DNA from: Macrostomum lignano
Taxonomy: Eukaryota
Assembly (NCBI GenBank): GCA_002269645.1
Contig: NIVC01002506.1
Location: 102,265 to 166,264, forward strand
Direction of reading: 5' to 3'
Length of the DNA: 64,000 nucleotides
The translations under genes were made by a program, and so were the position numbers. The stretch's first letter is position 1. Each line of letters starts with the position of its first letter. This document shows, in pieces, positions 1-64,000 of this stretch. The notes below the pieces were generated by a model. The model did not search any database, was not told the DNA's origin, and saw only the letters and a program-made list of their open reading frames with translations.

Positions 1-309
1 CCCGGCAGGTACTGCTGACGAGACGCCTAGTACGTTGAACTGCAATTCTGCACTAGGTGCTGTGTTCGTTGACTTCGTTATTTCGTTCCGACGGGAAGCT
101 CACCTCACCGAAGGCCGAGACCTGAAGGAACTGGTGGCAGCACTACCTACGCTACTGAGAGTTGAGAGAACTTCCCACTGAAGAGGCTCGAGATTTAGGG
201 TAATCCGCAAGGGCCTAAACCGGGAAGAAACCCCATAAGTACTTCACTGGTGGCAGCGGTGGGATTCAAAGACCTACCAGGCCACCCCGAGAAAACCATA
301 AGTACTTCA
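1..309 (+). mobile_element. LTR-retrotransposon remnant (LTR 3' end, PBS, second copy of the LTR end)
   Basis: ccataagtacttCA ends at 246 and is followed 1 nt later by a tRNA-complementary PBS. The same ccataagtacttca recurs ending at 309. The left boundary is outside the window. Confidence 0.5.
248..267 (+). other. Primer-binding site complementary to the 3' end of tRNA-Leu
   Basis: TGGTGGCAGCGGTGGGATTC is the reverse complement of GAATCCCACCGCTGCCA-CCA, the 3' end of metazoan tRNA-Leu(AAG/UAG) including the non-templated CCA. Confidence 0.75.
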
Positions 310-654
310 ATAGATATATCAATCTACACTCGTATGCATCGATGCAATCTATCAGATTTTAGCATAGAGGTGAATGACCTAATGAAAACGGCACCAAGGT
401 CAAGAAGCGTCCCCTAAGAGTCGTTTCATTGCTATTGCAAGCAACACAGGTAAAGTAGGAAAAAAGCGACTCTATAAGACTCTAAAACAACAAGATGTCA
501 CGGTACAATTCGCCAAAAAGTCGTAAAAAAGAGTTTTCTAAGAGTCAATTTGAAGCGTTTTTTGCCGGTGACTCTGAAACGACCCTGGAGCCGTAGAGTT
601 GTATCTGAGGCGTGCCAAAGTCGCTGTAGAATCACTGAGTTGCGTCTGAACCGC

Positions 655-905
655 ATCTGCATGTAGTGGATGGGGCATCGGACTCACGACTTGAAGGTCG
701 AGAGTTCGATTCCCAAATCCCACTCGTGCTTCAGTTTACCCAGTTGTAAAATGGGGTAATTGAGGGTGTGTGTGGCGACCCCCCCCCCAGTCCTTGGACT
801 GAACAGCCGTACGCAGACTTCAGATGCGCCGCGCAATAGCTGCGGCTGAGCTGTCGGTTGCACATCTGGCCCAATTGGGGCAGGTGTAATCAATTATTAT
901 TATTA
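655..905 (+). mobile_element. tRNA-derived CORE-like SINE (copy 1, internal deletion)
   Basis: A-box-like tagtggatgggg, B-box-like agttcgattccc, CORE-like cagtttacccagttgtaaaatggg and an (ATT)n tail. Homologous to the copies at ~60478-61040 and ~61603-61880. Confidence 0.75.
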
Positions 906-1306
906 CCACTGAGTTAGTAGAAAGCTAAGAGCTGAAACAACGACTTTGAGTGACTTTTTTCACGACTAACGACTATGAAACTGACGTGATCCACTCGCGA
1001 CTCAACAGTCGCTTCTCCATCGCATTGCAGTCGTTTTATGAGTCATTAAAATAGTCACACGAGTTGCCCCAGAGTCACTTGAGATTTAGAAGTTTTGAGT
1101 TGCACCTCGGACAAAGCGCATTATTTAAAACTGGAAAGTCCTGAAGGCGTTGCACCAGGGTGCTGTGCAACTGCAATCAGACAACTGACATTTCAAATGG
1201 TATTTCAACAACAAACAATCGCTTCCGTACTCATTATTGTCCTACCAAGCAGACAAGTACATTACTATATAAAGTCACCCCTCGTGAGAACAAGCTGTCC
1301 GCTCAC

Positions 1307-4300
1307 CTGCCGCTCCAGCGCCACGTCTGCATCAGCGTCAGCTTCCATCGCGGCCGATCCCGCCGACTGGGCGGCCTGGCGGCGCGACTTGCCGCGGGAC
1401 TTCCGAGACTTGGCGGACGGTCCCGGAGGATTCTCGACATCCTCATCGGCGGCTTCTGCTGAAGGTGGCGGCGGAGGTGGCGGCGGTGGAGGTGGCGGTG
1501 GAGGCGTCGGCCGAAAGATCTTCTCAGTCACGGAGGCCTCTGGAATCCACTGCTTCAGGGCCTGAAATGATGTTTTTAGAACGCGTGTGCAATGACGCAT
1601 TAAGTCTCTTCTCTTGGATCTTCTTGACCGATGCCAGAGCAGGCAATCGTGGTTTTTAACACTTGCTTCAGACACTTAATAACACTTAATTTAATAGCTC
1701 GTAATAACAATGAAAATGCTTCTGCTTTGTCGAAGCCCGTGCAATATAACAGTTGACAAAAATAGGTGACAAATTGGCAAAAAGAGTCGCCAGTTAAGAA
1801 GGTAGCTCTATAAGTAGCCTATAACCCTGACTACAGCATTATGCATATTTAGCATTCACTTCTCCCCTCTCACCTCGACAAACGCGGAGGCCAGCGGGCT
1901 CAACTTGGTCCGAGACTCGTCCGACAGTTGAGCGATGAGGTGCGGCCTGAGCTTGCCGCCCGGGCAGGACTTCAGCTCTGCCTGCACTGCTTTCAGTTGC
2001 CAGGCAGTTTGCCGGGCCAGCAGCAGTCCGCAGAGCTGCTGCTCAGACAGGTGCTCAGCCAGCAGCAGCGCCTGCCTGCTGAACACCCGGTTGAAACGGG
2101 CGAGCAGGCGCTGCAGCTCGGAGCGGGCGCGATCCTGCTCCTCTGACACCTACGGGATACGTGCGGCACTGATTGTCAGTAACTGTGTCACTTGTTGTGT
2201 CACTGACTCATTCACTCAATCACTGACTATTTCATCGACTGTGTCACTGTGTCACTTTTTTTTCGGTGTCACTGATTGTCTCACCGATGTGTCACTGATT
2301 AGGTCACTGATGTGTCACTGTGTCACTAATTGTGTCATTGACAGTAATACTGATTGTGTCACTGACTGTGTCAATGATTGTCTCACTGAATGTGTCACTG
2401 ATAGTGTCACTGACGGTGTCACTGATTGTCTCACCGATGTGTCACTGATTAGGTCACTGATGTGTCACTGTGTCACTAATTGTGTCATTGACAGTAAGAC
2501 TGATTATGTCACTGACTGTGTCAATGATTGTCTCACTGAATGTGTCACTGATAGTGTCACTGACGGTGTCACTGATTGTCTCACCGATGTGTCACTGATT
2601 AGGTCACTGATGTGTCACTGTGTCACTAATTGTGTCATTGACTGTAAGACTGATTGTGTCACTGACTGTGTCACTGACTGTATCACTGACTGAGTCGATG
2701 ATTGTCACTGATTGTGTCACTAGCTGTGTAACTGACTGTGTCACTGCCTGTATCACTGACTGTTTCACTAATTGTGTCACTGATTGTGTCACTGATTGTC
2801 ACTAATTGTGTCACTGATTGTGTCACTGATTGTCACTAATTTTGTCACTGGTTGTGTCACTGACTGTGTCACGGACTGTCACTGACTGTATCACTGATTA
2901 GGTTTATTACGTTGAGCTGGGTTAAGCTTATTACAACGCCGTCATTTCTCACCTGCCTCAGCTGCTCCCCACGGGCGCCGGCGCCCTCGGCGCCAGCCAG
3001 CAGCGCGGCCAGGCTGATCTTGTCCAGCTCCTTGCGGCTGCAGCGGCCGCCAACCCGCAGCACCTGGTCGGCGGGAAAGTGCTGCAGCAGATCCGACAAG
3101 AAATCGTCGAGGGCGCGGTTCTTGTAGGCCAGCACCAGGGCCGGCGGGCGGAAGGTGGGCAGCGCGGTCAGCTGGCGGACGATGAGCACCCCGAGGCGGC
3201 TCTTGCCGGTGCCCGGCGGACCCTGGATGATGGCCAGCCGCCTGTGCAGGGCGTTGGAGAAGGCTGCGGCCTGGCTGCTGTCCAGCTTCAGCTCCTGCCC
3301 GATGTCCAGGCTGGGCAGGCGCGGCGGCGCCGGCTTGGCGCTGTAATAGCGCGCCACGTAGTCTGGTAGGTCGCGAGCTCGATTCACCTGGGCGGCGGAG
3401 AGCACCTCGGCGAAGGGCAGCCGGTCAGCCTGGAACTGCTGCAGACTGCGGAGCACAGGCTCGCAGGCCTTGAACAGGGTGGGCGACTCCGCCATGAGCA
3501 TCCCGGATGACTGCCTGCGGCGGGGGGGGGGCAGTGGTCGGGTCAAATGGCCGGGCTCTCATGCTACTGTTGCTTTATGTCTAGACCCTGCACTCATCAG
3601 AGATCCCATCATGCAGGTGTTAATCCCTAATCAGAGATCCCATTAATGCAGGTGTTAATCCCTAATCAGATATCCTATCATGCAGGTGTTAATCCCTTAA
3701 TCAGAGTTCCCATCATGCAGGTGTTAATCCCTAATCAGAGATCCCATTAATGCAGGTGTTAATCCCTAATCAGAGATCCCATTATGCAGGTGTTAATCCC
3801 TAATCAGAGATCCCATCATGCAGGTGTTAATCCCTAATCAGAGATCCCATCATGCAGGTGTTAATCCCTAATCAGAGATCCCATCATGCAGGTGTCAATC
3901 CCTAATCAGAGATCCCATCATGCATTTATTAATCCCTTATCACAAGATCCCATCATGCAGGTGTTAATCCCTAATCAAAGATCCCATTATGCAGGTGTTA
4001 ATCCCTAATCAGAGATCCCATCATGCAGGTGTTAATCCCTAATCAGAGATCCCATTATGCAGGTGTTAATCCCTAATCAGAGATCCTATCATGCAGGTGT
4101 TAATCCCTAATCAGAGATCCTATCATGCAGGTGTTAATCCCTAATCAGAGATCCCATCATGCAGGTGTCAATCCCTAATCAGAGATCCCATCATGCATTT
4201 ATTAATCCCTTATCACAAGATCCCTTCATGCAGGTGTTAATCCCTAATCAAAGATCCCATTATGCAGGTGTTAATCCCTTAATCAGAGATCCCATCATGC

Positions 4301-6797
4301 ATTTATTAATCCCTAATCACAAGATCCCATCATGCAGGTGTTAATCCCTAATCAGAGATCCCATCATGCAGGTGTTAATCCCTAATCAGAGATTTCATCA
4401 TGCAGGTGTTAATCCCTAATCAGAGATTTCATCATGCAGGTGTTAATCCCTAATCAGAGATCCTATCATGCAGGTGTTAATCCCTAATCAGATATCCTAT
4501 CATGCAGGTGCTAATCCCTAATCAGAGATCCCATCATGCAGGTGTTAATCCCTAATCAGAGATCCCATCATGTATTTATTAATCCCTAATCAGAGATCCA
4601 ATTATGCAGGTGTTAAACCCTTACAACCTCACAACAGCCACAAAAGCATCTGCCGCACCCAGTCTCACCTGGCCAGCATGCTCTGGAAGGCTTGCACATC
4701 GCTAACGGGGTTGCAGTCGCTGCACAGCTCGATCCAGATCACCGACTCCCGCTGCAGCTGCTTGGAGTCGCGAAAGGCCACGGTGGCCCACAGCATCTGG
4801 GCCGGGTCGAAGTTCGCATCCGGGGAGATGCACAGCAGATTGCCGGGCAGCAGCTTGGAGCTGCGGTCCCAGCGCTCCACCTGGTCACCGTTGCCGAGGC
4901 GGAACCAAAGGCCGAGGGTCATCGGCCAGGAGCCGCCGCAGCTGCTGCTCAGGCGGACTCCGCACAGGCGCACCGCGGTGTAGACCGACATGTCCCGACC
5001 GTCCAGCTCGCCGCGCTGCCAGGCGCGAGTGCCCTTGACAACCCGGTCGAAGCAGTCGGCTCGGAATAGCCTGCGGAAGGCGGAAATGCTGTGTTAGCTG
5101 GACTAACGATATGTATCGTAGTATGAATAACTATGATTTTTCAAATAAAAGTAAGTAGACAGACAGACAGACAGACAGACAGAAAGCAGGCAGACAGACA
5201 GACAGACAGGCAGACAGACAGACAGACAGACAGACAGGCAGACAGGCAGACAGACAGACAGACAGACAGACACAGACAGGCAGACAGACAGACAGACACA
5301 GACAGGCAGACAGACAGAGACAGACAGACAGACAGACAGACAGCCAGACAGCCGCGCACCTGAAATAGGTATTGCAGTAGTCTTCCACATCTTCATAGGC
5401 TCCCCGCGCTCGAACCGGCAGCAGAAACTCGGACACAGCGGAGCCGCGGCCTTCCATCTCGAAGGCGGTGGGCACCACGGGCAGCCGGCGCCACGGCAGC
5501 CGGAGCTGCTCGCTGCCTTCGGGCGCCACCGACAGCCGCAGCAGCTCCAGAAGCAGACCCTGGCTGGTCCGCGTCGTTCCTTCAGCGTCATCGGCGCCGA
5601 CCACCAGCGGCTCCAGGAGGCGCAGCATCGCTGGCACGCTGCAGCTCTTGGCCAGGTCCAGGCACAGTCTGAGGTATTCCAGCATCAGCCGGCGGTCCTT
5701 GGACTTTCCCTCGGCGGCGCTTTCGAACAGCGGAGTGAAAAATTCGGCAGGAGCCTGCGTGCCACCGGCAGACAGGCAGCGGTCCAGAAAGTTCGGCAGC
5801 AGGCCGCGGCGGCGCAGCGGTGGCCGGTTCAGACCCAGGGACAGCCGGCACAGGGAGCGGGCCGTCTGCGGGTGGAGGCAGTGAGGGGTGGAGGCGGCGG
5901 TGAGGGGTGGAGGCGGCGGTGAGGGGTGGAGGCGGTGAGGGGTGGAGGCGGCGGTGAGGTGTGGAGGCGGTGAGGGGTGGAGGCGGCGGTGAGGGGTGGA
6001 GGCGGTGAGGGGTGGAGGCGGTGAGGGGTGGAGGCAGTGAGGGGTGGAGGCAGTGAGGGGTGGAGGCAGTGAGGGGTGGAGGCAGTAGGGGGTGGAGGCG
6101 GTGAGGGGTGGAGGCAGTGAGGGGTGGAGGCAGTAGGGGGTGGAGGCAGTGAGGGGTGGAGGCAGAAAGGGGTGGAGGCAGTAAGGGTGGAGGCAGTAAG
6201 GGTGGAGGCAGTAAGGGGTGGAGGCGGTGAGGGGTGGAGGCGGTGAGGGGTAGATGACGGCGTCTTCATTCATTAAACTGGAAAAAGTCAAACGTTTAAG
6301 CCGCATACCTTCAAGTCGACCTCGCGAGCAGTGAGTTCCTGCCAGAGTGGCTCGCACCGCACTGCAGCCACCAATGCCTCCTCATTTTTCTCAGCCACAT
6401 CATCATCATCTTCAGCTGCAGCAGCATGCAGGAGATCCAGGCAGATGGTGAGGGCAGCCTGCCACTCTTCAGGGTTGCGGCGAGCCAAGCTGATCAGGGT
6501 TGGCTTTTGTGCATACGGCTTGGCCTCGCCGCTTCCATCTGGCTTCTTGCTGCCCTCTTTGGGTATGAAGCTTATGCGATCAGCAATTTTAGGCTGAAGG
6601 ATATCTCCATAGCCAGTGAGATTTGAGTAGTGAAAATGGTAGTCACTGATTTCATTATATTCGGAGTTCTCTTTGCCAATTCCAGGCTCCTTGCTTTGGC
6701 GCTGCTTGACTTTGATGAATCCAAATTTTTTATGAGGGAAAATTCTAACAATGGACCCAGTAGCACTGCTACTAGGGCCTATATTGTCTGGCTCCAT
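1307..6797 (-). CDS. ZNFX1-like: ZNFX1-like superfamily-1 (UPF1-like) RNA helicase with N-terminal cold-shock domain; partial, continues beyond position 1
   Basis: Phase-consistent GT-AG exons: 6309-6797, 5360-5865, 4669-5070, 2953-3514, 1874-2149, 1307-1561 (830 codons). Motifs [44 protein letters not shown], Walker [12 protein letters not shown] and [14 protein letters not shown] match the ZNFX1 family pattern. Motif II and later motifs are not in the window. Confidence 0.85.
2165..2900. repeat. Intronic minisatellite (~12-bp tgtcactgattg unit with 150-bp higher-order repeat)
   Basis: Block tcaccgatgt recurs at 2281, 2431 and 2581. Lies in intron 2150-2952. Confidence 0.9.
2953..3514 (-). 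CDS. Helicase-core exon of the ZNFX1-like gene (motifs Q, I, Ia)
   Basis: [29 protein letters not shown]...[16 protein letters not shown]. Acceptor ccgcag and donor CAG|GTGAGA have matching phases. Confidence 0.9.
3598..4615. repeat. Intronic 34-bp tandem repeat
   Basis: Unit catcatgcaggtgttaatccctaatcagagatcc, ~30 copies. Fills intron 3515-4668. Confidence 0.95.
5155..5350. repeat. (AGAC)n microsatellite in intron
   Basis: agacagacag... with aggc variants. Lies in intron 5071-5359. Confidence 0.95.
5868..6255. repeat. G-rich 16/19-bp intronic minisatellite
   Basis: gaggggtggaggc(a/g)gt units fill intron 5866-6308. Confidence 0.95.
6309..6797 (-). CDS. First coding exon of the ZNFX1-like gene; contains a cold-shock (OB-fold) domain
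   Basis: ATG at 6797 with an in-frame TGA immediately upstream. [16 protein letters not shown] (RNP1-like), DYHFHYSNL (RNP2-like), ADRISF and KPYA align with CspA/CSDE1-type CSDs. Donor AAG|GTATGC. Confidence 0.75.
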
Positions 6798-7155
6798 TCA
6801 CATGAAGTTAAGGATAGAATATTAATTTTTTATTGAGAGAAATCAATTTAAAAAAGATTATAAAAATAAAATACAAGATAAATTATTTCCTAGGAATATA
6901 AGCAAGTTTAAAATAAGGCTTTACATATAAAAATGTTCATTAATTTCTTATTTATATTATACCATACTCTAGTTTATACAATAGTATTATTTTTTATAAC
7001 TGATTACATTAAAATTTTGTTTAAATATACAAATACTAAACCTTAATACCTATTTGAAATGACAAAAATTAATAAATAATGAAGTAATGAAAAATTACTT
7101 TAAACTTGTTTCATAATAAACATAGTTTCAAATATATTATTACAAAGGTAATATC

Positions 7156-7326
7156 ATACATGCGCAACCTTGGGAATCACCCGGCCATTTCTATTGGCAA
7201 CACACACATGTAAGTTGCTATTGGCTGAGAGCAGTCACGTGACTACTATTCTGTCCCATAGCAACTTACATGTATGTGTTGCCAATAGAAACGGCCAAGT
7301 GAATCCCAAGTTTGCGCCCAAGCATG
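7156..7326. mobile_element. ~170-bp palindromic MITE-like element (copy 1)
   Basis: Long imperfect inverted arms (gcgcaaccttgggaatcac...tattggcaacacacacatgtaagttgctat / atagcaacttacatgtatgtgttgccaata...gtgaatcccaagtttgcgc). A near-identical inverted copy lies at 9121-9292. Confidence 0.8.
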
Positions 7327-7985
7327 GATAAAATTAAAATAGTTGCTAAAACATATAAAATTTTAGCAATAAAACTCAAATGTGCAGCTCTTAACCTAAG
7401 ATATATGAAAAGAGAGAGGGTATAAAAAGCAAAAATTAAAACCCTGTGGGCTTCCTGCAGATAGCTTGCATTGGCATAGGTGTGAGCAGCAATAATTGTA
7501 CCAAGATATTTCTGGCCTAGATAGCTACACCAAGAAGCAGATGATATGTAGCTGGGTCTCTCACTTCCAAGAATGGGTATAGATGTAGGTTGCAAAAGTG
7601 ATTATTAGCTCTAAGACTCCCAAAAGGCACCTAGTCTTTATTAGTTGGATAAAAATTATGATAGTCATCTAGATTAGTACACTAGACTAATTTGAAAGCC
7701 TTGGCTTAGGTGGCAATTGTGTGTTCGCAATGGCAAAGGCATAGGAGTGACTGGGGGAATAAGTGCATGTGATATATGACTCATTGACTTAGATGTGAAT
7801 CTGCAATATGAGTGTTTGCCATAGTTAGGAAGGTGTCCCATATTCTAGAATTTTCTGGCCTACATTAGCCCCACATAGTTCATTGGCATGCATATTTGGT
7901 ACAAAAGTGGTATAAAAAGCAACTTGAAAATAGGTGCAAGTATCCTCCAGTTTCTGTAATTACATTACATTACATTGCAACAACG

Positions 7986-9740
7986 CTAGGGTCGGGGGGC
8001 GCTAGCGCGTACACAATTGCAAAAAAAGAGGGGCAGGGCAGGTCGCAGCAGTCTGGGGGTCAGTCCAATTGCCTCCAGGTCGGCAACAAGTGTCTCCGGG
8101 AGCGTCTGGGTCCGCCCTTGGCCGCGGCGGAACCATTCGGTCGGCGGGTGCAGAACGGCCAGTCCGAGCGGGTTGTCGTCATCGCGGGCAAACCACCGCA
8201 GGCAGTGTCCCAGCAGGGCCTGGCGGCGCCGGCGGAGGGTGGCGCTGAGGGACGGAGATTTCGATCTCGCCATCAGCTGGGCCGTCGGGAGGACGGCCGG
8301 GTAGCGCACGCCCAGCGCCTTGCGCAGCAGGTTGCGGTGCATCGCGTCCAAGGCCCGCTCGCGCGTGGTTGTCATCGGGACAGCCTCCATGCCGTAGAGA
8401 AGGATCGGCTCTACGGCGGCGCGGGACAGGTGGATCTTCAGGTCGTCACGCGCTCCGGAGGTGAAGATCGGCCTGAGGTGATGCATGGCGCACAAGGCCT
8501 GGGTCTTCCTGTCCATGATGATCGCCTCTGGGCTCATCACGAGGGTGCCTAGGTAGCGGAAGTCGCTGCACGTTGAGATGGCCTCGCCGTTGGGCAGGGT
8601 CAGCGGTGGGGCATTGTCAGCACCCACGTGCAGAACCTCTGTCTTGCCTGCGTTAATCTGCAGGCCGATCCGAGCGCCTTCCTCGGAGAGTTGAGTAAGA
8701 GCGTGCTGAGCTGCTACAAAGTCTCGGCACAGCAGCGCGATGTCATCAGCGTAGGCGAGGGCTGGGAGCGTCACGGCAGTGTGGCGGGAGCTACTCTGAG
8801 GCGCAAGGACAAAGCTGTTGTCGTCTCGAAGGGAGCGGCGCAGGATGTAGTCAACAGCCAGAATGAAAAGCAGGGGAGATAGCGTGTCCCCTTGGAGCAC
8901 CCCGGAAGTGGTATCAAACTCGACCGTAGGGCCATCGCTGGAATCAACAAATGCCTTTGAGTTGTGGTACAGGTTCATATCTGCCGTCACCAGGGTGTCG
9001 GGGATGCCGTAATGAGCCAGGAGCCAGGCTAAAGCCGTCCTGCTGACAGAGTAGAAGGCCTTCCGGAAGTCAACGAAGACGATAGACACGGCTCGACGAC
9101 AAGTCTTACAGGTTTCGACACATGCTTGGGCGCAACCTTGGGATTCACTTGGCCGTTTTTATTGGCAACACACACATGTATGTCGCTATTGGACAGAATA
9201 GTAGTCACATGACTGCTCTCAGCCAATAGCGACTTACATGTGTGTGTTGCCAATAGAAATGGCCGGGTGATTCCCAAGGTTGCGCATGTATGTTTTGACA
9301 ATACACTGAATGGCCACAATCTGCTCCATGGTGGATCTGCCAGACCTAAAGCCGCTTTGGAGCTCGAGCAGCAGCGAGTTCAGGACAGGGAGGAGCCGAT
9401 TGCGCAACACTGCGTTCAGCAGCTTTGGCAGCGTACACTCCAATGTGATGCCGCATTGGTTTTCAAGGCTTGTGGAGGTGCCCTTCTTTGAGATGGAGAC
9501 AATTCTTGAAGTACACCAGAGGGGGGCAGCTGTAGCAGCTGGGTCGCCGCCAAGACAGCAGTACTTGTTCAGGATGCTAGTAATGCTGTCTGTAAACTCT
9601 GGCAACTGCAGAACCCTAGAAGGCACTCGGTCGACTCCATAGGCAGCGTCAGTATATATGCTCTTCAGCGCCTTGGTAGCTTTCACAGCAGTGATTGGGC
9701 CAGTGTAGAAGTTGCCATGATGGGCTAGGGTGAAGCTGGC
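7986..9740 (-). pseudogene. Reverse transcriptase ORF remnant split by a MITE insertion
   Basis: Two ORF pieces (9294-~9740 and 7986-9120) join as EQIVAIQCIV-ETCKTCRRAVSIVFVDFRKAF. Degenerate residues include NQCGI for the usual NYRGI and KAFYSV for KAFDSV. Confidence 0.85.
9121..9292. mobile_element. Palindromic MITE-like element (copy 2) inserted in the RT ORF
   Basis: Reverse complement of 7156-7326. Interrupts the RT between IV and ETCK, with a possible ~9-bp TSD tgtc(a/g)aaac on the minus strand. Confidence 0.8.
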
Positions 9741-10499
9741 AGAAGGGAGAAGGGGAGATGCAGAAGGGGAAAAGGGAACTAAATACATAAACAATTATTT
9801 ATTGTTAGTTTCTATAACAAAAGGTGAAACATTTCAAAGAAATAGGTAAGTAGTTTAAAAGAGGAAATGGGAGTGCAAACAAAAAATGAAAATATAAATA
9901 ATTGAATGTGATAATCCTATATACTAAAAATGAAATGTCTGTAACTAACTAGCTATGCGATAGATTTCAGAAAAAATGGCTCAACCGATTTTCTTCAAAC
10001 TTGCACCATTCGATCAGAAATGTTCCTGGGACGGTACATGTATCTTGGCTAAGAAATTGCTCAATGTTAAAGGGATTAAATATTCGAAAAACATGCTTTT
10101 TTGCAAAGGTCAAGCCAAATTTTTGACTTGAAATGCATTGTAAGAATGCTAGAGAAAAAACTGACTGGCTGAATTACGATTGTGATAAAGATTGCATCAC
10201 AACAAGGTGAAAACAGTGCCACAGAAACGCACACAAGACTTCATTGAAATTGCGTAACCATATTGCTAACTTGAATTGAGACTGATACTGGCTGACTGAG
10301 AAATTGATTATGTCATAACTTTTTACTCTTACCGACTTGCTATAAGTATTGAATTATAAGGGCCACAAGTCATGTTCTCCAATTGAAAAGAGATAGCCGG
10401 ATGCAAACAGACTGGAATGCTAATGTAGCGACCTTGGTTCGAATCTTAGTGGTGAAAAATGTTTTTTTTATTAAAACACGTTAAAAAACACAAAATTCT

Positions 10500-12710
10500 C
10501 AACATTAAAGAGCCACAATGTCAAACATTAAAGAGCCACCATGTCGAACATAAAAGAGCCACCATATCAAACATACAAGAGTTACCATTTCAAACCTAAA
10601 AGAGCCACCATGTCGAACATTAAAAAGCCACCATGTCAAACATTAAAGAGCCACAATGGCAAACATTAAAGAGACACCATTTCAAACCTAAAAGAGTTAC
10701 CATGTCAAACATTAAAGAGCCGCCAGGTCAAACATAAAACAGACACCATTAAGAACATTAAAGAGCCACCATGTCGAACATTAAAGAGCCACCATGTCAA
10801 ACATAAAACAGCCACCATTTCGAAAATTAAAGAGCCACCATTTTAAACATTAAAGAGCCACCTTGTCAAATATTAAAGAGCCACAATGTCAAACATTAAA
10901 GAGCCACCTTATCAAACATTAAAGAGCCACCATGTCAAACATTAAAGAGCCACCATGTAAAACATTAAAGAGCCACCATGTCGAACATAAAAGAGGTACC
11001 ATGTCAAACATTAAAGACCCACCAGGTCAAACATGAAAGTGCCACCATGTCAAATATTAAAAAGCCACCATGTCAAACATTAAAGAGCCACCAGGTCAAA
11101 CATGAAAGTGCCACCAGGTCAAACATATACATGACTCCATGTCAAACATTAAAGAGCCACCATGTCGAACATAAAAGGGCCACCATGTCAAATATTAAAG
11201 AGCCACCATGTCAAACATTAAAGAGCCACCAGGTCAAACATGAAAGTGCCACCATGTAAAACATTAAAGAGCCACCATGTCAAACATTAAAGAGCCACCA
11301 GGTCAAACATATACATGACTCCATGTCAAACATTAAAGAGCCACCATGTCGAACATAAAAGGGCCACCATGTCAAATATTAAAGAGCCACCATGTCAAAC
11401 ATTAAAGAGCCACCAGGTCAAACATGAAAGTGCCACCATGTAAAACATTAAAGAGCCACCATGTCGAACATTTAAGAAGCACCATGTCAAACATAAAATA
11501 GCCACCATGTGAAACATATAGGTGACTCCATGTAAAACATTAAAGAGCTACCATACCAGACATATACATGACTCCATGTCAAACATATACGTGACTCCAT
11601 GTTAGACATTTAAGAGCCACCATGTCGAACATTAAAGAGCCAACGTGTTAAAAATACAAGAGCCACCAGGTCAAACATATATATGACTCCATGTCAAACA
11701 TTAAAGAGCCACCATGTCGAACATAAAAGGGCCACCATGTCAAATATTAAAGAGCCACCATGTCAAACATTTAAGAGCCACCATGTCAAACATATACATG
11801 ACTCTATGTCAAACGTTAAAGAGACACCATGTCAAACATTACAGAGCCACCATGTCAAACATTTAAGAGCCACCAGGTCAAACATGAAAGTGCCACCATG
11901 TAAAACATTAAAGAGCCACCATGTCAAACATATACGTAACTCCATGTCAAACATTGAAGAGACCCCATGTCAAACATTAAAGAGCCACCACGTCGAACAT
12001 AAAAGAGCCACCATGTAAAACATATACGTAACTCCATGTCAAACATTGAAGCGACACCATGTCGAACATAAAAGAGCCACCATGTCGAACATTAAAGAGC
12101 CACCATGTCGAACATAAAAGAGCTACCATGTCAAACATTAAAGAGCCACCATGTTAAACATAAAAGAGCCATCATGTCAAACATATAAGTGACTTTATGT
12201 CGAACATTAAAGAGCCACCATGTCTAACATTAAAGAGCCACCATGTCCAACATTAAAGAGCCACCATGTCAAAAATTAAAGAGCCACCATGTCTATCATT
12301 AAAGAGCCATCATGTCAAACATTAAAGAGCTACTTTGTCTAACATTAAAGAGCCACCATGTCAAACATTAAAGAGCTACTTTGTCTAACATTAAAGAGCC
12401 ACCATGTCAAACATTAAAGAGCCACCATGTCAAACATTAAAGAGCCACCATGTCAAACATAAAAGAGCCACCTTTTTGAACATTAAAAAGCCACTTTGTA
12501 AAACATAGAAGAGCCCCCATGTCAAACATAGAAGAGCCCCCATGTCAAACATAGAAGAGCCCCCATGTCAAACATAGAAGAGCCCCCATGTCAAACATAG
12601 AAGAGCCACTATGTCAGACATTGAAAAGCCACCGTATCAAACATAAAAGAGTTACCATGTACGAGCGTAGAACATAAAAGAGCCACCCTGTTAAACATAA
12701 AAAGATACAC
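10500..12710. repeat. 23-bp satellite array A1 in H1
   Basis: Unit aaacattaaagagccaccatgtc with many variants. Confidence 0.95.
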
Positions 12711-12789
12711 AATTTCAAACGTAAAAGTAAGCGAATTTTAAAGGAGCCGCTATAATGCTAAGGAAATTGTCGCACTAGCTACTTATTGT

Positions 12790-13225
12790 CTGGTGGATGC
12801 TTGCTATTTGGGGATGCTATCTATCTTGGGGATGCTTGCTATCTGGGGGATGCTTGCTATCTGGGGGATGCTTGCTATCTGGGGGATGCTTGCTATCTGG
12901 GGGATGCTTGCTATCTGGGGGATGCTTGCTATCTGGGGGATGCTTGCTATCTGGGGGATGCTTGCTATCTGGGGGATGCTTGCTATCTGGGGGATGCTTG
13001 CTTTCTGGGGATGCTTGCTATCTGGGGGATGCTTGCTATCTGGGGGATGCTTGCTATCTGGGGGATGCTTGCTATCTGAGGGATGCTTGCTATCTTGGGG
13101 ATGCTTGCTATCTGGGGATGCTTGCAATCTGGGGGATGCTTGCTATCTGGGGGATGCTTGCCATCTTGGGGATGCTTGCTATCTAGGGGATGCTTGCTAT
13201 CTGGGGGATGCTTGCAGTCTTGGGA
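12790..13225. repeat. 18-bp tandem repeat in H1
   Basis: Unit gggggatgcttgctatct. Degenerate relatives at ~29590-29900 and ~37340-37580. Confidence 0.95.
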
Positions 13226-13994
13226 TGATTTCTTTTTGCAATGCACTTCATTTGAGCAGTTTGTCTGTTGTCTTTTTGAAGGATTTTTGGCTGTCTTTTT
13301 GTTACTTTAGAAAACAGAGATTCTATCCAGATGTCCCCCATCGGGGGGCGAAGATTGCTAGTCCTATACACTAAAAATGGTCTGTCTGTGTCTATCTATC
13401 TATCTATCTATCTATCTATGTGATCGATTAGAGAAAAAATGGCTGGACCGATTTTGTTCGAACTTGCACTGTTCGATCAGAAATTTTCCCGTGACGGTAC
13501 ATGCATCGTGGCTAAGAAATAGCTCGATGCTAAAGGCATTAAATATTCAAAAAACATGCTTTTTTGCAAAGGTCAAGCAAACTTTTCGACTTGAAATGCA
13601 TTGTAAGAATGCTAGAGAAAAAACTGACTGGTTGAATTCTGATTCTGAAATAGATTGCATCATAACTGAATTGTAACTCCGACTTGAATTGAAAATGCAG
13701 TGTGGAAGCGTAGCACCAGACTTGATTTAAATTGCGTAACCATATTGTTAACTGATACTGACTGACTGAGAAACTGATTATGTCATAACTGCTTCGTGTG
13801 ATTTACTCTATGCTTGGATTTTAAAGTGTTGAATTATATAAGTGAAAAATTTGATGTTATCAAAACGATGAGAGCTAGCCTAGAGGTGAACAGACTGAAC
13901 TGCTAAATGCAGCGACGATGGTTCGAATTTTCATAGAGTATAATTTTTTTAATTAAAGCTTTTCAACGTCAGGAAAACTAAAAGACTTTTTAAA

Positions 13995-16071
13995 AAGAAG
14001 CGTCATGTAAAAATCATAGAAGCTTCATTTAAAAAATCATAGAAGCGTCATGTAAAAAATCATAGAAGCGTCATGTAAAAAATCATAGAAGCGTCATGTA
14101 AACAATCATGGAAGCGTCATGTAAAAAATCATAGAAGCGTCATATAAAAATCATAGATGCGTCATTTAAAAAATCATAAAAGCGTCATGTAAAAAATCAT
14201 AGAAGCGTCATGTAAACAATCATAGAAGCGTCATGTAAAAAATCGTACAAGCGTCATGTAAAATATCATAGAAGCGTCATTGAAAAAATCATAGAAGCGT
14301 CAAGTAAAAAATCATAGAAGCGTCATGTAAAAATCGTAGAAGCGTCATGAAAAAAATCGTAGAAGCGTCATGTAAACAATCATAGAAGCGTCATGTAAAC
14401 AATCATAGAAGCGTCATGTAAACAATCATAGAAGCGTTTTTTTTTAAAATCATAGAAGCACCATGTAAACAATCATAGAAGCGTCATGTAAAAAATCATA
14501 GAAGCCTCATGTAAAAAATCATAGAAGCGTCATGTAAACAATCATAGAAGCGTCATGTAAACAATCATAGAAGCCTCATGTAAAAAATCATAGAAGCGTC
14601 ATGTAAACAATCATAGAAGCGTCATGTAAACAATCATAGAAGCGTCATGTAAACAATCATAGAAGCGTCATGTAAACAATCATAGAAGCGTCATGTAAAA
14701 ATCATAGAAGCGTAATTTAAAAAATCATAGAAGCGACATGTAAAAAATCATAGAAGCGTCATGTAAAAATCATAGAAGCGTCATGTAAACAATCATAGAA
14801 GCGTCATGTAAAAAATCATAGAAGCGTCATATAAAAATCATAGATGCGTCATTTAAAAAATCATAAAAGCGTCATGTAAAAAATCATAGAAGCGTCATGT
14901 AAACAATCATAGAAGCGTCATGTAAACAATCATAGAAGCCTCATGTAAAAAATCATAGAAGCGTCATGTAAACAATCATAGAAGCGTCATGTAAACAATC
15001 ATAGAAGCGTCATGTAAACAATCATAGAAGCGTCATGTAAACAATCATAGAAGCGTCATGTAAAAATCATAGAAGCGTCATGTAAACAATCATAGAAGCG
15101 TCATGTAAAAAATCATAGAAGCGTCATATAAACAATCATAGAAGCGTCATGTAAACAATCATGGAAGCGTCATGTAAAAAATCATAGAAGCGTCATATAA
15201 AAATCATAGATGCGTCATTTAAAAAATCATAAAAGCGTCATGTAAACAATCATAGAAGCGTCATGTAAACAATCATAGAAGCGTCATGTAAAAATCGTAG
15301 AAGCGTCATGTAAAATATCATAGAAGCGTCATTGAAAAAATCATAGAAGCGTCAAGTAAAAAATCATAGAAGCGTCATGTAAAAAATCGTAGAAGCGTCA
15401 TGAAAAAAATCGTAGAAGCGTCATGTAAACAATCATAGAAGCGTCATGTAAACAATCATAGAAGCGTCATGTAAACAATCATAGAAGCGTTTTTTTTTAA
15501 AATCATAGAAGCGCCATGTAAACAATCATAGAAGCGTCATGTAAAAAATCATAGAAGCCTCTTGTAAAAAATCATAGAAGCGTCATGTAAACAATCATAG
15601 AAGCGTCATGTAAAAAATCATAGAAGCCTCATGTAAAAAATCATAGAAGCGTCATGTAAACAATCATAGAAGCGTCATGTAAACAATCATAGAAGCGTCA
15701 TGTAAACAATCATAGAAGCGTCATGTAAACAATCATAGAAGCGTCATGTAAAAATCATAGAAGCGTAATTTAAAAAATCATAGAAGCGTCATGTAAAAAA
15801 TCATAGAAGCGTCATGTAAAAATCGTAGAAGCGTCATGTAAAAAATCGTAGAAGCGTCATGTAATAATCATAGAAGCGTCATGTAAACAATCATAGAAGC
15901 GTCATGTAAACAATCATAGAAGCGTTTTTTTAAAAAATCATAGAAGCGCCATGTAAACAATCATAGAAGCGTCATGTAAAAAATCATAGAAGCCTCATGT
16001 AAAAATCGTACAAGCGTCATTTAAAAATCATAGAAGCGTTTTTTTTAAAAATCATAGAAGTGTCATGTAAA
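13995..16071. repeat. 23-bp satellite array A3 in H2 (first block)
   Basis: Unit aatcatagaagcgtcatgtaaac. Confidence 0.95.
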
Positions 16072-16577
16072 CCGTGACGGTACATGCATCGTGGCTAAGA
16101 AATAGCTCGATGCTAAAGGCATTAAATATTCGAAAAACATGCTTTTTTGCAAAGGTCAAGCAAACTTTTCGACTTGAAATGCATTGTAAGAATGCTAGAG
16201 AAAAAACTGACTGGTTGAATTCTGATTCTGAAATAGATTGCATCATAACTGAATTGTAACTCCGACTTGAATTGAAAATGCAGTGTGGAAGCGTAGCACC
16301 AGACTTGATTTAAATTGCGTAACCATATTGTTGACTGATACTGACTGACTGAGAAACTGATTATGTCATAACTGCTTCGTGTGATTTACTCTATGCTTGG
16401 ATTTTAAAGTGTTGAATTATATAAGTGAAAAATTTGATGTTATCAAAACGATGAGAGCTAGCCTAGAGGTGAACAGACTGAACTGCTAAATGCAGCGACG
16501 ATGGTTCGAATTTTCATAGAGTATATTTTTTTTAATTAAAGCTTTTCAACGTCAGGAAAACTAAAAGACTTTTTAAA

Positions 16578-19110
16578 AAGAAGCGTCATGTAAAAATCAT
16601 AGAAGCTTCATTTAAAAAATCATAGAAGCGTCATGTAAAAAATCATAGAAGCGTCATGTAAAAAATCATAGAAGCGTCATGTAAACAATCATGGAAGCGT
16701 CATGTAAAAAATCATAGAAGCGTCATATAAAAATCATAGATGCGTCATTTAAAAAATCATAAAAGCGTCATGTAAAAAATCATAGAAGCGTCATGTAAAC
16801 AATCATAGAAGCGTCATGTAAAAAATCGTAGAAGCGTCATGTAAAATATCATAGAAGCGTCATTGAAAAAATCATAGAAGCGTCAAGTAAAAAATCATAG
16901 AAGCGTCATGTAAAAAATCGTAGAAGCGTCATGAAAAAAATCGTAGAAGCGTCATGTAAACAATCATAGAAGCGTCATGTAAACAATCATAGAAGCGTCA
17001 TGTAAACAATCATAGAAGCGTTTTTTTTAAAATCATAGAAGCGCCATGTAAACAATCATAGAAGCGTCATGTAAAAAATCATAGAAGCGTCATGTAAACA
17101 ATCATAGAAGGGTCATGTAAACAATCATAGAAGCGTCATGTAAAAATCATAGAAGCGTAATTTAAAAAATCATAGAAGCGTCATGTAAAAAATCATAGAA
17201 GCGTCATGTAAAAATCATAGAAGCGTCATGTAAACAATCATAGAAGCGTCATGTAAAAAATCATAGAAGCGTCATATAAAAATCATAGATGCGTCATTTA
17301 AAAAATCATAAAAGCGTCATGTAAAAAATCATAGAAGCGTCATGTAAACAATCATAGAAGCGTCATGTAAACAATCATAGAAGCCTCATGTAAAAAATCA
17401 TAGAAGCGTCATGTAAACAATCATAGAAGCGTCATGTAAACAATCATAGAAGCGTCATGTAAACAATCATAGAAGCGTCATGTAAACAATCATAGAAGCG
17501 TCATGTAAAAATCATAGAAGCGTCATGTAAACAATCATAGAAGCGTCATGTAAAAAATCATAGAAGCGTCATATAAACAATCATAGAAGCGTCATGTAAA
17601 CAATCATGGAAGCGTCATGTAAAAAATCATAGAAGCGTCATATAAAAATCATAGATGCGTCATTTAAAAAATCATAAAAGCGTCATGTAAACAATCATAG
17701 AAGCGTCATGTAAACAATCATAGAAGCGTCATGTAAAAAATCGTAGAAGCGTCATGTAAAATATCATAGAAGCGTCATTGAAAAAATCATAGAAGCGTCA
17801 AGTAAAAAATCATAGAAGCGTCATGTAAAAAATCGTAGAAGCGTCATGAAAAAAATCGTAGAAGCGTCATGTAAACAATCATAGAAGCGTCATGTAAACA
17901 ATCATAGAAGCGTCATGTAAACAATCATAGAAGCGTTTTTTTTTAAAATCATAGAAGCGCCATGTAAACAATCATAGAAGCGTCATGTAAAAAATCATAG
18001 AAGCCTCTTGTAAAAAATCATAGAAGCGTCATGTAAACAATCATAGAAGCGTCATGTAAAAAATCATAGAAGCCTCATGTAAAAAATCATAGAAGCGTCA
18101 TGTAAACAATCATAGAAGCGTCATGTAAACAATCATAGAAGCGTCATGTAAACAATCATAGAAGCGTCATGTAAACAATCATAGAAGCGTCATGTAAAAA
18201 TCATAGAAGCGTAATTTAAAAAATCATAGAAGCGTCATGTAAAAAATCATAGAAGCGTCATGTAAAAAATCGTAGAAGCGTCATGTAAAAAATCGTAGAA
18301 GCGTCATGTAATAATCATAGAAGCGTCATGTAAACAATCATAGAAGCGTCATGTAAACAATCATAGAAGCGTTTTTTTAAAAAATCATAGAAGCGCCATG
18401 TAAACAATCATAGAAGCGTCATGTAAAAAATCATAGAAGCCTCATGTAAAAATCGTATATACAAGCGTCATTTAAAAATCATAGAAGCGTTTTTTTTTAA
18501 AAATCATAGAAGTGTCATGTAAACAATCATAGAAGCGTCATGTAAACAATCATAGAAGCGTCATGTAAACAATCATAGAAGCGTCATGTAAACAATCATA
18601 GAAGCGTCATGTAAACAATCATAGAAGCGTCATGTAAACAATCATAGAAGCGTCATGTAAAAAATCATAGAAGCGTCATGTAAAAAATCATAGAAGCGTC
18701 ATTTGAAAATCATAGAAGCGTTATTTAAAAAAATCATAGAAGCGTTATTTAAAAAAATCATAGAAGCGTCATGTAAACAATCATACAAACGTCATGTAAA
18801 CAATCATAGAAGCGTCATGTAAAAAATCATGGAAGCGTCATGTAAAAAATCATAGAAGCGTTATATAAAAAGCATAGAAGCGTCATGTAAACAATCATAG
18901 AAGCGTCATGTAAAAAAATCATAGAAACGTCATGTAAACAATCATAGAAGCGTCATGTAAAAAATCATGGAAGCGTCATGTAAAAAATCATAAAAGCGTC
19001 ATGTAAAAATCATAGAAGCGTCATATAAAAAGCATAGAAGCGTCATGTAAACAATCATAGAAGCGTCATGTAAAAAAATCATAGGAGCGTCATGAAAAAA
19101 TCATAGAAGC
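16578..19110. repeat. 23-bp satellite array A3 in H2 (second block)
   Basis: Same unit. Largely a duplicate of the first block. Confidence 0.95.
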
Positions 19111-19868
19111 CTCATTTAAAAACTAATGAAAGTGTCATTTAAAAAATTAAGAAGCATCATGGTAGAATAAAAGAAGCGTCATGTCAGACATGAAGGGTGT
19201 CATGTAAAAATTAAATGCAGCTATAATGCTGTGCTGGGGAGAAAAACTGAGACGTAAAGGCTCTCAGAGAATAACTGATCAGAGAATAACTGAGATTACG
19301 GAGGGGGGGTTTCTGAGATGTCAAAGCAAAAGTCAGAAGCTACTTCAAAGTTCATGTACTTTACTCAATTTTTTATTGCATTCTTTGTTGGCTCGCCACG
19401 GGGGGTGCTGATAGAAGAAGTCATGTAAAAAATAAAAGTAGCACTATGTATACATAAAAGAAAAGTCATGTCGAAGTTAAAAGATTCATTTGGGAATTGC
19501 TACGATGTCAAAGCTTGGTGGAAATCGTTATAGTGCTGTGATTCTTAAAGAAGGAATCACTAAAATGTCAAGGCTTAGGGGAGAAGAATTGCTGAGATTT
19601 CAAGGCTTTAGGTTGGGTTAAAGTTAGGTTTAGGTCAGGTTTGGGTTGAGGGTTATATTTTATCGGGTTTCAAGGTTAACAGGGGATTTTTTAGATTTCA
19701 AGGTTAATGGGGGCCATCGCTGACATGTCAAGGCTTACAAGAAGCTTCATGTCGAAGTTAAGAGATTCATTTGGTAATCCCTACGATGTCGAGGCTTGCA
19801 GGGAATCGCTATAATGCTGTAGTAGTGCTATAATGACTCTTAGAGAGAATTACTGAAATTTCAATGCT

Positions 19869-19919
19869 TTAGGGTTAGGGTTAGGGTTAGGGTTAGGGTT
19901 AGGCTAGGGTTAGGGTTAG
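19869..19919 (+). repeat. Interstitial telomeric repeat (TTAGGG)n in the H2 tail
   Basis: Five perfect TTAGGG units plus variant units. Confidence 0.9.
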
Positions 19920-20705
19920 AAGGTTGACAGATATTTTTAGATTTCCAAGGCTTATTGGGGGCATTGCTGAGATGTCAAGGGGGGAAGTTGATATGTTAAA
20001 GCTTGTGGGGGGGGGAATTACTGACATGTCAAGGCTTACAAGGTTTGACAGGAGATTTTTTAAGATTTCAAGGATACATGTAGCTTACGAGCGTATTAAA
20101 AAAACGTGTATTGCATTTCTTTGGCTCCCCAACGGGGGGCGTAGATTGCTAGTCCATATACTAAAAATGGTCTGTCGGTATGTGTGTGTGTGCGTGTGTG
20201 TGTGTGTGATCGATTTTAGCAAAAACGGCTGAACCGATTTTCTTCAAACTTGCACTGTTCGATCAGAAATTTTTCCGTGACGGTACATGCATCTTGGCTA
20301 AGAAATTGCTCAATATTAAAGGGATTAAATATTCGAAAAACATGCTTTTTTGCAAAGGTCAAGCAGCTCTTTCGACTTGAAATGCATTGTGAGAATGCTA
20401 GCAGAAAAACTGACTGGTTGATTTCTGATTCTGAAATAGATTGCATCACAATACACTTTATTTATCGTCTGTGTACTGGCTGAATTTGACACTCAATTGA
20501 ATTGCGTCACAGCTTTGAGTGTGAAAGCATAGCGCAGTACTGAATTTATATTACGTAACCATATTGTAAACTTTCATAGACACTGGTACTGACTTGCCTA
20601 AGAAATTGATTATGTCATAACTGCTTCGTGAGAATTTTTACTCTACCTGACTTGGTGTGAGTGTTGAATTATATAAGTGGTACAACATCACTGATAACTT
20701 CGATG

Positions 20706-20765
20706 AGAGCTAGCCTAGAGCTGAACAGACCAGACTGCTAATGCAGCGACCTAGGTTCGAATCTA
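20706..20765 (+). promoter_or_regulatory. tRNA-like Pol III cassette (A-box-like, CTGCTAA loop, B-box GGTTCGAATC) inside the Helitron; homologues at 10390-10445, 13871-13930, 16454-16513, 35199-35258, 37618-37678
   Basis: gagctagcctagagctgaacagaccagactgctaatgcagcgacctaGGTTCGAATCtaag. T-loop TTCGAAT in a weak stem, followed by an oligo-T run within ~40 nt. Confidence 0.55.
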
Positions 20766-20837
20766 AGTAGTTTATAAGTAGTAGTGTAAAATTTTTTATT
20801 AAAAGGTTTTATTAAAGGACTAAATAAAAACACTTAG

Positions 20838-23800
20838 ATTACTGCACTCGATAAGCTAAGGATTATTGCTATTAATAAACCAAGGATTACTGCACTCAAG
20901 AAGCCAAGGATTATTGCTATTAATAAACCAAGGATTACTGCACTTGAAAAACCAAGGATTACTGCACTCGATAAACCAAGGACTATTGCTCTTGGCAAAC
21001 CAAGGATTACTGCACTCGATAAGCCAAGGATTATTGCTCTTAATAAACCAAGGATTACTGCACTTGAAAAACTAAGGATTACTGCACTCGATAAACCAAG
21101 GACTACTGCACTCGATAAACCAAGGATTATTGCACTTGATAGGCCAAGGATTACTGCACTTGATAAACCAAGGATTATTGCACTTGATAGGCCAAGAATT
21201 ATTTCACTTGATAAACCAAGGATTATTGCACTTGATAAGCCAAGGATTATTGCACTTGATAAACTAAGGATTATTTCACTTGATAAACCAAGGATTATTG
21301 CACTTGATAAACCAAGGATTATTGCACTTGATAAGCCAAGGATTATTGCACTTGATAGGCCAAGGATTACTGCGCTTGATAAACCAAGGATTATTGCACT
21401 TGATAAACAAATATTGCACTTGATAAACCAAGGATTATTGCACTTGATAAGCCAAGGATTATTGCACTTGATAGGCCAAGGATTACTGCGCTTGATAAAC
21501 CAAGGATTATTGCACTTGATAAACCAAGGACTATTGCACTTGATAAGCCAAGGATTATTGCACTTGATAAACCAATGATTATTTCACTTGATAAACCAAG
21601 GATTATTTCACTTGATAAACCAAGGATTATTGCACTTGATAAACAAATATTGCACTTGATAAACCAAGGATTATTGCACTTGATAAGCCAAGGATTACTG
21701 CGCTAGATAAACCAAGGATTATTGCACTTGATAAACAAATATTGCACTTGATAAACCAAGGATTATTGCACTTGATAAGCCAAGGATTATTGCACTTGAT
21801 AAACTAAGGATTATTTCACTTGATAAACCAAGGATTATTGCACTTGATAAACCAAGGATTATTGCACTTGATAAACCAAGGATTATTGCACTTGATAAAC
21901 CAAGGATTATTGCACTTGATAAACCAAGGATTATTGCACTTGATAAACCAAGGATTATTGCACTTGATAAGCCAAGGATTATTGCAGTTGACAAGCCAAG
22001 GATTATTGCACTTGATAAACCAAGGATTATTTCACTTGATAAACCAAGGATTTTTTCACTTGATAAACCAAGGATTATTGCACTTGATAAACAAATATTG
22101 CACTTGATAAACCAAGGATTATTGCAGTTGATAAGCCAAGGATTATTGCACTTGATAAACCAAGGATTATTTCACTTGATAAACCAAGGATTATTTCACT
22201 TGATAAACCAAGGATTATTGCACTTGATAAACAAATATTGCACTTGATAAACCAAGGATTATTGCACTTGATAAGCCAAGGATTACTGCGCTAGATAAAC
22301 CAAGGATTATTGCACTTGATAAACAAATATTGCACTTGATAAACCAAGGATTATTGCACTTGATAAGCCAAGGATTATTGCACTTGATAAACTAAGGATT
22401 ATTTCACTTGATAAACCAAGGTTTATTGCACTTGATAAACCAAGGATTATTGCACTTGATAAACCAAGGATTATTTCACTTGATAAACCAAGGATTATTG
22501 CACTTGATAAACCAAGGATTTTTTCACTTGATAAACCAAGGATTATTGCACTTGATAAACCAAGGATTATTGCACTTGATAAGCCAAGGATTATTGCACT
22601 TGATAAACTAAGGATTATTTCACTTGATAAACCAAGGATTTTTGCACTTGATAAACCAAGGATTATTGCACTTGATAAACCAAGGATTATTTCACTTGAT
22701 AAACCAAGGATTATTGCACTTGATAAGCCAAGGATTATTGCACTTGATAAGCCAAGGATTATTGCACTTGATAGGCCAAGGATTACTGCGCTTGATAAGC
22801 CAAGGATTATTGCACTTGATAAACAAATATTGCACTTGATAAACCAAGGATTATTGCACTTGATAAGCCAAGGATTATTGCGCTAGATAAACAAAGGATT
22901 ATTGCACTTGATAAACCAAGGATTATTGCACTTGATAAGCCAAGGATTATTGCACTTGATAGGCCAAGGATTACTGCGCTTGATAAACCAAGGATTATTG
23001 CACTTGATAAACCAAGGACTATTGCACTTGATAAGCCAAGGATTATTGCACTTGATAAACCAATGATTATTTCACTTGATAAACCAAGGATTATTTCACT
23101 TGATAAACCAAGGATTATTGCACTTGATAAACAAATATTGCACTTGATAAACCAAGGATTATTGCACTTGATAAGCCAAGGATTACTGCGCTAGATAAAC
23201 CAAGGATTATTGCACTTGATAAACAAATATTGCACTTGATAAACCAAGGATTATTGCACTTGATAAGCCAAGGATTATTGCACTTGATAAACTAAGGATT
23301 ATTTCACTTGATAAACCAAGGATTATTGCACTTGATAAACCAAGGATTATTGCACTTGATAAACCAAGGATTATTGCACTTGATAAACCAAGGATTATTG
23401 CACTTGATAAACCAAGGATTATTGCACTTGATAAACCAAGGATTATTGCACTTGATAAGCCAAGGATTATTGCAGTTGACAAGCCAAGGATTATTGCACT
23501 TGATAAACCAAGGATTATTTCACTTGATAAACCAAGGATTTTTTCACTTGATAAACCAAGGATTATTGCACTTGATAAACAAATATTGCACTTGATAAAC
23601 CAAGGATTATTGCAGTTGATAAGCCAAGGATTATTGCACTTGATAAACCAAGGATTATTTCACTTGATAAACCAAGGATTATTTCACTTGATAAACCAAG
23701 GATTATTGCACTTGATAAACAAATATTGCACTTGATAAACCAAGGATTATTGCACTTGATAAGCCAAGGATTACTGCGCTAGATAAACCAAGGATTATTG

Positions 23801-26800
23801 CACTTGATAAACAAATATTGCACTTGATAAACCAAGGATTATTGCACTTGATAAGCCAAGGATTATTGCACTTGATAAACTAAGGATTATTTCACTTGAT
23901 AAACCAAGGTTTATTGCACTTGATAAACCAAGGATTATTGCACTTGATAAACCAAGGATTATTTCACTTGATAAACCAAGGATTATTGCACTTGATAAAC
24001 CAAGGATTTTTTCACTTGATAAACCAAGGATTATTGCACTTGATAAACCAAGGATTATTGCACTTGATAAGCCAAGGATTATTGCACTTGATAAACTAAG
24101 GATTATTTCACTTGATAAACCAAGGATTTTTGCACTTGATAAACCAAGGATTATTGCACTTGATAAACCAAGGATTATTTCACTTGATAAACCAAGGATT
24201 ATTGCACTTGATAAGCCAAGGATTATTGCACTTGATAAGCCAAGGATTATTGCACTTGATAGGCCAAGGATTACTGCGCTTGATAAGCCAAGGATTATTG
24301 CACTTGATAAACAAATATTGCACTTGATAAACCAAGGATTATTGCACTTGATAAGCCAAGGATTATTGCGCTAGATAAACAAAGGATTATTGCACTTGAT
24401 AAAGCAAGGATTATTGCACTTGATAAACCAAGGATTATTGCACTTGATAAGCCAAGGATTATTGCACTTGATAAGCCAAGGATTATTGCACTTGATAGGC
24501 CAAGGATTACTGCGCTTGATAAGCCAAGGATTATTGCACTTGATAAACAAATATTGCACTTGATAAACCAAGGATTATTGCACTTGATAAGCCAAGGATT
24601 ATTGCGCTAGATAAACAAAGGATTATTGCACTTGATAAACCAAGGATTATTGCACTTGATAAACCAAGGATTATTGCACTTGATAAACCAAGGATTATTT
24701 CACTTGATAAGCCAAGGATTACTGCGCTAGATAAACCAAGGATTATTGCACTTGATAAACAAATATTGCACTTGATAAACCAAGGATTATTGCGCTTGAT
24801 AAACCAAGGATTATTGCACTTGATAAGCCAAGGATTATTGCACTTGATAAACTAAGGATTATTTCACTTGATAAACCAAGGATTTTTGCACTTGATAAAC
24901 CAAGGATTATTGCACTTGATAAACCAAGGATTATTTCACTTGATAAACCAAGGATTATTGCACTTGATAAGCCAAGGATTATTGCACTTGATAAGCCAAG
25001 GATTATTGCACTTGATAGGCCAAGGATTACTGCGCTTGATAAGCCAAGGATTATTGCACTTGATAAACAAATATTGCACTTGATAAACCAAGGATTATTG
25101 CACTTGATAAGCCAAGGATTATTGCACTTGATAAACCAAGGATTATTGCACTTGATAAACCAAGGATTATTGCACTTGATAAACCAAGGATTATTGCACT
25201 TGATAAACCAAGGATTATTGCACTTGATAAACCAAGGATTATTGCACTTGATAAACCAAGGATTATTGCACTTGATAAACCAAGGATTATTGCACTTGAT
25301 AAACCAAGGATTATTGCACTTGATAAGCCAAGGATTATTGCACTTGATAGGCCAAGGATTACTGCGCTTGATAAACCAAGGATTATTGCACTTGATAAAC
25401 CAAGGATTATTGCAGTTGACAAGCCAAGGATTATTGCACTTGATAAACCAAGGATTATTTCACTTGATAAACCAAGGATTTTTTCACTTGATAAACCAAG
25501 GATTATTGCACTTGATAAACAAATATTGCACTTGATAAACCAAGGATTATTGCAGTTGATAAGCCAAGGATTATTGCACTTGATAAACCAAGGATTATTT
25601 CACTTGATAAACCAAGGATTATTTCACTTGATAAACCAAGGATTATTGCACTTGATAAACAAATATTGCACTTGATAAACCAAGGATTATTGCACTTGAT
25701 AAGCCAAGGATTACTGCGCTAGATAAACCAAGGATTATTGCACTTGATAAACAAATATTGCACTTGATAAACCAAGGATTATTGCACTTAATAAGCCAAG
25801 GATTATTGCACTTGATAAACTAAGGATTATTTCACTTGATAAACCAAGGATTATTGCACTTGATAAACCAAGGATTATTGCACTTGATAAACCAAGGATT
25901 ATTGCACTTGATAAACCAAGGATTATTGCACTTGATAAACCAAGGATTATTGCACTTGATAAACCAAGGATTATTGCACTTGATAAGCCAAGGATTATTG
26001 CACTTGATAGGCCAAGGATTACTGCGGTTGATAAACCAAGGATTATTGCACTTGATAAACCAAGGATTATTGCAGTTGACAAGCCAAGGATTATTGCACT
26101 TGATAAACCAAGGATTATTTCACTTGATAAACCAAGGATTTTTTCACTTGATAAACCAAGGATTATTGCACTTGATAAACAAATATTGCACTTGATAAAC
26201 CAAGGATTATTGCAGTTGATAAGCCAAGGATTATTGCACTTGATAAACCAAGGATTATTTCACTTGATAAACCAAGGATTATTTCACTTGATAAACCAAG
26301 GATTATTGCACTTGATAAACAAATATTGCACTTGATAAACCAAGGATTATTGCACTTGATAAGCCAAGGATTACTGCGCTAGATAAACCAAGGATTATTG
26401 CACTTGATAAACAAATATTGCACTTGATAAACCAAGGATTATTGCACTTGATAAGCCAAGGATTATTGCACTTGATAAACTAAGGATTATTTCACTTGAT
26501 AAACCAAGGATTATTGCACTTGATAAACCAAGGATTATTGCACTTGATAAACCAAGGATTATTTCACTTGATAAACCAAGGATTATTGCACTTGATAAAC
26601 CAAGGATTTTTTCACTTGATAAACCAAGGATTATTGCACTTGATAAACCAAGGATTATTGCACTTGATAAGCCAAGGATTATTGCACTTGATAAACTAAG
26701 GACTATTTCACTTGATAAACCAAGGATTTTTGCACTTGATAAACCAAGGATTATTGCACTTGATAAACCAAGGATTATTTCACTTGATAAACCAAGGATT

Positions 26801-29460
26801 ATTGCACTTGATAAGCCAAGGATTATTGCACTTGATAAGCCAAGGATTATTGCACTTGATAGGCCAAGGATTACTGCGCTTGATAAGCCAAGGATTATTG
26901 CACTTGATAAACAAATATTGCACTTGATAAACCAAGGATTATTGCACTTGATAAGCCAAGGATTATTGCGCTAGATAAACAAAGGATTATTGCACTTGAT
27001 AAACCAAGGATTATTGCACTTGATAAACCAAGGATTATTGCACTTGATAAACCAAGGATTATTTCACTTGATAAGCCAAGGATTACTGCGCTAGATAAAC
27101 CAAGGATTATTGCACTTGATAAACAAATATTGCACTTGATAAACCAAGGATTATTGCGCTTGATAAACCAAGGATTATTGCACTTGATAAGCCAAGGATT
27201 ATTGCACTTGATAAACTAAGGATTATTTCACTTGATAAACCAAGGATTTTTGCACTTGATAAACCAAGGATTATTGCACTTGATAAACCAAGGATTATTT
27301 CACTTGATAAACCAAGGATTATTGCACTTGATAAGCCAAGGATTATTGCACTTGATAAGCCAAGGATTATTGCACTTGATAGGCCAAGGATTACTGCGCT
27401 TGATAAGCCAAGGATTATTGCACTTGATAAACAAATATTGCACTTGATAAACCAAGGATTATTGCACTTGATAAGCCAAGGATTATTGCACTTGATAAAC
27501 CAAGGATTATTGCACTTGATAAACCAAGGATTATTGCACTTGATAAACCAAGGATTATTGCACTTGATAAACCAAGGATTATTGCACTTGATAAACCAAG
27601 GATTATTGCACTTGATAAACCAAGGATTATTGCACTTGATAAACCAAGGATTATTGCACTTGATAAACCAAGGATTATTGCACTTGATAAACCAAGGATT
27701 ATTGCACTTGATAAGCCAAGGATTATTGCACTTGATAGGCCAAGGATTACTGCGCTTGATAAACCAAGGATTATTGCACTTGATAAACCAAGGATTATTG
27801 CAGTTGACAAGCCAAGGATTATTGCACTTGATAAACCAAGGATTATTTCACTTGATAAACCAAGGATTTTTTCACTTGATAAACCAAGGATTATTGCACT
27901 TGATAAACAAATATTGCACTTGATAAACCAAGGATTATTGCAGTTGATAAGCCAAGGATTATTGCACTTGATAAACCAAGGATTATTTCACTTGATAAAC
28001 CAAGGATTATTTCACTTGATAAACCAAGGATTATTGCACTTGATAAACAAATATTGCACTTGATAAACCAAGGATTATTGCACTTGATAAGCCAAGGATT
28101 ACTGCGCTAGATAAACCAAGGATTATTGCACTTGATAAACAAATATTGCACTTGATAAACCAAGGATTATTGCACTTGATAAGCCAAGGATTATTGCACT
28201 TGATAAACTAAGGATTATTTCACTTGATAAACCAAGGATTATTGCACTTGATAAACCAAGGATTATTGCACTTGATAAACCAAGGATTATTTCACTTGAT
28301 AAACCAAGGATTATTGCACTTGATAAACCAAGGATTTTTTCACTTGATAAACCAAGGATTATTGCACTTGATAAACCAAGGATTATTGCACTTGATAAGC
28401 CAAGGATTATTGCACTTGATAAACTAAGGATTATTTCACTTGATAAACCAAGGATTTTTGCACTTGATAAACCAAGGATTATTGCACTTGATAAACCAAG
28501 GATTATTGCACTTGATAAACCAAGGATTATTGCACTTGATAAGCCAAGGATTATTGCACTTGATAAGCCAAGGATTATTGCACTTGATAGGCCAAGGATT
28601 ACTGCGCTTGATAAGCCAAGGATTATTGCACTTGATAAACAAATATTGCACTTGATAAACCAAGGATTATTGCACTTGATAAGCCAAGGATTATTGCGCT
28701 AGATAAACAAAGGATTATTGCACTTGATAAACCAAGGATTATTGCACTTGATAAACCAAGGATTATTGCACTTGATAAACCAAGGATTATTTCACTTGAT
28801 AAGCCAAGGATTACTGCGCTAGATAAACCAAGGATTATTGCACTTGATAAACAAATATTGCACTTGATAAACCAAGGATTATTGCGCTTGATAAACCAAG
28901 GATTATTGCACTTGATAAGCCAAGGATTATTGCACTTGATAAACTAAGGATTATTTCACTTGATAAACCAAGGATTTTTGCACTTGATAAACCAAGGATT
29001 ATTGCACTTGATAAACCAAGGATTATTTCACTTGATAAACCAAGGATTATTGCACTTGATAGGCCAAGGATTACTGCGCTTGATAAGCCAAGGATTATTG
29101 CACTTGATAAACAAATATTGCACTTGATAAACCAAGGATTATTGCACTTGATAAGCCAAGGATTATTGCACTTGATAAACCAAGGATTATTGCACTTGAT
29201 AAACCAAGGATTATTGCACTTGATAAACCAAGGATTATTGCACTTGATAAACCAAGGATTATTGCACTTGATAAACCAAGGATTATTGCACTTGATAAAC
29301 AAAGGATTATTGCACTTGATAAACCAAGGATTATTGCACTTGATAAGCCAAGGATTATTGCACTTGATAAACCAAGGATTATTTCACTTGAAAAACCAAG
29401 GATTATTGCACTTGTTTCATCAAGGATTATTGCTATTAATAAACCAAGGATTATTGCACT
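20838..29460. repeat. 24-bp satellite array in H3 (~8.6 kb) with higher-order repeats
   Basis: Unit ttgataaaccaaggattattgcac plus a 20-bp variant ttgataaacaaatattgcac. Identical ORF translations recur at offsets 1488, 1728 and 2364 bp. Confidence 0.95.
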
Positions 29461-30979
29461 AGCTGAGAAGCTGATTACTGCGCTGTCTAAAAAGAGATTA
29501 TTGCGCTCGCTGAGACGTGGATTGTTGCACAACCTGAGAAAGCGATTATTGCATTAGCGGAAGTAACATTTGCACTAGCTACTTGCTGTCTCGTGGATGC
29601 TTGCTCTCGAGGGGGGATACTTGCTATTTGGGAGAGGGGGTACTGGCTACATGCATGGGATTCTTCCTATCCAGGGATGCTTGCTATTTAGGGATTCTTG
29701 CTATCTGCAGGATGCTTGCTATCTGGGTGGATGCTTCTATAATATCTGGGGGGTGCTTGCTATCTGCAGGATGCTTCTATAATATCTGGGGGGTGCTTGC
29801 TAATCTGCAGATGCTTGCTATCTGTGGTGATTCTTGCTATGAGCATTAGAGGATGCTTGCTATCTGCGATTGTTCACTTTTGGAGGGGGTTGCTTGCTGT
29901 CTTGGGAATATTTTCTATTTAGGGAAACGATATTTTGTTGACTGTTTGTTAATTTTAGAGAAAAAGTGATTTTTTAATTTTGCAAACATCTTAGTCCGTG
30001 ACAATTTTACACGAATAAGGTGATTTTTAAAATGTGAAGAAGGAATTGGTGTTTAAGAAAATGTGTTTTTTTATTGTTTTCCATGAACTATTTTTGCTCC
30101 TTTCTTATTGGGCGCCCCGAAGGGGGGCCGCACTAGATTGCTAGTCTTCTTCTTTCTTATATACTAAATCTCTAATCTATGTCTGTCTGTCTGTCCGTGT
30201 AAAACGCTCTACAGACTGCAATTCTTGACCAATTTCGATCGCGTTTTCACCAAAAAGTTGCAACTCAACCAAGGATTGTATGGTTAACATTTCTTTTATC
30301 TGCTTCACTTCTAAAGGTCTTAAATATTCAAAAAACTGTATTTTCCCTATCTAATTAGTGTATTTTTGTCGCAGTGAGAGCTCGAAAAATAATAATACGT
30401 CTATGGCCATAGACTAAACTTTAACTTCTTGAGCTGATGCTGCGAGCTATAAATAATTAAATATTCGCAAGCTTCAGTTTATGCACGTAGGAGATAAGAT
30501 AAAATGAAATAAAATTTTCATTTATTTGTAGCTTGTACCTGCCTGGACTAATCGCTAAATTGCAGACGATGCAAAATCTTCGTTGCATTGATGTGCAAAA
30601 GACTGCCAATATCTATCGAAATCTATCGAGAAGCCGTACAATTATTGAAAGGATCATTGCAGCTTCCTGAGGATACTGAGGGGCCAGCAAAGAGGAAAAC
30701 TGCAGACTGCTGAGAATGAGAATTGTTGTAGACTGCAAATGGAATGACCGCAGGTTGCTGAGGAGAACTGCAGATTGTCAAAGGGATCATTCATTTAGAC
30801 TGCAAAGTTGAAAAACGAAAAACTGCTGAGGTAGTTCCTCCAGACTTATGAGTGTATAGCTGCAAACTTCCGGGATAACTATCTATAGAGTTTAAGTGGA
30901 TAATAACTGTGAATGATTGAGTGCAACTTGTTGAGGGGATAACTGCAGACTGCTTAGTGAAGGTTTTGATTCATGGTAA

Positions 30980-32400
30980 CTGGGGGAATTGCTGAGATGA
31001 CAAGGCTTACTGGGGGAATTTCCGAGATTTCAAGGCTTACTGGGGGAATTCTGAGATGTCAAGGCTAACTGGGGGAATTACTGAGATGTCAAGGCTAACT
31101 GGGGGAATTGCTGAGATGTCAAGGCTAACTGGGGGAATTTCTGAAATGTCAACGCTTACTGGGGGGAAGTGCTGAGTTGTCAAGGCTTACTGGGGGAATT
31201 GCTGCGACTTCAAGGCTTACTGGGGGAATTTCTGAGATTTCAAGGCTTACTGGGGGGATTGCTGAGATGTCAAGGCTTACTGGGGGAATTGCTGGGATGT
31301 CAAGGCTTGGGGAGAATTGCTGAGTTGTTAAGGCTTATTTGGGGGAATTGCTGAGATTTCAAGGCTTGCTGCGGGGAATTGCTGAGATGTCAAGGCTTAC
31401 TCGGGGAATTGCTGAGATTTCAAGGCTTGCTGGGGGGAATTGCTGAGATGTCAAGGCTTACTAGGAGGAATTGCTGAGATGTCAAGGCTTACTGGGGGAA
31501 TTGCTGCGACTTCAAGGCTTACTGGGGGAATTTCTGAGATTTCAAGGCTTACTGGGGGGATTGCTGAGATGTCAAGGCTTACTGGGGGAATTGCTGGGAT
31601 GTCAAGGCTTGGGGAGAATTGCTGAGTTGTTAAGGCTTATTTGGGGGAATTGCTGAGATTTCAAGGCTTGCTGCGGGGAATTGCTGAGATGTCAAGGCTT
31701 ACTAGGAGGAATTGCTGAGATGTCAAGGCTTACTTGGGGGAATTGCTGCGACTTCAAGGCTTGCTGCGGGGAATTGCTGAGATGTCAAGGCTTACTCGGG
31801 GAATTGCTGAGATTTCAAGGCTTGCTGGGGGGAATTGCTGAGATGTCAAGGCTTACTAGGAGGAATTGCTGAGATGTCAAGGCTTACTTGGGGAATTGCT
31901 GCGACTTCAAGGCTAATTGGGGGAATTTCCGAGATTTCAAGGCTTACTGGGGGAATTCTGAGATGTCAAAACTAACTGGGGGAATTACTGAGATGTCAAG
32001 GCTAACTGGGGGAATTACTGAGATGTCAAGGCTTACTGGGGAATTGCTGAGATGTCAAGGCTAACTGGGGGAATTACTGAGATGTCAAGGCTTACTGGGG
32101 AATTGCTGAGATGTCAAGGCTAACTGGGGGAATTGCCGAAATGTCAACGCTTACTGGGGGGAAGTGCTGAGTTGTCAAGGCTTACTGGGGGAATTGCTGA
32201 GATTTCAAGGCTTAATCGGGGAATTGCTGAGATTTCAAGGCTTGCTGGGGGAATTGCTGAGATGTCAAGGCTTACTAGGAGGAATTGCTGAGATGTCAAG
32301 GCTTACTGGGGGGAATTACTGAGATGTCAAGGCTTACTGAGGGTATTGCTGAGATTTCAAGGCTTACTGGGGGAATCACTGAGATGTCAAGGCTTACTGG
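30980..32400. repeat. 30-31-bp satellite array in H4 (first block)
   Basis: Unit gggggaattgctgagatgtcaaggcttact. Confidence 0.95.
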
Positions 32401-33129
32401 GGGTAAGGTTATTACTCATAGGCCAAAATAAAAACCATTTAGCGTCATTCTTGCGTCCCCCAACGGGAAGGGCTTACTGGGCTTACTTTAAGTCTTGAAT
32501 CTTAAATACTTCAAGACTTTAAGCTTCAGCGTATGCACGTGGGAGATAAAAATATATTAAATTAATTTTCATTTATTTGTAGCTTGTGCCTGGACTAATC
32601 GAACATTTTTTGATTAAAAGCAACAATTTTTTATGAGTAATAATTAGCTAATTAGTAATAATTAGCTTCGACTATCAGTTATCCCATCAATTGTTATTGC
32701 CTAAGGTCTAAGAAATCGCTAAAATGCAGACAATGTTGCTAAACTGCTGAAAGTATTGCTAAAAGCTGTGTTGTGCAAAAGATTGCAAAGTTGAAAAACG
32801 AAAAACTGCTGAGGTAGTTCCTCCAGACTTATAAGTGTATAGCTGCAAACTGCCGATGGGATAACTATCTACAGAGTTTTAGTGGATAATAACTGTGAAT
32901 GATTAATTGCAAGTTTATTGAGGGGATAACTGTATTCTGCTTGTAGTTTGCTGATGTTAATGAAAGTTGTAGACGGCAAAGTGGATATCTGCAGGCTGTT
33001 AATAGTATGACTGCATTCTGTTTTGCGGGATTAGAAGAGAAGCTACAAGCTACAAGAATTACTGAATTACTGTAGACAAGCAATAACAGGCATAGGCTAA
33101 GCAGATGGTCGGCAGTTGGAGTCTACATT

Positions 33130-34590
33130 GAAGCAGCAAATTTATCTGGCTTACTGGGGGAATTGTTGAGATGTCAAGGCTTACTGGGGAAATTAATGAG
33201 ATGTCATCAAGGCTTATGGCATATTGAGCTCCTGCTGCAGACCAGAATACGCCCAGGCCAATGACGATATGCCCTAAGAGTTTGTGCTTGAAAGGATAAG
33301 TACTATTTGCTGAATGAGAAAGGGTTTTGGGCTGATGAATGAAACTTTGGCTGGTGAAGGTTTTGATTCATGGCAACTGGGGAATTGTTGAGTTGTCAAG
33401 GCTTACTGGGGGAATTGCTGAATTGTCAAGGTTTACTGGGGGAATTGCTGAGATGTCAAGGCTTACTGGGGAAATCGCTGAATTGCTGACTTCAAGGCTT
33501 ACTGGGGGAATTTCTGAGAGATTTCAAGGCTTACTCGGGGAATTGCTGAGATTTCAAGGCTTGCTGGGGGAATTGCTGAGATGTCAAGGCTTGCTGGGGG
33601 AATTGCTGAGATGTCAAGGCTTACTAGGAGGAATTGCTGAGATGTCAAGGCTTACTGGGGGAATTGCTTAGACTTCAAGACTTACTGGAGGAATTACTGA
33701 GATTCGAGACTTACTGGGGAATTACTGAGATTCGAGACTTACTGGAAGAATTACTGAGATTCGAGACTTACTGGGGAATTGCTGAATTGTCAAGGTTTAC
33801 TGGGGGAATTGCTGAGATGTCAAGGCTTACTGGGGAAATTAATGAGATGTCATCAAGGCTTATGGCATATTGAGCTCCTGCTGCGGACCAGAATATGCCC
33901 AGGCCAATGACGATATGCCCAAAGAGTTTGTGCTTGAAAGGATAAGTACTATTTGCTGATTGAGAAAGGGTTTTGGAAGGGTTTTGAAGGAAACTTTGGC
34001 TGGTGAAGGTTTTGATTTATGGCAACTGGGGGAATTGCTGAGTTGTCAAGGATTACTGGGGGAATCGCTGAGATTCCAAGGCTTACTGGGGGAATTGCTG
34101 AGACTTCAAGGCTTACTGGGGGAATTGCTAATATTTCAAGGCTTACTAATGGAATTTCTGAGATTTCAAGGCTTACTCGGGGAATTGCTGAGATGTCAAG
34201 GCTTACTGGGGGAATTGCTGAGATGTCATCAAGGCTTATGGCATATTGAGCTCCTGGTGTGGACCAGAATACGCCCAGGCCAATGACGATATGCACTAAG
34301 AGTTTGTGCTTGAAAGGATAAGTACTATTTGCTGAATGAGAAAGGCTTTTGGGCTGATGAAGGAAACTTTGGCTGGTGAAGGTTTTGATTCATGGCAACT
34401 GGAAGAATTGTTGAGTTGTCAAGGCCTACTGGGGGAATTGTTGAATTGTCAAGGCTTATTTGGGGGAATTGCTGGGATGTCAAGGCTTGGGGAGAATTGC
34501 TGAGTTGTTAAGGCTTATTTGGGGGAATTGCTGAGATGTCAAGGCTTACTGGGGGAATCACTGAGATGTCAAGGCTTACTGGGGGTAAGG
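33130..34590. repeat. 30-31-bp satellite array in H4 (second block) with three ~180-bp interspersed spacers
   Basis: Same unit. Block tcatcaaggcttatggcatattgagctcctg...ggcaactgg recurs near 33200, 33850 and 34225. Confidence 0.9.
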
Positions 34591-35319
34591 TTATTACTCA
34601 TAGGCCAAAATAAAAACCATTTGGCGTCATTCTAGCGTCCCCCAACGGGGGGCTTAAATTGCTAGTCCATATACTAAAAATGGTCTGTTGGTATGTGTGT
34701 GATCGATTTTAGCAAAAACGGCTCAACCAATTTTATTCGAACTTGCACCATTCGATCAGAAATTTTTCCGTGACGGTACATGCATCGTGGCTAAGAAATT
34801 GCTCGATGCTAAAGGGATTAAATATTCGAAAAACATGCTTTTTTGCAAAGGTCAAGCAGCTATTTCGACTTGAAACGCACTGTAAAAATGCTAGAGAAAA
34901 AACTGACTGGTTGAATTCTGATTCTGAAATAGATTGCATCACAATACACTTTATTTATCGTCTGTGTACTGGCTGAATTTGACACTCAATTGAATTGCGT
35001 CACAGCTTTGAGTGTGAAAGTATAGTGCAGTACTGAATTTATATTACGTAACCATATTGTTAGCTTTCATAGACACTGGTACTGACTTGCCTAAGAAATT
35101 GATTATGTCATAACTGCTTCGCGTGACTTTTTACTCTACCTGACTTGGTGTGAGTGTTGAATTATATAAGTGGTACAAATTCACTGATAACTTCGATGAG
35201 AGCTAGCCTAGAGCTGAGCAGACCAGACTGCTAATGCAGTGACCTGGGTTCGAATCTAAGTAGTAGTGTAAAATTTTTTATTAAAAGCTTTTATTAAAGG
35301 ACTAAATAAAAACACTTAG

Positions 35320-37320
35320 ATTACTGCACTCGATAAGCTAAGGATTATTGCTATTAATAAACCAAGGATTACTGCACTCAATAAACCAAGGACTATTGCT
35401 CTTGGCAAACCAAGGATTACTGCACTTGATTAATCAAGGATTATTGCTATTAATAAACCAAGGATTACTGCACTCGATAAGCCAAGGATTATTGCTATTA
35501 ATAAACCAAGGATTACTGCACTCAATAAACCAAGGACTATTGCTATTAATAAACCAAGGATTACTGCACTCAATAAACCAAGGACTATTGCTCTTGGCAA
35601 ACCAAGGATTACTGCACTCGATAAGCCAAGGACTATTGCTCTTGGCAAACCAAGGATTACTGCACTCGATAAGCCATGGATTATTGCTATTAATAAACCA
35701 AGGATTACTGCACTCGATAAGCCAAGGATTATTGCTATTAATAAACCAAGGATTACTGCACTCGATAAACCAAGGATTATTGCTATTAATAAACCAAGGA
35801 TTATGCACTTGGCAAACCAAGGATTACTGCACTCGATAAACCAAGGATTATTGCTATTAATAAACCAAGGATTATGCACTTGGCAAACCAAGGATTACTG
35901 CACTCGATAAGCCAAGGATTATTGCTATTAATAAACCAAGGATTACTGCACTCAATAAACCAAGGACTATTGCTCTTGGCAAACCAAGGATTACTGCACT
36001 CGATAAGCCAAGGACTATTGCTCTTGGCAAACCAAGGATTACTGCACTCGATAAGCCATGGATTATTGCTATTAATAAACCAAGGATTACTGCACTCGAT
36101 AAGCCAAGGATTATTGCTATTAATAAACCAAGGATTACTGCACTCGATAAGCCAAGGATTATTGCTATTAATAAACCAAGGATTATGCACTTGGCAAACC
36201 AAGGATTACTGCACTCGATAAGCCAAGGATTATTGCTATTAATAAACCAAGGATTACTGCACTCAATAAACCAAGGACTATTGCTCTTGGCAAACCAAGG
36301 ATTACTGCACTTGATTAATCAAGGATTATTGCTATTAATAAACCAAGGATTACTGCACTCGATAAGCCAAGGATTATTGCTATTAATAAACCAAGGATTA
36401 CTGCACTCGATAAGCCAAGGATTATTGCTATTAATAAACCAAGGATTACTGCACTCGATAAACCAAGGATTATTGCTATTAATAAACCAAGGATTATGCA
36501 CTTGGCAAACCAAGGATTACTGCACTCGATAAACCAAGGATTATTGCTATTAATAAACCAAGGATTATGCACTTGGCAAACCAAGGATTACTGCACTCGA
36601 TAAGCCAAGGATTATTGCTATTAATAAACCAAGGATTACTGCACTCAATAAACCAAGGACTATTGCTCTTGGCAAACCAAGGATTACTGCACTCGATAAG
36701 CCAAGGACTATTGCTCTTGGCAAACCAAGGATTACTGCACTCGATAAGCCATGGATTATTGCTATTAATAAACCAAGGATTACTGCACTCGATAAGCCAA
36801 GGATTATTGCTATTAATAAACCAAGGATTACTGCACTCGATAAGCCAAGGATTATTGCTATTAATAAACCAAGGATTATGCACTTGGCAAACCAAGGATT
36901 ACTGCACTCGATAAGCCAAGGATTATTGCTATTAATAAACCAAGGATTACTGCACTCAATAAACCAAGGACTATTGCTCTTGGCAAACCAAGGATTACTG
37001 CACTTGATTAATCAAGGATTATTGCTATTAATAAACCAAGGATTACTGCACTCGATAAGCCAAGGATTATTGCTATTAATAAACCAAGGATTACTGCACT
37101 CGATAAGCCAAGGATTATTGCTATTAATAAACCAAGGATTACTGCACTCGATAAGGCATGGATTATTGCTATTAATAAACCAAGGATTACTGCACTCGAT
37201 AAGCCAAGGATTATTGCTATTAATAAACCAAGGATTACTGCACTCGATAAGCCATGGATTATTGCTATTAATAAACCAAGGATTACTGCACTCGATAGCC
37301 AAGGATTACTGCGCTTGATA
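35320..37320. repeat. 24-bp satellite (48-bp dimer form) in H5 with 693-bp higher-order repeat
   Basis: Alternating ttgctattaataaaccaaggatta / ctgcactcgataagccaaggatta. Identical ORFs occur at offset 693. Confidence 0.95.
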
Positions 37321-37729
37321 AGCTTGGCTACATGTATAGGATTATTTCTATCCAGGGATGCTTGCTATTTAGGGATTCTTGCTATGTGCAGGATGCTTGC
37401 TATCTGGAAGGATGCTTCTACATTATCTGGGGTATGCTTGCTATCTGCAAGATGCTTGCTATCTGCAAGATGCTTGCTATCTGCAGATGCTTGCTATCTG
37501 CAGATGCTTGCTATCTGGGTGGATGCTTGCTAGGAGTATTAGGGGATGCTTGCTACTGGGGGGATGCTTGCTGTCTTGGGAATATTTTCTATTTAGGGGT
37601 AATGACTAAAATTCATGAGAGCTAGCCTAGAGGTAAACAGACTAAACTGCTAAATGCAGGGACGATGGTTCGAATTTTTAGAGAGTAGAGTTTTTTTAAT
37701 TAAAGCTTTTTAACGCCAAGACAAAAAAA

Positions 37730-39830
37730 ATTATGGAAGCGTCATGTAAACAATCATACAAGCGTCATGTAAACAATCATAGAAGCGTCATGTAAAAATC
37801 ATAGAAGCGTCATGTAAACAATCATAGAAGCGTCATGTTAAAATCATAAAAGCGTCATGTAAACAATCATACAAGCGTCATGTAAACAATCATAGAAGCG
37901 TCATGTTAAAATCATAAAAGCGTCATAAAAAAATCATAGAAGCGTCATGCAAACAATCATAGAAGCGTCATGTTAAAATCATACAAGCGTCATGTAAACA
38001 ATCATACAAGCGTCATGTAAACAATCATAGAAGCGTCATATAAAAAATCATAGAAGCGTCATGTAAACAATCATAAAAGCGTCATGTAAACAATCATAGA
38101 AGCGTCATGTTAAAATCATAAAAGCGTCATAAAAATCATAGAAGCGTCATGCAAACAATCATAGAAGCGTCATGTTAAAATCATACAAGCGTCATGTAAA
38201 CAATCATACAAGCGTCATGTAAACAATCATAGAAGCGTCATGTAAAAAATCATAGAAGCGTCATGTTAAAATCATAAAAGCGTCATAAAAAATCATAGAA
38301 GCTTCATGTAAACAATCATACAAGCGTCATGTAAACAATCATAGAAGCGTCATGTAAACAATCATACAAGCGTCATGTAAACAATCATAGAAGCGTCATG
38401 TTAAAATCATAAAAGCGTCATAAAAAATCATAGAAGCGTCATGTAAACAATCATAAAAGCGTCATGTAAACAATCATAGAAGCGTCATGTAAATAATCAT
38501 AGAAGCGTCATGTAAACAATCATAGAAGCGTCATGTAAAAAATCATAGAAGCGTCATGTAAAAATCATAGAAGCGTCATGTAAAAATCATAGAAGCGTCA
38601 TGAAAAAATCATAGAAGTGTCATGTAAAAATCATAGAAGCGTCATGTAAAAATCATAGAAGCGTCATGTAAAAATCATAGAAGCGTCATGTTAAAATCAT
38701 AGAAGCGTCATGTAAACAATCATACAAGCGTCATGTAAACAATCATAGAAGCGTCATATAAAAAATCATAGAAGCGTCATGGTAAAATCATAAAAGCGTC
38801 TTAAAAATCATAGAAGCGTCATGTAAACAATCATAGAAGCGTCATGTAAATAATTATAGAAGCGTCATGTAAACAATCATAGAAGCGTCATGTAAATAAT
38901 CATAGAAGCGTCATGTAAACAATCATAAAAGCGTCATGTAAACAATCATAGAAGCGTCATGTAAATAATCATAGAAGCGTCATGTAAACAATCATAGAAG
39001 CGTCATGTAAAAAATCATAGAAGCGTCATGTAAAAATCATAGAAGCGTCATGTAAAAATCATAGAAGCGTCATGCAAACAATCATACAAGCGTCATGTTA
39101 AAATCATACAAGCGTCATGTAAACAATCATACAAGCGTCATGTAAACAATCATAGAAGCGTCATGTAAAAATCATAGAAGCGTCATGTAAACAATCATAA
39201 AAGCGTCATGTAAACAATCATAGAAGCGTCATGTAAATAATCATAGAAGCGTCATGTAAACAATCATAGAAGCGTCATGTAAATAATCATAGAAGCGTCA
39301 TGTAAAAATCATAGAAGCGTCATGTAAAAATCATAGAAGCGTCATGAAAAAATCATAGAAGCGTCATGTAAAAATCATAGAAGCGTCATGTAAAAATCAT
39401 AGAAGCGTCATGTAAAAATCATAAAAGCGTCATGTTAAAATCATAGAAGCGTCATGTAAACAATCATACAAGCGTCATGTAAACAATCATAGAAGCGTCA
39501 TGTAAAAAATCATAGAAGCGTCATGTAAAAATCATAGAAGCGTCATGTAAACAATCATAAAAGCGTCATGTAAAAATCATAGAAGCGTCATGAAAAAATC
39601 ATAGAAGCGTCATGTAAAAATCATAGTAGCGTCATGTAAAAATCATAGAAGCGTCATGTAAAAAATCATAGAAGCGTCATGTAAACAATCATACAAGCGT
39701 CATGTAAACAATCATAGAAGCGTCATGAAACAATCATAAAAGCGTCATGTAAACAATCATAAAAGCGTCATGTAAACAAGCATAGAAGCGTCATGTTAAC
39801 ATAGAAGCGTCATGAAAAAATCATAGAAGC
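37730..39830. repeat. 23-bp satellite array A3 in H5
   Basis: Same aatcatagaagcgtcatgtaaac family as in H2. Confidence 0.95.
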
Positions 39831-40776
39831 CTCATATAAAAACTAATGAAAGTGTGTCATTTAAAAAATTAAGAAGCATCATGGAAGAATAAAAGAAGCG
39901 TAACGTAAAAATCAAAAGAAGCGTCATGTCAGACATGAAACAAGTGTCATAAAAATTAAATGAAGCTATAGTGCTGTGCTGGGGAGAATCACTGAGACGT
40001 CAAGGCTCACAGAGAATAACTGAGATTACAGGGGGGTTTCTGAGATGTTAAAGCAAAAGTCAGAAGCTACTTCAAAGTACATGTACTTTACTTAAGTTTT
40101 TTATTGCATTCTTTGTTGGCTTGCCACGGTGGGGGGGCGCTGATAGAAGAAGAGTCATGTAAAAATAAAAGGAGCACTATGTGTACATAAAATAAAAGTC
40201 ATGTCAAAGTTAAAAGATTCATTTGGGAATTGCTATGATGTCAAAGCTTGGAGGGAATCGTTATAGTGCTGTGATTCTTAAAGAAGGAATCACTTAAATG
40301 CCAAGGCTTAGGGAAGAAGAATTGCTGTGATTTCAAGGCTTTAGGTTGGGTAAAAGTTAGGTTTACGTCAGGTTTGGGTTGAGGGTTAGATTTTAGCGTG
40401 TTTCAAGGTTAACAGGGGATTTTTTAGATTTCAAGGTTTATGGGGGGCATCGCTGACATGTCAAGGCTTACGAGGGGAATCTATCTATCTATCTATCTAT
40501 AGCTGAGATGTCAAGGCTCACGGGGGAATAAATGAGATGTCAAGGCTAATGTCAGAAGCTACATGTAGTTTATAGGAAAAAAGTTATTACATTATTTGTT
40601 GGCTCCTCACAGGAGGGATCGCTGATAGAAAAAGCGTAATGTAAAAAAAAGAAGCTTCATGTCGAAGTTAAGAGATTCATTTGGGAATCCCTACGATGTC
40701 GAGGCTTGCAGGGAATCGCTTTAATGCTGTAGTAGTGCTATAGACTCTTAAAGAGAATTACTGAAATTTCAATGCT

Positions 40777-40817
40777 TTAGGGTTAGGGTTAGGGTTAGGG
40801 TTAGGGTTAGGGTTAGA
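40777..40817 (+). repeat. Interstitial telomeric repeat (TTAGGG)6 in the H5 tail
   Basis: Six perfect units in the same flanking context (ttcaatgct...ttaga) as in H2. Confidence 0.9.
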
Positions 40818-43049
40818 AAGTAGACAGATTTTTTAAGATTTCAAGGCTTATGGGAGCATCACTGAGATGTCAAGGGGGGGGGGTTGATATGTTAAGGCTT
40901 GTGGGGGGGGATTGCTGACATGTCAAGGCTTACACGGGTACTGGTAGCGTACTGAAGCATACTGGTAGAAGTAGCTCTGAAAGAAGGCAAGTATGGTTGA
41001 ATTTCAATGTCTGTTATAAAATTCTGCACAAACATGTTTTATTGGTACATAAGCCTGGAATTAAAATGAGAATTCGATTCCTAGCCCCCCTCCCTAAGAA
41101 TTTTTTTTTCATTTTAAAGGATTCGTCCCTTGCTTATTGGCCACCCCGAAGGGGGGCGCTAGATTGCTAGTGTTTGCTATAAATATAATGTATATAAATA
41201 TTAAATATAACAATAGAAAAAATGTTCTTTATTGTTGCAAAAGAAAAGTAAATTTGCATAATTTTTAAATTTTGGCATATATGACAAGTCACATTTCCCA
41301 TTTTTGGTGTATTTGGTATACACCTAAATTTTTGCCCAAAAAATTCTAGCATACACTGGACACCTTCCTAATAGTTGATGTATATGATTGCTAAAAAGTA
41401 TAAATAGACAATAGATAATATTTTCCCTTGCTAACTTGGAATTACATTATAAGTATTTTTATTGAAAGAATACTTTTATATTATACTACTCTAGATACCA
41501 GTAGAAAATATGGTGGAATATAATATACTAATAATTACAGAATATAACTAATAATACAGACAATACAGAAATGATTTCAGTATAATACTACTAACTAAAC
41601 AGAACTTAACACAAAATATGATAATGGCTCTTTTCTAGAGTATTAGAATATCACATAAAGCAGTGTACATGCGGCATGAAATCAATCAACAAACGCAATT
41701 TTGGTCACCATCTTAACTGTCTCGTCTGTAGTCTGAACTCATTCTACCTAAGATCTTATCTGAACTCATTCTACCTGAGAGTAATGGATCTGCGATATTT
41801 AATACTTTTAGAAGAACAAAACAAGCTTATAAAACCTAATTAAAATCAGCATCTTTGCGTTTAGATTTTGCTAAAGAATCTATTTTATCACCACGATAAC
41901 TCAAAATGTTGAAAACGAAAACTGCTTTTTCAGAAAGAAATAAACTTAAATAACGGACAAAAAATAGCTTGTTTTAACAAACTTTAAACAAGATTCTAAT
42001 ACTATCATTGTAAAAGAAGGTTTTATATCTGCAAAAACTAGTTTTTAACTGCTAAAAATGAACATATATGTTTTTTTACGTGTTTTAAACTTCAAAGGTT
42101 CATAACGCCGAAAATTTTAAACTTTGAGCGAATTTACATTCAACACGTTTTGTTCGCATAAAAATTTCACGACACGGAATTTTTAACCGTCGAAATTTCA
42201 CATTCAAAGGTTTTATCATTTAGATTTTGGTTCTCTCTTTCGTGCAAAAAAACACAGCTGGTTTATATACAAATTGTATGCACTCTTAGCTAACTACATG
42301 TATTATTACCTGTACATGTACATGTATTCTACACAGCAATCCAACGACATCGGAAACTGGGCCGCTGTCCAAGGACTACTTAAGTTAGGACGGAAAACTA
42401 CATACGTTTCTTGGTAAATTTAGGAGGCTGCAGGTTTTACCGTAAAAGACATTAGGGAGATATATAGGTTTTCGTAATTTTTCAGCACAAAAATTCTTAT
42501 TGCTTTATGCATGAAAGGAGGCATGACCCAATGTTTTTGCGGCCTTTCTTTATACATGTACATGTAGCTCGATTGATATTCATAGAGTTTTTTATTTATA
42601 AAATAAGGATTTTGTGTTTATTTTATATCCTACCCACGTCATGCGCCTCAAATCATAATGGCACAGCGCTCAACTCATAGTTTTTACATGTATGAGCGCT
42701 ATATCAGATCTGTTACAATTTTTTCTACGCAGTGAGCTAAGACTGATTGCTGCACGGGCTCGCCTGGCGTTGCTGATCGAGACCGATCATCTGCCGCCTT
42801 GCCAAAGCAAAACGAATCGGCCTGCATGACAGACTGCGCTGACAGAAATCTTTGGCGAAGAAACCGGCGCTTCGCCGCCACCGCCAAAAGCGGCATATCC
42901 TATCTAAAGCGGATCGGCACCAGCTTAACGATCCATCCAGCCAACGGATCGGTATAGCGGCAGGTGAGGCAATAATGGAGCTGCATGGGAGCGGCAGCTG
43001 TGACAGCAGATTCAACAGCGTCTGGGGCGCATCTCGGGCACAGGCGACC

Positions 43050-44380
43050 CTCAGTTACTCAGCAATGCCCCAAACCCCCAGTGCCCCAGCATTCCTTGCA
43101 ATGACTCAACCTTCAGTTCCTCAGCATTCCCCGCAATGACCCAACCTTCAGTTCCTCAGCATTCCCCGCAATGATACAGCCATCAGTTCCTCGATCAGCA
43201 TTCCCCGCAATGACCCAACCTTCAGTTCCTCAGCATTCCCCGCAATGATACAGCCATCAGTTCCTCGATCAGCATTCCCTGCAATGACTCAACCTTCAGT
43301 TCCTTAGCATTCCCCGTAATGACCCGACTCTCAGTTCCTCAGCATTCCCCGCAATGACCCAAACTCTCAGTTCCTCAGCATTCCCCGCAATGACCCAACT
43401 CTCAGTTCCTCAGCATTCCCCGCAATGGCCCAAACTCTCAGTTCCTCAGCATTCCCCGCAATGACCCAACTCTCAGTTCCTCAGCATTCCCCGCAATGGC
43501 CCAAACTCTCAGTTCCTCAGCATTCCCCGCAATGACCCAACTCTCAGTTCCTCAGCATTCCCCGCAATGGCCCAAACTCTCAGTTCCTCAGCATTCCCCG
43601 CAATGACCCAACTCTCAGTTCCTCAGAATTCAACGCTGTGACTCAACCTTCAGTTCCTCAGCATTCCCCGCAATGACCCGACTCTCAGTTCCTCAGCATT
43701 CCCCGCTGTGACCCAACTCTCAGTTCCTCAGAATTCCCCGCTGTGACCCAACTCTCAGTTCCTCAGAATTTCCCGCTGTGACCCAACTCTCAGTTCCTCA
43801 GAATTCCCCGCTGTGACCCAACCCTCAGTTCCTCAGAATTTCCCGCAATGACCCAACTCTCAGTTCCTCAGCATTCCCCGCAATGGCCCAAACTCTCAGT
43901 TCCTCAGCATTCCCCGCAATGACCCAACTCTCAGTTCCTCAGCATTCCCCGCAATGGCCCAAACTCTCAGTTCCTCAGCATTCCCCGCAATGACCCAACT
44001 CTCAGTTCCTCAGAATTCAACGCTGTGACTCAACCTTCAGTTCCTCAGCATTCCCCGCAATGACCCGACTCTCAGTTCCTCAGCATTCCCCGCTGTGACC
44101 CAACTCTCAGTTCCTCAGAATTCCCCGCTGTGACCCAACTCTCAGTTCCTCAGAATTTCCCGCTGTGACCCAACTCTCAGTTCCTCAGAATTCCCCGCTG
44201 TGACCCAACCCTCAGTTCCTCAGAATTTCCCGCAATGACCCAACTCTCAGTTCCTCAGCATTCCCCACAGTGACCCAACTCTCAGTTCCTCAGCATTCCC
44301 CGCAATGACCCAACTCTCAGTTCCTCAGCATTCCCCGCAATGACCCAACTCTCAGTTCCTCAGAATTCAACGCTGTGACC
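43050..44380. repeat. 35-36-bp tandem repeat
   Basis: Unit ctcagttcctcagcattccccgcaatgacccaact, ~37 copies. Confidence 0.95.
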
Positions 44381-44916
44381 CAAGACCAAATTAACAAAAC
44401 AGGAACTAAGAAGAGCAATTAATAGAATCATTATCACGATTTTTTATTAAAAAAAGTTGTCAAAACGCATTGCACCGATGTATATTGAATAATGAGTCGT
44501 AAATTTAGCAGACAAAAATTTTCGAAATTGCTTTACTGAGAAAAACGAATAGAGTTAAACGGAAGGATTTAACAAAATAAAGAAGGAATTTCTTCTTTGG
44601 AAGAATATTAGACTCAGCTGGCGATTTCTCAGCCTGTAAATATTAGCAATAAATAATTGAATACAAAACCATTTCACGATTAAATACTGACTGACCGCAT
44701 GCATCTCTGTCGAATGTTTTTAACAAACAAAAGTCTGCGTAAGTTATCAAATACGATTCATAATGATAAATGAGTAAATCTGGATTAAACTTTAACATCG
44801 CATGCAAAAAAACGTTTATTGCACTTTTGCAAACTGATATTCAATTATCCACCAACCACTTGACTATCAGGATTATTGCACACTACACTCAGTAAGTCAG
44901 TAATAGACAGGCCTCT

Positions 44917-46970
44917 TTACCGGCACATTCTCATGGTCATGTCCTTCTGCAATCAAGACCGCATATGTTTGTTTCGTTTAATTTACTGGATAGCAGGATA
45001 AGTGCAGATAGCTCCGCCTGTCAGTCAAACATGAGGACTCACCAACGGCTCCAGTTCCTTCTTGTCCACCAGAGCGAACTCGTTCACAAAGTAGAAAAAG
45101 TGCTTGTAGCAGGTGTTCACGTGAGCTTCCTGAAATATCATTGTTGTTGAAAGTTCAATAAAGTACGTTTCAAACGATGTCAAACGTGAGCACGGTGGTT
45201 TGTACGCTAGCACGCATCCACACGGAGTGTTCAACGGCCTTGACTTTCACACAGGCGGAAATCACACGACAAACCCCCAGGCCAATTGATGCGCACGAGG
45301 CCCAAATTAATGTGGCTGAGCTTTTAGGTAAAAGTGTCAACAGTTAACACAGTTAGTGAGGTAACGAACTGCCCTGGGTGGGGTTTGAGGCGCCACTCCC
45401 TAGTGTCATGCAGCTTGGGATGGCCTGCACAACTTGTCAATGAAGGCAAAGCTTGATACCAGATGTCCGAAATTGAACGCCCAAGTACTCACGGCGCCAA
45501 CAGACACCAGGTGCTCAAAGTGGTGAATATAGACGTGAACAAAGACTCGAAATAAGCGAGTGAAAATCTTCTTAACGCTGGCCAAGTAGGTCTTGGGAAA
45601 CGGCCGGCTGGAGTCGGTGGGGAAAAGTTCCTCGTCGCTGATCTGCGTCTCAACCCAGTCCATGAGCAGGTGGATGTACTCCCTGGCAGGCAGGGAGGTC
45701 GGCTTCTTGTACTGGCCCTTGTCAGCCCACTGGTACTCGTACTTGGAGCCGCCGCTCATCTTGGGGCAGCTGACCTCCGTGCACTCCTCCGCCACTGTGC
45801 CGTAGATCAGATTCACCCGGTTGTAGAAGTCCACAGCGTGCACTGCAAGCCAATCGTTGAGATCCTCGCCCTGCGGCAGCTGCACCGCAGTTTTCAGATC
45901 GATGCCGGCGCTGAGAGACGCCATAGCGTTCTTGTGCAGCTGGTGGCGAAGTGTGCCCTCCTTGTACTTCTTCTGGGGCTTGAAGGTCTATTGGTTTTAT
46001 TTGGAATTGTTGCAGCTGTATTTGGTTTTGCATGCTGATGAGATAGGACATTAAAGTATCAAATTAGAACTTAAACAATAAAAATCATTTATTATCCTTA
46101 TGCTATCTATATAAACCATAGATAGAAGATCTAATGTAGATGTTAATATTATTAATTAGAATGAAGTAATTTGAACTTTTTAAAAATAAGTGTACAAATT
46201 TCTACATTCAAATTGAAACTTCTAATATAGTCTTTTGAAAGTTTTAGAAAATAGGTTTTATAAACATGCTATATTAGAACCAATTTATACATATGCATGT
46301 TATTCAAAATTTTCAAAATCAATGACAAAATATAAGTAGCTTAACAAATCTAAAATAATAGTAATACTGATGACAATATTGCACTTTATATAGATATAAA
46401 ACCTAAGTAAAGTAGCACTATAACCAATCAATACTATAACTATATCACTATACTATATCAATAATATATCAATATGTTATTAAGCTCAGTCTACTTCTGC
46501 AAAAATCTTGTTTCTAAAGTTAAAAATTTTAATAAAAATCTAGATCAATAAAGCTAAGCTAAGCAAGTTTATATCTACAAATCTTACACAGTTAACCAGT
46601 TAAAGGCTGCATAAAGGTAAAAAGCATATTAGTATCAATGCATTGTCTAAAAACTCAGACTTGGTAAAAAGTCTATTTGAAGTAATTTAAATATAAAATA
46701 GCATAGCTATACTTAAGACAAATTTCTGAGCCTATATGTACTTTTGTTAAAAGATACTTGACACAAATAGTTGCAATTTATAAATGAAGCTGATCATGCC
46801 CATTCGTTAAGATCAAGCAAATTAAATAAAATTAATTGCACACTGCATCTTACTGAAAGATGGTATAAATATAATTAATTTAAAAAATTCAAGAAAGCCA
46901 TGAGCAAAACAGCATTCAATTTTCATACCTTTTCTCGATTAAAGAACTCTTTAAATCCTCCAAATGACAT
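44917..46970 (-). CDS. MOB3: MOB kinase activator 3 (MOB3 family), complete, 217 aa
   Basis: Exons 46929-46970 ([14 protein letters not shown]), 45493-45987, 45043-45129 and 44917-44946 (KDMTMRMCR*), all phase 0. Contains [38 protein letters not shown] and [11 protein letters not shown]. The C-terminal MTMRMC resembles vertebrate MOB3 MTARMC. Confidence 0.95.
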
Positions 46971-48189
46971 TTTAAAAAGATAATAGGTCACTGCTATCAG
47001 GTGACGCAAAGCTAAGTTGCTAATTATGAGTTGAAGATATGTCAAAGTTCGGTCGGTCAGTCAGTCAGTCAGTCGACAAGTTTAGACTCAGGTTTCTTAG
47101 AAAACTGAAATTAAAACTCGCCACTTCCTCAATTATCGCCTTTTTTAAAATTTCACGACACATTGCAACTGAGAGTCATGAACATTTTTTTCTAAAAAGA
47201 AACTGCTGTTTAGGAGAATTTCGTTAAATATATTTTTGCTTTTACTACAACTGTTGCATCTCTCTGGATTATCATTTGGGCTATGGATTACATATCCGGT
47301 GTGATTATGTATTATTTAGATTATCGGTTTATAAGAACTGACATTGAAAGGCTTGTCCTTTTCGAGGTAAGTCCTGCCCGATCTCTACATGATATTTACG
47401 GAATCCGGTTATAGTTGTACTGCATAGAATACATATATACAGTTCATACGTTGTAAAACCACGCGTACAACAAAACGAATTTTCCTGTCTACATGTAAAT
47501 TTTTATGCGCACAATCAGTGCTAAAATTTGAAAAACTTGTTTTTCGATCAAAGCTATGGCTACGTGTACATGTGAATCTTTTTAAACAGGGTCTTTCAGC
47601 ATATAATTCACCATAGTTGTATGTCAGCATGAAGAGTAAATATCAAAACAACTTTTTTTACTCTTTTACCACGTACTTTTTATGAAATTTTCTCCTTCTC
47701 GTTAAAATCATTAGCTTATCAAATTCGCGACTCTTGAGCTGCACCAATCTTGCTGAAATCACAAGCGCCATACACATGAATTTTCTCGACTTGAGCTCGC
47801 CAACCATGACATGAGCTCGCGAAGGATCACTATACAGTGCTACTAAACAGCCAAAGATAAGATTAAAAAGTAAAAAACTGCTGTGCTTTGAAAAAAATCA
47901 AGCATAAAATTTAGCTAGCTGAAGGGCAAGATAATTAAGTGCAATAGTCTAGGCTTCGTACATGCAGTGTCGTAGGCAGAAGTCTCACTTTTGGACAGTA
48001 TATTTATCTGATCCGTTGCTTTGCTGGGCTAATTTAGAGGCTTGAAGGAGAGAAACTCTCTTCTGAATTCACTTTCTAGAGCATTCTAGAAAATACTTTT
48101 GCCTTTTCAATTTCTAAATCGCCCAGAAGCGATTGCAAATAATCAGCCTAAATCACTGAGGTCAGAAGACCCGCACTCAGCAAATTGCC

Positions 48190-51100
48190 ATGCCATCCAG
48201 CAGAGGTGGCGGCATCAGCCTGCTGGGCCTGCCGCTTCTGCTGCTGCTCGCTGCGGCAGCTGTGAGGCCGGCAGAGTCCGTGTTCTCCTTCAAGGAGGGC
48301 AAGCAGTACATGTACGATGTGGAGACGCACACGAAAACCAAGGACATCGGTGACCTGTTCGTCTCAGGCCAGGTAGAAATATTTGTACAATCGCTTAGTG
48401 TATGCACCTGTAGGGGTTTTAAAAACCAACCTAACGGCTTTTATTACCGTTAATATTTACCTAGACAGGTAATAATGCATGTAGCTTAATTTTTATCACC
48501 CATTGACTATATTGATTTAAATTTATTCAGATTAAAGAGAAAGTTAAGAAATTTTGATCAATTGCAGTTAAAAAAATTTTAATATCTTAAGGTTGGTTTG
48601 TGGCCGAGTCTCGGGTTTGGTTCATGGCCGAAGCTCGGGCTTGGTTTATGGCCGAAGCTCGGGGTTGGTTTATGACCGAGTCTCGGGCTTGGTTTATGGC
48701 CGAAGCTTGGGGTTGGTTTGTGGCCGAGTCTCGGGTTTGGTTCATGGCCGAAGCTCGGGCTTGGTTTATGGCCGAAGCTCGGGGTTGGTTTATGACCGAG
48801 TCTCGGGCTTGGTTTATGGCCAAATCTCGGGGTTGGTTTATGGCCGAAGCTCGGGGTTGATTTATGCCCGAAGCTCGGGATTGGGCTCGGGGTTGGTTTA
48901 TGGCCGAAGCTCGGGGTTGGTTTATGGCCGAGTCTCGGGTTTGGTTTATGGCCGAGTCTCGGGATTGGTTTATGGCCGAAGCTCGGGGTTGGTTTTGGAC
49001 CGAATCTCGGGGTTGGTTTATGACCGAGTCTCGGGCTTGGTTTATGGCCGAGTCTCGGGTTTGGTTTATGGCCGAGTCTCGGGTTTGGTTTATGGCCGAG
49101 TCTCGGGTTTGGTTTATGGCCGAGTCTCGGGCTTGGTTTATGGCCAGATCTCGGGGTTGGTTTATGACCGAATCTCGGGGTTGGTTAATGGCCGAAGCTC
49201 GGGCTTGGTTTATGGCCAAAGCTCGGGGTTGGTTTATGCCCGAAGCTCGGGGTTGGGCTCGGGGTTGGTTTATGGCCAAAGCTAGGAGTTGGTTTATGGC
49301 CAAATCTCGGGGTTGGTTTATGGCCGAAGCTCGGGGTTGGTTTATGGCCGAAGCTCGGGGTTGGTTTATGGCCAAAGCTCGGGGTTGGTTTATGCCCGAA
49401 GCTCGGGGTTGGTTTATGGCCAAATCTCGGGGTTGGTTTACGGCCGAATCTCAAGGTTGGTTTATGGCCGAGTCTCGGGGTTGGTTTATGGCCGAGTCTT
49501 GGGGTTGGTTTATGGCCGAGTCTTGGGGTTGGTTGATGGCCGAGTCTTGAGGTTGATTGATGGCCGAGTTTCGGGGTTGGTTGATGGCCGAGTCATGGGG
49601 TTGGTTGATGGCCGAGTCTTTGCTCCGATCAGAAATGTTCCAGCATCGATATGGCTGAATCAATGAACTCGCAACTTCGCTGCTTTTATCTCATTTTCTT
49701 GAATGTCATTGCGTCAGCTGTTTCAACCCTAACATCGATCCCCGGTTTTCAGTTTTCCATCCAGCTGCAAGGCAAGGAGCCGGATGGATCTCAGCACCTG
49801 GCCCTGACGCTGACAAAGCTGCACGCCAGGAACGGCCGAGGCCAGACTGCGGGTCAGGGCAGCGACGTCAAGCTGGATGGCTGGTTCAGCTTCCACCTGG
49901 ACCCAGCCGGCCGGGTCAGCCATGTCCGGTATCCGCATGACGAGACTGCGTTCTTGGCCACTGTGAAGAAGGCCATGGTCACAGCGCTTCTTGGACACGA
50001 TGACGTAAGCCCGAAAATTTCAGTTTCCATGCATATATTTCCTCTCACCGCCAAAATTTCATTGAATAACATTTCAAAGCTGCTTTATGTAAACCCAATT
50101 CAGGAGTACAAGTTCCACAACACTCACGAGTGGAGCACCAAGAATCGCACCATCGGTCGGTATCACACCGAGATTTCAAAGACCAGACGCGGAGTTCATG
50201 GGAACAACGTGCACAGAAATGTCACCCATGTAAGCTTTCACACTTTTATGACAATTCTTTGCAGCACAGGCGTACACACGATTTGTACTGGAGGAGAAGG
50301 CGAAACTCTTGGGGTGTCTTGAGTGGCACCCCTGTCTCTTGATTGGAGCAACTGTCTTTTGGTGGGCGACCCTGTCTCTTAGATGGGTGCCCCTGTTTCT
50401 TGGTGGCTGACACTGTCTCTTAGGTGGGTGCTACTGTCTCTTGGTGGCTGAATTTGTCTCTTAGGTGGGTGCCCCTGTCTCTTGGTGGCTGAATTTGTCT
50501 CTTAGGTGGGTGCTACTGTCTCTTGGTGGCTGACACTGTCTCTTAGGTGGGTGCTACTGTCTCTTGGTGGCTGACACTGTCTCTTAGGTGGGTGCTACTG
50601 TCTCTTGGTGGCTGAATTTGTCTCTTAGGTGGGTGCTACTGTCTCTTGGTGGCTGAATTTGTCTCTTAGGTGGGTGCCCCTGTCTCTTGGTGGCTGAATT
50701 TGTCTCTTAGGTGGGTGCTACTGTCTCTTGGTGGCTGACACTGTCTCTTAGGTGGGTGCTACTGTCTCTTGGTGGCTGACATTGTCTCTTAGGTGGGTGC
50801 TACTGTCTCTTGGTGGCTGAATTTGTCTCTTAGGTGGGTGCTACTGTCTCTTGGTGGGTGCTCCTGTCTCTTGGTGGCTGAATTTGTCTCTTGGTGGCTG
50901 AATTTGTCTCTTAGGTGGGTGCTACTGTCTCTTGGTGGCTGAATTTGTCTCTTGGTGGCTGAATTTGTCTCTTAGGTGGGTGCTCCTGTCTCTTGGTGGC
51001 TGAATTTGTCTCTTAGGTGGGTGCTACTGTCTCTTGGTGGCTGAATTTGTCTCTTGGTGGCTGAATTTGTCTCTTAGGTGGGTGCTCCTGTCTCTTGGTG

Positions 51101-54100
51101 GCTGACACTGTCTCTTGGTGGCTGAATTTGTCTCTTAGGTGGGTGCTCCTGTCTCTTGGTGGCTGAATTTGTCTCTTAGGTGGGTGCTCCTGTCTCTTGG
51201 TGGCTGAATTTGTCTCTTAGGTGGGTGCTACTGTCTCTTGGTGGCTGAATTTGTCTCTTAGGTGGGTGCTCCTGTCTCTTGGTGGCTGAATTTGTCTCTT
51301 GGTGGCTGAATTTGTCTCTTAGGTGGGTGCTACTGTCTCTTGGTAGCTGAATTTGTCTCTTGGTGGCTGAATTTGTCTCTTAGGTGGGTGCTCCTGTCTC
51401 TTGGTGGCTGAATTTGTCTCTTAGGTGGGTGCTACTGTCTCTTGGTGGCTGAATTTGTCTCTTGGTGGCTGAATTTGTCTCTTAGGTGGGTGCTCCTGTC
51501 TCTTGGTGGCTGACACTGTCTCTTGGTGGCTGAATTTGTCTCTTAGGTGGGTGCTCCTGTCTCTTGGTGGCTGAATTTGTCTCTTAGGTGGGTGCTCCTG
51601 TCTCTTGGTGGCTGAATTTGTCTCTTAGGTGGGTGCTACTGTCTCTTGGTGGCTGAATTTGTCTCTTAGGTGGGTGCTCCTGTCTCTTGGTGGCTGACAC
51701 TGTCTCTTGGTGGCTGAATTTGTCTCTTAGGTGGGTGCTCCTGTCTCTTGGTGGCTGAATTTGTCTCTTAGGTGGGTGCTCCTGTCTCTTGGTGGCTGAA
51801 TTTGTCTCTTAGGTGGGTGCTACTGTCTCTTGGTGGCTGAATTTGTCTCTTAGGTGGGTGCTCCTGTCTCTTGGTGGCTGACACTGTCTCTTGGTGGCTG
51901 AATTTGTCTCTTAGGTGGGTGCTCCTGTCTCTTGGTGGCTGAATTTGTCTCTTAGGTGGGTGCTACTGTCGCTTGGTGGCTGAATTTGTCTCTTAGGTGG
52001 GTGCTCCTGTCTCTTGGTGGCTGACACTGTCTCTTGGTGGCTGAATTTGTCTCTTAGGTGGGTGCTCCTGTCTCTTGGTGGCTGAATTTGTCTCTTAGGT
52101 GGGTGCTCCTGTCTCTTGGTGGCTGAATTTGTCTCTTAGGTGGGTGCTACTGTCTCTTGGTGGCTGAATTTGTCTCTTAGGTGGGTGCTCCTGTCTCTTG
52201 GTGGCTGAATTTGTCTCTTGGTGGCTGAATTTGTCTCTTAGGTGGGTGCTACTGTCTCTTGGTAGCTGAATTTGTCTCTTGGTGGCTGAATTTGTCTCTT
52301 AGGTGGGTGCTCCTGTCTCTTGGTGGCTGAATTTGTCTCTTAGGTGGGTGCTACTGTCTCTTGGTGGCTGAATTTGTCTCTTGGTGGCTGAATTTGTCTC
52401 TTAGGTGGGTGCTCCTGTCTCTTGGTGGCTGACACTGTCTCTTGGTGGCTGAATTTGTCTCTTAGGTGGGTGCTCCTGTCTCTTGGTGGCTGAATTTGTC
52501 TCTTAGGTGGGTGCTCCTGTCTCTTGGTGGCTGAATTTGTCTCTTAGGTGGGTGCTACTGTCTCTTGGTGGCTGAATTTGTCTCTTAGGTGGGTGCTCCT
52601 GTCTCTTGGTGGCTGACACTGTCTCTTGGTGGCTGAATTTGTCTCTTAGGTGGGTGCTCCTGTCTCTTGGTGGCTGAATTTGTCTCTTAGGTGGGTGCTC
52701 CTGTCTCTTGGTGGCTGAATTTGTCTCTTAGGTGGGTGCTACTGTCTCTTGGTGGCTGAATTTGTCTCTTAGGTGGGTGCTCCTGTCTCTTGGTGGGCGC
52801 CCCTGTCTTTTAAGTCGACCCTGCCTCTTGATTTCCCTGTCTCTTGTAGCTACCCCCGTCTTTTGGTACCCTATGGCTTGGAAGGTATGCATATGCCTGT
52901 AAAAGATGCGGCTAGAATGGAGCTTCTTTCCATCATCAAGATTGGAAATGCGCTTTTGCATTTTGGAGAAGCGTATTGCAGTTGGGCGCCATTTTTGGCG
53001 TGCGACTGGAGGCTGGACGATCTTCCAGTCGGCCCGAATGCCCTCCTGCTATAAAGGCTACTGTCATTCTCTAATTATTCCAGACCATGCACTACAATCA
53101 CGTCACACGTCTGCCTGACAGAACTTTCATACACGATGAGATCCACTTCTTTAATGATCAACCTGAAGGGTGAGTTCAGCGAAGCGTCTATCTGCCTCAT
53201 GAGCATCCTCATACATGTAAACAGGTACTCTAAAATAAGGAACGTTTTTCTAATCTCAATATTTCAGCTTCGATTCGGGCGTCAAGGTCAGGAAGGGCCC
53301 ACGGGTGGTGATGGACAGGGAGCACGAAGATCCGACAAGTGTGTCCAGGGTGACCACCACGGCAAAATCGGAGTTCACGCTATCTGAAGTTCGAGACGCT
53401 TCACCGATCAAACAGAGACCAGCAAAGCTGGCGTCTGAGAATATTAACCAGACCAGGGTGAGCTCATGGAGTTGCCAGTTAGCGTTTTGAGCATCGCAGT
53501 ACATGCCAACTCACTATCCGTGTTTCAGCTGCATGAGGTGTTCCAGTCCGACTACGATTTACGAGACGTTCGGCGCGGCATCGACTCCAACCTCACCTGT
53601 ATAGCCACCGACACTGCGGAATGTGAGTTTGCTTAGCTAAATTATTTGTCAAGTTGAAAAGCTTTTGCTTGACTTTATTTTTGTCTTACGCCACTAAATT
53701 TTAGCCAAATCCGACGCTATCGACTGCTACCACAACTTGGTTCAAATATTGCAAGGACTGTCTCAGCGAGAGCTGAATGAAATTGCTTCCATGTACTTGG
53801 ACCGGCCGTATGGCAATATGTAAGCTCGCGCTTTTATTGGGATACCTGCTGTTGCTTTTGAGATCAACCGCAGCGAGCACACATGTAACTTGCTGCTTGA
53901 TCTACCTACATTTCAGCACAAAGGATCTGGAGAAGAAGAGGTTCCTGGCCATGCTGGATGCAGTCTGCAGTGTTGGCTCCGTTGCATCTGACTTGATCAT
54001 CAATAAACTGGTTCTCAAGTCCAGGAGCAGACATCCGGAGCTCGTCCAGAGGGTGCTCGTGTTTCTGGCTACAAGAAAGAACGCCCCAGCAAACGTGAGC

Positions 54101-55163
54101 TGAAGAATTTGGAATGCCGTATCGAAATCGTAGAATACGGTAGTCCGCTTAAGTAGGGCTTTGAACTCGTGACTCGTGTTGCAAAATGCGTTATCAAAAA
54201 GCAAAATTTTCAATTTTAGCATTAAACTTCGCAATATTTCTCCTTCTGGATTTTCGAATTGCACATGAGCCAAGTATTGTTCGTAGGAAAAAATTGGAAG
54301 AGCATAATATTGCAGAGTGCAGAGTTCACAATTACATTTGTTTTTTAGTTTCGTGTTGTGATTTATTATTACCAGATATTGTTATTACCTTCTACTTAAG
54401 TAGTTCATGACTCAAAGAGTACCAACATCCGGGTGCCATGATAAAAATGATGCTGTTTAAAAATGGTTTTAGGCCCTGGTGAATACTCTGGTCACGTTTG
54501 TGTTCAATCCCGAGGGTCAGCCCGATATCAACGACCCGGACACTTACCACCGCTGCGTGCTTGCCCTCGGCACCGTCTGTCGCCTGATGCAAAGCTACGG
54601 CAACCAGCAGCAGAAGGCCATGGCTCAGAGCATAGTTAGCCAGCTGGAAAAATTCACCGAAGTCTTCGGTGAGTAAAAATATCAGAAATTGCTTTCATAA
54701 AGAGCTTCAAAATTGACAATTTAAAAGCCTCGCTTTCAGATCCGTACCATCACCGGTCAAAGAGGGACGTCATGGACGATGCAACATTCGAAAGGTTCAT
54801 ATTCTTGAAGTCTTCGCTGATTGACAGTTTAGGAAATGCCGCTTTTGAGAGTTCATTTGAGGTCATCCAGTCCTACTCTAACGAGTCGTCGGCACCCACT
54901 CTGTGGAAGCGTTCTGGACTGCATTCTATGCGCAAATTCGAGACTATTGAGGTTTGTCTTTGTAGTAAACAGTCTGATTGCTCTCCTCAAGCGGGACTTT
55001 TATTTTTGTTTTTTGCATCCTGTTTTCAGGCAGCGTCAACAATCCTCACTGCCGCACTAACTGACTCTGACGAGCACGTTCGATACGAGGCCAGCCTGAT
55101 GTACGAGGCTCATCCGTCAAAAACTAAGGATATTGTCACCATGCATCGCGAATTTGTTGAAGG
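48190..55163 (+). CDS. Signal peptide plus vitellogenin-N/lipoprotein-N (LLTP)-like region of the giant gene
   Basis: Hydrophobic leader [15 protein letters not shown], then [17 protein letters not shown]. Helical-domain hallmarks [37 protein letters not shown] and DEHVRYEA. Confidence 0.65.
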
Positions 55164-58100
55164 GTGCGTTCAAAACGAGTTCTTTAACCCTATATGTAAT
55201 TTGTTTAAATCAATAATTATTTATTTTGCTATACATTCGCGCTCCGTGTTGTAGAATTGATAACGGAACTCTGCTGATGTCGCACAATATCTCCAAGCGC
55301 AGCGTGCAAGGCGTGCTCGAGAAAATGTGGAAGGGAATCCATGTGAAGCTGGCGGCTCCAGGCGTCAACTGGCAAAAGATGATCGGCAGCACTAAAATCG
55401 GCGGCTCGTTCGGAATGACCGCCTTGAATGAGCTCATTGTGAAGCTGGGTACGCTGACCCTTGCTGATTCTTATATACTGTATATAATAGAAACAATCAG
55501 ATGCTACTTATTCCAAATATTCCATTATTCCAAATGCAGCCTTGATCGAGGGTCAGCTTACGGTAAACGTGCACGACGAGGTTTTCGCTAGAGGACATCT
55601 GGGCGTAATTGGCATTCACATTGACTTCTTTCTGGCCAGAGTCTGCTTTCGAGGCGGTGTTGAGTACAAGATCAGCATTCTGAAGGAGTTCGGAGTCAAC
55701 AGCGTGCAGGATTTGGTGAAGCTTTACGACCGGACGATTGGAGCGCTCTACAAAGGTGTCAAGGACGCAATTAACGGATTTCGAAAGCTCTTTGAACCTT
55801 CAAATCCCAACCAGGTGTTTAGCATAACTAAAAACTTGCGCAAGGAGTTTCGAAGGCTGCCATACGTGGTGTCAGATCTCGCCAAATCGATTGTACAAGC
55901 GGTGGATATCCTGGCCGAGGTCGACCCGCTTGAGTTGCCGTCTCACGTGAGGCCGCTGTTTGCGGTACTGAAGAAGATGGCCACTCTGGCTAACGATATC
56001 AAAGCCGATGTTACAGGATTCTATTACGTGAGTTCATAGCACTTTGAGTGAAATCAGTTATTCGACTTTCAAATGTATAGTTTAAAGTGTGATAAGCTTC
56101 TGATCCGAAATGCAATAATTAGACCCTACACGACGCGATCGAGAACCAAATCCCGATGTCTGCAAAGCAAACTAAGGAGGGTTTGGATCTGCTGGTGAAA
56201 ATATTCCCAAGGATTTTCCGCTCCCCGAAGGAGGCCATCATGAACGCATTCAAGTCGTTCTTCCAAATCGGAATGGGGGTGAACGGGTTTCTCGACGCCA
56301 AAAATCGAACTCTTGAGGCGTGTTTCTTTTTGAAAGGTGAGCAATTTGTTCTGCCGTATCTATAGAAGTCGCACCTAAAACATAAAAAACATTTCTTAAC
56401 GAATACTTCACAATGCTTGTTTCAGAGGAGAAGCCCTACTGGTGGAATCTGACCGATCACTATCGCAACTTGAAGGCGGAATTCGCCGAGGCCCTGCGCC
56501 ACATGGAGAGAGGCCGTCGGGCCGTCTTAGCGCTGGAGGGCTCGCAGCAGAACGGCACGAGACCGTTTAGCGCAATGTCGGACTCAGTGAGACACCTGTT
56601 TTCTGTTTACCTGCCACTTTTCACGATCAAATTTCCGCTATAGAAGCCCTGGACCAGGCTTGTTATCTGCCTCGCTTATAGCTATTTCAGCGATCTGCGC
56701 CTGGTGCAGAATTTGCTGCTTTTCCAAGAAAATCTGAATTCCTAATATAGAACAGAATTCTTATCAGCTGCGAAGTGGGGAAAGTAGAAGCTCCGGTTGG
56801 CATAGTCAAAAGTTTACAGCTATAATGTCTACGACTATCTTATAGTTTAGTACCGAGCCTTGTAGCTCACAGAAAATTCAGTCGCTAAATGCATTAGCAA
56901 AGAATGACTTTGAGAATTTCTGCTTGTCAAATGCAGTATATTTAAGTGCAACCTCAAGTTCGTTTTATTTTTCTACAAAAAAGCTCAAGCCTTTCGCTCC
57001 ACTGCCTGTGATGCTTCTGAGTCTTTAAAAACTAACTAACAGCGTGTTTTGATTGTGTTGTTGTTGCTGTTGGTAACTTTGTTTTCAAAGTAATTTACTG
57101 GTACGACCGACAGTCCCCACATCGTTCATTTGATCGTCTACATTTTCAGTAATAAATAAATTACTGAGGTCTATACATGTCAGTGACATTTGGTTTAAAA
57201 AACAAAATTTTTCATTCAGGAAACAATGAAGCTAGTGGGCCTCCTAAAGGATGTCCAGGACCTGTTGATGGAACCGTTGAGCGGCTTCCGTGGAGCCTTC
57301 GGCCCACTTGAAAACCAGATCCAAGGAATTCTGCAGATAATTCGCGGCTTCAAGGAGGCCTACCAAGGAGCCAAGGAGAGCTGGAAGAGGATCAGGAGCA
57401 TAGCGGAAGCCATCATGGGTCCGAGGGCGCACTCCGAGTTTCAAAGGACTTACCGGCTCGCCGGGAAAGGTTGCAAATCCGATGGTTTCTATCCATCAGA
57501 CGCTGACAAACTGTGGAATCATCCTGGCGTGGATCTGGCCGTGGAACCTGGCGAAAAGGTCGTTGTGCCGTTCAAAGGCGAGTACTACCGAGGTCCCGAG
57601 GGTTCTAACCAGCTCGTGATTGTTCCGAAAGGATTCAGCATGGAAAAGTTTCACTTCATCTTGGAGAACGTGAAGTTCGAGATGGATGACGGTCGATTTG
57701 AAGCCAGCGACTTGCCAGTCTTCGATATGGAGCAAGGAAACAGCCAGCCAACTGAGGGCTTGGAGCTGAGCGCTGGGGACAAGCTCGGCGTGACTGGCTC
57801 GACACCCAAGTGCGAAAACCACATTCACCTATCCGCCAGGGCTGGCCCTGGTCGCTACCTGGATTCCAGCAAGTACCTTGAGCCTCGAGTGATGAAAATG
57901 CCAAAGTGGGAGCAGAAATGCGACGACTACAAGCTGGTGATACTTGATAACGTGATCGCCGAAGGGGCGATCGTGGGATTAAAAGGCCGGAAGGATGAGG
58001 ACACCAGCCCTGAAAGAGAAGCAACCGAGGAATCCGTGGAGCCGCTTGAAACTGACGAAGTCGATCTCTTTTCCAACGTGGAAGCTGACTCAGTTCGCCT

Positions 58101-61100
58101 GCCGCGCAGCTCCATTCTCGGCAACGTGGGCAAAGCGGTAACCAGCATTCTCGACTTTCCAAAAAAGCTGGGCGTCGACAAAATCTTTGATAGGTTCAGC
58201 TTGCGCCGCCTGAGACTCGCCTACGTCGTTGCCTTTCTAGAGGCTCCGGCGATTCAAAATCATTTCGAAAAGACCAGGGAGAAAATGGATAAACTACTGC
58301 TGACGATCAAGGATGTACTGGAAGATCAGCCGTGCCAGAGCCCCTACCTGATGTCTGAGGAAGAGCTGCGTAACGAGCTCGTTAAGAAAGGCTTTGGCAA
58401 ATCGGAGGTGGAAGTCATGCCAAAGGCCAGTCTTATCGATAGGATGAAGCAGAGTGATTCCCGTGAGTAACGCTTTCTCTAGAATTCAATATTTTAGGGA
58501 ATGCAGACGGTAGCTCATACTTCATCTCATTTTATTAACATCACAGGCTGTCCGCTTCTGCAGCTGTCGCTGCCGAGACCAGTTTACTGTCAGTTCGACA
58601 AGAGCTGCCTCTCGGTGGAGTGCTGCATTGACCTCAAGGTGAAGGTGTTCCGCAAAGCGGCAAAACTCTGGGCCAGGCTGGACCCGTGCGGCAGCAGCAA
58701 GAAGCTGGAGTTCGGGCTCAAGATGAAGCATGTGAAGACCGTAGTGTACACAATCGATTTCAACAGATTTTTTCCTGAAGGTAACCTTGTTAGTTTCCCG
58801 ATACATAAAAATAACTAGCAGTACTCTATCAATGATTAGCTTTTCCTAAACAAAGATTTTCGCCAATCTTACTTCAGATTTCGAAGAGAAAGAAATCTGG
58901 CTGCCAGACGCTCTGCAGTTCCTTAAAGTGCTGAAAATGAAGCTGCGGCTGTCGTACCAGTTCGCCAAGTCGGAGGAAGCCCTGATGTTCAGCCTTCGCC
59001 TGTCCGCGTGCTCAACCAGCTCGAGCTGCGAGGTGGACATACAGGTACTCCAGGAGCTCGTCCTGCCGCTGCCAATCTGCAAAGATGGCTTGGTCACCTG
59101 GCCGAAGATGAACTGGCAGCAGATGCTGAACAAGAACCACCTGAAGTCCCTGCTTCAAAAGACTTCTACGTCGGTCATCAACGCCATGATGCAGAAGTGG
59201 TGGGAAGAGTTGCTGCAGACGATGGGTCTGGGGGACTTTGCTGACGTCTTCAATGCCAAGGCCTGCACCCTGCCGAACAAGGTCTCCAACGAGGTGCTGC
59301 TAGAGGGGCTGACGGAGCGTGGGGTGCAGATTTCCGACCCTAGCAATAAAACGGTGCTGGTGCAACTGGCGGAACTGCACTTCCGCAAGTGTCGCAACGG
59401 GCCGCTGCAACTGGAGTTGCCGCAACTTCCTGGAGCACTGAGAAGTCGCGTCTTTTGCCAGGTGTCCCCGAACTGCACCAAGTTCGAGTGCTGCATGGGA
59501 CTGGAGGCTTCCATCAGAGGTTTTGAGATTGCAAAGTACTTGAAAGGTGAGTGCTAATTTTCAATAGTATTTCTGAAAGAATAGTCCCTTCTGACTAATT
59601 ACCGACGAATATTACAGGCTGGGCAAAAATGGACGAGTGTACTTTAACATTCAGCTTCGGTTTCAACTCGCTGACATTCAACAAGGTTCTGTTTGCGATT
59701 CCATACGGCAAGGAATTTCTACAAAATGTTGGAGCCCTGAAGCTTAAGTGAGTTAATATTCGAGCTTACATCTTCGTTTAGCAGGTTATTGAGTTCTTGC
59801 ATCGACTCATAAACTATTGCGATGAACTCGCATTCCGAATCCCAGGTACCGATTTAACGAGAATCCAACCAGCAATGAGGCGCCGCTGTTCAGCCTGGAG
59901 CTGGCGATCTGCCCGGGTTCGTCTTCATGCCTACTGGACTACATCAGTGTGCTCAATCGCGTGCCCGTGCCGGTGCCTTTCTGCGGCAACGACTGGCACC
60001 GAATCCTGCCGGGCAACACCGACAAGCTCGAGGATTTCCTCAAAGAGCTCGGAACTTCCGCCAGCCAGGCGGCGCTGGATAAGGCGGCGGAGATCCTGCT
60101 CACCAGGACGGGACTGAACAGGATCATCTCCAAGGGCCGGTGCGCCAGACAGAGCAATTTCACCGCCTGTCCGCACGTGCGCCTGCCGCAGCTGCCGTCC
60201 AATTTGCAGTGCCGAGTTGCAGACAACTGCATGGGCCTCGAGTGCTGTCTGGACTTTGCCTTCAAAACTAGCAAACTCGATCTCAGCTTTCTCAACTACC
60301 ACGCCAAGGCCTGGATTCTGCTGGACACGTGCGAGTACACCAGCTCGATTGGCATTGGTGCGCTGCACTTCAACACATCCCTGTTGGAAGCTCATTGGGG
60401 CCAGAAAAAGTCCCAGTGGATTGGCAACAAGGCCGTTCGATTGGAGTGAGTCAAATTGAGATTTGATGTAAATAGTAATATTAATTGACTGCGCCTGCCC
60501 TAATGGGCAGATGTGCAACCGACAGCTCAGCCGCAGCTATTGCGCGGCGCATCTAAAGGCTGCGTACGGCTGCTTTTGGTCCAAGAACTGGGGGTCGCCA
60601 CACACACCCTCAATTACCACCTAATAAGGCTAAATTGGAATCTCAGCTCGGGTCTGATCCTGCAATTAACGCCCTTGAGAGCCAAACACCAAGGCACAGT
60701 GAAGTGTACATGCTTAACGATAAATAAATTTAGGGCCACTGTAAACTCCCGTGTGAGTGTGTGCCTGTGCGTTTGACTGCGTAGCTCGTACGTATCCGCA
60801 CGCCCTGCTCAGGGGAGGGCAAGTAATGCCTTTCACCGGCTGCTTTTGGTCCAAGAACTGGGGGTCGCCACACACACCCTCAGTTACCACCTCAGGTAAT
60901 GCCGGTACCCATTTTACAGCTGAGTGAACTGAATCAATGCAGAGTTGTCTTGCTCAAGGACACAAATTGTTCCAGTGGGATTTTGAATCGAACCCCTGAC
61001 TTTTAATTCGTGAGTTTGACGCTCTAACTACCAGGCTACAACCCCTTAATGTGTTCTCCATTAGTAACTAATTCAGTTCGATGCTTTAATTGAAACAATT

Positions 61101-63777
61101 TTCAGTTGGTTTGTTTATCATTTAATTCAGTAAATCAAGTTTTACTTTGCTGAAAATTGATGTTGTCCCTTTCTCAGAGCGAAAATACGTCTGACCGTAA
61201 TTTGTTTTTCAGCTACTCCGTGGATCGAGTTGGCAAGGACTACGTGAAGCTAGATTTCGACCTGTCCGTGTGCTTCGCTGAAGGAGATTGCGACTTCACA
61301 GTCAAGCTGCTGAAGGACACGGTGGTGCCGCAGCCATTCTGCCATCGGAACTTCACCGGCGCTCTGCCAGGCGGCTCGCTTGGCGACTTCGCCAAACTGC
61401 TCGGCAACGAGGCCTCGGAGGCGGCGCTGCAGACAGCCTTTGAGGCGGTGGTGCGAAGGTTCGGCCTGCAGAAGGCCTTCTTTAATCCTCCAGAGTGCGC
61501 ATTGCCGTCAAACACATTTAATAATGGCTGGGACAGTCGTGAGTCTTCGCTGTGAACTGACATTTACCTCATGACATAGTAAATCATTAAGCTTCTTTAA
61601 TCATAATTAATTACGCCTGCCCCAATGGGCAGATGTGCAACTGACAGCTCAGTCGCAGTCATTGCGCGGCACATCTGAAGGCTGTGCACGGCTGTTCAGT
61701 CCAATGACTGGGGGGTCACACACTCTTAATTACCCCAGCTAATGCTGGCACCCATTTTACAGCTGAGTGAACTGAAGCAATGCATAGTTAAGTGTCTTGC
61801 TCAAGGACACAGATTGTTCCAGTGGGATCGGAAATCGAACCCCCGAGTCGTGAGTCCGACACATTAACCACTATTACCAACAACGCATTATTCCACTGCT
61901 AACTTACACAGTAAGAAGTTAATTTACTTTTAGAAGTCACTACGCTCGTACAAGAGTCAGATGTCTATTGATGCTAAATTCTGTTCAGAATAAATTGAAT
62001 GTCATTTCCAGCTATGGAAAGTTCACTAGAAGCACTTTATCCTCAAACTCGATTCCACAGGTTGCCCCAGGGTGTTCTACCTGCCACGCCTGCCCAGCCA
62101 GGTCCGCTGCCACCTGAACGAGTTCTGCATGGGCGTCACCTGCTGCGCCGAGCTGGACTTTAAAGTGTTTAAACCGACAGCGCTGATGTGGCTGATTCTG
62201 GATCCGTGCGAGTACCGGTTCTCCATTGGTTTCAATAACCTGCACTACAATCAGACTCTGTTCTATTATGAGTGGGGCCAAGTGGAGACTTTCAATATTG
62301 GCTCGCCTCTGCAGATTATGTAAGCTGTTGTATTTGAACAGATAGTGCATGCAAGCTCCACAATCGGGTGACAAACGTTGACGCCTTTGGTGCTGGCGCC
62401 TTTGGTGCTGGCGCCTTTGGTGCTGGCGCCTTTGGTGCTGGCGCCTTTGGTGCTGGCGCCTTTGGTGCTGGCGCCTTTGGTGCTGGCGCCTTTGGTGCTG
62501 GCGCCTTTGGTGCTGGCGCCTTTGGTGCTGGCGCCTTTGGTGCTGGCGCCCCAAACTAAAAGCGCTACCTAAGACCCTGAAAATCAGATGCTGTCTGAAG
62601 TGGATATCTGTGTTGCTATGCTATTTCAACGAAATGTGAAATCAAGGCTACTGAGATTATTCGATAATTAACGGAAATCGCGTCACGAATTTAAATAAGC
62701 TATTTCCTTCAGAAGTAAGTAACCTGGCACATTAACCTTCAATTGCAGCTACTCAATTCGCAAGGACAGTGATCGGCGCTTGTTCCTCGTGACCTGAAGC
62801 TCAGCCTCACCATCGACTCATTCCGCACCGACTTTGTGCTGCTTGAGAACTCCATGGTGCCGCAAGTGGGCTGCAACATGAACGCTTCTATAAGCTTGCC
62901 AGGAGGCGGCCAGGTGAAGGACTTTATCAGGCACCTAGCGGAGACAGGTGTGCAGAAGATCACGGACGAAGCCGTGCAGGCTGTGCTCAGACACCTGGGG
63001 ATTGGAGACCTCATTGACTTTGAGTCGAAATGCGAGAATAGAACTGGATTTTTCAACCGTGAGAACATCACTACGAGCGTACTGATTTTTTATACATGAA
63101 CTCAATAAATTCATGTCAGTATAAACCAAAATTCCAGACTGCCCGCTGTTCAAGACGTCGGCAAACGCGCCATCCAGATTTGTCCCGGCACTTACTGCGA
63201 CCTCTCATCCGACTGCCGCATGCTGAGCTGCTGCGCGGAGCTCAACCTGCTCATCGCTCGGAAGGCCTTCGCCCTGGCCGTTTCTGTTGACCCGTGTGAC
63301 TACAAGCTGCTGGTTCGCTTTGAGAAGATGACGCTGAGCAAGTCTTTGTTCCGATACGACTGGGGCCGTAGAGAGTCCTTCGACCTCGGCAAAGTCATTT
63401 TCGTCAGGTTGGATTTTTTCTTTGTCTCTTCAGAAGCACAATTCGGAGCTGACATAAAAACTGATGTGTCTCTCTGCCCCGCAGTTTCAAGATCGATAGG
63501 GATCCGGTCAAGAAACTCTACTTCGTGGACCTTGAGCTGCAGGTTAAAATCGAGGGTGACACTTCGACACCCGTGGCCTTCCTCAACAACTTCGCCATCC
63601 CGATTCCGATCTGCAATCCCAATGCATCCATCAGCCTGCCAGGCGGCTCCATCGGAGACTTCGTCAAGGAGTTGGGCGGAAGCATCACGGAGAGCGCGAT
63701 CGGAGCTGTGCTGCGGCACCTCCGGCTTGAAGGCATCATCGCCACGCATTCCAACTGCTCGCCGGAGAGCCCAAAGG
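48190..63777 (+). CDS. Giant secreted multidomain protein: signal peptide, vitellogenin/LLTP-like N-terminal domain, M23/LECT2-like domain, tandem Cys-rich repeats; partial, continues beyond the window
   Basis: Exons 48190-48372, 49753-50004, 50104-50229, 50265-? (junction unresolved), 53084-53169, 53268-53457, 53529-53622, 53705-53819, 53917-54094, 54473-54668, 54740-54951, 55030-55163, 55255-55448, 55540-56027, 56123-56336, 56426-56586, 57220-58462, 58547-58780, 58878-59546, 59618-59747, 59846-60445, 61213-61538, 62061-62319, 62749-63058, 63138-63407, 63485-63777. Phases are consistent except for two exons that are each 1 nt short. Confidence 0.8.
48588..49620. repeat. 24-bp intronic tandem repeat
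   Basis: Unit tggccgaagctcggggttggttta in intron 1 of the giant gene. Confidence 0.95.
50330..52805. repeat. Intronic 20+21-bp dimeric (41-bp) tandem repeat
   Basis: gtctcttggtggctgaattt alternating with gtctcttaggtgggtgct(a/c)ct. Confidence 0.95.
57220..58462 (+). CDS. Large exon with an M23-peptidase/LECT2-like Zn-binding domain
   Basis: HxxxD (NHPGVDL, His at 57520) and HxH (NHIHL, 57820-57828), with VVPFKG and V..GDKLG-type elements between them. Confidence 0.75.
60478..61040 (-). mobile_element. tRNA-derived CORE-like SINE (copy 2) with internal insert
   Basis: Minus strand: gtagcctggtagttagagcgtc...ggttcgattc...gtgtccttgagcaagaca...cagttcactcagctgtaaaatgggtacc. Interrupted by 214 bp flanked by a 56-bp direct repeat. 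Confidence 0.8.
61603..61880 (-). mobile_element. tRNA-derived CORE-like SINE (copy 3, most complete)
   Basis: A-box tagtggttaatg, B-box ggttcgatttcc, CORE-like gtgtccttgagcaagacacttaac...cactcagctgtaaaatggg and an AT-rich tail. Confidence 0.85.
62383..62550. repeat. Perfect 15-bp intronic tandem repeat x11
   Basis: tttggtgctggcgcc x11 inside intron 62320-62748. Confidence 0.95.
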
Positions 63778-64000
63778 GTATTAGACTTTTTCAAATACTC
63801 TATTTTGCAGAACCACATGCTTAGACTGAAGTCTAGTTAGTGTAGATTTGTTTTAGGGTAAGAAAAGGCTTGGCCACTGCGCGGCCTTGAGCGCCAATAT
63901 ATATATTTTAGAAATCGATATTTGCGTGGGGTGGAGTTGCGCCTGATAAAAGGAAGCGTGCAAGCTAATTGCTGCAGAGCGACCGGGGCAGGCATTGTAC

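Follow-up and report, generated by a model that had tools for sequence, protein, structure and literature searches.

The interval at positions 48190-63777 of the window, the 64,000-nt stretch of Macrostomum lignano DNA analysed here, is the 5′ part of one protein-coding gene of at least 25 exons, whose predicted product is a giant secreted protein and, as judged by sequence comparison, a member of an uncharacterised family conserved across Bilateria. The spliced frame lies on the + strand and starts at an ATG at 48190, with an in-frame TGA ten codons upstream (48157-48159). In our hand-built model, exons 1-22 (48190-62319) amount to 2,094 codons with zero stops, with GT donors, AG acceptors and matching phases throughout; three further exons, 23-25, extend to 63777, and the gene then leaves the window. 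The original prediction had proposed a single spliced frame over the same coordinates, still open at the window end, and the exon model reproduces it. The interval holds the first ~2,200-2,400 codons of the gene, that is, 2,388 codons when both exons of the fifth repeat are included and 2,192 when they are skipped with the frame kept; the earlier length of more than 2,400 residues was slightly too high. From the N-terminus, the predicted domain order is a signal peptide, an LLTP module with a furin site, amphipathic helices, a LytM/M23 domain, two SAP-like motifs and a repeat array. Two introns carry minisatellites, with a 24-nt unit in the intron before exon 2 (48373-49752) and a 41-nt unit of ~60 copies in the intron before exon 4 (50230-53083). 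Two further candidate exons were rejected: a small one at about 56689-56702 has no usable phase or donor, and one after 50229 is inconsistent in phase, the minisatellite beginning at 50317. Rfam returned no match across the whole window.

Exon 1 (48190-48372, donor CAG/gtagaa) contains the start ATG, a signal-peptide-like segment (aa 1-29, 48190-48276) and the start of the predicted LLTP barrel. Read from the sequence only, the N-terminus has one Arg in its n-region, a 17-residue Leu/Ala core and then RPAES, in agreement with the signal peptide proposed earlier, and the N-termini of orthologues are similarly hydrophobic. The LLTP N-terminal beta region continues through exon 2 (49753-50004) and exon 3 (50104-50229), the latter aligning to the WEYVTNETGYEG block of the orthologues, and is followed by exon 4 (53084-53169) and exon 5 (53268-53457). 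A Pfam Vitellogenin_N (PF01347) match of 38.5 bits (E=7.4e-10, gathering cut-off 24), the very match expected from the vitellogenin-N-like region of the original prediction, starts in exon 6 (53529-53622) at aa 290 (about 53559), runs through the helical domain encoded by exon 7 (53705-53819), exon 8 (53917-54094) and exon 9 (54473-54668), and ends in exon 10 (54740-54951) at aa 542 (about 54945). It covers the helical part only (profile columns 296-525). Vitellogenin_N is also matched by the orthologues P0003 (34 bits) and P0155 (44.3 bits, profile columns 77-551 of 590). P0155, which matches from column 77, aligns with the window protein through the barrel region, and this orthologue alignment is the evidence for an LLTP barrel in the window protein. 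Exon 10 also encodes an LGNA motif, and exon 11 (55030-55163) a HEAT-like motif, at the place where orthologues match Pfam HEAT_2. Exon 12 (55255-55448) encodes a short beta region after the helical domain, which ends within exon 13 (55540-56027; VNVHDE...CFRGG). The N-terminal region is, by its sequence features, a divergent LLTP module composed of a predicted barrel, a helical superhelix and a short beta stretch.

The usual continuation of an LLTP is missing downstream, as the original prediction had suggested: Pfam finds no DUF1943, DUF1081 or VWD match in the window protein, P0003, P0155 or P0152, and only about 110 aa of beta-type sequence follow the helical domain. When the LLTP-region profile was searched against the PDB, it matched artificial HEAT-like repeat proteins only, and no lipovitellin, MTP or apoB. 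Classical lipid loading is uncertain, because no lipid-cavity sheets of the DUF1943 type are detected and no solved LLTP structure is matched by sequence. A furin-type site, R479-S-K-R482, is encoded at 54754-54765 in exon 10; the 2,094 aa contain just one other RX[KR]R sequence. The corresponding residues are RQRR in amphioxus and RQKR in the mussel Potamilus, embedded in "DPW..RQ(K/R)RS", pointing to a furin site of the RX(K/R)R type that is conserved in a loop of the helical domain and at which cleavage is predicted. Beyond the beta region, the long amphipathic-helix stretch described earlier is present at aa 705-1010, with a mean helical hydrophobic moment of 0.41 versus 0.23 for shuffled sequence (z=8.1). 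This stretch of about 300 aa begins in exon 13 (about 55692), occupies exon 14 (56123-56336) and exon 15 (56426-56586), and ends in exon 16 at about 57426.

Exon 16 (57220-58462, 414 aa) further encodes an M23/LytM/LECT2-like domain, an acidic linker and the first SAP-like motif. The domain spans aa about 1026-1164 (57472-57888) and contains the HxxxD and HxH zinc motifs named in the original prediction, H1042-PGV-D1046 (H1042 at 57520-57522, D1046 at 57532-57534) and H1142-I-H1144 (57820-57828). Direct sequence tests are below threshold: Pfam M23 (PF01551) scores 16.6 bits in the window protein (gathering cut-off 28.7) and 17-23 bits in orthologues, and a phmmer search of the PDB with the M23 exon found zero matches. 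In a Foldseek search of the AlphaFold2 model against the PDB, which had been named earlier as a check of this part, the best 50 matches are all LytM/M23 structures, including SpoIIQ, EnvC, NlpD and DipM; the best match is 2b13_A (E=8e-7, TM-score 0.65 normalised by target length), with target-normalised TM-scores of up to 0.66. Because the model of the M23 exon is poor (mean pLDDT 47, and 55-75 in the domain), these matches need support from sequence-based tests. Such support comes from hhalign, which aligns the domain with LECT2 at 91.9% probability (E=7e-7, 28% identity over 98 columns, reaching the LECT2 C-terminus) and with LytM at 87.7%; from the family profile, whose best PDB match is SpoIIQ (E=7.5e-4), followed by M23 peptidases, LECT2 and TagE; and from the paralogue P0011, which passes Pfam M23 over its full length (31.1 versus 28.7 bits). 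Taken together, the Foldseek, hhalign and family-profile results and the P0011 score support the presence of an M23/LytM fold.

Several features bear on what this fold may do. Its nearest folds include the true hydrolases LytM and lysostaphin, and the window protein keeps H1042, D1046, H1142 and H1144, i.e., all three zinc ligands plus the first His of HxH; with H, D and HxH retained, zinc binding and conceivably even some catalysis may persist in the flatworm protein. Because LPS, LTA and peptidoglycan are known ligands of fish and amphioxus vitellogenins, one could propose, along the lines of the yolk, mucus or adhesive immune protein suggested in the original prediction, that the module is active or binds peptidoglycan, which would make the protein a lipoprotein of mucus, yolk or body fluid with an antibacterial or pattern-recognition role. 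We regard this proposal as unlikely. Across five family members, the first zinc-ligand His reads H, D, Y, R and H, so that three of the five have lost it, while the Asp and HIH are invariant. The position of the catalytic His260 of LytM is aligned to Asp/Asn in a low-confidence part of the alignment, where the LytM "MHNNRL" is paired with "MDDGRF" from the window protein and "pN(d/s)" from the family, and this third catalytic His appears absent from the sequence. SpoIIQ, the best PDB sequence match, is a non-catalytic LytM domain, and LECT2, which hhalign prefers slightly over LytM, is not known to be a peptidase. The variable first His, the Asp/Asn opposite His260 and the SpoIIQ match together lead us away from peptidoglycan hydrolysis, and the sequence evidence makes a binding module more likely than a hydrolase.

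The two SAP-like motifs flank the start of the repeat region. The first, a helix-turn-helix in exon 16 (58339-58461) containing ...LIDRMKQ, is modelled by AlphaFold2 as helices with pLDDT of about 80; the second is an insert in exon 18 (about 59264-59392, aa 1563-1605). Neither window copy is matched by Pfam SAP (PF02037), and the first has a 4-aa insertion. Orthologues pass the model at both homologous positions (31.8-38.8 bits, cut-off 23.9), P0155 doing so at that of the first motif, and the family profile matches the SAP domain 1zrj (E=0.15). Like the conserved furin site and the frame breaks in the fifth repeat, these motifs were absent from the original prediction.

The remainder of the interval encodes tandem Cys-rich repeats with a unit of ~200 aa and 10 Cys, composed of a beta hairpin, a helical hairpin and a 6-Cys beta ("B") module. 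Exon 17 (58547-58780), which contains ...DPC..., encodes the first B module. Repeat unit 1 (beta hairpin plus helical hairpin) and the start of B module 2 lie in exon 18 (58878-59546) around the SAP-like insert, and B module 2 ends in exon 19 (59618-59747). Exon 20 (59846-60445) encodes a complete repeat unit of 199 aa and 10 Cys in a single exon, exon 21 (61213-61538) the hairpin and helical part of repeat unit 3, and exon 22 (62061-62319), where the uninterrupted 2,094-codon frame ends, B module 4. The hairpin and helices of repeat unit 4 follow in exon 23 (62749-63058), B module 5 in exon 24 (63138-63407), and the hairpin and helices of the next unit in exon 25 (63485-63777), whose donor, AGG/gtatta, leads past the window. 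Of the "at least five Cys-rich repeats" claimed originally, the tandem arrangement holds; four Cys modules are intact, the fifth is frame-broken and the next unit has begun, and the unit is more than a Cys cluster. An exhaustive profile search places 459 proteins in the repeat family, 26 of them at E<=1e-30. Built from a 44-sequence alignment, the AlphaFold2 model of the exon 20 repeat has a mean pLDDT of 79, rising to about 90 in the B module. Foldseek comparison of this model with the PDB and BFVD gave best E values of 0.86 and 0.03, respectively, with TM-scores below 0.25, and Pfam detected no recurrent family across the 44 repeat copies. A borderline match of the repeat profile to the plant protein RPP1 among PDB sequences (7crb, E=0.004), which Foldseek does not support, was taken as chance. 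The fold of this new repeat has neither a Pfam nor a PDB counterpart.

Two -1 frame breaks fall in the fifth repeat. The first, near 62775-62795 in exon 23, separates a frame 1 piece that reaches a TGA from the following frame 0; the second, near 63150-63185 in exon 24, leaves CPLFKT in frame 1 and the rest in frame 0. An alternative exon 23 acceptor at 62804 would keep the frame, but it removes the first strand, although that strand aligns well with the other repeats, and it was rejected. If exons 23 and 24 are both skipped, the frame survives: the "AT" left over from exon 22 is completed by a "T" from exon 25. The breaks could be assembly errors, decayed and skipped exons, or gene decay. We think it improbable that the locus as a whole has ceased to be a working gene, be it a pseudogene, a decaying copy or, the M. 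lignano genome being duplicated, a non-functional homeologue: two breaks within about 400 coding bases, surrounding DNA very rich in minisatellites, and a public M. lignano entry for the same region (A0A1I8FPN1) that is likewise a frame-mixing prediction would fit such decay, yet 2,094 consecutive codons in 22 exons are intact with splice sites that are all canonical, and the furin loop, GVD, HIH and the Cys pattern are all retained. Moreover, both breaks sit in one repeat unit whose two exons can be skipped without frame loss, and assembly indels explain them equally well. A0A1I8FPN1 contains exact strings from the window exons and a further B module beyond the position of exon 25.

Comparison with other animals shows that this domain combination belongs to one gene, as had been proposed from the window. 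By BLASTP, aa 32-2094 are colinear with the amphioxus protein XP_078664147 (894 bits, 29.7% identity, E=0) and aa 12-2088 with KAK3589057 of the unionid mussel Potamilus (645 bits, 25.4% identity, E=0), the colinear alignment spanning about 2,100 columns. This end-to-end alignment, which greatly exceeds what chance would give, argues that the fusion is one conserved gene and not a mis-join. A division into two adjacent genes, with an LLTP gene ending in exon 15 and an M23/repeat gene starting from ATG 57226, has very little chance of being right: a 633-nt intron with AATAAA-like strings does lie between 56586 and 57220, an in-frame ATG stands three codons into exon 16 at the head of a 414-aa ORF listed by the ORF finder, and the mussel entries P0011 and P0152 begin just upstream of the M23 region, but the exon 15-16 junction is in phase and inside the continuous alignment with the single amphioxus (a RefSeq model) and Potamilus proteins, and a product from 57226 would lack a signal peptide despite dozens of disulfide-type cysteines. 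Since P0152 is flagged partial and both mussel entries retain a match to the end of the LLTP-region profile (its final 70-120 columns), they are most likely N-terminally truncated models.

The original prediction had also suspected a broad but unstudied family in marine invertebrates, and its members are indeed found in bivalves, gastropods, a sea star, amphioxus and the flatworm, with related entries in Sinanodonta, Mytilus, Mya, Argopecten, Patella, Babylonia and Patiria. No match came from word-index protein searches, whether the query was the M23 exon, the repeat alignment or the N-terminal 704 aa, and the family was recovered only by the exhaustive profile search, for which the query was a profile of the window's own repeat exons. 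A literature search found no publication that describes an LLTP-M23 protein. Macrostomum ap1 and ap2, which are adhesive proteins, were considered and are different proteins, with VWD, C8, TIL, EGF and TSP1 domains.

Collectively, the best joint explanation, which we consider probable, is one gene of an uncharacterised bilaterian family whose product works as a lipid scaffold with a non-hydrolytic M23 module. We infer each functional step of this mechanism as follows. Directed by its predicted signal peptide, the protein would enter the ER, where the LLT module and the amphipathic helices may bind lipid or a lipid-water interface, by analogy with apoB, apolipophorin and vitellogenin. Furin cleavage would yield two chains that probably remain associated, as in apolipophorin-II/I, and the product would be secreted as a very large, disulfide-stapled, lipoprotein-like extracellular scaffold. 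In this scaffold the M23 module, stabilised by zinc, would most likely bind a peptide or protein ligand rather than hydrolyse peptidoglycan, as LECT2 and the degenerate LytM factors SpoIIQ, EnvC and NlpD do, while the repeats may build a long, multivalent stalk.

Yolk formation, lipid transport and part of animal innate immunity all depend on LLTPs, whose evolution is usually told with three families. A bilaterian protein that has the LLTP entry module, with the lipid-cavity and VWD parts replaced by helices, a LytM/LECT2-type domain, SAP-like motifs and a repeat array, would add a branch to this account. Tentatively, and with the odds still against it, the family may be a fourth deep LLTP branch beside apoB/apolipophorin, vitellogenin and MTP, which was present in the bilaterian ancestor as an LLTP-LytM-10-Cys fusion and lost in vertebrates and probably in ecdysozoans, and whose LytM module may have given rise to vertebrate LECT2 or be its sister. 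In that case, a lipid-binding module would be joined in one protein with a LytM-type zinc domain that lacks hydrolytic activity and a 10-Cys extracellular fold not described before. The protein would also give the animal M23 domain its first invertebrate context, and with it a testable idea on the origin of LECT2, and it would define a new, disulfide-rich type of extracellular domain that lacks a Pfam model and has over 450 members in the databases. Because M. lignano is amenable to RNAi, in situ hybridisation and transgenesis, the function is directly testable.

Compared with the known LLTPs (vitellogenin, apolipophorin-II/I, apoB and MTP), the window protein has in common the N-terminal Vitellogenin_N module, above the Pfam cut-off, and a lipid-type amphipathic segment downstream of it. 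Like those of apolipophorin-II/I and insect vitellogenins, its furin-type site falls in the helical domain. It differs from them in that DUF1943, DUF1081 and VWD are undetected and solved LLTP structures are not matched by sequence, although VWD is not universal in the superfamily, MTP being without it. The C-terminal two thirds, composed of the M23 domain, the SAP-like motifs and the new repeat, were found in no described LLTP.

The M23 domain resembles LECT2 (leukocyte cell-derived chemotaxin 2; PDB 5B0H), an animal, secreted and probably non-proteolytic protein, in its fold, its HxGVD and HxH motifs, and its "APFxG" and C-terminal "DPTxxL" motifs. LECT2, however, stands alone at about 133 aa, whereas the window domain forms part of a chain that exceeds 2,000 aa and contains about 20-30 inserted residues. 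The relationship may be that of an ancestor, a sister or convergence on bacterial M23, LytM scoring almost as well in hhalign. SpoIIQ, EnvC, NlpD and DipM also have the LytM fold, with only part of the catalytic or zinc residues, and serve as protein-binding modules; unlike the giant flatworm protein, they are small bacterial proteins of the periplasm or forespore, and the resemblance need not mean direct descent. Closest to the window protein are its uncharacterised orthologues, XP_078664147.1 and XP_019616817.1 of Branchiostoma and KAK3589057.1 of Potamilus streckersoni (annotated as "Vitellogenin domain-containing protein"), which at 25-30% identity show, over their whole length, the same order of predicted signal peptide, Vitellogenin_N module, furin loop, amphipathic helices, M23 domain, SAP-like motifs and repeats. 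They carry 10-14 or more repeats, as compared with five and part of a sixth before the window ends, and some of them have lost the first zinc-ligand His, whereas the window protein keeps it.

The gene at 48190-63777 encodes a member of the large lipid transfer protein (LLTP) superfamily whose architecture and repeat domain are both undescribed. Three-frame translation of the + strand from 47.5 kb to the window end, followed by base-by-base reading of each exon boundary, places its start at an ATG at 48190, with an in-frame TGA ten codons upstream. From this ATG, 22 exons chain to 62319 through AG acceptors and GT donors of matching phases, contributing 6,284 coding bases, i.e., 2,094 codons, with zero stops. 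The repeat pattern goes on through three further + strand exons (62749-63058, 63138-63407 and 63485-63777), and the gene extends past the window end from its last donor in the window, at 63777, which is also the end coordinate of the original prediction with its single open-ended spliced frame. Reading through the fifth repeat unit takes a -1 frame correction in each of its two exons: in exon 62749-63058 the frame-1 reading runs into a TGA while the homologous continuation lies in frame 0, and exon 63138-63407 opens with CPLFKT in frame 1, the remainder being in frame 0. Because exon 22 leaves two spare bases and exon 25 supplies one, skipping both frame-broken exons keeps the frame. The window thus encodes 2,388 codons with these exons and 2,192 without them, slightly below the more than 2,400 residues first proposed, and the expected minimum of five Cys-rich repeats becomes four intact modules, a frame-broken fifth and the start of a further unit.

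Most introns measure 70-130 nt. Minisatellites fill two large ones, with 24-nt units (48591-49619, 44 copies) in 48373-49752 and 41-nt units (50352-52808, 60 copies) in 50230-53083. A perfect 15-nt x 11.3 array at 62382-62550, its copies 100% identical, suggests a very recent expansion. A dispersed element of ~130-150 nt, with copies 82-87% identical, occurs in two introns (60476-60618, 60567-60622/60837-60892 and 61598-61843) and once near the window start (755-902, - strand); it looks like a SINE or MITE, and Rfam assigned it to neither tRNA nor any other RNA family.

The N-terminal region opens with the usual F-x-x-G-x-x-Y-x-Y pattern of the LLTP module, and aa 290-542 match Pfam Vitellogenin_N at 38.5 bits (E=7.4e-10; cut-off 24). 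Two other family members also exceed this cut-off, P0003 with 34 bits and P0155 with 44.3 bits (columns 77-551 of the 590-column profile). DUF1943, DUF1081 and VWD were detected by Pfam in no family member, and a profile of the first ~940 residues matched no solved LLTP by sequence. The module in the window protein is divergent and shortened, with support for its barrel coming only from the orthologue alignment. Further downstream, the mean helical hydrophobic moment of aa 705-1010 is 0.41 vs 0.23 +/- 0.02 in shuffled sequences (z=8.1), and 42% of 18-residue windows exceed 0.45. All other segments lie closer to their shuffles, the next highest being the LLTP helical domain (z=2.2). The exon 16 part of this region is modelled by AF2 as long helices, at low confidence. 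Both the vitellogenin-N-like region and the long amphipathic-helix stretch of the original prediction are thus recovered.

Four independent lines, namely profile search, a paralogue's Pfam score, Foldseek and hhalign, converge on an M23/LytM fold for the following module. The window protein alone scores 16.6 bits with Pfam M23, below the cut-off of 28.7, and phmmer with its M23 region found no match in the PDB. A profile of five family members, however, has SpoIIQ (E=7.5e-4), M23 peptidases, LECT2 (E=0.03) and TagE as its leading PDB matches, and the mussel paralogue P0011 passes the Pfam cut-off (31.1 vs 28.7 bits) with the whole model covered. The AF2 model of the M23 exon has a pLDDT of 55-75 in the domain and just 47 overall; its best 50 Foldseek matches in the PDB are all LytM/M23 domains, as had been anticipated for such a model, with target-normalised TM-scores of at most 0.66. 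In hhalign, with LECT2 and LytM sequences verified residue by residue against PDB chains beforehand, the five-member alignment matches human LECT2 with 91.9% probability (E=7e-7, 98 columns, reaching the LECT2 C-terminus) and the LytM catalytic domain with 87.7%.

The HxxxD/HxH zinc motifs read at the outset are present as H1042-x3-D1046 and H1142-I-H1144. Across the five members the Asp and the HIH are invariant, whereas the first His position reads H, D, Y, R and H; the position of LytM catalytic His260 lies, in a weakly aligned stretch, opposite Asp/Asn. Since the first His varies and the His260 position aligns with Asp/Asn, peptide hydrolysis is unlikely to be the conserved function of the module. 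A zinc-stabilised binding role, like that of LECT2 or degenerate LytM factors, would fit better. In the window species alone zinc binding is fully plausible and catalytic activity may be possible. The peptidoglycan role envisaged earlier is a live rival, though we consider it improbable. The orthologues also carry Pfam SAP matches (31.8-38.8 bits vs a cut-off of 23.9) at two positions, one closing the M23 exon and the other inserted into the first repeat unit. Both window copies are homologous by alignment and neither reaches Pfam; the first has a 4-aa insertion and is modelled as a helix-turn-helix (pLDDT ~80).

BLASTP of the 2,094-aa model gave one colinear alignment each with amphioxus XP_078664147 (aa 32-2094 vs 40-2038, 29.7% identity, 894 bits) and Potamilus KAK3589057 (aa 12-2088 vs 8-2080, 25.4% identity, 645 bits). 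A mis-join of two genes, whose sole plausible second start is ATG 57226 at the exon 15/16 junction, is very improbable: the alignment runs unbroken across that junction, a product initiated there would be full of disulfide-type cysteines yet without a signal peptide, and the two mussel entries that begin close to the M23 region, while favouring a split, retain a match to the last part of the LLTP-region profile, one of them being flagged partial. We therefore take the LLTP-M23-repeat fusion as real. The gene encodes a single secreted-type polypeptide with a domain order common to a flatworm, molluscs and a cephalochordate.

The repeat unit, of ~200 aa with ten Cys in all, combines a beta hairpin, which holds two Cys and a P-x-P-x-C motif, with a helical hairpin (LPGGS-x-GDF...LG...AVLRHLGL) and a five-stranded module (CP...LP-x-LP....C.....C-x-G-x-x-CC ... 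DPC ... Y-x-WG). AF2 with a 44-sequence alignment gave a mean pLDDT of 79, and ~90 in the last module. Foldseek with this model matched no fold in either the PDB (best E=0.86) or BFVD, Pfam gave no recurrent match on 44 repeat copies, and P0001, a relative with 14 copies, has zero Pfam domains. The last module behaves as an independent extracellular domain, because it stands alone in short database entries and, as one 6-Cys beta module, at the C-terminus of Mytilus galloprovincialis VDI22130, a protein with WAP, SEA, M28 and DOMON domains.

Word-index protein searches found no relatives. An exhaustive profile search with the window's aligned repeat exons retrieved 459 proteins at E<=0.001 (26 at E<=1e-30), the leading entries being 1,500-5,000 aa long and matching the repeat as many as 14 times. 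Cluster look-ups place the family, under the labels "uncharacterized" or "hypothetical", in bivalves (Potamilus, Sinanodonta, Mytilus, Mya, Argopecten), gastropods (Patella, Babylonia), the sea star Patiria, amphioxus and M. lignano itself, bearing out the suspicion of similar giant proteins in other marine invertebrates. The sequences are already public, though unnamed, and our literature search turned up no publication dealing with them or with an LLTP-M23 fusion. A0A1I8FPN1, a frame-mixing prediction from M. lignano, shares exact strings with window exons (e.g., of 27 and 28 aa), which assigns the window to M. lignano or a species very close to it, and has one extra Cys module beyond the point where the window stops. 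In Branchiostoma belcheri KAI8518956, 14 repeats lead into a tail of ~2,500 aa that differs from them and contains a PAN/apple-like stretch and numerous ~100-aa units; this tail may be the true C-terminus of the family or else a fused neighbouring gene. Sinanodonta woodiana KAL3862603 has a marginal Pfam Saposin B region-1 match at aa 4377-4399 (26 bits vs a cut-off of 25.2), which, if genuine, would give the family a second lipid-binding module. A bolder reading, in which the family would form a fourth ancient branch of the LLTPs and its LytM module would be connected with how LECT2 arose, we hold only tentatively, as somewhat doubtful.

Over half of window positions 1-48000 consists of long minisatellite arrays with 23-35-nt units (e.g., 10501-12660, 13996-19184, 20837-29460, 30979-32403, 35319-37321, 37725-39929 and 43062-44383). 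The largest holds 364 copies of a 24-nt unit over 8.6 kb, and related 23-nt and 24-nt units reappear at several places in these 48 kb. The upstream neighbour, divergent to the giant gene across an AT-rich spacer of ~2.2 kb (~30% GC), is a Mob1/phocein-family gene (exon 45409-45987, - strand, 193 codons; Pfam 204 bits). Farther away on the - strand lie a LINE-type retroelement fragment in a GC-rich block (open frames with RVT_1, 7989-9794, 66 bits) and an exon with a GPPGTGKS P-loop and Pfam AAA_11 (2872-3558), like Upf1/ZNFX1-type helicases.

We infer that the polypeptide would enter the ER, that its LLT module and amphipathic helices would associate with lipid, and that furin may cleave after R482 to leave two associated chains, secreted as a large disulfide-stapled scaffold in which the M23 module would serve as a binding domain and the repeats as an elongated, multivalent stalk. 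RX[KR]R occurs just twice across the model, once as the putative cleavage motif, RSKR. The helical-domain loop with this motif corresponds to DPWLERQRRS in the amphioxus protein and to DPWVYRQKRS in the Potamilus one. A furin site conserved at such a position of the helical domain recalls apolipophorin-II/I and the insect vitellogenins.
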